Assembly (NCBI GenBank): GCA_965285935.1
Contig: OZ260664.1
Coordinates: 48,856,001 to 48,920,000, forward strand
Length of the DNA stretch: 64,000 nucleotides
Direction: 5' to 3'
Source of the DNA: Ophelia neglecta
Taxonomy: Eukaryota
Shown here in pieces: positions 1-64,000 of this stretch. Made by a program: the position numbers and the translations under genes. The notes under the pieces were generated by a model. The model ran no database searches. It was not told the origin of the DNA and worked only from the letters and a program-made list of their open reading frames with translations. Every line of letters starts with the position of its first letter. Position 1 is the stretch's first letter.

Positions 1-3000
1 AGAGACGCACCGTGCCGTTGAAGATCCTTCACTAAGGGCAGGCAGAAAGGAGAAAGTTTTGCCGCATGTATTATAGCAGTATTACCTTGGTCGTCTGCCA
101 AGTTTGGGTCAAAGGCGTCATTTTCGCTTTCATGGTCCAGAAGTATTTGAGCAGCTTCCGTATTTCCAGCTTTAATGGCAATCATAAGAGGAGTTAAACC
201 ATCACGGTTTCGTTCAGTCACATCCGCCTCGTTTGCAATTAGCAGTTCAACTACGTCACTTCCGGTATTCTGAGCAGCAAGCAACAGAGGAGTGTCGCCA
301 TCTTTGTTTTTTGCGTCTACTTCTGCTCCTGCCGTCAATAACATGTCTGCCTTGTTGTAACAGTCAAGCTTTGCGACTAGATGCAACGGCGTATTACCAT
401 GTTCGTCTTCCGCTTCCGCTAATGCACCCTTGGAAAGCAAGAATTTCATTACCTTAGTGTCGGGGTTGTCGACAGAGGCGTGTAGGGGGGTTTTGCCATG
501 TTTGTCGACTGTGTTAACCTTGGAGCCTTGCAAGACGAGAGATTCAACCACAGTGATCGGCGACAGAGGCGAAGCGATGTGCAAAGGCGTTTGGTTGTCC
601 AAATCAAGCCCATTGACATCCGCTTCGTTCATTATCAACACCTCTGCGATATCAAACTTTCTCTCCCCTATTGCCGTATGTAATGGAGAACGGCACTGTT
701 CATTGGGTGAACTGGGGTCGGCGTTTGCACCAAGAATAAATTCCACCAAATCCATGTTCCCCGAAAGAACAGCGTGGTAAAGAGGTGTTTGTCGATTACT
801 GTCGCCCAATTGGACGTTCGAACCATTTTCAACTAGGAGAGACGCAGCATTGCGTTGGCCGGCAGCGCATGCGTAGTGTAGGGGGGTCATGGAGGACACA
901 TCTAGCAAGTTGACAGCCGCCCCTTTTGTTAGGACAGATTTCATTGCCGTGCACCACCCGAAGTGAGACAGATAATGGAGGACACCTACTCCCTTTTGAT
1001 CGAGACCATCAAAGGTTGTCTGGTTTCCTTTCTCTGCTAGATGATGGACAATGTTCTTCGGGGTAGTTAAATCCATTTCTGAGTGCTCATAGGCGTGAGC
1101 TAGACAACTGTGTAAAGCTGTTCGACCATTTTTATCTCTTAAATCACAATCAGCACCGTTTGCCAGTAATAAACTGACAATTTCCACAGTGCTTTCGGTA
1201 GTACAAATATGCAATGGTGTTTCGTTTTGATTATTCATCTCGTTGATTACAGCTCCTTGCGTCAGCAACTGTTGAAAAATATGAGGTATTAGACAAGTCC
1301 TGCAAGCGGTATGGAGGGCAGTGTCCCCAGATTGGTCGCACATCGTCACCGAAATACCTAGATCAAGGAAACACTGCACTATGTCCCATTTGCCGTGTTG
1401 TAAAGCAACATGGAGGCACGTTTTGCCAGAACCATCTACCCTGTTTAATTCTGCTTTGTTCTCTATAAGATACCGCACAGTCTCCAAGTCACCCATAAGC
1501 GCGAAATCGTGTAATGAAAAAATATGTTCTCTTTCTTCGTATAAAGCACCATGTGATAGTAAATATGGAAGCACTGTAGACCGTTTTAAAATTGCTGCTC
1601 TTGTGGCTGGGAGTAGTCCGTCCGGTCCACGTATGTTGACATCACTTCCGCCCTCTACTAAGGATTCTACTACACCAATATGGCCAATTTCTATAGCAAG
1701 AAGAAGGGCTGTTTTCTTAGAGTTATCTACTGCTTTCAAATTCACATTCAAAACTCGCAGCACAAGATGGCACGTTAATTGAAAATGCTTGTTAAGCAAA
1801 GAAACATGAACAATAGTTTGTCCCTTTCGGTTGACTAAATCAGTTTGAGCACCGCGTGCAAGTAGGAAATCCACTTTCGTTTGGTCCCCTGAGCGACAAG
1901 CACAAAACAAAGGCGTCTCCCGTATTTTATTGCAGCTATCAACGTCAGCTCCTTGGTTCAAAATAGCTTCGCAGGAACTAATAGTAATGTTTTTATTTTC
2001 CATGAACATATGCAAGGGGGTGTTGCCCTCACTGTCAATGGCCTTTGCAGAAGAAGTGTATTCCAGAAGTAGCTGCACTATTTCCGCACCCTCGGCGTAG
2101 AAGAGAGGGGTTCTCTCCAATTGGTCGACGATGGTCACGGACGCCCCATGACGTAGTATGTTATAAACAAAGCCCTGATTGTTGTAGATGGTAGCTACAT
2201 GGAGCACCGTGTGTCCGCTTTTATTTCTTATATTAGGGTTTGCTCTGTGGCGTAGCAGCGCCTTCAAAGAGGAGTCTATAGTAGTATTAGTTGTGTCTGG
2301 ATGTACATTACCATTTGTCACCTCGAAATATTCGTCTCCTTCCGAATCAATTTCAATGGTTGGTTGCTTCTCTGAGTTATAAAAAACAAATTTTAATTAT
2401 AACAAATAATATTACTTTAAGCAATTGGGGTTGTAATGCATATTTGTCATAAGGACTATGAAACTCACCGAACGGCATCATGACATGTCGTGCCAGGATA
2501 TGTAGGGCTGTGTTTCCATCTTTGTCTTCGCTGTATACTTTGGCACCGTTACACATCAGTAACTCTGCCACTTGGGAGTGCCCCTGAATCTGGGATAGGT
2601 GTAAGGGAGTGCGAACCTGGGCATCGACAGCATCTACAGTGACTCCTCGCTTAAGAAGAAACTGGACTATCTTATGATGGCCGGCTTCGCTTGCGTAGTG
2701 GAGAGGTGTTCGTCCGTTGACGTCAGCACCATCAGCTGAACATCCTTTGACAACGAGTATTTTGGCGATGTCCGCCTCGCCGGATATGGCAGCATGGTGC
2801 ATTGGGCTCCTTTTCTCACTATCCAAGGCATTCACGCAAGCGCCATTCGCTGCCAGAAAACTAACGGCAGATGCTTTCCCTGCATGAGAGGCGACGTGCA
2901 GCGGCGAATATCCATTTGATTTAAGCGGTATATCAATGTTGATGCCAGGGCTTGAACCTAGAAGTAAACTGAGTATACAGCTTGACTCGAGCAGGGCCGC

Positions 3001-3219
3001 TCTGTGAATGGCGGTCAGAGATATCCCGTTGAGTTCATGATCGTCTGGTAGTGGTTCTATCTCAATCTCTTGACTACAGAGCTCCTTTGTGTGAATGCCA
3101 TCTTCTCTGAACTCTTTAAGTAGTTCCCGGATGTTGTCCTCGTTATTTTCTATGATGTCTTCGTGAAGCTGGAGAAAGTCCTCCGGAGTGATATCGCCTT
3201 CCGTTTCAAGCTCCGCCAT
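1..3219 (-). CDS. Long ankyrin-repeat protein (about 29 repeats inside the window, >1050 aa), 3' end outside the window
   Basis: ORF 3219-2377 has an acidic N-terminus and then ANK repeats (GYSPLHVASHAG, GRTPLHYASEAGH, GNTALHILA). A second frame (+1) is open from ~2396 to position 1 and holds about 22 more repeats (GHTVLHVA, GKTCLHVA, GDTALHTA, MTPLHYAC, GNTPLHLVA, GLTPLMIA). The ORF track misses it because it has no stop in the window. A splice acceptor (ctcccacag) opens the exon at 3251, and an in-frame TAG upstream supports ATG 3219 as the start. Confidence 0.9.
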
Positions 3220-6200
3220 CTCAATACCGTCTGATCGACCGGTTAGCTAGTCTGTGGGAGAAAAACACTTCATATTTTTATCTTAGAATGTGTAGTCTGG
3301 CACAGAGACCGCGTCGGTAAAATGTACGTAAAAAAACGACGCATCTCAAACTAACCCGGGGTTTCTTAGATCGTTTATCTGATCGAAACAGTAAAAAAAC
3401 AGCATCTGGTGTTTGTGAATCATACGATCTGGCTAGAGTTTCTCTAGTGAAGTAAAGATAGGATATGAACAACACTTGGCTTGCGGGTAGCCCATTCTGT
3501 GAGCTAGGGGGGGGGGGGGGGGGCACGTGATCGGCAAAAGCTTGACAAAGGTCAGCTAACATCAAAAATATATTAAGAGCTGTTCACAAAATCAATGACC
3601 CGAGTCAGAGCTAACTACCCCAGGCACTTCACAAATCTGAGTGGTTTAACTTATCCGATTCACATAAAACCCATTATTATCATTATATATGCGGTCCGTG
3701 TGAGGATTTATTTGCAATGAAGGCTCTAAGCCTTTCTCTAACCTAATATGTGTGTGTGTCATACTACCCCAACAAATCCGAGCGCCATACTAATTGGACT
3801 CGGAACACGAATGTCTACCTGCTATCTTTTAATCACTATACCTGGGCAGGTAGAAATTGGATTAACCAGATATTTGATCCCCTGGGCACGCCTATCCTTG
3901 GTGATGGATTAGTTGAAAGTGTTGGTACAAGAATTAATCACCACGTGGTTTGTTAATGAAGCCGTCTGTTCAAACATAACACAATACCCGCATATCAATG
4001 ATTGTATGAGACGAGATGTTATGTCCCGAGGTCTAGGGGTTGAAATGTCGCCGATTGCTTTGAATTTGAGCATTAACATATTTTGACATAAAGTAAAGTA
4101 CTCTCGTGAAGACGATGACGTTATGTTTGCCAAGAATTTCATCAAGTTGTCACTTTGTTTGCCTTTCGGTCGATGTATCTAGCACACAAAACATTCAATG
4201 AACATAAAACACACACAAAAATCACAACCTGAAGAACAATAAAAACACGTCTAACGGCTTTTATATAACGTGCTTAACAAACAACTCAGTGCGAGGCCAA
4301 ATCCTTATCTCTAACGTCTGGCTAAAACTGTTAACCCGAGCCGACTCGATCTTAAATCAGCTGATATAAATCTAAATGCTACTTGTTTATTTTAAAAAGC
4401 ACTTGCTACTTTAAATCATTAGCGGGCACAGCTTTGAGTGCTGTACTCCAAAATCAAACGAATTAATTGCTCTCTACAGTAATCGACTTGAAAACGAATG
4501 ACATCTTGTCTCTGGGTGACTTACTTATAAGTGTGGTAATGAATCGTACTTGATGTTCGACCCACAGTGTTATAAGTGTCTCTTATATCACTGTCTTCTA
4601 TATCACTTGAGTTTCAACACACACAGAAGAGCATCACCTCATCACCGCCTGGACTGTATTAATGTATCATGGAAGCGGCTACATCGGTGAAATGGCAGTT
4701 TATAGTTCCTGTATGCAGAGGAATACAGTTTATGATAAATAACACATGAACCAGGCGTTAAAATAAGTCGCTTCCGTGAAACCGTTCTCTTCGACCCCTG
4801 ACGGGATTTATATGACTCACCGACGCACAGTCGGGCGCATTTATATATGCCGATGGAAATAATGAAGATCACTCCGCCATATGTTTTTCCTCGGGCGAAT
4901 ACTCCTAGCAGGTGGTAACAGATCGGAAGCAAAATATACTAAGGCCTTGAAGATAAAAAACACTTATGTTGAGTTCAGCTTATTATAAACTAGAATACAG
5001 TTTGCAGTGCTGATCAACACAACTTAAACCCAATTAATAGAGTTAATTAGTCACATGTGACCATGCAGTATCACTTATTCATCATTTTGTTTGATAACGT
5101 GGCAGGAAACTTAATGTTAGACTCGAATAAATATTTCCAGTCTCGTCTGCAAAAAGCTCAGATGATGGCCTATACCGAAATAGACCCAGGCATATAGCTG
5201 ATAATCCAATCAAGTCGTGTTGGATCATGCTGGGTGCTAATCTTGTAGATAGTATTATCCTGAACTTCTAATATTCATAATTCGTCTCTATAGCCATTGG
5301 AACATTTACCACCAAATGTCGCTCCTTTCTAAATGTTTTATGCTACATCCGTTTCTCAGTGAGTATTAAGCACTTAAGTAAATAAAGGAGAAGCTATAGC
5401 GCTCTCGAAATTTGAAGCAGATCTCACTTGATATAATATGAATATCAACCAAAAAGATTCGTTTTTATTCCAATTTTTACATAAGATAGCCTCCACGAGT
5501 GATTGATCTCAAAGTTGGGAACGTGCATGGGATGTTTCTGGAAGCTTCTAAATCTGGTATCTGTGAATATCAAACTCGTTTTGTCTACCATTACCAATGA
5601 CTAACAAATAATAACAAGACATTGCAAAATATTGGCACGCTATGAGATGAATAAAGCACGCTGGTAAACAAAGGATTAAGCTTAAATAAATATATAAATC
5701 CCTTATAGAGGTTGACTTTTGAAGGTATAAAGGGTATAAACACTCTACAGATATATCATACCAAGTGAAGCTTTGTGAAGTATGGGGGCAAACAAACATC
5801 AGGGTCAAATGTACATGTTAGGTCTCGAAATAATTTCAATTTTCTGTGACCTCACAATACATGTTAATTTTACACAGGTTTGCCTCGCAGAAAGCAATAA
5901 GAGGGAGGCACTCATAACCCATATTTTTTACCAGTTCTTCGTTCTCATTGGAAACTAATGAAAGTAAATGAATTATTGCAACACTAACCAGTATAAGTTC
6001 GAAGTAATCAAAGCATAGTCGACTAAACACATTTAACATGTACAGCACTTATCGAACTCTATATGCAATATAAATATGATGGTGTACATCGCACTATATC
6101 TCAATCCAAAGCACACAGTGCAGTCTTTTTCCTAAATCAAAGACGCAAACATGTGGGCTGTATAGTACTAAAATGAAAATATGACAGTTGAAACTGAATT

Positions 6201-9200
6201 ATAATTTCATACAATCAAAGGCTTTTGGTCACTTCGATTTTAGCCACCATAACCCCTCTAAGATGCATATGTATGAAACCCGATCTAGGTAAAAAGTTTA
6301 ATAGTATATATAAAACCTTATTATTGGCTGGCGCAGTTTGACGGCCTTCCGAAAGTTCAGAATATACATGTGATTGATAGCTTTATATCCAGATGGGCTG
6401 GCAATCTCACAACCGAAGACCAAAGCTCAAACTACTTTCTTCCCTATGTCATGTAGCATTAAAGAAATATTCTTCCAACCAAGATTTGATATGTATTAAA
6501 TAACCATATACATGCATGCATGCAATGTTGTTATCGACGCAATATATACCTACTACATCTTTATACACATGCACTGTATATTTATTGTCTGTTATACGCC
6601 CAAAAAGATTTGTTCAATTATGATATTGTGATTTGTTCCGGCTGGTTTACTGACTACAACAATTCAATATAGCCATTATCCACCATTTCGTGCTCTGCAT
6701 TCTGGCAAGGTATCGATTAGGTCTATAGAGTTTTACCGTAATTAGGCACATAACTCTATCTTAACGAGGTGATTTTGGTCGTAAGTCACCACAACTCGGC
6801 CTTAGTCTTTATAAATAAACCAACCATTCAGCGATTCACCAGGTGACCATACTTTTTATAATGTTTCTATGTTTAGGTTTTTACGGAAGTTAAAACAGTC
6901 AGTCGAGACGATATACAAGTTACACTGATGATAGTAGAATACTAAACATGGTTAATACTGTGTAGCATAGCGGATGTTTGATAACTACACAGCATTCGGA
7001 AATGTTTAAGGGTACACCATTGAGATCATTGCCCATAATGATAATACTAAATGAGGAAAAAACTAAAAATTTGAATGCTATCTACGTGTACATATAAATT
7101 ATGTTCAAATATCATGTAGGCCTACACTGGAAGGACATTTCACCCTTGTCAAAAATTCAGGCCTACTTTAGAAGTACTTGAATCAGGCGAAGCACGAAGC
7201 AGTCTGTAATAATAACACATAATGATATGGCCCGAACAGATAAGTTTTCACTTATACATATTGACAATGTAAATGTCACATGCGATGGTGCAACAATGTT
7301 CAGGGCTAGAGCAAATATTTACATTACTTAAAACCTATCTCAATAATACCAGGCCATCTGACCATATTACAGGGACCTTTATGACTAATGACCCACTTTA
7401 TATAATTAGTTGTTATAATCATAAGTTCATAAGGTGAATAAAAATGCCTTTATCGCATTTAATGCTATATATTTCACAAGTTCGTGTGATAAATATAGCA
7501 GGAAACTTCTGAAAGTTGCCATTAAACATTGCTCACCAGGTAGCTAGCAGCTGTATGTACATTACCTGGTGGCTGTCGTGTCATCGACGAGTAACAGGTT
7601 GCACTTCGCTAAATTGAACGAATGTTAGCCATATATTCATAGCTTAATCGTTACCTAGGCCAGGAAAGCAATACTTATTTGCCCTGTCTTACAACTATAG
7701 TATAAGGTTAGGCTGCTGTGATATGCAAGTCCGATGGTTAAATTATCGCTCATAAATATACCAGCTATAGGGTTGAACCACCCCAGTATTGAATTGAGAC
7801 ACTTACCATTGTTTCATACAGATAATTGTCTACAAGACAGGCTTTCCTTCAATGTATGTACAGCGAAATAAACTATAATGTTATATTACAACTTGGCTAG
7901 TCGTGTAGTGGAAGTTAGTAGAGTTGAAGAATTGTGCTGTAATTATAGACGTTCTCTCCCGAGTAAGGTTGTCGATCATATCACCGGAGTAAATGGGATA
8001 TCGGGAGAAAATCACACACTTGTGATAACACTCCACCGCTGTGGGCCTCACGCACGACTACTGCTCACTACAGCGTGTGCCAAAACCACCTCGATGAATA
8101 ACATGGCTAAGAGGTCGATGACTGCTGGGCATATAGTTCAAGAGGAGATTGTTTTTCTAGTAATATACCCTCCGATTAAACTACCAGGGGACGGCACAAA
8201 CACTTTCTTACTTTTACAAATATGTGTTTGTGCCAAGGTAGGTATAGAGCATATATTTTCAAACTTCTTTCACTAAGATTGACAGCGTTTCCAGGAATTA
8301 ATACAGTTAAATCATAACATCAAAATTTAATACCGATGTGAATATCGACAAACAATTTCATGGGATTTTCCGATACAAAAAAATTCATAATAAGATACCC
8401 AGTTAAACTTTTACTGTTTACATTTTATGATTACTTTTAAATATTTACATTCAATGTAAGTACTAATATAGAAAGCGAGGAGAGCTAAGTAGCTAACTTA
8501 CTTTGTTCGTCAATTTTTCTACTAAGGCCACTTCACCGTGCCAAATAAAATTACAGGATTGTGTTAACGTACGTTTCGGACGCCCTGCACCTTATTTTAA
8601 CACCTCCTTGCCACGACGTCCTGACCACCGAGCCACAACAAATATTAGTCACATTTGTTTTTCTGACAAGATCGATGGGCCATTACCACTTCATATGGTT
8701 CTCGTCCATATGATACCGTGCCCTTCGAAATGAACATCATTCGACCTAGTAACAAAGGGTGTTTGTTGAGGATTTTAAGGCAGTCAATAGCGTGTTTTTC
8801 ACACTGTTGAACACTGACGACTGTTGTCATCGCTGGGCTATCATCATATGGATTCTGTTGTGCCTGTAAATTACCATGCATGGCCAAGTCATTTTAGAAT
8901 ACCTGAGTTTTAACTACAGTATGTGACAATTGAACAGTCGTTTTATATAAATCCACCTATCAAAGAAATGGGTTCAAGTTGGGTCGCGACTCGTCACAGT
9001 ATTTATCTGAAGCGGTTAAAAGCATTGAAAGACAGGCTTAACGTTTTAATGTTCGAGCCTTTATTGTTTAGTGCACTTAATAATAGCCCGCTGTCCTTAT
9101 ACATTTACAATAGCCATGACAAAGGGTTCCCTCATAAGGTTTTCACCTGATGCATCCCACGCTCTGCTAAATAACTTAACTGTATATATACAAATAGAGT

Positions 9201-11816
9201 AACTAAAGCGAATATAACCATATTAAGTTTTAATTGAGAAACCACGAATTGTGGAAACCACGTGTTAACGGAGTAGTTCTGAAATAGGAAATGCCATAAA
9301 TTCTGTCCACGCCTTTGCATGACTTATAACACAGGACTACTTGTGCTTTAGACCACTGCTGATAACAAAATACCGACACTTGGTAAACTTGATTTATTTA
9401 ACATTAGGTCCAGTCATTTATAAGTTTATATCTATCTATAAATAACCAACAATAATATTTTTCGCATTACCTCAAACATCAAACTTGATTCCTATATGAT
9501 ATTCTCCGTCTATGTACAACGAATCACTAATGTTGGAGATAAGTCTACACCTTTTTGTATTCTTTTTAGTTGAGGTGTAATATTTTAACATTTAACTTGT
9601 GGTCGGTAATCTCTAGACTTTGTTGCAGTAACCTGGTCAATGGCAGGAAACAGACGACTCCAATTTGGTGTCAATAGCAGCATCTCTTCCCATTTAAGTT
9701 TGCTAATTAAACGAAATAACTGAGACATCACCAACTTAATACAGCCAACGCCGACAGTGGTTTATAAACCTTGATTGCCTGATTAATAATCCCGTCCTAA
9801 TCCGGGTTTCGTGATCAGTAATACACAAATGAAGATTGAATTTTATCGCTTTAATGAGTATTCTTGTACAGAGCAATAATTTAGTTGATTTGTGTTGGTT
9901 TACTATGCCAAGAGTAGTAACACTCTAAAGAAATGTACTTCGTATAATGTTACGAAAATTACACAGCTATAAGATAGTGGGTCCTCGAGAGATTTTCGGT
10001 CTTAGTATCGAATACTACTTACTTGAGACAGCACACCTGTATGTACAAAAGTGTTAGCGAGATATGATGGTATTTGTCGTAGTGGATAAGACGCCTGAGA
10101 GTACATTTAAACCATCATAATCAATTAATATTTTTCGTATGTACAGCACCCTTTGCTTAATTGTATTTTGATTGCTTAAATTCCCAGGCATTTAACATTA
10201 CAACAACGGCTATAGATTAAAATGTTAATATCTCGCCCCACGGAAGAGAGTATATGCCAAGATATTCTACGGAAGCACCTAACATTAATTAGAGTCGGCA
10301 TATATAGCAATATACATGCTGTGGCCGATCTATACGAGAATATAAATAGTTCCCATCCTGCTAGAGATAGTCTGAACGGCATTTGAACCATATCACATTA
10401 TCTCCATTATTCTGCATCACGTTTCAATTGGAATATGATCAATGAGATAGAATTGTTGCCTGCCAGACATCGGATACTGAATAGCAATCCGGAATATTGA
10501 ACAACCAATCTAAATATTGCCCAGGCAATCAGACGACACTGAACGATATGTACGCCCTTTGTACTGATGAGATCGATCATGAACGCATGCTCTTCAATGC
10601 CTTGAGTGTGCCTGTAAAAACACAAATTGCCCGCTTATGGGTATCAGAAAATGGAAATGTGGCCTATTGTAAAGAACTATATAATCGTGTTCGGTAAAAT
10701 GATTTCCAAAATAACTTTTGTTGTAGCAATGATAACTTGATCAGAGTAAACTTGGCGGGCTCTGAATATGCCTACAAGAATATTTCAATTAATAGGTTAA
10801 CCCCTTACTTGCCCATAATATAAAGAATACCATATAGTCTATTTTGAACTTTAACTATATGAAAAAACAATGCACCTAAGCTTTTTCATGTGTCAATAGT
10901 TGGTTTGAAGTCACCAGCGGGAGGTAAATATGTATTGACAATGCCACTCATACTATATTCATATTGCACCACAATAGCAAAATTTCAGACGCATAACAAT
11001 AAATAATAGTTATAATGTTGATTTAATATGAAAAGATGTTATCAGGTATTGGGAAATAATCAAAGAGTCAACTAATCGTGTTCCCTCCGAAACACGAACT
11101 CGATGTGTTAGTTATTACCGGAGACTCTTTTTTCTTTTTGGAAATGCGTGGGCTTATATCTTACAACTGGAAACCGGAATATGAGGTGCTTATTATAATT
11201 ATTAAGCGTATATCCGCACTTGATATCGCACATTTATGCAAAATATCTATCTATAAATTGGTTGTACGTGCAGTAACGTGTTTTTTATACACGTATTTAC
11301 CTTTGAAAAACCACAATGAGGTTTGTACCATTTTGCCCGAGTGTTTGTGGAGTGAATACTGAACCCAAACCCACCACCTATCTTTTAAACTTGTTAATCA
11401 CTCTCTGAACTGATAAATTATATCACCCTCGATTGTTTCGCTTGGGGTTCTTTTATCATACGTCCTGTTGTTTATGTTTGACTAGACCCCCATACTTGAG
11501 TCAGATCTTGACTGTGTCGGCACTTAAAAACGCCATCGAAAGCGGGGTTACTTAAATTTATCATTGGATGCCGTCATAAATGAAAACAAAATCAATAGTA
11601 ATAGGTAAATTAACTTGTCAGTATTATAGGCATTAAATACAAATTGTGACAAACACGTGCAAGTACTTCTCAACAGCTATCAGTGCTTTAATCTATGGAA
11701 CGTTACGGTTATCTCTGGGAGTAAGATCACTTTAACTATCACTCAGGAGTTTATAAATTATCAAGAACTTGTTTGGTCTGTGTATGAATGGCGCATGAGC
11801 TAGATGAATAATAGAC

Positions 11817-12812
11817 TTGTCTCTTGAGTTTGTACCCCAGCAGCCAGGGGCTTTGTCATGTCCATTCACTCTGTACCACAGCAGCCAAGGGTATTGTCAT
11901 GTCTATTCATTCTGTACCGCAGCAGCCAGGGGCAGTGTCATGTCCATCCAATCTGTACCCCAACAGCCAAGGGCATTGACATGTCAACTTATTCTGTACC
12001 CCAGCAGCCAGGGACATTGTCATGTCAACTTATTCTGTACCCCAGAAGCGAGGGACATTGTCATGTCAACTTATTCTGTACCCTAGCAGCCAGGGCATTG
12101 TCATGTCAACTTATTCTGTACCCCAGCAGCCAGGGACATTGTCATGTCCACTTACTCTGTACCCCAGCAGCCAGGGCATTGTCATGTCAAATTATTCTGT
12201 ACCCCAGACAGCCAGGGACATTGTCATTTCAACTTATTCTGTACCCCAGCAGCCAGGGCATTGTCATGTCAAATTATTCTGTACCCCAGCAGCCAGGGAC
12301 ATTGTCATGTCCACTTATTCTGTACCCTAGACAGCCAGGGACATTGTCATATCCATCTATTCTGTACCCCAGACAACCAGGGATAGTGTCATATCCATCT
12401 ACTCTAAACCCCAGACAGCCAGTGGCAATGTCATGTCCCTCTACTCTGTACCCCAGACAGCCAGGGACAGTGTCATATCCATCTTCTCTGTACCCCAGAC
12501 AGCCAGGGGCAATGTCATGTCCCTCTACTCTGTACCCCAGACAGCTAGGGACAGTGTCATATCCATCTTCTCTGTACCCCAGACAGCCAGGGGCAATGTC
12601 ATGTCCCTCTACTCTGTACCCCAGACAGCCAGGGACAGTGTCATATCCCTCGAATTTGTACCTAGCAGGTAGGTACTTGGCTATGCCCCACGACTCGCCC
12701 CGGTACGCAGTGAGATGGACCAGTCCCTCGCCTCTATACCACAGCTGGTAGGGACATTTTTATGTCCCTCGAGTCGGTACACCCTAGCAGCAAGGGACAT
12801 TTCATGTCCCTC
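11817..12812. repeat. Minisatellite, 40-42 bp unit (TGTCATGTCAACTTATTCTGTACCCCAGCAGCCAGGGACAT), about 20 copies plus degenerate flanking copies
   Basis: Directly visible tandem repeat. It accounts for the overlapping repetitive ORFs at 11817-12751. Confidence 0.95.
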
Positions 12813-15515
12813 GACTGAGAATCACATCTGGTATGGACATGTTAAGTCCCATGGCCAGTATCGGGTTGAGCTTGTCCTTAGTAACACACAGTAAGCCGAT
12901 AATTTGTGAGCTTTTGTGAGAGATAAATAATTATATACATGGATGATAACTATAACATTATATGCGGACTGTTTTTTTTTACAAGCCTTATTTGGTTTAA
13001 ATTATAATACAGTAACTTAAGACGAATGTAATATTTTCCTTTGGTGTGATACTTCGATTTAATTATAAATGAAATAGATAAGAAATAACAAATGAAAATT
13101 AACTTGGGGACAGAAAAATTGGTACTGGTTTTTTTCCTTCCGATCTACTTTCTATATGGTTTTAATTAACTAAATACTTATTAGTTTATGCCGTTTGAAT
13201 TCTTGTTACAAACGCATTAGTGTTGAGTGTCTATATAAATTTGTTCCGATTTGTATTTTGACAACACCGTAGGAAGCTAATGCAAATATCTGTTTAGAGG
13301 ATTTGGATTGGTGTTATCCGTTACCGAGCTATACCTTTTGAACAGCAATGTTTACCAGGTCAACTCTAGACACTAAAATATTGTACATTCTGTGGCGGAT
13401 GGAGGCACACAAGGAGGGCCTACTTGTCACATATAGATATACATGTACAAGGGAACGACTACAGGGAATACTGTATGACAAGTACCAGATTGTAGGAAAA
13501 AGTGGGCGTCGTGAAAAGCCCCCAATCAACCTTAGGTTCGGAAAAGGGAGGGCATTGTCTTAATTTGTGGATCCGTACTGACCTAGGGAAAGGGTTTTAA
13601 GGTTTCACCAAAGTTGTCCCGAACCTTACAACAGTCTTATCAATGTTCAAGCCGGTATATCTTTCTGTCCATATTGTTGATAATCCAAATATCTCTTGAT
13701 AAAGTGCTGTACCCGATATATGATAATAAATCATGCTACGAATGCCTGGAATTTTAGTCGAAATTTCCCTTTGAAATGCTGTAATATTTCGGCTCTCGAC
13801 GAGTATATACTTTTTCTGAATGCTTAATATAAATTCGAATGTAATACGATACCTAATCAACATACTGTATGTGATATAGCTTGGTGACTAAGCGGAATAC
13901 CTTTAGAGACTTTGATCATTCTGCCAAGAAACAAAGGAGTTTTAGTTAAGTCAAGTCAACAATACAACATATTATGTTATGTGCTTTTTAAACTTGAACA
14001 AGGTGTTATTGATTACTTCAGATGCCTGACGTAAAGACTACATTTTCTACTATAGAAAGGCCGGCAGAGAAAATTAATTTCTTGTGTATGGTTTATCCGT
14101 CTTAAGCATTCGGATTAAGTTCAATAACACGGCTGAATATCACCCTCTCGTGCTGAATGGATATATTGTAACGGCGAAGGCAAAGCTGTATCGAGAACTT
14201 GCCATGTGTGTGGACTGTTTATTCAGAACCAGACTATGCTTCATTAATTATTAATTAAAGAACAAATACAAGATGATATTTGAATTTTGAATCAAGGAAA
14301 TAGTCGTATCCATGTAATGCCTTTAAGTGTGCCTAAATTTGAAGAATTTATACTTTTGAAAGCTTGATTGTCTTTTATGAAGGCATTCAGTAGTTATATC
14401 AATATTAGAAAGCGTTGGCAAACAACACAACATGAGGCCCACTGTGCACATTATTTACCTAGACTCATCAATATTCATAAGGCAAATTGCAAATATAACC
14501 CAGTATTAGGTTATAAAAAATATAAATATGTTTAGCTATCAGGGTTCATTATCCGAAAACTTTTCCCTTAATTTAAACCATTCTATCTTTTCTAAAAATG
14601 TTTTTTAAACGATTAACTGAAACACGGATTTTTAATGCTCGAGCAATTGGCAATTCATTAATTGGCTTATTAACAAACAAATTATGGTTGTGAACATACA
14701 CATATATATATAACTATCGGACGATACATATCGATACAAAAATATACTGATAGCGCGCCCCTTTAAAGTTGAATTTCTGCGTAAATAAGCATTCAACATT
14801 TCTAGAATGTAGAAATGGTGTAGTGTTAAATAATTTAAATTCAATAACTGATTGGTTTCGTTCAATGACTCAACAAGAAACAGCATTCGTCAATAAGGTA
14901 AGTAATTGAAAACTATGCAAACGTGAAATTATACCGTAGAGGCTCTCAACATTCAACACACGTAAGAGTGATACATGTTAAAAAATAATAAAACATAAAA
15001 TCTATATAATTATATAATGAGTGCTTCAATAATATTCATTATTGTAGTCGACAACTCTAATACTGAACTGGTGTCTATTACTTTTCACAACGTTTGCACT
15101 GGATATTGTGAATTTGGAAAATACGTGATGAAGTACGCCTACTTGTGAATAATGAATGACCGACGAGAAATATATTGTTGGCCATAATTAATAGTCTGAG
15201 GGTGAACAACTGACAGCGTGAATTTGATTTCGCTGTTTCAACAGAGAAGTGAATATGATATATCAAAAAGTAATTACCGCGTGCACATGCGGTAAGAATC
15301 GCCAACTTTTATCCGCAGTGCATCGATTTCTCGGGAATATAATTTCGCATGATTCTAATTTCGCTTTACACGAGGAGAAAAATGCGCGACATTAAGTCTA
15401 TGGGCACAATATGTCTGTTACAATATTATACTGAGGGGATGAGGGATTTTTAAAAATACAATTTTGAAAATAAGAATAATACTTTTGGGTAGTGGGCATT
15501 ATAAGGATGGTAGGG

Positions 15516-17012
15516 CTAGGGTCTCAGTTCCGGTAAGTTGGATAAATCACACAAGTCCCCTTGAGAAGCTGCGATAGAGGGCGCGACCTCCGCTGTCGTT
15601 TGAGCATGAGGTTGCAGAACATCCTCCGAGCTTTCTACGTTGTCGATAGGTTCCCATGGCTGATATTCGTGTATCTCGTGGGTGACACTAAATCTCACTC
15701 GTCTCTTTTTGTCTATATCGTCCTGTACACTGGTAAACTCGCCCTTTTCGCTCATACTACCCGGGTAAATACAAATCCCGGAGTTACTCAAGGAGTTGGG
15801 GTCCACAGTTATGCAAAAGAATTCGCTCATTGATAGATTGGCCCTCGATATTTTGTCGACTGTTAAGTCTTGTTGGTTTTCCTGGACTCGTGTGTTTGCG
15901 TTATTGTGTTTATGTTTTCCCTTGTTGTCTATATCCCTGTCGGTGACATGATCGTCTGATTGTTCATGGAGACATCGAAGCTCCTCTTCTCCGTTGCTAG
16001 GAAGCGTTGAGTTACCTAACATAGAAGCGTGATCAAACGAAGAGACGCCGGAAATTACATCTTTGCTTCCAGTGTCTATGCATAGTTTTACGTCTTCTTT
16101 TGTTCCGAAATCGACTTCCGGTAGTTTGTGGTTATCTTGCTGAATACTTACGTTACCAACCTGGCCATTGACCAACGTTGGTTTATTCATTCCACTTTCT
16201 TCATTACCATTTACCACAAAGGGAAGTCGCTGTACATTGTCCGGGGCGGTTTGTGGTGCGCTCTGGGGATCTGATAATGCATTTTGGTCGCAATCCGTTG
16301 TGGCAGGTGCAAATGCTTCATTTTTCTTAACTCCAAAATGTTTCAATTTCATTTGGGTAAAGCTTGCACCTGAATTAACATTGTCACCGTAGTCAGTTCT
16401 GAGACGAGTACCCAGAGAAGAACCCATTCTTGTCAGCTCCCCTAGCTTTGCAATTTTATCTGTATCATTATGTCTGAATTCAAGAAAAGTGTTATGTGTA
16501 GGTTTTTTCGGGATTGGCAATCCGTGATTAGCACGAGTAAGGCCGAGAAGCCTGTTGTTAGCACTTCTCGTCCTGCCAGCTTCCGGTCTCGTCGTCTGCT
16601 TTGTTGCAGCGACCGAGGGAAGAACGACCGCGGATGAACTTTTCCTCCCCCACGCCTTCGTCTCATCCCACGGTTTCATACTCGGCAGGGTCCCCCCAAC
16701 TTTCTCATTTCGAGCAATCCACCACAGATTTTCAAAACTTACATTTGGTTCACTGCTGAGACTTCTTCCGTGTACCTTCAGTCGCTGTTTGGAGGATGAA
16801 GGTCCGGCGAGAGACCTGGGTTCCAAGTTAGACAGCGACTTTTGTAAAGGGGGTCGAGCCCCATAGTTGTTGCCATTGCTGCTGCCTTTTTTCACATTAA
16901 GTTTTTGTGAAGTACCAAAATATCCGTGAGACTGACCAAGATGAAATTGAAGCCAAGGCGACTGACCGTTGGCTACTTGGCCTTTTTCATCACGCAACTC
17001 TAAATATTCCAT
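15516..17012 (-). CDS. Single-exon ~498-aa uncharacterised, probably disordered protein with a C-terminal RVxF-type motif
   Basis: A 1.5-kb uninterrupted ORF in AT-rich DNA; first ATG at 17012 (MEYLELRDEK). S/N/K/D-rich with no recognisable globular domain. KKRRVRFSVTHEIHEY lies near the C-terminus. Confidence 0.7.
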   Translation of the reverse strand: MEYLELRDEKGQVANGQSPWLQFHLGQSHGYFGTSQKLNVKKGSSNGNNYGARPPLQKSLSNLEPRSLAGPSSSKQRLKVHGRSLSSEPNVSFENLWWIARNEKVGGTLPSMKPWDETKAWGRKSSSAVVLPSVAATKQTTRPEAGRTRSANNRLLGLTRANHGLPIPKKPTHNTFLEFRHNDTDKIAKLGELTRMGSSLGTRLRTDYGDNVNSGASFTQMKLKHFGVKKNEAFAPATTDCDQNALSDPQSAPQTAPDNVQRLPFVVNGNEESGMNKPTLVNGQVGNVSIQQDNHKLPEVDFGTKEDVKLCIDTGSKDVISGVSSFDHASMLGNSTLPSNGEEELRCLHEQSDDHVTDRDIDNKGKHKHNNANTRVQENQQDLTVDKISRANLSMSEFFCITVDPNSLSNSGICIYPGSMSEKGEFTSVQDDIDKKRRVRFSVTHEIHEYQPWEPIDNVESSEDVLQPHAQTTAEVAPSIAASQGDLCDLSNLPELRP

Positions 17013-17598
17013 TTTCAAGATACATGTAGCTATTTGGTGATATTTCCAAAAGGAGGGTGCTTTGGTATTACACTACTCCGATCCACCATAACTGAATTGT
17101 GTATTTCAATTTACTCGGTCTGCCGATTAATTTCTATATAATCCGTGGAATTTGGACGTTCAAATATCGTCTGCCCGCTGTGAGCTGCTATTACAGACCA
17201 AATTAGTAGTCCTTGTTCACCCGCGAATCGATCTGCCAATCAATCAGTGCTTTGTTCTGCTCATTAGGTCGCCTGGTGTGGACTGTAACCGCATTTTGTC
17301 GGTGTTCGTACCGAAGGCGCACGTCGATTCTGTCGCTAACAACCTAACCAGTTTTTCCTCTTTAGCCATCGCCACGAAAATCCCGATCCTATCTGCTTGC
17401 CGGTCACGCTTGCATTTAACTTAACACTTCAATGTAAGTACTTCACCTGCACATCGCTTTATCATTGCGCCCGACATGTGTGCTCAGAGAGGTTATCCAT
17501 GTCATTTATCTCCTTGCTTTACTTAGCTTTTCACAAAACATATGAGTTGAATGCAGATGTCATTCACCAAGCGGTCTTAAAATTATAACTCCCTGGCC

Positions 17599-17652
17599 CA
17601 AATCCACGAACACATAAAAGGCTCAAATCCGCGAACACATAAAAAAGGTTCA
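17599..17652. repeat. Short direct duplication (~25 bp, CAAATCC[A/G]CGAACACATAAAA)
   Basis: Two adjacent near-identical copies are visible. Confidence 0.8.
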
Positions 17653-19694
17653 TATAAATTTAGAGCTAAAAATGCAGCATTACGTACACATGTTATTTTA
17701 TCCAAAGACTTGTTTCCAATGCATGTACTGTTTGCTTCCGTTGCATATTTCTTCAGATGTGTATGAAGGTGTAATTCAATGAAAATTTAATAGGGCGCCA
17801 GCGGTTTTATATTACATTCCTAAGTGTCGGATATTTGTTTGAGGCGTAGATAAAAGCGATGTGTCTGAGAGAGGGAACTTGTTCTATCATATTGATCTTA
17901 TTCACATGTCTAGCCCGATTGCTATGTACGGCTGACAAGAATTGTCTAAGACATGAGACACTCACTCATGATTCAAACTAAGTACACACACGTCACTAAA
18001 GAATGGTCAATTTTTTATACTAAAAGCGTCATTGTCTATGGCATGCATTGAAAAGTTATATTAATATATAGCCTACACATGAGTGTACATATCTATACAT
18101 GCTTGGAGTGTGTGCAATCGATACTTTATAGTTTTCCTGCAACCGTAGAATTTTATAACATGACCACTTTCATGTTTATGAAGTGTGAATGCTCGCTTTT
18201 GATTTATTGAGGTTGTGTCGAATTGGTCTGTGCCCTGAAGTTGATCATGTTTTAGGCGGCGACTATTTCTTTGGTTTGCGTCTTATTTCGATATAAATAA
18301 TTGCGACGTATACGTGCGGCGTCTATTATTTATAGTCGTACTGTGTACGATCGATCATCGACCAGCAATTTAAAATAACAATTTGGCTAATGCACTTCAT
18401 TCTTAACTTGAACATTAAATCTTTCATTGATCTGCCCTCATGTAAGTCGCCTCAATGAATATTTAACTCTATTTCTAAAATGTCGCACCTGATCTAAATT
18501 TAAAGTTAATATGAAGCCCTGTCCACACGTGTGCACGATGTTTAGGTAAATGCAACTGTATTGGGAAGAAATTTAGTAACCACTTTCCTTTTTTCAATAT
18601 TTTTTCTTTTCTTTTGTGCTTGCTCAGAAAGCCAAGGGCGATTCGGCCGCGACGAAAGATGGACAAAGATAGATGTGCCATGCTGCGCAAAACTACATTA
18701 TCCACGCTGTCAGAAATAGTTCATGCAAAATGAGCACAGCAACATTTTTGTCGCTATATATATGCCAATTGAAATACTTTATAAATGTCCCCAATTTTAA
18801 TTGTAATTAACGTTTATTTATTGACTGGTGGTTCGGTGCTTAGTGGTAATAATTGTTTGTTCCATGGATATATAACCTACTGGTCTGGATAAACGAGTAA
18901 AAATTTCACACATAATAATATGTACTATATGCTCATAACACGTTTCATGTTTCGATGTCCTATTATAAGGCAGACGACAAAAAGGTGCTTTTAAAGAATC
19001 TATAATATTTATATAGTGTGTTTGTACTTCCCAATGATCTTTTGAAAAGACGTCTTCTTCTGCCCAGGCCCGCGCTTATTATTGATAAACAGTAAAGTAT
19101 ATCGGTCGAATGCATTTAATGGGCCTATATTAAATAGCATGTTTGCCGGAAGATCGTATATGAACAACCATTTAATTAGCCATACCGATAGACAGTGAAA
19201 TCCGATCTCAGCAGGCTCATGATGTGGTTATCAATTTCTTCCGGGCACAGTCAATAGAGAATGCACAAGGAGCTCTCCTATTACTATTTCACATTCATAA
19301 GCTTTGATCAATGGCGATGATCTCTAGTTGATCATGCTCCAGACACACAAGTGGGGGATATTATTACGAATATGTTCGACAAATGGTTTTTTAAACCAGC
19401 GTGAACATTTCTACCACAATTACAGTATTGACCTTCCTTGAACTCCCAATTGTGGCCATTCTGCCATTAGTTTAGTCATTTGCATAAAAAGTTCCAAATG
19501 CTGTATACTAACAGCTGGGGGTAGTTTTGTGCATAAGATAACCCAATCTGAATTCGGAGACTTCTGTACATCATTATTTTCCAGGACCCTAAAAATTGCC
19601 CCTGCATGGTTCCCAAAACTTTAGACTTGTGGGCAAGGATTGGACCCCGGTCTCTTTTGCAAGCAGTGCAATTTAGCTTAAAACAAATACACAG

Positions 19695-19935
19695 CACTGC
19701 GAAGAGGGAAGATGGTGAAAGAGGGCATATAGTAAAGTGCATCACATAAAATGTGCATGCTCCACGAAATAAGAGCCCGCTCCCCGGAAAAAACAGTGCG
19801 CTCCATGAAGAAAGAGAACGTTCCGCGAAATAAAGAAACCCCTTCAGGAAATAAAGAGCGCAAATAGTGAAAAGAGGAGCGTACATCACGAAGTGATAGC
19901 GCGCGAATGAAGAGGAGAGTGCGCTTTCAGAAAAA
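19695..19935. repeat. Highly degenerate ~20-bp tandem array (GCGC...GAAATAAAGA-like)
   Basis: GCGC/ACG blocks followed by GAAA(T/G)AAGAG-like purine runs recur at about 20-21 bp spacing. Confidence 0.5.
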
Positions 19936-20169
19936 TATGCCTAAAGTAAAACAGAGGCAGTTACATACACAGTGAGAAACAAAGCGCGCGCAACAAACGT
20001 ACTATAAATCTAAGCTACATCTTTTAGACACCGAGGAACCGAAATAAACAGTCAATTATAAAGCGAGGTGCTTGAGATCTTTTTAAATGTAATAATTTGC
20101 CTGTGCATGGCAGCGTTAATACATCGTGATAATTTGCCTTAATTACTTATATTATTGTGTGATAAAATG

Positions 20170-20362
20170 CCCTCGATGCACAAACATTTTTGAGACCCCC
20201 CCCCCCCCCACCTCCAACCCCCACCCCCTTAGATGATCTGCAACTTTTCTTGCACCCTCCGTTTGGGGGGTCAAATTTTAATGTCACCCCCCCCCCCCCC
20301 ACCCCCCAAAAAAAAACAAAAAAAATGTACCCCCCATCCAATAAATATTGCCCACTCCCTTC
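20170..20362. mobile_element. Probable MITE remnant with poly-C tracts
   Basis: C-homopolymer-rich block ending in ATAAATATTGCCCACTCCCTT, resembling the ends of small invertebrate non-autonomous DNA elements. The matching left end was not found. Confidence 0.4.
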
Positions 20363-20593
20363 CTTTCAGCAGTAGAGTAATGTAACTAAACCCTATCACC
20401 ATTAATGTTAACCAAATTCGTGACTATACTAAAACAAAATTGGCAAGCAGTATAGGCCAGTTATAACTTGATGTTGAATATTTTCTTCCTAGTAGTTCCA
20501 CAACAAAAGTGTTTCAACGAAAAGTATTACTGCTCATGTTCCCATACGACCACAACCGGCCACATATTTCACGTAGATCAAATACTAAATGAT

Positions 20594-20624
20594 ACTTCCT
20601 GTTTACGTCTTGCTAACCCACGTG
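20594..20624 (+). promoter_or_regulatory. Candidate ZNF593 proximal promoter motifs (ETS-like ACTTCCTG, E-box CACGTG)
   Basis: The motifs lie 60-90 bp upstream of the ZNF593 ATG. Both are short and could occur by chance. Confidence 0.3.
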
Positions 20625-20681
20625 AATAATCTTTTTCTCATTGATTTAAGATTTTATTAGATATATTTTCTGTTAAACACT

Positions 20682-22283
20682 ATGGGCCGTTATGCTAGGA
20701 AGAAACAACATAAGGGCGACAAACCGATGAAAGAAAAATACAGAACGAAGAGGAAAACGAAGGATTTGGATCAGATTCATGAAGACATGAAACCAACCAA
20801 CGCGGAGAAACTACTGAACCAAGACATCGATTACGACAGGACTGGAAATGCCCAGCATTACTGCTTACACTGCGCGTAAGTATGTTAATCAGTTCGTAGT
20901 TTAAGCTCACTGGATGGGGCCAGCTACAACATTATGTACCCCTAAACCTGCTGTACCTTTGGAGTACGTGACTGCAAGGCTATGTAAGCAGGTTAGGGCA
21001 TACTACTAGGAACGAGAGAAGTAAAAACCGGGCGGCAGATTTGCAGTAATGACCTTTGGCCTAACCTAAAACCACCACTAAAGTAACTTCCATCAATCTT
21101 TTGTATAGGTGTATGCATGTAGATTCCACAGTACACACAGCAAACTGCCATACCCCTAGGTCCTTAGTCACAATTTAAAGGGGTCTGAAGGGCATCATTT
21201 GATAGCCAGGTAAATAAACTGCCTGAAAATTATCTATATTGTTAGCTAGAAACAAATTTTGAGAGAAAATATGGGATTTTGTAGCACTGTTTTACTACTA
21301 CTGGCTGGCCAATTCGCTTATAATGGGGCTTCCAGATAATCGAGAACCCAGCTCTTTTCATTGTGCCATGATAGTTCATGCAAGATAAGTGATTCCATTT
21401 CATTTATTATATGGCACTAATTGGTCAAAGATTGTTCTCAGGTTATTCTGTGTTTTAGGTAAACGTTGAGGAAAAATTTTGGTAAAATTCAAACATTCAG
21501 TCCACATTTGGAATTAGAAGTATGAATATGTCATGCTACCAATTCTTCTTTTCCGTTATTTGAAAGCGCCTTGAGCAAATTTGTTTTCCAAAGTTATTAA
21601 TATATAGCCCCAGAATGAAACACAGAACTATTTCTTAGCAATCGTGACCTCCAACCCAAATCCCATTCTTATTAACAAATGTCAATTTGGGAAAATTGAT
21701 GAGCACAAGCATCTGACGTCAATGTTCGATGGCCGGTGCTGTTAGGTACCCTTCTGCTACATGTTTAAAGCATTTGCCATATAAACTTTTACTCTTTGAA
21801 CAGGATCGAAGCACAATTTATTGTAATAGCATATATACCAGTTATTAAAGCTGTTCATTTTGTGCCATTCATTTTATTTTGCAGTAAATATTTTGTGACT
21901 GAGAAGGCCTTGAAAGATCATGTCAAAAGCAAACCACATAAGAAAAGGTAAAACAGAATGATTAGTTCATAATAATAATACTATATTGGTATCTGAGCCT
22001 ATACATTGTATCTCACTCTGATTTAAATGCTTTGGTTAATTGTTTAAATGACACATGATTTATCTTGAGCGAATCTGTAGTAAACAAAATGCAGTCTGTT
22101 TCTCTTAGTTTGTTTGTCTGAAATGTTTAATTTTGTCCAAGGTTAAAAAAGCTAGAAACAGAGCCTTACACCCAGGAAGAAGCTGAACGAGCTGCAGGAA
22201 TGGGATCGTACAAGAAACCTGGAAAATTACATGTAGAAACACAACCAATGAAAGAATCAATGGACGAAGATGAGGATACATAG
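20682..22283 (+). CDS. ZNF593: Zinc finger protein 593 (Bud20 homologue, 60S ribosome maturation)
   Basis: Exons 20682-20875, 21885-21947 and 22142-22283 with GT/AG sites in frame. Protein reads MGRYARKK...[16 protein letters not shown]...[53 protein letters not shown], the ZNF593 signature. Confidence 0.97.
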
Positions 22284-23139
22284 CTATATGTTATTATTTG
22301 AGCTCCTTTGATTCTATTGTTAACATTTCAAATAAATGTTATAAAATATGTTCTTGTCTCTTTATGTTTGTTTGGTAAAAAAATTATACTTATCATAAAG
22401 GTTTTAACAATATGGAGTGCAAACCTATTGGCTGGAGTTTATATAAATAATTGGCAAGAGGATAAAAGTGGAAACCTAAAATTTCAGCAAGAAAATATAA
22501 ACTATACTTCACAATGATAGACTGTTAAAGTAGTTATAAAATACATGTATGATGACAAAAATTTGACCCATCACTGTAGTAGTACCAATGTAAAATATGC
22601 ACCCCTCTAGGTAAAGCAGTTTATTACATGTTATATAAATCTGCTCATTTAAAGTGAGAAAAGACAATACTTAAGGTTATAAGGGGAAAAAATATATATT
22701 ATCTACCCAGGTAAAAATAATAAGGCATACCCTTCTATTAAGACAAAAGTGGACCACAAATAAGTTAAATTTAAAGTTTAGCCTAAAATAGACCCATAAT
22801 TATATTAAAAACACCCATGTTGGCCTTTACCGTGCGGTAACACTTAAAGGTAGTAATGAACAGATGGCAAGGCAAAATTGGCTAAGTCCGAAAGTCGATG
22901 GAAAAAACAAAATTCTCGACGAAATCTCATCACCCGGCTTTGGGGCTAAAACTACTTTGGGTAAGCCGATCTAAGCTGATGAATAACGTACTTTTTATGG
23001 TATATTAACAGATAGATATCGCCTAATTGACGTTTTTTATATATTCGTAACGGATAAAGAACTGACAGTAAAAGGAAAGTTAGCAGATGAGTAGCGGAAG
23101 GGAAACGGATGGTAAACTTACACTGAGCTGACTAGTTAT

Positions 23140-23375
23140 CAGTCGAGGGCTCCAGCGGCATGGTTGTAGTTCAATCGCTTGAACTTCTCGGCAATGGGGC
23201 GCTGGTGTAGATGGCGGCTTCTTCACTTCCTCGGCGTACTCGTCCAAGATGGCCTGACACACCTGTATTACAATGATAGAGATGTTGTTATGAGGAATCG
23301 CCAACAATATAGGACATGTCAAGGTACTTCGCCCCAGAAGCAATACATCGGAGGGGTTATGGTCAACTTCAACCC
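23140..23375 (-). pseudogene. Degenerate PIF/Harbinger transposase fragment (DDE_Tnp_4 type)
   Basis: Across frameshifts it reads GLKLTIT..ASGAKYLDMSY..IPHNNISIIVIQVCQAILDEYAEEV..IAEKFKRLNYNHAAGALD*. This matches the Harbinger pattern GLKLAITLRHLASG..VPHNTIS..VCEAI..W.FPHA.GALDG. Confidence 0.8.
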
Positions 23376-23437
23376 TTTGTAACCCTATAAGATTACAGAG
23401 GCGTAAGAAGGAAAATGTGAGGGGGCCAACTTTACAT

Positions 23438-23554
23438 CAGCGGCATAAAAAGGATGGGGGGGGGGAACATATGATAGCCCATCCACTTTTTTTAAGTGGG
23501 GAGGGGGGCATGCCCCCCCATCCGTCCCCCCCCCCCCCGTTTCCTACGCCACTG
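23438..23554. mobile_element. hAT-type MITE (CAGTGGCGTA...CTACGCCACTG termini)
   Basis: Left end CAGCGGCATA, right end CTACGCCACTG, with G- and C-tracts inside. An additional left-end-like CAGAGGCGTA lies at 23396. No clear TSD. Confidence 0.6.
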
Positions 23555-23734
23555 TAAATTGATCTTTACATCCCATAAAACATTCAAATTCAATTATTGG
23601 CTGTGTAATGGGTTTGTAAATAACCTGCCCACAGGTAACTATATTTTTATGGTCAAGCCAACTGAGGACAGACGCTTCTGACCGCTGCTGCATTACACCA
23701 TTTTGACAGGGCAAATAGTGAGAGGGTTATCATT

Positions 23735-23840
23735 AAAAAGTGGGGAAGCGGGGGGGGGGCAAAACATATGATGGTCCCCCCCCACTTTTTCAAGGGGGGG
23801 CATGCCCCCCCCCCCCGGCCCCCCGCTTCTCACGCCACTG
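23735..23840. mobile_element. Second copy of the same MITE family, left end missing
   Basis: Shares AACATATGAT, CCACTTTTT, GGGGCATGCCCC and the terminal ACGCCACTG with 23438-23554. Confidence 0.6.
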
Positions 23841-26800
23841 GATTATTTCGTCTCCCTGTTAAGTTCCCCCAGGGCATTAAGACCTCGGGACCGGCGGACG
23901 TAATAAACCAGGATTTTCGAGCCCGAATCCCAACTATACTAAATTTCCTAGACCGCCGTACTTAAAATACTGGGTGCCAAGACTGGGGACTCCGGTTAGG
24001 GTAAGTTAATGCGATTTTTCGAGTTCGAGAGCTTATTTCTCAGATTTTGCAACTCACACAAGTAGTATCAGTCGGAACATGGCGCACTTGAAGCCAGTTT
24101 CTGTGAAAAATTCGCCGGCATTTATAAATGAATTCACAAATTGATCCGTTTTACCAACATAGAGAGCTATAGGTGTTTAATATTGGTCCAATCACGAGAG
24201 CATATTATTCCTCTTTCAAAGAGCTCAAATTTCTAGAATAGGCCTATGCATTGCATTCATAGCCATAAAATTATACTACTTATGTTCGAATATTCAAGGA
24301 GCTTTTTACCAGAAATAACGTTAGTTAATCATTTATTTTGTATAGATGATAGCATACACCATAATTCTACTAGGCTGTGATCCATGTTACATGTACCAGC
24401 TGTTAGTTTAAATATAGTGTAGAGGTACGCTAGATACCTATAGGTGGCAAACTATGCAATGGCCTTTGTGGCAAAAAGTCAAGTAAGATTAGGTTATCTT
24501 TCTTTTGTGTCAAAAAACCCTTTAGATTCATCTTATTGAGACGGCAGACAAACCATAGTTTATTTTATTTTATATTGTTTATTTCTTTTTATTTCACTTT
24601 GAATAATTTTGTTGTGATCTGAGGTGATTGTATCACCATGTCTTGCTCTGAAACTAGATAATGTTTCTCAAATTTTATAATATTGTCCGTAGTGATGGAG
24701 CACATAAAACATGTGTTGTCCAGGTCCCTTTGCTACTGCCAGTAATAATATTGTACTTTATAATGTGGTTTATTCTGAATACATGTACATGTAGCCAAGT
24801 AGTGGCAATAAACACATTTGAATTGAATTTCTATTTAATTGAAAACATTAAAAAGATCGAACTATCGAATGACGTTCTCCGGGCAAGCTGTCTACATATG
24901 GAAATGGAAAAAGAGAAATAGATAATTTGAGGAAAACGCTTTTCGCCATTAAATGTAAAGTGGTAGTGATATTTTACCACTAATAAATGGCATGAAAAAT
25001 AAAACGCAAACTAATTGCACTGTCGGAACTGAAGCAAACTGACTACACTCTCAGAACTAAATGTTGCTGGTGTGGCTACAATAATCCGCCTTGACCAGAC
25101 TGTGGTTGTATAGTAGTATCGCTTTACTTTTTTCCTTTTTTTCTCACTCTAATTAAGTTACTCATGAAAACTGCTCTTCTCAAATACAAATCCAACTTAA
25201 ATGCATCTTTGCCCCATTCACCGTGTTGCCCACGGGTAATAGCTAATTACATATAATCCCCAAACTGCTTATTATTAATATGTTCAAATTTTTAAGGAAA
25301 TGAATACTTTAAACGTACACCGGCCCGTGTTTTTCTCCATAAAGTATACATTTGGTTCTTGCAACTTTTGATAAAACTAGAATGAACTGCTCAGTTCTAA
25401 TCAGAGTTTATAGTAGGCTATACCATGTTGTACGACGGAACATGTTGCATGCTCTTTCACACACCGACTGATTTATCGATTTTCAAGTATCGACTTTCAG
25501 ATCATTCTGCTGTGTTAGTGCTGGTTGAGCTATGTATTAATTAACTGGCTGGTCTCATTGTTCCCTCTAGTTTCTACCTGAACTCACTGACATCGAATGT
25601 TGTGGAGGAATTTTTGTGTGATGGATAAACATTTTGTTCACGATTTCCATTTAACTTCCAATATTCAACCGCGTGCAAGCAATTAGTCGAGTAGTAAGTG
25701 ATCAGACATCCTTTCGCTAAGCATCACGTCGACACTTGAAAAAGATACAGTCAAATAATACTGGTCGTTTAAGGCATTCATATGCATATACTTCTACGTA
25801 TTGTCACTGTGACTAAGGCTTCATTCCGATGGAAACATCAGTAGATACCAAGTCTGGTGCGTACTGCCTCCGCGTAGCGGATACACTGCCTTTACTGTAG
25901 GACCTCCATCTCGGGCTGATATGAAAAAGACTACAGCAGCAGCTGAGCTGATCTCCGTGTTATAGTATATATTCATATGCCAAATGTATATAGCTAGGAA
26001 ATGAAGCCATTACTACCGTTGTTTATGCCGAATTTATGAAGTGAAGACTTCCACATTTCAATGACCGTACTCAATATAAAAAAGATTATCCATGAATAAC
26101 TCAAGACCGGACAGTGGATTCACTAAAACACTAAATAGGTAAGGCGGATCAATTTCCAGTTTAACTCTGTGTTCGTAGTTGTATTTAGTTATATGTATTG
26201 AACTTGTATGTACAATTACTAGTAATATTCGTGCATACTGGTGAAAAGAATGTGGCTACTTGGACTAACTTAAGATGTGGCATTGGAGAACAGGGTGAGG
26301 AACAGGGACATTCCACAATGTCAATGTATGTACTCCTGCAACCAATTAAGGGTCACCGAACGAGAGCAATCGTAATTATGGTTTGACGGCAAGGAAATTA
26401 AAAGTTACTATTTAAATTTCATATAGCAGTTTATAGACAAAATGTTATAGTGGTGAAAAAAAATATGCGTGCATTTGTGCATTGCTGACTGACAGAAGAA
26501 AAAGCTGCAGCCAGGTGATAACTTCCGTTTAAGCCACACACTGTGCTGACCGTTTATGGGTAAGCCCTAAGTCAGGTGTAAATCATATATACGACTGACT
26601 ATATCGATCTCTAGGAAACCGTGAATGACCGATGTGATGGCTACCAGCCAAGAACGTTTCATCTGATCTATTTTACAGTTTGGCTCAATTAGCATCAGAA
26701 TAGACATTAATCAAAACAGAAAGTTGATTGGAAAGCATATCAATACATGGAACTCACATTTAATAAAGTCATGTTTTGTCCCTGTGCAACAAAGGAAGTT

Positions 26801-27055
26801 TTTAGCTCTATATTTGAAAACAAAGAGGATCATGATGAAATGCCATGATTTCTCTGTCTGAAATATTAATCTATCAGGCCTAGTTAGAAACAGTCGTGTG
26901 AACAAAACGTGTTTATTAGCAAAGATGTTTCCCATTTATTGCTAATGAAACAGTTTTAATTATAGTTCCGATTGAGTTCATTTATTGATATTTCATCAAA
27001 TGAATCAATCGTGTTTCTCTTTCAAATATAATTCTAAAATCAACCTGATAACTTA

Positions 27056-27147
27056 TTTTTATTCTTATTAAAAAGCAATAACTGGGGTTATGTGTCTCCA
27101 TTTTTATTCTCATTAAAAAGCAATCACTGAAGTTATGTCTCTCCATT
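27056..27147. repeat. Tandem duplication of a 45-bp unit
   Basis: TTTTTATTCT(T/C)ATTAAAAAGCAAT(A/C)ACTG..GTTATGT.TCTCCA occurs twice in tandem. Confidence 0.85.
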
Positions 27148-29185
27148 TAACATATTACAGCTGCTTCTACAACTATCTGCATCATATGTTCCCCTGTTAT
27201 GAAGACTGATAGCTATAAATGTCAGACATCAAATGCTGGAAATATGCGAAATCAAATATAAATAAACCATGGTTTAGAGCACGTCGTACCCTTTTATTAG
27301 ATAAGACGTATCAATGCCCAATTACCCAATACAATTACAGAAATAAACAGCTATTCATATATATGTGTTTACTGTAATGGCATGTGGTGTTTTCTTTATA
27401 CTTCTGTCGAATTATTCGCGGGTTTAGTATAAATATTTATGCTTTATGTTTTGCACAAAGCATTGACATTTATGGGCCTGCATTCAAACGGTTCAAGACT
27501 GGTCGATAACATTGATAACGATTTGGTGTGAGAAATTATTGCATAATTCATAGTGTTGTGAATAAGAGTCGCTCTCATGATGCAACATATGTGGGCATTG
27601 ATGTACAAATAAATGTATGTATGAACAAACATCATAAAGAACAGTAAGTGCATCAATGCAAACAATGGCATTGTGGGGAATGTGCCCTGCCTCTGACTTA
27701 CTTCCGTTGTTTCTGCAAACAATGTTATTCCATCCGGATATACCCTTCGTTATAGTTAGCAGCGTACAAGTAATTTAAATTGAAGGCAACCATAGCAGTC
27801 CGCAAAAGTGGTAATATAATGTGCATGCTAGCTTGGAAATCTCTCACTTAAATATTGACTGGTTATGAAGATAAAATTTAAAAGTGTATATCTTTTCATT
27901 TCTTCCAAGCCACACAATATACTCGAGGTCATATGCGTGATAGACGAAATAAGCATTATATATTAAGGAGGAAATAAAGAATCGTATATAAGTATATTCC
28001 TCTAAAGGTTGCTATTTGACAGGCAATTCTGAAAAAGTTTACAGCATATACTGTCAGGATGTTTTTTGCAGCCAGGCACAGGAAAGATACACACGAAAAA
28101 CAAGCGAGATTCGCGGAAGGGAATTCTTATATCTCGTTTATATATAAGTTGGGGCATTACAGCACATAACTTTCAATATCCGTTATTGTATGCTCAGGAA
28201 ATCCCCGTTGTGCACGAGGGAGTTTAACCTTGTCGAATTAACCGTGATCGACTATTAATCATACATATATATTTATACAAATTACGTCAGCAGTGCACAA
28301 GATAACCGCGGTTTCTATAAAGTATGATAATGCCAATAAATTATTGCCATTGTCATGGATTAAAATGTGTGTCTGTAAACCTTTAGCAACCTGGGCAAGC
28401 AAAAATGACAGGTGGTTAAACGTCCGGGTCATATCTCCTGCACAAGTGCGATGGGAATGTCATTTCATAATCTAATAAAAATCATATTAACATCTGTGTC
28501 ATTTCTATCAAAGACTATTTTAAACGATTTATTAATGTGGGCAATATTGAATAACTCATTTGTGATTCGGTTAACCTCCATCAATCACCATATAGTAAGT
28601 ACAATATTTAAACTCAAACAATCTGGCGTGCTCTTTGTTTTTGTACTTTTAATAATGCCAATATATTTAATAAGTTCACATTTGTTGATGTTGGTATTAA
28701 ATTCGTAATATAATTTTTACTGCTTTCTTCCAAACTCAAGGGAGAAATAGACAAAAATTCATGCTTTTTTTGCTGTGCATGTGTACTGTGTAAAATCATT
28801 GCAGATAAGTATTCTAAAATCATTAAGTTTATCCCTTTAAAGCACCATATACTAACGTTACAATATTCAGACTTAAACAATTTAGTTATCAACCTCAAAC
28901 ACCATATTATAATATGGTACAATTTCAACAATCTGCCGTGCTCGTCCTAAAATCATATATCACAACAGACCACCTATTACGCCACATTCCTTTCTTCATT
29001 TGTTTGCGCGACTGTAATACCAGGTTGCTATCATGCATTCTCTCTCAGACCGACGATCGTTGTTCATTTCTGTGATCAGGTTATTTTGATACAGATTATT
29101 TATATAATAGCCCGTGCTACAATAATCGACGACCTAATTTTCAACGTATTGTTTTTGTTTCAGGGTCCTATACCAGCGATCAGAA

Positions 29186-32100
29186 ATGATTGCCTCCCAG
29201 AAGCCGACTGATTACAGACGGCGAGACGTGCCTCCAACACCACAAAGAGTCCCTGATAATCACAGACGACAATACAGGAAGGTGAACTCGGGCTTTAGCA
29301 ATCTCTCATATGTTGGACACGAGGAAGTCCTAGAACGCCCATTTGCCTATACGCCTAGCTATCTTCCATCTACCGATTCTGTTTTTCAAGGCAAAGAAGA
29401 CGGGACTGAGAATACAGCACATCATGTCTTACCTGCCAGAACACAGCGGTCTTGGGACGTTAACCTGACAGCGGGACCGTCAGTAGCCACTCAGGAACCT
29501 GACATACATTGTATTGCTTCTTATCCACAACATCTCCCGTTTGAAGAAAGGCAGATGGTCCTAGAGCAGTTATACCCTGGATCTAGATCACCGATAGTCG
29601 AAGGACAGGTGCACCTTGCAGCTCCTAATCGAGGCTCCTGGTCGTCTAGCTCTAGGTCAAATGGACCTTCCACGCCGCTTATCGAATCCAAATCCCCCGA
29701 GCTTTTACTAGCCCTACATACCTCTCGGACGCTCACCTCCTCATCTGATACTCTCAATCGCCCACCGCAAAGCCACTCTTTTTCGTCCGGCCAAAAATAT
29801 CAGGTAGACAATAAATCAGTACAATCATGTGATAGCACACAGGAGGTCAGCGATGATAAGGTGTTTGCCTCAAATGAACCAAATACCAACAAAAAGCCCT
29901 ATGACCAAAGCCGAACAAGATTAGAACAGCGACATGACCTTGACCTACATATCGCCTTTGACTTTTATACTCAGAATCCTCTCGATGTTCCCCATTCACC
30001 GAGTTACATGAGTGGCGCTGGTGATAGTCAGTCCCCTTACATGGACTTGCTTCAGGCCACTAAGCAAAACGATCAATTTCTTGAGGGTATGCTGTTGAGA
30101 AGTGTTCGCTCTGATGGTAAGTCATTTTTATGTATTTTGAAGATGAAATAAAAAGATATGTATTGCATGTAAAGTGTTCCGTTCCACGCCGCCGAACGGC
30201 GCTTTGACTTCCGCTACTAAACTGTTAGGACCACACTAACTTTCGTTCTCACATTTTGTATCCAGGCCTGGGGAATTACTGTGGTACTGGAGTAAAAGCT
30301 CATTAATATGATTATGATTTTGGGAAATTATCAATAAATCGCTAAGTACTCTTAAGGGGTGGAGATTTGCATTCATAGTCAAAATACGGGATTTTGCGTC
30401 CAATGTTTCACTCTATAATCCTATCTGCTTATTTTACAATATAAAAATGATACAGTGGAGTGTTTATCTTGGCCAATGTCTGATGATTCTTTCTTGATTG
30501 TGTATTGGTTGGCGGATTCTCAAGTCTATTATTTGAGCTCGACTTACCTGATCTGAGAGTAGTCGAGCCGTTTGACTTCCAGAAGGCATGATTGGCCAAT
30601 CAAGCTTGCACAGAACATTTAGATCAAATATTCATCTAGATGCACTAACTCACGTAATGCCCCGGTCACTCAAACCAAGAATTTCCCACGAACCCACTAT
30701 GTTTGTCCCACGGATGGGCGTTTCTCAAAATATACGATACGAACAATAACGAATACATTACGGTTTGAGAACGTTTAGTACGTCAACGGTAATGAGCAGA
30801 TTGGCGCCGGACACACCTCGGTTGACATGTGTTAATGACTGGAACCACTAAGGTTCCAATGCGGCTCTAGAACGGTCTACTACAGACAACACGAACTTGT
30901 ACGAACTAGGTTATAGTATGGTTTATCATCTACCTGGCTGCATGAAATCCGCGATTGTGATTGGATCTCTGCCCGGAGATATATTGCCGTATCACCGAAT
31001 TGGAACCGATCAAGTCTGTTTTCCGAGTTCGATGTCAGTTCCAGTGATAGAATTGATGATTTGTGATTGCCTTTATTAAAATTTAATGCAAAATTGATGC
31101 ACAGAATTTATGTGTGTAGGTGATAAAATCGTAACATCAGGCTTTATTCCGTGATATTATTTGTACACCCCTTAGCTAGCCGGAAACACATCAGTGGTGT
31201 ACGGCAATTTGCAGGGTGTACACATCCTTATCACGAGATTAAACATTTTTCTTTTTATGCTAGCTGTATTCCTCTTGAAGGTTGGGCTAAGAATAATTTC
31301 GCGCCGCTGGTCATATGTTCATATACATTTGAAACCTAGAACCGAAGTTAAAACAATAGATCTTATTACTTGGTTATTGGTTAATCATACATATGATAGC
31401 AGATCGTTATGGTTCGTGTCAAATCGTTATAAACCGTAGTAGGCTAAATTGTGTCAACCCGGCCGTATTCGCGATGGAACCTTTCTAGATCGCAACAGGC
31501 GGTACTTGGTCATGTACATGTACTCGTAAATGGTACTTAACCATGCTCCAATGGTCAGATAACCTTACTGAAACCCCAGTGTCCTCGTAGTAGGTAGTGT
31601 TACTTTGTGGTCATTCCGGGTCTACTCAACCATTTTTCCACAAATATTCTACGAAATAAGAACCCATGGAGTCGATGCTTATCTACTATTAATGCTCTAT
31701 ACGGATAGAAAAATCGTGGTGCTAAACCCGAAAGTTTTGTACCTGTCCAAACCTCCCGGGTGGGTACAAGGATACATACGAACTAGTATGAATAACCTCG
31801 AAAATTAGATACAATTTGTTACAATACGAATTCACTGCATGGTAATCCATCCGTACAGAATTCGTACGGGCATTCGTATAGTTGCTGTGACTGGTGCATT
31901 ACCAAATTGCCATCTTCCGTGACAGAAAGAAACGCTACACATGTAAAAGTTAATTAACCATCAATCATGGATATTATCATTGATCTCTGCTATTTTAAGT
32001 CTCAAAGATCTTGTCGTAATTCAATCTGTGGAATTTGAGATAGTATAAAGTATGCTGTTTGTTCATCAGTTTCCCCTCAACTGCGTTGTATTTTATTGTG

Positions 32101-33580
32101 TAAACCAGCTATAAACCAAGACAGACGATGATTGCCAACATGGAATATGAATGGCGATTCTTTGTGCAAAATGCCTTCATAGGAAACAATGCAAAATGCA
32201 TATATATACATATGAATGCATCGGGTATGAAGCGGGTAACGGAATTAAAACATCACGGGAGTTAGTTCCCATCTCTTTTATTATTGAACATAGGTGCAAT
32301 CTGCATGTAATTTCTAAATTTAATTATTTTTTCATAAGTCCAGACACTCTGTTTTTTTAGCCAACAAACGTGTAGTGTTTCTAGAGGATAAAAACATATA
32401 TACATACAAATTCGTCCTTGTATTAACGAATTAGAGTAAGGGAGTTTATGTGGTATATATAAGTGCACTCAACTGAATTTGAGTCAATACCGTATTTTGA
32501 ACTGTTGTATTCCAAATATGAGTTTCGAAATAAAATCAGGTATAAGTAACCTATAAAATTAGCTAGCAGACACCGAGGGGCGTGTATTGTCATACATTTA
32601 TTTATTTTGTTTCATTTCCTCTAGCACTGTTTCCGTTTGTCAACTACGTCGTCTTCAAGAGTGCCCCTGGATCAGCACGCCGAATAAAGACTCCCACTCC
32701 ATCATCCCAAGCCGGTAGAACTTTCCCTACGACCCAAGTGGAGGGAGAAAGCAACCTGCTGTCTCCTAGAGTGGAGTCAGACCGCAGTAAATCTTCAAAC
32801 GATAACCTCGAGTTCATTGAAATGATCTCCAGTCAAGGTAAATTAATTTCCAATATATAATATTACAATCATGACTACCTTAATTCAAATTCCTTTTTGA
32901 GTCTAAAACCATTGTTGTCATTTCAACCGGACTATAAATGGGTTAATGTATTTTATTAATGACGCATACATGTGTCACAAATTATTGAATATCAGCTTTT
33001 TCCAGTGATTGAAATCGAGTGGTCGACTGTATAAGATCTCGTCCGTATACTCGTGCAGAGTATACCCGTATAAATCACCGGTCATCAACTATAATAGATT
33101 TTTGTCCTATCAGATTAGATGGTTGATTTAGCAAATGTATCCTTTTTTTTTATTGTAAGATTCTTAACATACAGCAACCTGTATATTTTTCTAATAACAG
33201 GTGGCTACAAAGAAGCCTTCACCTTCATCGACAGAGGACTTCCGATCCTACCCAAAAAGGCGGCAAGCCTAAACACTGTATACCTGATCAGTGCATTTAA
33301 GACACTAGAAAGTCAAGACACCCGCGAATTGGATGAAAGTTGGAGTGTATGGAGTGGTGCCGACTTTATTGTAGAAAATATTCCTCCTATATTGAGCCTT
33401 CAGCGATTGACTTTCCACAAGGTTAAATACAATCTGGACAAAGAAACATTTCGATACGTTCTAATGTGTGAATTGACGGAGGGCCTGACAAAACTATCAC
33501 GTACTCTTTCCTTTGTGGAGTTGTTAAGACTGAGACAGTGTGGCTACTCCAATGTATACGTTCCTTTGCAACACTTCTGA
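29186..33580 (+). CDS. Uncharacterised protein with a long disordered N-terminus and a C-terminal DUF7153-like domain
   Basis: Exons 29164-30116, 32625-32837 and 33201-33580, joined by phase-1 GT/AG introns. Motifs EGMLL...FPFVNYVVFK and YLISAFK..LDESWSVWSGADFI..LQRLTFHK..YVLMCE..LRLRQCGYSNVY match my recollection of DUF7153. AATAAA at 33695. The frame is open upstream of ATG 29186 to the acceptor, so earlier coding exons are possible. Confidence 0.8.
30658..31898. mobile_element. Non-autonomous PIF/Harbinger-like DNA transposon (~1.24 kb) in an intron
   Basis: Imperfect terminal inverted repeats TGCCCCGGTCAC and GTGACTGGTGCA, flanked by TAA (30655-57) and TTA (31899-901), with subterminal ACGAA/CGGATG motifs mirrored at both ends. 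Confidence 0.7.
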
Positions 33581-34274
33581 AGACTAGATGATGCTGATAG
33601 TGGTGGATTAATATTCCTTTTCATCTTAAGAAATCTAACCCACGAGGAACTAGATCAATCAAGATATAACCTTTAACTGTAGCTTGAATCAAGTAATAAA
33701 GGGTATGGATTCTTTTGTAGCTATAAGATTACCGCTTTTACCTGTATTATGTTCCTAGACAGATGCTGAATGCTTTTCCCCATGGATATATTATACAGGC
33801 ACAGTAGGAGCAATTAATTCAATTGGCTGCTCACGGATTGTCGATCGATATTGACCAAGAATCCATTGGGGGTATTTATCTCGTATAATACCGAACATCT
33901 TAGCTTGACCGGTGTCTTGATTATCACTTGTACAAAGTAGAGGCTAAAAGAGTTCGGTATTCATCAAAATTGGACATTTACTGGTCACATATTAAAAGTA
34001 CTTTACCTAGACCTACAGTTTTGTAACAGATGTGCATAGTAAAATGATAACAACACAACTCACAAATCAACCTTTAATACTGTAACACATACCCGAATTC
34101 ACTGGTAACATTTTGACTCTCGGGCTCTTTGAGTTGGAGGCAACGTCTTCTATTTTATAGCAGGCTGTCTTATTCAAAACTTGTTTTATGTGACATGTGA
34201 CTTATATATTGGACTTTTATACAGGTTTTCACGTAATAAAAACGTCGATTAGCCTAATAATGAAGATTTTCGGA

Positions 34275-36491
34275 TTAATTGATTATAGTTTGACTTGGGG
34301 TATGCAAGTCGATATCTACGCCCCTGATATCATTGTCACCCTGTTGGCTGAACCTGACCTGGGAATGTCCGCTCGGTAGGGTCTGTTCAGTTTTCAACCT
34401 ATAAGCCAGCATTATAAAAACGACAAGAAGAGCGGTTCCCAGCAAACATACGATCACTAAAACGACGATAGCTCCCGGACCGAGACCGGACGGGCCATGC
34501 GCTGGCTGAGTCGGCGTAACCGGGGTAAAAACAGGTATTGTCCCTGAAAAATAGACCAAACAGTACATCAAGGATATCCTTATTATTGTCTTATCACCTT
34601 TTTTCATTCGGAGTTAAATGCATAATATTTGGTTGCTTTTGTACGATCCTTTAAACTGCAGTTCTTTTTTATATGGAATGCATGACGTTTACCTTCTAGG
34701 AGAGTTATATACCAATAACTAGTCTCGCTACAAGCAAAGCCGACTGATTCGACATTGAGTCCTCTTGTATGATACCATGACAAAAACGTCTCTTCACCAA
34801 GTTCCTCACCTGTTTCAACATCAACATTCGTTTTATTAGGCGCACTGGACCAGTTATGAAATAAAACTATGATGCCCATGCGAAATAATTCGTACATATT
34901 TGTTTTTTTAAATGACCCAAGAGCTAGTACGCATTATATTGCATTAGGACAAAAAGTGTTAAAATATGTTTCCGAAAAGTGATCCTCTCTTCTAGCCTAT
35001 GTAAATCGAAGGTTTTCATGATCGTGCGAGGAAGTCGAAATTTGTTTTAATCTTTCATTTAGTGAACTGAGAACGAGAACAGTTTCCCATCTGATCTTTT
35101 ATCAAGCCGCCCACAGCCCCCACCCGGACACCCCACCCACCCTACCCTCATCTCGCTTGAGACACTGCGTCCATATTTTGTGTTCCGTATAATGCTATAT
35201 ATGCTTATATGCAATCCTACCGGTTCCAACTTCGATCGATTGCCCATCCCATGCAATCCAGAAAGATACTTGTTCGCCACCGTCTAGTATATCATCAGTT
35301 TGACTGTGAACCAAGACTTCATTGGATCCGAAAATGCCAATGGAAGACCTTTAAAGAGAGTAATTCGATTATGAAAAAGCACAAAACATCATGTGACACC
35401 AAAAATTAAAAACTCATCAGACATTTACTGGTTACAGGTAAATAACTAATCGGGAATGCACTGTTACTAAGTTCCTATTTTGATTTGGCCTGATATTAAA
35501 CCTACCGTGAGTTGTTTAGTTCTCCAAGTCGTACCTCTATCATTCCCTCAGTGAACCCGATGTATCTTTCTGATAGAATCAAGCAAACCATGCCAGACGT
35601 TTTCACGCTAAACTTTACCAATGTTGTGTGTCTAACTGTCTTCCAAATATGTTGATACTTTTCTTCCTTGGAGACCATTGCGAACGCTCTTTGCGCTAAA
35701 GGTGTATTGATGGAACAGATAAAATAACGCTTTAATACCTTAAATCTATGTTGTTTCATTCATTTTAGAGAGTGTTGCTATAGGGAGTTTTCACTCGATT
35801 TTCATCGGGAAAAGATCTTTTTTTAAAGATGCTCTGAAATTAGAAATATACGGTAACAGGCATAAACAAATTCAGTTAACCACGCCGTTATTTGTCCAAA
35901 ATATTAATAAATAACTCTCTTATGGCAGCATTTATTAAAAGAAAAACACGCTAGCTCTTCAGAATTCAATTGGTCCCCTTCTTGACAGATTTGCATGCCG
36001 GGTTAACCTTCAACTAGGCCTAGTATGTGGGGTGAAATTTGAAAGCAGCTCACCGAAAGCCTCAGAAACCCTCCATAGTCCGGCTATATCATCCTCTCCG
36101 AAGATACTCAAGTATTTAACAGTAAGGTTGAGTCTATGATCGTCGGACCACCGAATGAACTCATTCTTTCCGAATACAGAACCCGCGCCTGCGCAGAGAG
36201 AATTCCCATTCCAGCTGACCCATAAATCCACTTCCCGTCCACAAATGTATGTGACATTGTGTTCGAAATGGGCGGTGCTCACAATTTCGGAACCTATTTT
36301 TATTTTCGCCATACTGTTCGCCAAGTCGATGATTATATTGTATTTTTCCGTTTTGTCTTCCATATCGGCTTCTTCTCTAAGGTCGATATATAAAACCACG
36401 TTGCATGCGACGAGGGTAAACTGGAACCAAGTTGAGTTCTCGGTCAACTGCAGCCAAACTGGAGTGTTTATCTTTGACATTAAGATGTCGC
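34275..36491 (-). CDS. Terminal cassette 3: domain A3, domain B3, stalk/TM/tail ending ...PSQTIIN*
   Basis: Exons 36491-36054, 35695-35506, 35348-35221, 34809-34693, 34543-34275. TM region GLGPGAIVVLVIVCLLGTALLVVFIMLAY. Confidence 0.85.
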
Positions 36492-39400
36492 CTGCAAACA
36501 AGGAAGAGATTTTATATGCTCTGGACTACGTTCACACGACTTTCCTTCTTGGATTACAGTTTCTCGACTATAACTGTAAGACGTTATATGAGGACAATAA
36601 ATAAAAAGCGCCCATTTTCGTAGCTGCCAGGTAAACGACGCAAAGGAGCTGAGTGCCTGTTGCACAAAAGAACTCTGGTAAGGTTTTTTTGAAATCGTCT
36701 GTCACAGAGGTACATGTTGCTTGCTTACTTTGGTCCTGAATTAGATAGATCGTTTCGAAGACAAACCTTAGCGATTTTATTTTAGAACTACTACAAAGGG
36801 CTGCAGCCCGTTGTCAGTGGTGTATATAAAAAAAAAGATTGATTAGAGAATTCAATACAGTTTTTTGAAATTGCCATCTGCTAGTTTGCCACTGTTTTGT
36901 CTTCACCTGCCTACCATTCATGATAACCCCATTAGCAAGGGATTCAACGTATATGTTTATCATGCGAGCTCTGCTGACTGGTATTGATTATTTAAGTCAG
37001 GCAACTTGCAACACTGTGGACTGAGTTCACACAAGTTTTATGATGTTAAAATAAAGTTGAAGCAAGCTGTGTGTTCACGCGAGCAGTCCCTCGTGTGGTG
37101 TATTTGTATACTTTGTTTGTTCATTCTAATGCATCCATCGCTTGAACATTGGCAGACTGCCTATCAACCAGCAAGAAATAAAAACAGAAGTTTTCACGTT
37201 GGAATTATTTCTGAAATGTAAAACTTTATTGTACCTAGATATAAATTTAAGATGACTGACAACTTCTAAATGTGGTTTATAAGGCTTCATACAAGTCGTT
37301 TCCTAATATGCAATCGAATCAACCACTGGTATTAAAAAAATACTCAAAACAGCATTATGCATTTATATAGCATAATAAATATGTCGCCTACTAAGAAATA
37401 ACTTACATTAAAGAATAGATAACTTGAGCAGAAAAGGAAACTTATGGTTTTAATTTTCCCGGAGTAAATTATAAACAATAATTTATTTGTTCAAAATGGC
37501 TAATTGTAATAACTGTATGCAAACAGCGGCACACAGGTCAGATGATTCCCACCATATACGGTTTTAAAAAATAGTTTCAGTTGAATCTGTGGTATGATTC
37601 TTCCATGGCGACAGGAATGCGATCAATGATGCGCTCACTCCTGTTTGGCTCTTCCATTTGACCAACTTCCCCGTGCCTTTCACAAAATGACAACCCAGAA
37701 CCATTTCTGTCCTTGACAACAAGTATCACCAAAAACAGTATTACAAAAATGGTGAACAACGACCCTATAATTATGCCGGCAATAGCTCCGGCCGACAGGC
37801 CACTGGTCTCTGGCAGGATAGTGGGGGTCTCTGTCGTCGGCGGATTGAAAGAATCTGAATAGAGGACATGGTACTTTGAACAGCCGCACCAATAAGGAGC
37901 TACGGCAAACAGTTTGCGTATTCTATCATATAAACTATTTTTACCGGTATGCTCATTTAATTAAAGATAATCACAAACCATCAGCATGTATTAAACTCCA
38001 GTAACATTCTTTACGATCCCCGGTTGAGAAACCAATCACATCAACAACTAACATCCTTGGCGTATTATAAGACAACAAAATATCGTCACCCTTTACATTT
38101 CCTGGATTGAAAGACAAACACGCGTCTGCTATGCATACAAGACAGGGGAATTCTCACATCACGTTTATTTGCTTATGTAACTTAATTGAGCAAGAAAGAG
38201 AAAAGTATAAACCTTTCCCAATTTCAATTCCTCCGCCTCCCCACGAGATCCAGAATGGTCTTAATTCCCCACAGTTAAGTACATCCGGTGTTTCCGATCT
38301 GTAAATTGGTTCACTGTCATACAGGCCAATGGCTGTGCTGTAACGAAGGTGATAAAACACGAATCGAATTTACCAATTTTAACGAATCTCCTTTCGCCAA
38401 ACTAGTACAACTACATAGTTATTTACGTGTCTTAATCGCGATTGGAATCGGCCTGTTATAAATATGTGTTATATCAAAATACGATTTTTGGTGAGCAAAA
38501 CACTAACGCTTTGTTGCTATTCGTTCCAATTCTGGCCTCGAGCATACCGTCTGCAAAGCCTACGCCCCGTGACGAGAACACGAGTCTGGCGTCACTGCAC
38601 CCCATCACCGCAAACCTCAGGAAGTCACGGTGTCGTACGGAGGTGTATACCTGATGACGTGCAGTTTTCTCCGTGCTGTTGTGCTGAGCTTTCTTTTCTT
38701 CTGTGCCCGGAGTAACAAATATAGTGTTCTGTCCTATGGACAGATATATAGCATGGAATGTATTTGGTATTTTAGTTGTCAAATTTTTTGAAAAAAATCG
38801 CCTACTTTGGAATTATTAAATGAAATGAAAAGCAAGATTGTTTTAACCTGGAAAATTGAGTGCTTTTACATGGCGCAAAAATTTGTTTTTCTTTTATCAG
38901 ATTTACCAATAATGTCGTCCATTCTCCAGTGCCCCCACTTCCCTTCGAAATCATCATGTACACTGATGGCATTTACTGTCAGATTTAGAACCTCGGCGTT
39001 ATCATATAGGAGAATCTGATTTTGTCCAGGTAAACTGCTGTGTCCGACCGCTATTTGCTCATTGTCCCAACTGATCCAAATGTCTCTTTCGTCTTCACAG
39101 GTAAGAAATTTTTCTATTTTCTCAGTAGCAACGGTCACTTTATTGACTCTTAATGACACTAAGTTATTAACAATGTCGAATATAACAGTGTATTTTCTAT
39201 TTCCTTCAAACCCAGGCAGTCCTAGATCTAAGTCATGACAAAGATCTATGTAAATTGCCGAGCCACACGATGCTAAAGCAAGGCGTAACCAGGTTACATT
39301 TCCATTAAAAACGGTCATGCTCTGGGCGGCAAGTAGGACAAACAATTCTTCACCTATACAGGTAGATTAAAGTATTCTTTAGTCAATCAGAGCTGAGGGA

Positions 39401-42400
39401 CGTATTACTAACTGCAGCAAAAATAAAAAACTAAAAGAATGAAGCCGTTTAGAAGTAATATTTTTATTAAACTGCAAAATATGTACATAAGCACTAATAA
39501 AGTATGACTAACTGTCATGGTCTAAGTAAAGTTAGCAGAGCCCTTGAAATAGTAGATTCTTTGATAAATATACAAGGTCTGAATTAAACATATCGTAAAT
39601 AAATTATACATATTGAAATTCGCTGGACATAGAAATGAATGTGATGGCGTTTCGACATCTTGTATGTCGTTTTATTTCACCAAGCAGAGCAATTAAGCCA
39701 ATATCATGTCTTGTTAGTTGAAGCGGTCATATGGTTCTGTCATGACAGTCACTGGCAAATCAGGCATAACATTTCTCTCCTGGTTCAGTTGAGGCTGGTT
39801 GCTTTCATTTCTGCGAGATATTCGTAGTGTTGGAAGGCCTAATGCAGACCGCCATTTCATCACTAAATGAACTAAGAGCATGATCATCAGGGTGGCGATG
39901 ATAGAGCCGATGACGATTCCTGCTATGGCTCCTGGGCTCAAACCTCCCCCGCCCTGGGGCGGAGGCCCGGTCACCGTCGGCGGAGAGACCGTGGGAAATG
40001 TGTCTGGAAATGTATTTCAGACCATTGTTGATAAGTAGAATTATTCTGTTCAGTCTTGTTTTTTTTTAGCATTGGGGTCTACGAGGTGTACAGTAAAGGA
40101 AATAGTTACCTCAATGACACGTCTTTATCTAGGATATCGATTAAGTGCTCACCAAGTTGTTGTCTTTTAAAGGATTTTATATTTAGCCCGGCTCTTACCG
40201 ATTATTGGACTATTTTTGGATAATGATTTGGCTTTGTCTACCTGCCCGTTTTTTCACACATATATAGTAGTTTTTAAAATTTCTCACCATTAGCCAGTAA
40301 TATACTCCAGGTAGAGTTGCGAGAATCGTGGTTTGAGAATCCCACGGCGTCGACGTGTAACGCTCGTGGTGTGTAGAAGGATAATATTTTACCCTCAAAT
40401 ACAACATCACCTAATACATCATGAATAGAACGGTTTATTATTTTTATCTATTAGACAATTATGGTACTGAAAGCAGCTGATAGAGCATATAGTATATTAA
40501 TGTATACTCTAAATTTCACATTATGGAATAAGAAAAAACAGATATTCCTACCCTCGCCGATTTCAATTCCTCCATTCGTCCACGATATCCAGAAAGACCG
40601 AAGCTCGTCACAGTGTAGAATGTGTGGGGTTGGCATGCTGTATACGGCGTCTGCGCCGAATATTCCAATTTCTGTGCTAATCAAGTCAAAGAGGATGTTA
40701 TTAATTTGTAATCCGGTCCGGGCAATTACTGGAATGGTCTGATATATTTCTTAAATGGGGAAGGTACATGTATATACCGTGTGTTTCCCTTCGATCCTAT
40801 CCTAGCCTCGAGCAGGTCCTCTGTAAGGCTGAGTCCTCTGGATAAGAGGATCAGGCGGGCCTCACTGCACCCCATCACGGCGAACCTCAGCGAAGATCGG
40901 TGGCGAACGGACCGGTACACCGGCAGGTGGAGGTGGGGGGACGACTCCCCGATCCTGGTCTTAGCCATTTCCGAGGTACCGGGCAAAATGAACACAGTCT
41001 TCAGTCCTGAAAGCGCGCTAACGATTTTAGATCAACTGTGTCAAAGAAATCATTAAATTCTCAAATAGGCGAATTTGATATTATGTATAGTCCAACATGC
41101 CCTACCGACATTTTCAAGACTTCTCCAATGACCCCTCGTCTCCCGTGGTTTGTGGTACATGCTAATAGCATTCACTGTCAGATTTAATTGTTCGGCGTTG
41201 GCATATTGCAAAATCTGGTTTTGTCCCGGTATACTGCTGGTGCCGATTGCCAGTTGCTGTCCTTGCCAGCTCACCCAGACATCCCGCTCATCGTCACAAC
41301 TGATCAGGTCTCCGATTGGCTCAGACGCCACATGTGTGCCTCTGATGCGCAATGTAACCGTTTGAAAGTCCTTGTCAAATTGGAATTTATAACATTCAAA
41401 TCCCCCGCTTAATGGATCATCCGATTGTGTCAGTTCAATCAGTTCGATGGAAAAGGATTTCCCACAGGTAGCAAAAGACAATTTTATCCATGTAATGTCC
41501 TGGTCAATAACAATAATGCTCTGTGTTCCAAGTTGGTAGTAAAGTTCGTCCCCTACAAACAACGTTCACAATTCGAATCCAAACAGTATCGAATAATATC
41601 TATATAGAGTACCAGCACCACGGGAAAGTTCGAGAAATAAACACGATCCGAAAATGGAATTATGGAAGAATGTGAAGTAAGAATGCACAGAACGGCGAAA
41701 AAGAGATAATCCTGGTACCGATATTTTACTGTGTTGATATATACAATCGAGGGGGAACTTAAAGTAAGAAGGTTTTGGGAAAGACACACATGTCATAGCG
41801 AACCGCACCCAAATATATTCGGACGTTTAGGTATTATTAAATAGTAAGAGAAAAGAAATGATATTTACACAGCTATTATAGGCCTCATACTTCTAAACAT
41901 GCGTTTTTGTTCATTGGAAACGTAGATACAGACAAGAAATGACGAGGTCATAAAAGTGAACACAAAGTTCTTCCAAATAGAAGAAATGCAATTCTACAAT
42001 TGCAGATGCAAGAATCGACGAAAACGCATATGGCGTATTAGTACCTAATCAAACTCATATTATTTGTCTTTGTGCCATCAGAAGAGCGAGAATTGTTACC
42101 GTTCTCTTCTTCGAATGTCCAGAGTCCATTGCTGGAACCTCCTGTACTAACAGAGAGGGCCCCGACGTAGGGCAGGTCTTCCACTTCCAGCGAGATGATG
42201 GCGTCATGTCCGGGTAGGTAGCCACGGCCTAGGGTCGGTTTACCGTCCCACCAGCTCAACCAAAAGTCAGTGTCGTAATCACAACTCAATAAACCAGAGG
42301 TCTCCACCATGTCTATTGGTAATTGGGAAAGAAAATAAAAGACAGGAAATGAGTGCGGGAACAATGTTTGTGTTTTGTAGGGTGGGGTGTGTTAAAACTT

Positions 42401-45400
42401 AAAGACTTAAAAAGTCCACAACCGAATGATCTCTTAACTTTGTGATAGTTGAAATAGTGGTATACAGAAATTGTAAAGTAGTTAGCTGGAATGTTCAAAT
42501 CCACATCATATTGGGCTTAGCTCGAGGGTTGGCCCGAAGGTCCCAGCCTCTCGAAGCTAGGGTCTTGCACTAACATGTGGGCACATGTTTAGAGTATGTG
42601 AGAGAAGCTTGTATGGGAGATCATTCGCTCTTGTCGAAGATTCCTCTCCGTGTCTCCTCTACGCAATCAACAGCAGGAAATTGTAATTATTTGTCTTGAA
42701 CTAATCAATGGCTATTAATCATGTTTTCCTGACATGCTTCAGCCAATAAAAACTTAATTCATTCATTCATGTTAACCTGTGTACTATCACATGATCATGT
42801 TATCAACTGTGTTCGTTTTCGCATGCACCATATTGGTTCCGGCCCGAGGACCGTTAAAATAGTAAACGTTACAACGGTTGCCATCCGCACCACGTTGTAA
42901 CGCTTTGCTAGATTAACCCAGAATCGTGTTTAGATCTAATTTGATATGCACTTTGATTTTCGTGATATGTATTATAGAACACTTTCTTGTTGTCAATAAT
43001 TGTTATAGCGTACGCATGATCGTCATATTAATTTACCATAACAGTGCAGTGCTTACCTGTGACGTTGTGGGCAGTAGTGATATTTGTGTTAGTCACTTTA
43101 CGAACATAAGTGCGATTCCCCCCTTCGCTGATGACCAGGTCGTAATAATCATTGTCTCCAATCCCTGGAACTGGAAGTAGTGTCACGTGACCTTCTTCGC
43201 AGGCCCTTAGTCTAAAATTGACGTACTCCTGATTTGCCACAGTCCTGATCATCTGGTCATAGTGATCAGAGGCAGCAGGTGTAACCAGCTTCACTCGCTC
43301 ACCTGAATTCGGAATAAAAACCCGGGTGTTTAGAATTTGCCTTCTTTCAACTTCCTGCGGGGCTACACCCATGTTTTTATTTAGTTTTATCATAGTCAAA
43401 ATACTTTGTTATCTATTTATCGTATATATACATTTCCTAAGGAAGTCCTGGTATTCTAGGCCCTCCTTTTTGCCCGGTCGCACATTGCTGCTTAGTATCG
43501 TCTACCCACAGGTGCTTGTCGTAGGTAAGTACCCAGATAAAATTCAACCCCCTATGACCAAAATCGACCCCATTTTAAAACGCCTTATGGCCTGTAATAC
43601 CTTTAAAATTCGTAAAGTTTTAACAGACCTACTCGCTTTCTAACCGGTCGACATTAATAGAATTGCGGATATCTGACGGTCCCGGTATTTATGTTTCGTT
43701 TGTCTCCAGTTCACTTTCGCACATGCTTTCACATATCACTCGCTGATAATCCCGGGATGTTAACTTGGGCCTCCATATTAGCCTGTACTGACCTTGACCC
43801 TAAACTCACCGAGGCGCAAGCGTATGACGCTAGGTTAAATGAACCGCCAATCAGAGGACGGCGCTGCCTTCGCTCCGGTCCTGAGTGGGATAGTTACAGC
43901 ACTGATCGCCATATATATGGAGTTTTACGATGGGGTACCGGTCGATTTTGGTCGAAGTTCGTGTAAGGTTGAATGCGGCCAGGAGGGTGAATTTTTATCT
44001 GGGCACCGAGCTCAGTATTGGGATCGTGTAAGCGACTTATTTTGGACGAAAGTTTTAATATTTGATGCGAAGTTGCGAGTTATTTGCCATCAGGTTTGCG
44101 AAAAACCTCCACTGCCTGGTTCCACCTGTTGCCCAGAAATAGGCTTTTTTTATGGAAATGGCACTTGCCGAAAATCCCTCTCAATTGCAAACCATTAAAT
44201 ATTTACATAGATACGCGGCGGTAGGGCAGTTGGATTATAAGCAGCACTACTGTACCGACAGCAGAGCAGCTTTACAAGCAGCAATTTATATCTAAACATT
44301 GTTTGGAATAAAATGTATCAAATTGAATATACATGTAAATACGTTCAATGTTTGTTTTGTTTCGTATGTTTCGTATGTTCCGTATGCCGTTTGTATCGAA
44401 CTTTACCACTAGACAAGAAGCCTTTTAAACAAATTATGCAGATATAATTGGAAGTTTTCTAGGATATTTTACCACTGTCGTCCCGGAAGTGCACAAGACC
44501 ACTCGTGTTTGGGGTGGTCAAGGCTATTGCTTGAATTCTGCTCACAGTGTTAATGGCGACTGAAAACCACTTGTCAGTACCATAAACCACACCCGGACCC
44601 AGCTCAATCACACCATTGTGCCACGTCAGCCAATTGGGAGTGACCACGTCACACCTTCAAATAAAAAGATTGCGATTTTAGAAAGTGTTCATTGTTTAGT
44701 ATCCCAGCTTGCTCTCTCAGGTCCTCATCTGAGATTGGTCTTAATGTTTCCACAATACCTCTACTCGTGGTTTATTAAGATAATTTGCCAAGTTTATTAT
44801 CGGTATAGTAGGTACACATTTTAATGTGATTACAACGGCTACGTACGTCACTGAATTTTGGATGTCAAAAGTGTGAATCTCTTCATTTACTCTAAGTATA
44901 ACCTTTGTATTTTGGTTTGCTCCGAGGATGAGTTTTACAATCGAATTGTCCTGAAATTACACAATCTTTTATTGAATTTTAAATAAGAATCTAAATTCAT
45001 TGAAAAAAATCCATCACTTTGCATAGTAAAATCGATCCATATACTGATAATAGGCCTACAAGTACATTCATATAAACGCTTGTTTCACACTTTAAGCAAT
45101 TTAGTTTGAAAAAATCCTAACTCTTTACCTCACTATAAGATTTCAGTTCAATGTGAAGTTCACCTAGTGGGCAGGTGGTATGTTGAAATATGAAAAATTC
45201 TTTTCTTGGAGAAGTAACTAACACCTGTTCAAACATCTCTGTTTCGTTGGTCGGTCTGGTAAAGACTGTAGTTGTAGGTTCTGGGAAGACGGAGACAATA
45301 ATAGTTTTCGAGGTTTTATCAAAAACTACACTCTTGATTTGTTCTTATTTAATACAAGATATCTTCCCAGCCATTGCGAATGATAAATCTTGGAAAACTC

Positions 45401-47638
45401 TTTTCGAAAGTTGCTGGTGGCATCGGCAAAACTAAGTATATGATTTACGCGGATTAAATTATAAATCAAAGGAAAATAATTCCACACTGTTGCCATGTTT
45501 TACCCATGTCTTCTGTGAAATACCAATAGCCATCATGCTGAAAGCCCGGAGAAAATGAAATGTGTCTGACATCTATGGGCGTGTCATCTTTCCACCTCAA
45601 AAACCGGCCCAGTCCGTATACAATGCCCGTGCCAACCTTAAAATTTCAAAAGTGACATGAACTAACTGGCATAGATGATTATGGGCCTGCGCCCGACAGT
45701 TTTCGACGGTTTCGGACCAATTTCATGAACTATTCTTTAGTTTGTCTGCCGGGAATCCAGTCCCGGTTTTTCGTAGATATCAAGACTGAATCAGCGAAAC
45801 CGCTGCTTGCACGTGGCTTTTATCTTTGCAAACGCCATTCATGAGCAAGGCCGACCTCTAGTGCCTACATACACATATTTATACTATTGATGATGAAACA
45901 AGTTGCTCAGTATTAAGAATATTGAATAATTAAACACGACATACCTCAATAACTCCATCGTTCCAGCTCACCCAGTACTGTAGCGGTGCGGCGCAGTTGG
46001 CCATGCCTAGCTGATTGTGTCTCGCCTTAATTGTGTCGCCATCCCCACCAATCACGGTCCGGATTAACGACTCGCTATTATTATCTGCACCAATCACTAC
46101 CTCGTATAAGTTTTTATCTAAATCGCCAAAAGTTTGTGTCAAAACGATACTATGGTAACATCCTTTTGCCGAAAAACTGAAGAACTTTTTGGTGGACACT
46201 TGTTTCCATAGCGTTGAATACAACAATAACTCCTTTTCCAGGCTTATGTGCAAATATTCGGCTGAAAGGAAGAAATTTTTGCTTTTAGTCGGTTATATCA
46301 AAGAAATAAAATGATTCTGGTGATTTAAGTTGAGTAATTTGTATAAAAATTTGGATTCATTTCTCACAATACATGCAATACGTTTGTTTCGTTAGATTTA
46401 GAGTATTTGCCTATCACATAAACACTTATAACAAGTCTTCAAAACCTTATATTACTCATCCTTTTGTCAACCATCAGGCGTGCACTGACATATTGATAAT
46501 GAGATTGTTATCAATGATAAATAAGCAATTTCGACTTGAATGTAATTAATTCAGTCAGAGCTTCAAAAGCTATCCATGAAATATATAATGTATATTTACC
46601 TGTGTTTTCATGCACCTGCCACAGTGCTGATGTTTGTATACTGTTAAGACCTATGCTGAGTAGGACCCTGGGGTTTGGGTCTGGATTAGACCAGCTCAAC
46701 AACTCCTCAATCCCGATGGTTGGTCCACGACCAAACTGAATAGATCAAAATATTAGTCAAAATAAGGAAGCGATCCATTTAATAATCTTATAATTCTTTT
46801 CTATAACGTTGAGTGTCTCAAGTTTCAATATAACTATAAATATATACAAGTTCATTGATCGTTTGTTTATCATAATTCTAGTATAAAACGAGCAATGCTA
46901 TTCATTTTCTTTCATCGAAGCATAGTCACCCAACATCTCCATGTTTTCAACAAGCCGAGTGATTAAAATGTTTCCAATGGCTGATAGTATAAACCCTCGA
47001 ATTTATAACAGAACTTGGTGGTATTTTCTTCACCTGAACGACGTTGAAGTCCCAGCTAAGCCAGAACTTTCTGTATTCGTCACAATGAAGTACATCTGGA
47101 GTCTCCGAGCGCGTTATGTAGCCGATCTGAGAGGGGTATCTCAAACCAGTCTGGTTGTTATACTGGTCTCCGATTATCAACTCCACCGTGAAGTCGTCTG
47201 TTGCGTCCTTATAAATAGGGTCGTGACAGGTAGATCGGATTACAATAAGGCAAAAACAGCCAGATCAAGAGCAGTTAATAAGTGTATCAACAGACCTAGT
47301 ATCGTGCCACAATAACGATTTCATAGCCACATTTTGATTACAGTAAATGTAATCATTTTATTTTTATTTTTATTTAAAGAAGTGGCCTTAATATCATCAT
47401 TATTTTGATGCTAATTAAAGAAAAATTACGGTGACAAAGCGCTTTGAGTGATATGTATGCATATGGTGACCGATCGCTCACCAATGCTGCTTGCTCACCA
47501 TTTCCTGGGAGAGCGCCAGAACAGCATTACGGCAGGCTTTGACGGAGAATACGAAACTAAACCTGTCCTCCACCACATACCAGATATTGTAGTGGTTATC
47601 TGGGGATAACCCGGCTGTAAAAAGTGTACTGAGCTCCC
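34275..47638 (-). CDS. Type I membrane protein locus with ten tandem Methyltransf_FA (FAMeT-like) domains and three TM/tail exons
   Basis: Recurrent domain motifs F-x-V-x-[AG]-C, [YE]-x-x-IG-x-x-x-N, TPD[VI]LxCxE, FW[IL]SW-x-x-G-x-IE[IV]G. All exons have GT/AG sites and are in frame. The ATG/signal-peptide exon was not securely found. Confidence 0.88.
37482..37487 (-). terminator. Candidate polyadenylation signal AATAAA for cassette 2
   Basis: About 90 nt after the cassette-2 stop. A second AATAAA lies at 37225-37230. Confidence 0.45.
37577..39353 (-). CDS. Terminal cassette 2: domain A2, domain B2, stalk/TM/tail ending ...ESYHRFN*
   Basis: Exons 39353-38907, 38733-38508, 38337-38213, 38101-37979, 37854-37577. 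TM region GLSAGAIAGIIIGSLFTIFVILFLVILVV. Confidence 0.88.
39463..39468 (-). terminator. Candidate polyadenylation signal AATAAA for cassette 1
   Basis: About 250 nt after the cassette-1 stop, followed on the minus strand by a T-rich tract (39440-39419). Confidence 0.55.
39714..41552 (-). CDS. Terminal cassette 1: domain A1, domain B1, stalk/TM/tail ending ...EPYDRFN*
   Basis: Exons 41552-41106, 41006-40778, 40676-40552, 40410-40288, 40003-39714. TM region GLSPGAIAGIVIGSIIATLMIMLLVHLVM. Confidence 0.88.
42100..47638 (-). CDS. Upstream part of the locus: four FAMeT-like domains (D1-D4)
   Basis: D1 exons 47638-47499, 47207-47034, 46735-46600. D2 46261-45945, 45636-45504. D3 45280-45129, 44950-44847, 44654-44473. 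D4 43302-43057, 42312-42100. Every inter-domain intron is phase 1. Confidence 0.85.
43471..44120. mobile_element. Probable truncated Harbinger-like non-autonomous element in an intron
   Basis: Begins TGCCCGGTCGCACA, resembling the left end at 30658, and has a CpG-rich interior unlike the flanking intron. The right TIR was not found, so the end coordinate is approximate. Confidence 0.4.
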
Positions 47639-49058
47639 CTGAAAGTCACATAGATGGCACAAAAATGTACTTACTAGATTACAGAAGAAAGCCGTCACGT
47701 AAAGAATTACAATTTGCAGAAAATAAGCTTCGGTACCAGAAATCATTAATCATTTTGCAGGTGACGTCGTGCAAAGGCGTTGTCCGTAAAAGTCGCAGAC
47801 GCCAGTTCGAGTATTTTATATCATGGTATTTATCATTTATTTTGCATACTCTGTCTATTGCCAAACCTTCAGTAAGGCATATATCAAAGCACACCTTTAT
47901 ACTTCTTAGTGTCATTGTGTACTTGAACAAAATCATCTAATTTTTTGATCGTTTGAGATCTCGGTCAAGATTTTCTATGCATGGCCACTTTGCCGATTGT
48001 AATGTAGATAGTGAACAAGCAATAACGGTTTACTGCAGTATGAAATATAGTTGAAATATATCCCTTATCCCCCAAATTATTCCGAACAGAACAATTCCGT
48101 GGAAAAAAAGAGACATGCGGGCAGGAAAGGCTAATAACCTTTAAGCGTTGGCCATTATATAGGAGTTCAATTTGTAAATTGAATAAACACACAACTCAAG
48201 TATGTGTTGAAAACGTTATATTATGAATGGTCCAAAATCAAATCGTTTACAAGGGTGGGACCTATTCTGCCCACCTATTTGTACATAAATGTTCCAAACT
48301 TTTTCTGTGTAACCTGTTCCTCTTTTTGTTAAGAATTTCTGCTGCAAGGTACATGTTCATAATTTCTGAGCACAATCTGCTCTGGCAGTAGGTAATAGAG
48401 CGATTTTCATAATTAAGCAGTAAACCTCAATAACCAGAGTGGCTATTCTGTGTTCTACACTGTCGATACGAACACGGCCGATACAACTTTTCTATACAAT
48501 TGAGCACACAACTGTCCGATTATGAATTCTATAAAAAGCAGGCATATGCCGAAATGAGATAGAAATCACAAAGTAGACATAAGTCCGCAACACTAAATAC
48601 AGGAAAGAAACGTGCACACACAGAAATATTAACGGTTTTGGCAAAGAGATGTATTCATTTTGTTAATGATTCGATGAGTAAGTGTTCGAATATGAAGTGG
48701 GTCGTTAACGCTATGGAAAATCATTAATCATAATTTGGGAAACATCTAAGTAGGACTTAGGTAAATACGTAAAATATCGGGCCTAGACAGGCTTGTACAG
48801 AGATCGACTATTATATTAACTATATGCCTACGTTAAAGTATCTCCCGTTTCTCATATCATGCTATAACGAGCTCATTTTCTATCTTTCCTTCATTAAACA
48901 CTGCAGCAGGATCAAGACATACGTGACCGGAAGTTATTTGAATACGGTCTTTTTAACAAGCAATAAAGAAAAAGAAGGTCAAGCCACAGTTTTTATTGAA
49001 GCATATACGTGTATGCATATAAGCTGAGCGCATTTATCAACTTACAACGTGCCCATAC

Positions 49059-49133
49059 CTATATGGTGCCGTCTTTCCGGTCGTGGTGGCCACCAATCTT
49101 GGCCCAGGACACATTGTCGGTGAACCAAGGCGG
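49059..49133 (-). CDS. Candidate upstream 75-nt exon of the FAMeT-repeat gene (possible end of signal peptide)
   Basis: attcag|...|gtatgg, phase 1-1, reading xALVHRQCVLGQDWWPPRPERRHHI. It is frame-compatible with the D1 acceptor at 47638. Confidence 0.4.
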   Translation of the reverse strand, partial: PPWFTDNVSWAKIGGHHDRKDGTI

Positions 49134-49463
49134 CTGAATATTAAATGTCGAGATTTCAACACAAGCTATCAGAATAATATTTAGAATAACATAAATAAGG
49201 TGAAACCTATAATCATTGGGAAACGAATAAAAAACACTCGTGCACATTTGCTAACATTTTTAAGCGGAATATACAGACGAAATTGCGGTAGGATACCAAC
49301 AACTCTCCGATGTTTTCATATAGATATAGAGACAAAAATGGATGGATAAAAATTGCTTTGCTTCGACCCTTAATAAACAGTCGAATGACAAAATCTGTAT
49401 TTCATATATATATTAGTAGTCAAAGACAAGTAGTTAGGCCTAATGGCAAATAGGTACACGTAA

Positions 49464-49610
49464 TACAGTAAAACCTGGCCTAAAGGACACCTGACAATTA
49501 GGGACACACTGACGATTAAGGACATTGTATTTAGAACAGTTGTAATACCCTACATGTAAAGTAACCTGTAAAATAATGACAACTGAGAAAAGAGGACAGA
49601 TTTCCCATTT
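49464..49610. mobile_element. Tc1/mariner (pogo-like) MITE fragment
   Basis: TA + CAGTAAAACCTG start followed by repeated AGGACA subterminal motifs. The other end was not found. Confidence 0.4.
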
Positions 49611-51918
49611 TTAGTAAGCCATTTAACCATGCCTGAAGTCTTGGCCACAGGCTGTAGTTCCTGATCCATGTTTTTAATTTAAAATGCAAGATTTAAAAGT
49701 GTTGATATATAAGCTCATAATACAAATTCAAATGGTGTCTGTCTCTATGCACCGCCGCATTGCGCATGCCGAATGCAAGTAAAAGCGTTATATTCCATAC
49801 ACAGTTACATATGGAAATACCTAACTAATTAATGAACAATCAAGAAATGCAATTGCATTTCTATAAAACCTTTCACGGTGTCTTAATCACGTAATATAAG
49901 AAATTCAACACACCTGCAACAACAACTAAAGGTAGAAGTATTCCATTCATCGTGGTACTGCGATTATGAGTTATCGAGGCGATCAAATAAGAAAAAATGG
50001 AGCAATTTTTTTCACATATTGCCTTTTGTTCTGGTTCTTAGTCATGAAATGGTAGACGGGTATAAACAATATATGAACAACTTCTCTCATCGCCAACCAC
50101 GTAGATTGCTATCAGTATCAAACTTTGCCCGCGGTCTGTTCGGCTCGGGACACTGAGACAGCCTACGCTACATGACATTGTACATGACTTGAAAACTGCT
50201 ACAATCTCACCTGCATGGTTCAAAGGGGGCTGATTTATCAAGGTGAAGATCACAGTTGACTCTTATCGGTAGATTGCGCGAATGCTTCCCAGTCCCGAAC
50301 AGTATTGTCTAGCATAGTTAAGGAACTCATTGCTCAGTGGAGTTGTTTGGTATATACAAAAACACATTTATGCGCGCTTTCATAAGGGCAAATATGACAG
50401 CAATATCTCAATTATTCTGTTGTTTATTATCCAAGCCGTTATGCGGACAGCACTACTTTATAAAATACAAATCGGTTCCCTCACAACCACTTTGCCGTGA
50501 CCTATTTACTCTTTATATTTTTCTATGCTATAATTCATAAAGTAAAGGATGTGTTTTTTGTCAAATTCAAATAGATCTACTGCGGATTGTTTTTAGCCAT
50601 TCACATGTCTGCTGATGGAAATGGTTTTCTAATATTATCCATAGTACTAATAATAATTCTTGCTGTCAGGCTTACGTTATCGCGGATGGTTTGTTACTAC
50701 TTTAATCAGTGAAACACCATAGGCTCAGCGCACCTATTTATCCACTATGATAGAGCCACAATAAACAACGTGCGTGTGTTCCATTTTAAATAAAGGAAAA
50801 GTTGTAACTTTATTGCATCTTCGAATGCAGATCATCCGGAATGGGGGGGGGGGAGCGTGGGTTTTTTTCGCAAGATCTTGTGTTCTGGGTGTAATGGTTT
50901 TTTTTGTCCATGAGAGGGAGGGTTTTAAAAACATTTCCCCCCACCCCCACCCATACCCAAACCCTTCCCACCTCTGCAGGAAGATTTCTGGAACATTCCT
51001 CAACTAGATATTAATTCCAGTGATTCGACTATCTAACTAAATAACTTCGAAGAAAGTACTTTCGATATACAACAAAACTTTTCTTTGATTGTTAATTAAT
51101 TCTTGCTATCAGAAAAAGCTAATTAAGTAGAGCCCGTGGTTATATATTGCAATGACACGGAAATAAATTTGGGAGTGCTGTATAGAGGGACGCTTGCGGG
51201 GGGTCAAAGGCTCTGCGGGGTCTTTGATAGGGGGTGGCGTAGGGGAGTCATAGAATTGCACGTCTCTGACAGGGGGAGGGTGCATACACGTTTCAGCGGA
51301 GCTTAAGCACCTCCCCGCCCCCACCTCCTCCCTCTCGTAGTAAAAGACCACCACCTCACTTGACTAATTAATAAGAAATCAACAACCAAAGCTCCGAGCA
51401 GTTAACCTCAGTTCCCTCCTGTGGTCAAACGCATCCACTGTACGCTTTTTGCTATTTCATTGGATGTTGTTTGATTTAATAATCTTTAAAATAAACTTTG
51501 GCTGACATTTTGGCGAAACCACACTAGGCATAACTAAACTCTCTTATAGAAACCAGCACACGTAGAACACTAAGATATATAATGTCCCGACACGGTTTCA
51601 GAGGATATCAATGTTTGGTCGGGACTTTTAACGACGGTCTCTAAGGGTTTGCTTTTGAGCCTAACTGGGTGTAATGACTCCCCACCAATTTTTCAATGCT
51701 TGCTTCTTATCACAAGGCAACCAATTTTCTTCGTTAAATCTATTTGACATCCAATAGGTGAATGGGCTTTGTTAAACAAACAGTGGCAAATATACACTTC
51801 ATTAAACCATACAACCGAGAGTGAACCCTTGAGCTCATTTTTCCAGGATTAAATAACCCAACTCTTACTAATAGGCCCTCCGGTATAGTTAGATTGGCTA
51901 CCTAAGGAACACTCCAAA

Positions 51919-54900
51919 ATGAAGAGACAAGTTGTGCTCTTGATGACGTTCTTGTTTCACCTTTTACCTACAAAAGTATATACAAGTAGGTTTTATATTA
52001 TGTATTTATTAATGATCCCTAATGATTAAGGTTTGAGTTAATATTATAGGGCCAGGTAGGTTATATATGTTCTTTTTTTATCTAGATATGATATCATATG
52101 GGACTTGGATATTATATTTCTTACAACGCAGCGCTTCTTGGTCATTTTACCACAGGTGACCTTTCGCAGATATCGGCTTAGGCCTATATATATATAGAAA
52201 AATCCAAGGAAAATTATAGCCTAATCTCGAGGATTGAATTAACCGAGGGAAATGGCTCAATTGACACTTGACTGTAGCCCAAGTCTTCACTTCTTATAGA
52301 AAACTTTTGCACTAATAAAGCCAATTTACTATAATGAGCTAATTACATGTTTTCCCTAGTTTCTATACTTTCATTTGTTCATGTGATCTTTAACGTTGTT
52401 TCAAACATTTTGATTATAATTCTAGATTTACAATGAAATATTATCCTGTCAGGCCAGGATTGGTTCTTGGCATTTCGCAAGAAAAATGCAACGCCCATAA
52501 TGTCCAAGTCCCAGCATTGTCATATTTTTTTCTGAAATGTTTTTGGGCGAGTAGTGTAACAGTGCGAAAACAAAACACTGGTCATTTTCAACACACCAGC
52601 GTGATTTTTTCCAGCGGTATGTATTGGTGGGCAGGCTGACATCGTCTTTTTGCTAGACAGCTCCGCTAGCTTAGGTGAAGGTCACTTTGAAATCATCAAA
52701 GGATTTACGCATAATTTGACGCTTGCTTTGGACGTGAAAACCGATGCTGTTCAGATTGGGGTAATCAAGTTTAATTGGGATGCCAACCATGAGATACTCC
52801 TGGACGACTACTCCGACGGTGAAACTCTGAGGGAAGCCATAAGTAAGCTTAATTCAATAATCATCTGCGCTTCCGGAGAATTGCAAATTAAATGAATGGT
52901 TTATTAATTGTTAATTACGTCTATCACCCTCTAGTTCCTTACTTAAGAAATGGCAGAAAAAAAATTAATGTTACAACGTGTAAACAAATTATCAATCTTA
53001 TGAATTATGGATACTTGTGTTAGAAAATAACAATTTTAAACGTACCGGTGAATTATTCTAATTAAGAAAACTAGGCTTGCACAATGTCATTCCATCCCTC
53101 TGAGCTAATGGTTAGTAAAGGAATGCATCTTTTATTTTAAATGTGATAATTACCGTTTCACAGATAATATAACCTACACATTGGGGCTGACCTACATAGA
53201 TAAGGCGCTAAGGCTTTTGCGCGAGGAGGCCTTCACTTCAGAGAATGGAGGGCGTGGTCGGGCGGTACCTAAAATAGGAATTGTCATCACGGACGGCAAC
53301 TCTACGGACGCCACTAGTACATGGTAACAAAAACGTAGTCGAAATGCAAACGCGAGTATTCATGAACCATTTTCTTTCACTGTGCATGCGTGACCCAATT
53401 AGTCAATTGCTTCATTGCCACAGCCGTGGTAGGCGCCCGGGGGTAGGCGTCAAAACTGCAGCGGGACAAGACACCACATGAAATCTTACACAGTTATGGT
53501 GGATCATCCAATGTCATGTATTTGTTTGAAGTTTACTTTCAAGATAAAAAAAAATACATATACCAATTACAAAAAATAAACATAAAGAACACTGAATTTA
53601 CTCTATTATTTCATTGAAAACTAAAAGAAGCCTTACTCGTCCCGTTGACAATTAATGGTTCCCCTGATTAAGGGTGTGGTTTTCTATTTAAAAATTGCAA
53701 TATCATCAAAACACGCGGCTTTTCTCTGTAGCCGATGAGGCTTGTTGAAAACGCATTGGTCTCAAATTAGATAATCATTAAACATTCCGAGGATAAATGA
53801 CCGGCTGACTAGAGATACTTAATGGCCCTTTATGCTGTTAAATTCCCGACCGATTTCTCTTTAATGTAGCAACTACATGTATACTAATACAGTAAGTGGT
53901 GTGAAAGTTCAGAAAATAATATTCCTTGATGTACAAGAACAATTAAGTTATGTTAAAACAAATGTTATGGGCACTTTCTTGTTACACTTTCATGCAAGGC
54001 GACCGACCATTTAATGATATTTAATGTAATTGTAATAGAGTTTTGAAATTACGAACAGGCCAATTAAAGTAGAGAAACACAACTTAATCAAATAGGCGTT
54101 ATTTTCCCTGGTTCCTTTGAATAAGAAGGGGTTTCGTCGCCACTAAAATAATAGAAAAGTTATGACGTTAAGTGTGGCTGAAAGTAATAATGTCATCGCT
54201 ATCTTATTTTGAATTTAGGGAGCAATCCAGTCTAGCTAAAGCGGACAACATCACCTTGTTTGCTATTGGTATAGGTCAGACCAACAATGAGGAGCTTCGA
54301 GAAATTGCTACTGACCCGGACGAAGATTATGTGTATCACGTTACAGATTTTAGTGACCTCCAGACAGTAGAGGATGAAATTACGGAGAGGGCATGCAAAG
54401 GTGATTTGATTATTTGTTCCGTAAGTTTTGATTGGAATTTATAAGCAAATGTGGAACTTTTAAAAGTATTGCAAATGCCACCAACATATTAAAAAACGAG
54501 ACCACTCTGTGTAATGTTAAACAATAAATTCCCACCTTTTTTCGCAAACGTCCAGTTGCAAAAGGCAAGCCTTGTCAGACTTACATATGTCGAATTCTCA
54601 GCGGCTTGGAAGGGGACAGGGACAATGGAGCGAGTGCTCGCCGTGGCACTTTAACTTACATCGTCATTTTTTCGGGTGAGCCATTGAATTAATCAAGATT
54701 TATACATAAAACCTTGTCAAGGCTAATACGCAGCTGTATATACTAATTTTTCAGGCAATAACAGTTAATAAAAGTGCTTATAAAGGAAAGAATGAATATC
54801 ACTGTAAAATAATTAGATTGAAAATTATAATTATATTGAAAAATTACTAATCATGATAGTAATAACACCCATTAATTGTTAATATATATTTAGGCCTTTG

Positions 54901-55117
54901 TTTAATTCTTCAACAAAAAATGTCGATAGACCATTGCCCATCGTTGTTTAAAACCAGTGTTGTTTGTCTGATGAATCAGATATACATATTTTGTCGAATA
55001 ATGGTGTTAAGCCCTGAAGTTAAAGCACTCTAATTATGGCTACTATTGATTCTATTGTTATCATTCATTTCAGTGATATTTCTGGTCCTGCTGGAAAGTA
55101 ATGGAATTTCTATGTGA
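51919..55117 (+). CDS. Secreted single von Willebrand factor A (VWA) domain protein, ~226 aa (matrilin/collagen-type VWA)
   Basis: Exons 51919-51985 (signal-peptide-like MKRQVVLLMTFLFHLLPTKVYT), 52615-52842, 53164-53323, 54219-54400, 55074-55117. Motifs ADIVFLLDSSAS, GLTYIDKAL, IVITDG and LFAIGIG give an intact MIDAS. AATAAA at ~55148. The last exon is the least certain. Confidence 0.9.
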
Positions 55118-55276
55118 GGTAAGAAGACGCGCCACTTCCACATGTGACATTGTCAGTCCTGAAGATAAATAAAAGCCATCCTATGACTCTCTGGGAAAAG
55201 TGGTATTCCTAGATCTATGCAAGTGTAACGTTACAACGCGACCCTAGAAAACTTTCCAAATTATTCAGAGTGACCA

Positions 55277-55676
55277 CAAACAAGAAAACTGGAAGATACC
55301 AGGAGCAAGAACGCCATTACTGACTTATCATACATTATTTACATTTTCCTTCTTTTATTTCATTTTTTTACTGAAGAAAAATTATTCACTTATTTCTTAT
55401 ATGCCTATCCATACCTCAAAGCTTCATTACATGTAGGTTGGCAACAGAAATACACTTTAATTTCCAATAAATGCATGATCTTTTCTTTTGTTTTTAAATT
55501 CAACGAACAATAACTCAAAAAAGTAAGGTCATCTTAGAACACTTGGAAAAAAGTGACAAAGCAAAACCCAAGGGGGAAAACAGACGAACAAACGGTTGCA
55601 TGGACAGGGGTATTTCTGTCTCTCACCCCCACCCCCATCTCACCACCGACGAAATCGGGTTGAAAAGACACAATAA
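55277..55676 (+). mobile_element. Helentron-like non-autonomous element remnant (HINE type)
   Basis: AACAAG start, degenerate ACAGACG/ACGG microsatellite near 55580-55606, then a C-tract, a short hairpin CCGACGAAATCGG and a terminal ACAATAA. Confidence 0.45.
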
Positions 55677-57781
55677 GGTATGGATTCCGAGTACTAGTAA
55701 AACAGCTCGGTTGTTCATAATATCCTGTCAGAGATCATGCTGTTTAACGCTATCGAGTTCTCAATGTATATTCGAAACATAAAAAGAGAAAGTTCAACTT
55801 AACCCAAGAGTTGAAATGAGATCTTATATCATAAATGCATCAAACAATTATTATACATAAACCACTTTGAGTTTTATAGATATAACCTACTTCAAGAATG
55901 AGTTTTAAATTAATGTATCAAACCTGGAAAAAAAAGAAAACATTAACATGTCCACTCTATTACCCTCATATATAATAAAATACAATTACATTACTGAATA
56001 AAAAAAATCTAATTGCATAAATTGCCATCAAAACATCAATTAAATATCATTAAGTGCATATCGGTACGGCCATATTTTTTCATATAGCTATGTGTTTTTG
56101 CCAACTCTGTTACAATTCACTCTGTATATATTAATAGATCTATATATTAGTGATAAGCGGTGTCTTAATATCATAGAGGGAGGCAGTCACCGGATACAGC
56201 AAGAGGAGCCAAGTTCACATAAATATCGGCAATGAAGGATTTAAGACCTTCGAAAAATGAGAGTAGTGCATTCATTTACCTGAAAGGTAGTGGGATAGGT
56301 GCCTCATCCAAGATGGAGGAGGGGGGGGAGGGAGGGGGCACTGGCATGCTAGGGGTTTCCAGTGACCAAGGTAGTCACAGGGTATAGATAAGACACCATC
56401 CAGGTTGAGAACCGAGACAAGGACAATATCTCGATTTTGAAAGACGGCCTGTATAGATGGTATCATATGTAATCCCAAGGGCTCTAAAATGTGGATTTTA
56501 AATGGTCAAATCAATAAAAATAACAATGGGTATCATGGTAGTTTTAAATCATTTTATTGAATGTGTGATATGTTTTTTTCAGTGGTACATTTTCATAAAT
56601 ATACTATGGAGGTTATGACATTTTAATCATAAACTGATGTGACATTAGCTAAATATAAAAGATGGTTCCACACAAATATTGGTGATTTGCACATAGGACT
56701 CCCTATAAATTACAGCAAAACTATATATTACCTGTACATATATACATATTGACACTTGTAAAAGCCAATTGGCCCGTGGTTAAACTGTCATGTGTGTGAC
56801 TACTTACAGACTAAGTTTTCCTCTAAATAATGTTTGCACTTGTATTATCATTGAATATTTACTATTTTATTTACTTAGTCTTTGCTCTGAAGAACAAAAG
56901 GTTCATGAACTTGGTCCCTTTTCCCCCACATGGGAGAGAATAATTTTAAAGAAATTTGGCTAACCTGTTTATCCAAACCAAATACAGACATTGTCAGTAT
57001 TATAGCTCATGAAGCAACTGGTTTGTCACACTACATAATTTTGCACTTAACAGTTTCTAAAACCTTTCAATGTTTAAGATTTAACACAAAATAGTAGACC
57101 CTAAAAATTCCAAATGATACTCAGACAACTGACCAGAGATGTGACCTTCAATATAAAATAAATTCCAATTGAAATGTTAATTGCACTGCAGTTACTGCCA
57201 GGAATAAAAGTTTTTCATGATGCACTTTAAAAAAAGGCAATGGCTATACACTGAGCAGTTTTCAGAATATGTAAATTAAAATCAACCTTGTGCATATATC
57301 AAAGACATATGGTTACCCGTGCATAATGAAAGTACATTGGGTTGGATAAATAAACAATGTGTATTATTGTTGGAACTACTTCAGTTATAAATACTTGTTA
57401 AAACACTGATTACTTTCACACAATTACTTGATAATTCTCTATAAAACACATGCTTCACACTTTTCAATTTTTTCTGCACAACACTGCCACTCAAAATGGA
57501 CGGCCGTACAATTGTGTTTACAATAAAAGTGTTCCACTTTGCCTGGTGTCAACACAAATAACTCATATGTATTAATGATCACAGCTCCTTCATGATTTCC
57601 TTAAATAATATATAGACCTATATTATTGGCACATGACAAACAAACATTTGGCAGAAATCTGTCTTCACAGCAGATTAACATTCTGACTGGAAGGGTTTAT
57701 GTCAGCCTATTTAACACAATATCCAAATATTGAGTGACAAGATAATCAAGAGAATAAACCACAGATCGGATAATTAACCCA

Positions 57782-62307
<4,526 letters not shown>

Positions 62308-63056
62308 CTGAAAGAACAAAAAGGTTGGGCCTGCTGTGATTATAGGAATAAAAAGAGTTGAAGGATGCAATTAAATCATGAGAATATGTAACCAATAAAA
62401 ATGGAATAAACTTTAAATAAGTAAGTAATTAATAAGAATTAAAATAACACTGCTCTAGGTTCTATTCAAAGTAATGACTTAGGTTCATTTACTCTTATTG
62501 ATATTTTGCACCTAGCTCGCAGACTACTGTAAATAAAGGACTTATAAAAATACTAGACTTTTTTTTGCAATACAATATCTAATGAGTTCATTGTTTGCAT
62601 ATACCAGTACAGTGTACATAATATCCCTTACAACAGGTAAGTGGCAATCTTATACTGCAATTGGTGTTGTATGTTTGCAGATTTTTGCACACAGATTGTC
62701 AAATACAGAATGTTTACTAAATAGAGTTTTTGAGCTTAAAATATACATAAATTGCATATGGAAGTTAACCCAAAACAATAAATTTTACGACAATCGCTCT
62801 GTCAGTCATGAGAAAGCCATGACCCCAAAGCTGTTCGAGGATGTGCTGCCAGAGGTTGTTACACCCTACCCTTAAAATGTGAAAATTTAAGGGCATTTAT
62901 TTTCCCAAATTGGCTATATAGCTATTTATAATGGGGTAGAGGCTGTTTTGAACTCTTTCGTATGGCAATATGTATATCCCCCCACCCCCATCCCCCCCCC
63001 TGGACTCAGTCATGGAAAGTTAAAATAACCCAATAATGATACATTACAGTGCACTA

Positions 63057-63090
63057 CCCGACGAGGGTAATTCAAGTTACCCTCGTCGGG
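63057..63090. repeat. Perfect 14-bp inverted repeat with a 6-nt loop
   Basis: CCCGACGAGGGTAA-ttcaag-TTACCCTCGTCGGG. Confidence 0.9.
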
Positions 63091-63510
63091 AAAATGGCGG
63101 CCCGGGAAGACCCAAGGTTCGAATTTTACTCTTTTCAGCGCGAAAAACGATCTCTTTTCTAATAACAAGTTACACGCTGATACATTATAGTATTTAAATA
63201 TAAACTAGGTTGTTACTAAAAACTGGCTTCTTGAAATAACGATGTATGCAGCCGAAGAAGATCGCCCGAATGACGAAGGTAATTGCGATAGTCTTTTATC
63301 GTGATGATAAGGGTAATTTGTATGTATGACGAGGGTTACTACGCATTTTGTACACCATGATATCTTGTACCTTAAACGTATTTCAGTGCTTTGAAAGGGA
63401 CTGAAGTGGCAGTCATGGAGGTAAGTTGGAATTATAAATATGACCTTAAAACTATGATTTATACGGATAGCGCTGTCCTACGATAGCATGTTACCGTGGA
63501 TCAATGTGTG

Positions 63511-63532
63511 TATATATATATATATATATATA
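63511..63532. repeat. (TA)11 microsatellite
   Basis: Directly visible. Confidence 0.95.
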
Positions 63533-64000
63533 CCTGTGTCTTTCTTTTAAGGAAACACTAAGTGAACCTCTCGGTATTTTTAGTATAAAATTAAGCGTTA
63601 TTTTCTCGCATGTTCTGATAAGTACAGCCATTCGAATTCACATAATACATGAATTTTCAAAACATTCTTAAATTAACCTCTTATAATGAAATCGTTTTGT
63701 AAGTTTTTCTTTCAAATTTAAATGTTTATACTAACCCGTTCATATAATGTTTGTGCCTGGCAAGTTTCAAATACCATAGCTAGGCTATTGTCATGGTTAA
63801 ACAGCAAAAGATGATAGTAGCGTTTTAATTATATTCGCACAATTTTTCACAGAATACAAAATATGAATGTATTACACTAGTAAATAGTTTAAACACAAGC
63901 ATACAGCCCAGATTTCCTAATTATTTGTTCATATAGGCCATTATGTTCCCGGGAATACCTCCTGTGAATTATGAGCGTATGTTCTTTCATATTGATCCCG

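Follow-up and report, generated by a model that had tools for sequence, protein, structure and literature searches.

The locus described here raises the question of how a gene with apparently one beginning and three ends is expressed. The window analyzed is a stretch of 64,000 nt from contig OZ260664.1 of Ophelia neglecta (positions 48,856,001-48,920,000, assembly GCA_965285935.1), and all coordinates below refer to it. On its minus strand lies a receptor gene with four domains, D1 to D4, which we call the head, and behind the head are three tandem modules, each with two FAMeT-type domains, a stalk, a membrane helix and a tail. We predict that the shared head is spliced to one of the three modules. 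As judged from the gene structure, this prediction is well founded, and we would put its chances at about even.

The head and the three terminal modules

The features of the locus are collected in Table 1. Database searches were run exon by exon, and exons were joined solely for alignment, counting and simulation.

Table 1. Features of the receptor locus in window coordinates, with protein identity to the orthologous locus of a distant relative.
Feature	Position	Strand	Length (nt)	Identity to relative	Remarks
Weak candidate first coding exon	49914..49950	-			12 codons, hydrophobic, phase-1 donor; from an ATG-to-donor scan only
Domain D1, about three exons	46600..47638	-		41-62% (tblastx)	Exons near 47638-47499, 47207-47034 and 46735-46600
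Domain D2, about two exons	45504..46261	-		38-49%	Phase 1 in and out; splice sites are candidates
Domain D3	44473..45280	-		47-55% (three collinear matches)	Candidate boundaries; exon chain partial, one middle exon unplaced
Domain D4 exon 1	43057..43302	-		64% across 84 residues	Phase 1 at both ends; splice-site reading
Domain D4 exon 2	42100..42312	-		61%	Sequence read; ends in shared phase-1 donor 42100
Intron between D4 and module 1	41553..42099	-	547		GT 42099-42098, AG 41554-41553
Module 1 exon 1, one whole FAMeT-type domain	41106..41552	-	447		Length shared with module 2 and the relative
Module 1 exon 2, first third of second domain	40778..41006	-	229	61% (core)	Phase 1 in, 2 out
Module 1 exon 3, middle of second domain	40552..40676	-	125		PF12248 29.1 bits
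Module 1 exon 4, end of second domain	40288..40410	-	123	47% (its fourth exon)	Phase-1 donor
Module 1 exon 5, stalk, membrane helix, tail and stop	39714..40003	-	290	69% (its last exon)	
AATAAA hexamer	39671..39676	-			38 nt past stop 1; sequence read
Spacer between modules 1 and 2	39354..39713	-	360		One hydrophobic ATG frame, 39518-39413
Module 2 exon 1, whole domain	38907..39353	-	447	44%	43% identical to module 1
Module 2 exon 2	38508..38733	-	226	64% (core)	Phases 1 then 2
Module 2 exon 3	38213..38337	-	125		PF12248 24.8 bits, barely over the 24.2 cut-off
Module 2 exon 4	37979..38101	-	123		Same length in module 1; 124 nt from its phase-1 donor to own last exon
Module 2 exon 5, stalk, membrane helix, diverged tail and stop	37577..37854	-	278		Helix kept
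AATAAA hexamer	37482..37487	-			90 nt past stop 2; sequence read
Spacer between modules 2 and 3	36492..37576	-	1085		Many SNPs and indels
Module 3 exon 1, whole domain, most diverged copy	36054..36491	-	438		27-30% identical to other copies
Module 3 exon 2	35506..35695	-	190	41%	Same phases; lacks 12-13 codons relative to modules 1 and 2
Module 3 exon 3	35221..35348	-	128		Length of the relative's third exon
Module 3 exon 4	34693..34809	-	117		Acceptor 34809 alone fits phase 1
Module 3 exon 5, stalk, membrane helix, unrelated tail and stop	34275..34543	-	269		Tail without terminal tyrosine motif
ATTAAA hexamer	34073..34078	-			About 200 nt past stop 3; sequence read

The head is recognizable throughout in the relative. 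The phase-1 acceptor of D1 at 47638 is common to both loci, D4 exon 1 is the best conserved of the ectodomain exons, and the relative's counterpart of D4 exon 2 ends at the same residue and in the same phase. The candidate first exon has a donor that scores lower than all 18 known donors of the locus.

The modules extend from 41552 to 39714 (module 1), from 39353 to 37577 (module 2) and from 36491 to 34275 (module 3); the first number is the first acceptor of the module, directly behind an AG, and the second is its own stop codon. The intron phases are 1,1,2,1,1 in all three modules, and 12 of the 12 internal introns are GT-AG. The first acceptors and the phases, along with the donor at 42100, had been given in a first-pass annotation, and all of them were reproduced from the sequence. 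The donor and the three first acceptors are all phase 1, and each of the three joins reads open from the shared G at 42100 to the stop of the module, over 405, 400 and 381 codons for modules 1, 2 and 3, respectively. Phase compatibility alone says little, because a uniform phase 1 is common among genes for extracellular domains.

The earlier claim that the modules are strongly diverged and still keep open frames and splice sites also holds, with protein identities of 45% (modules 1 and 2), 31% (1 and 3) and 27% (2 and 3). This resemblance is well above what chance would give: a profile made from the three first exons matches the three modules with E values of 1e-65 to 1e-74 and nothing else in the 762-Mb genome. 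As had likewise been reported, no copy of D1-D4 was found adjoining module 2 or module 3.

Each of the three last exons encodes a Pro/Thr-rich stalk, a hydrophobic helix of ~23 residues, basic residues and a tail of 40-60 residues. A single C-terminal hydrophobic helix with basic residues, which is present in these three exons and in that of the relative, is a feature of type I single-pass proteins. Tails 1 and 2 are 43% identical and have a common terminal motif, Y-x-R-F-N. Tail 3 is without a terminal tyrosine motif, and the last exon of module 3 (helix and tail) is 17% identical to that of module 2.

Poly(A) hexamers follow each stop codon. A second one past stop 1 is at 39468-39463. The proximal hexamer of module 2 sits within a 114-nt deletion polymorphism (37415-37528) and is lost in one haplotype; the next one past stop 2 is at 37230-37225. 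Between stop 3 and the convergent neighbouring gene there is an ATTAAA and no AATAAA.

Ancestry of the modules

In the orthologous locus of the relative, D1-D4 and a phase-1 intron of 156 nt (547 nt here) lead into just one module, and the next gene, for an ASC channel, is unrelated. Modules 2 and 3 have no counterpart there. The tail of this one module has 69% identity with tail 1, and from this arrangement module 1 can be assigned to the upstream gene; the other two modules are therefore extra copies of the 3' part of that gene only. The same triplication had been suggested as something to look for in related genomes; it does not appear in this one, and because the relative lacks both extra modules, the use of modules 2 and 3 is without comparative support.

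The last exon of module 1 is the most conserved part of the protein between the two species, at 69% identity for tail 1 as compared with 17-43% for helix and tail between the modules. In a distance quartet bootstrap, modules 1 and 2 grouped together in 68%, too low a value to settle how these two and the relative's module branched.

From this comparison, the protein with six domains and a membrane anchor is the ancestral one, and the predicted alternative ends would keep six domains in each isoform. The product of the ancestral gene would have been of the membrane-spanning type I and would have had six FAMeT-type domains, a stalk, one helix and a short tail with a terminal tyrosine motif. Its 3' module, consisting of domains 5 and 6, stalk, helix, tail, stop and poly(A) signal, would have been tandemly duplicated twice in this lineage, and copies 2 and 3 presumably received no promoter, start codon or signal peptide.

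How modules 2 and 3 could be expressed

We propose that copies 2 and 3, because they would have no promoter, start codon or signal peptide, could be expressed only by joining exons of the upstream gene. Any form of shared transcript in which modules 2 and 3 use the upstream exons is the most parsimonious reading, and we consider it probable. In the likeliest join, the phase-1 donor at 42100 would bypass the acceptor at 41552 and pair with 39353 or 36491, within a single transcription unit that spans the head and all three modules, with cleavage after the chosen module. We infer both the splice choice and the poly(A) use. The outcome would be three receptors that have the same four-domain head and different membrane-proximal domain pairs, helices and tails.

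The pyrimidine tracts of the first acceptors increase from proximal to distal (10, 13 and 14 of 20), with the weakest in module 1 and the strongest in module 3, a pattern that suits competition between acceptors. The poorest tract of the locus is that of module 3 exon 4 (8 of 20). When the D4 intron was compared with the spacers for docking/selector pairing or conserved repeats, only chance-level short matches were found. In the protein collections, a full HMMER scan with module 2 exon 1 gave 36 matches (best 47%), none of them a product of this species, and word-index protein searches with the first-exon profile and the D4 exon gave no matches.

Modules 2 and 3 might instead be separate genes, each with its own promoter and a small signal exon that was missed or lies farther off, for instance nested in an upstream intron. 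This is the usual state of tandem paralogues, and each module does have its own stop and poly(A) hexamer. No credible signal exon was found in the 360-nt and 1085-nt spacers, in agreement with the first-pass annotation, but this negative scan is weak because the main gene's own first exon was not confidently found by the same scan. An ATG frame exists ahead of each of the two modules. The one ahead of module 2, which is the sole hydrophobic ATG frame in the short spacer, has a donor poorer than all 18 known donors and would leave an intron of 59 nt, as compared with 99 nt for the smallest known at the locus; in another haplotype, a polymorphic insertion of 1 nt at 39460 shifts its reading frame. 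The longer spacer could host a promoter, and it contains a single ATG frame with a strong phase-1 donor (36963-36915). However, this frame is not signal-like, as its hydrophobic core is weak and contains an acidic residue, and its start lacks a basic one. Acceptable candidates are expected by chance at about 0.23 per kb, and there are none in the 1.45 kb of spacer. In addition, the 360 nt from stop 1 to acceptor 2 must also contain the 3' UTR of module 1, and a promoter and signal exon would have needed to arise twice. Separate genes would seem rather unlikely. A spliced leader was also considered for the short spacer and dropped, as no signal peptide is supplied that way.

A shared transcript could also be used in chains, with the donor of exon 4 skipping the membrane exon of its own module and joining exon 1 of the next module. 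The products would be eight- or ten-domain receptors ending in membrane exon 2 or 3, with each internal membrane exon acting as an alternative terminal exon within a single long gene. Every boundary that such chains would use is phase 1, and all chains are in frame. Long arrays of FAMeT domains do exist as single proteins, such as one of 3814 residues with 13 matched stretches in Lingula, and contig 2 of the Ophelia neglecta genome has a 140-kb array of these domains. Like the predicted alternative ends, chains would need the upstream promoter and transcription that reads through poly(A) site 1, and the two could coexist, so that eight- and ten-domain forms may be made alongside six-domain isoforms. 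Nevertheless, chains depart from the six-domain architecture that is conserved in the relative, and the exon 4 donors are 284 and 124 nt from their own last exons versus 934 and 1487 nt from the next module. Furthermore, the three membrane exons are all intact, so each must serve as an end. We regard chained use as unlikely.

It is very improbable that partial duplications left modules 2 and 3 behind as remnants that are decaying or not expressed. They appear to be without a promoter or start of their own, and module 3, barely recognized by Pfam, has lost some residues that are conserved in the other copies. However, modules 2 and 3 have kept about 400 codons and all ten pairs of splice sites intact at identities of 45% and about 30%, despite saturated silent sites (third-position difference between modules 0.63-0.71). 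Nei-Gojobori dS could not be computed because of this saturation, and so, neutral-decay simulations and polymorphism counts were used. None of the 5000 simulations stayed free of stops, even with half of the divergence placed on one branch. The polymorphisms come from three genomic DNA runs of one sample, with contigs that include introns and show no spliced joints. None of the eight polymorphic indels falls in coding sequence, nor does the 114-nt deletion (P 0.0065). Of the 13 SNPs listed for module 2, six are non-synonymous versus an expected fraction of 0.78 (P 0.013), which is a depletion; exon 1 has five synonymous SNPs and one non-synonymous SNP, and exon 3 has two non-synonymous ones. 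Modules 2 and 3 are under purifying selection and are coding sequence rather than relics, which bears out the earlier impression that they look maintained by selection.

Trans-splicing of the mod(mdg4) type, in which modules are transcribed alone and joined in trans to a common 5' transcript, would fit acceptor-first modules without start codons and is known from Drosophila, but it is hardly credible for modules that are on the same strand, ordered and close together, so that cis-splicing suffices, and that have no sign of separate promoters.

Known systems and the domain family

A design with a constant head and alternative tails has precedents. In the immunoglobulin heavy chain locus, a single upstream exon can be spliced to one of two paralogous cassettes in tandem, C-mu and C-delta (IgM and IgD), which have several domain exons, their own membrane/tail exons and their own poly(A) sites, with splicing coupled to polyadenylation. 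The predicted design resembles this one. The differences are that IgH has Ig domains and a rearranged V(D)J head, whereas the domains here are of the FAMeT type and four head domains are constant. The Drosophila genes lola, mod(mdg4), broad and fruitless have common 5' exons and arrays of alternative 3' exon sets; the lola-type cassettes originated by tandem duplication, each has its own stop and poly(A) site, and some of these genes use trans-splicing. They share a constant N-terminal part and alternative C-terminal cassettes with the predicted receptor, although they encode nuclear BTB zinc-finger proteins, and the cassettes here have ectodomains, an anchor and a tail. In Drosophila Dscam1 (exon 17) and N-cadherin, mutually exclusive membrane-helix exons alter sorting or signalling. 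These also place alternative membrane segments on a common ectodomain, but each is one internal exon, followed by downstream exons and a poly(A) site common to all isoforms, as opposed to a five-exon terminal module (Dscam is reviewed in PMC3364881).

Clustered protocadherins, UGT1A and the chelicerate short Dscam genes, which have 5' cassette arrays (PMC4835542), are like the predicted gene in that tandem multi-domain cassettes and shared exons diversify a cell-surface receptor. In the protocadherin type, the variable cassettes are 5', with their own promoter and signal peptide, and the tail is constant. The first-pass annotation had called the present locus a mirror image of this arrangement, which is fair, although IgH, lola and mod(mdg4) are closer precedents.

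The chances seem balanced that one gene of a lophotrochozoan type gives rise to a family of lectin-like receptors with a constant head and any of three anciently duplicated modules. If so, it would be a 3' counterpart of the clustered protocadherins outside the vertebrate immunoglobulin genes and the first gene-structure-based mechanism of diversity for the FAMeT domain family. Confirmation by transcripts would mean that partial tandem duplication within a gene can create a set of alternative receptor ends. Such a duplication would start out neutral, since the first alternative isoform is no different from the original one. The ends would then have diverged most strongly in the tail, and one lectin-like head would be coupled to differing membrane-proximal domains and sorting or signalling tails.

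Gene pieces were scored singly against PF12248, which has a gathering cut-off of 24.2 bits. Exon 3 of module 1 and of module 2 reaches it, and in a genome scan, D1 and D2 score 32 and 41 bits. The first exons of modules 1 and 2 taken alone are below it (15.4 and 22.1 bits), as is the best score of module 3 (14.8 bits in exon 2, E 0.025); module 3 is placed in the family because of its 27-31% identity to modules 1 and 2 and its identical exon structure. The predicted model of module 2 exon 1 is a beta sandwich of eleven strands (pLDDT 82.7). Its Foldseek matches are galectin-8, -9, -4 and -7 and CBM66 (TM 0.54-0.65, E about 1e-5), and the modelled domain meets the description of a galectin-like/concanavalin A-like lectin fold, at the level of fold only. 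Since identity is just 7-12%, sugar-binding residues cannot be transferred from the galectins. Two other identifications were rejected: a methyltransferase fold is absent among the top Foldseek matches of the model, and a soluble cytosolic FAMeT methyltransferase would not end in a stalk, membrane helix and tail, as the products here do. Searches of solved structures by sequence gave fimbrial matches only, which were judged spurious.

Proteins with PF12248, including crustacean FAMeT, CPAMD8 and mollusc thioester proteins and abalone shell matrix proteins, are reported from secreted and extracellular contexts (PMC9358689, PMC9363628, PMC6003135). The domains here belong to the same family by profile match, with a predicted lectin-like rather than methyltransferase fold. 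In five papers that name this family, neither a membrane-anchored six-domain receptor nor a gene with alternative modules is described. The so-called methyltransferase domain of this locus would be an extracellular beta-sandwich module of a predicted membrane receptor, which is relevant to the annotation of many FAMeT-domain genes in marine invertebrates. A metagenome scan with the last-exon alignment gave 40 loci that match the membrane helix only, without FAMeT exons, and these are look-alikes. Several distant FAMeT-domain proteins begin with a hydrophobic leader.

Anatomy of the locus and its domains

The window is eukaryotic, has a G+C content of about 38-40% and contains no N; all of its FAMeT-like open frames (Pfam PF12248, Methyltransf_FA) are on the minus strand, within the interval 34.3-47.3 kb. 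The first-pass annotation described one receptor gene in which domains D1-D4 are followed by three terminal cassettes, referred to here as modules 1, 2 and 3. Every one of its coordinates was reproduced, both by reading the sequence and by a script check, and the script also confirmed five exons per module with intron phases 1,1,2,1,1, all of the introns being GT-AG. Exon 1 of each module is a single whole domain, exons 2-4 form the second domain, and exon 5 supplies the rest of the protein: a stalk rich in Pro and Thr, a hydrophobic helix with basic residues after it and a tail. The modules share 45% (1-2), 31% (1-3) and 27% (2-3) protein identity, and no further copy of exon 1 is present elsewhere in the genome. 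As anatomy, the three-module arrangement is real.

Features of the three-module locus and of the tail motif (window coordinates unless L001, the orthologous locus of a distant relative, is named)
Feature	Position	Strand	Remark
D4 second exon	42312-42100	-	phase-1 donor at end
Module 1 start	41552	-	phase-1 acceptor
Module 2 start	39353	-	phase-1 acceptor
Module 3 start	36491	-	phase-1 acceptor
Module 1 stop	39714	-	own stop, frame open up to it
Module 2 stop	37577	-	own stop, frame open up to it
Module 3 stop	34275	-	own stop, frame open up to it
Tail 1 motif	39717-39760		Tyr-x-Arg-Phe-Asn/Ser
Tail 2 motif	37580-37620		Tyr-x-Arg-Phe-Asn/Ser
L001 tail motif	13840-13865		Tyr-x-Arg-Phe-Asn/Ser

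The Pfam label is reached by modules 1 and 2, and module 3 falls under the cut-off. The model of module 2 exon 1 is an eleven-strand beta sandwich (pLDDT 82.7) whose fold overlays both galectin carbohydrate-recognition domains and CBM66 (TM about 0.6), so the domain here is a lectin-like extracellular module and does not have a methyltransferase fold.

If the D4 donor were left unused, the frame would run for 20 more codons to a stop (42041-42099), and an anchorless four-domain product is possible. A short dispersed repeat (40202-40239) lies in the module 1 intron that precedes exon 5; contig depth there is 3x that of the surroundings, and many contigs diverge into unrelated sequence on either side. 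Elsewhere in the window, a 280-residue open frame with ankyrin repeats (E 5e-32) occupies 2377-3219 on the minus strand; several other long open frames (15516-17018, 11858-12751 and 29186-30151) have no Pfam match.

A distant relative and the origin of the copies

When all 1.84 billion protein representatives were scanned, only 36 relatives of exon 1 came up, and the named ones are from a brachiopod and an annelid. The top match is an open frame of 161 residues from an ENA contig, and its locus, L001, is collinear with the window. Its D1-D4 are 40-64% identical to those of the window and are followed by an intron of 156 nt whose donor and acceptor are phase 1, as in the window. The triplication does not extend to this relative: L001 has one module, with five exons of 447, 208, 128, 123 and 305 nt, and then an unrelated ASC channel gene. 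The collinearity and the single module imply that the ancestral protein had six domains and an anchor, and that modules 2 and 3 were added as copies of only the 3' part of the gene; by homology, they also confirm the D4-to-module-1 splice.

Identity of the last L001 exon to its counterparts is 69% for module 1, 43% for module 2 and 31% for module 3, and tail 1, at 69% between species, is the best-conserved part of the protein. The ectodomain part of the L001 module is 44-45% identical to modules 1 and 2 alike and 31% to module 3. Quartet distances between the modules and the relative (0.90 vs 0.94-0.98) leave the branching order undecided. The duplication that separated modules 1 and 2 dates from about the same time as the divergence from this distant relative, and module 3 is either older or faster-evolving.

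Tails 1 and 2 and the tail of the relative carry Tyr-x-Arg-Phe one residue short of the C-terminus, and tail 3 is without it. In form, the motif corresponds to a tyrosine-based sorting signal, so trafficking may differ between the modules.

A convergent gene with DUF7153 (33119-33580, plus strand, E 1e-29) lies downstream, and therefore the FAMeT locus ends at module 3. Synteny with the relative is not kept on this side, where the ASC channel gene of L001 has the place of the DUF7153 gene.

Selection on modules 2 and 3

The earlier suggestion that selection maintains the cassettes is well supported. dN/dS between the modules could not be computed because silent sites are saturated. Neutral simulations that started from module 1 and used substitutions only never kept about 400 codons free of stops (0/5000), even with just half of the observed coding divergence on one branch. 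Three DNA runs that cover the stretch contain many differences from the reference, and all eight small indels and a 114-nt deletion are outside exons, with 47% of the compared stretch coding (P 0.0065). Among the 40 of 79 differences that are listed, 8 of 17 exonic SNPs are non-synonymous vs 78% expected (P 0.005), as are 6 of 13 in module 2 (P 0.013); the SNPs are supportive only. With all of the evidence combined, modules 2 and 3 are maintained coding sequence.

The 114-nt deletion (37415-37528) is a polymorphism just past the module 2 stop; two of the three DNA runs have contigs that show it, at about half depth. It takes out the proximal AATAAA of module 2, and the next hexamer is at 37230-37225.

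Proposed expression of the modules and comparison with other systems

A 300-residue ectodomain that precedes a membrane helix requires a signal peptide. Module 2 is preceded by a spacer of 360 nt and module 3 by one of 1085 nt; the first part of each is the 3' UTR of the module before it, including the poly(A) hexamer. Both spacers were scanned for ATG frames ending in a phase-1 donor. The one hydrophobic frame before module 2 (39518-39413) has a donor that ranks below every one of the 18 known in the locus, implies a 59-nt intron where none of the known introns is shorter than 99 nt, and has a 1-nt insertion in another haplotype; before module 3, 36963-36915 has a strong donor and a peptide that is not signal-like. 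The scan left no acceptable signal exon in the spacers (chance rate about 0.23 per kb), as the first-pass annotation had held for cassettes 2 and 3, but this negative is not strong because the same scan found just a weak candidate (49950-49914) for the first exon of the main gene. The spacer before module 3 also has a 23-nt stretch (37375-37397) with 78% identity to the exon 1 acceptor and first codons of that module (36479-36501), which may be chance or the relic of another partial copy.

Since modules 2 and 3 are under selection and appear to lack a start, they would most simply be expressed through the upstream gene. When a copy arose, a join from 42100 to the duplicated acceptor would have given a protein identical to the original, so that alternative ends could easily have had a neutral origin, with the six-domain architecture conserved in every isoform. 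The pyrimidine tracts of the first acceptors become stronger with distance from the D4 donor (10, 13 and 14 of 20), which fits competition between acceptors but is only suggestive, and a search for pairing elements able to steer the choice of module found none. Chained use, in which the membrane exon is skipped and exon 4 is joined to the next module, is equally in frame and may also occur. We infer the splice pattern of alternative ends from the sequence, and the mechanism is plausible.

The proposed design corresponds to that of the IgH C-mu/C-delta unit and of genes in the Drosophila lola class. The proposed mirror-image relation to protocadherins is accepted, and the UGT1A and chelicerate Dscam arrays are mirrored likewise. 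The five papers that mention the FAMeT family by name describe no such design, in agreement with the first-pass annotation, and the FAMeT-domain case of this known kind is plausibly new. A FAMeT gene on contig 9 of the same genome (32.99 Mb) has a single terminal membrane exon similar to those of the modules, which is the ordinary arrangement. Large same-strand arrays of FAMeT-domain exons occur in this genome, on contig 2 (98.11-98.25 and 55.51 Mb), contig 9 (40.82 and 32.99 Mb) and contig 8 (14.88 Mb); the one at 98.11-98.25 Mb spans about 140 kb and has more than 50 exon hits.
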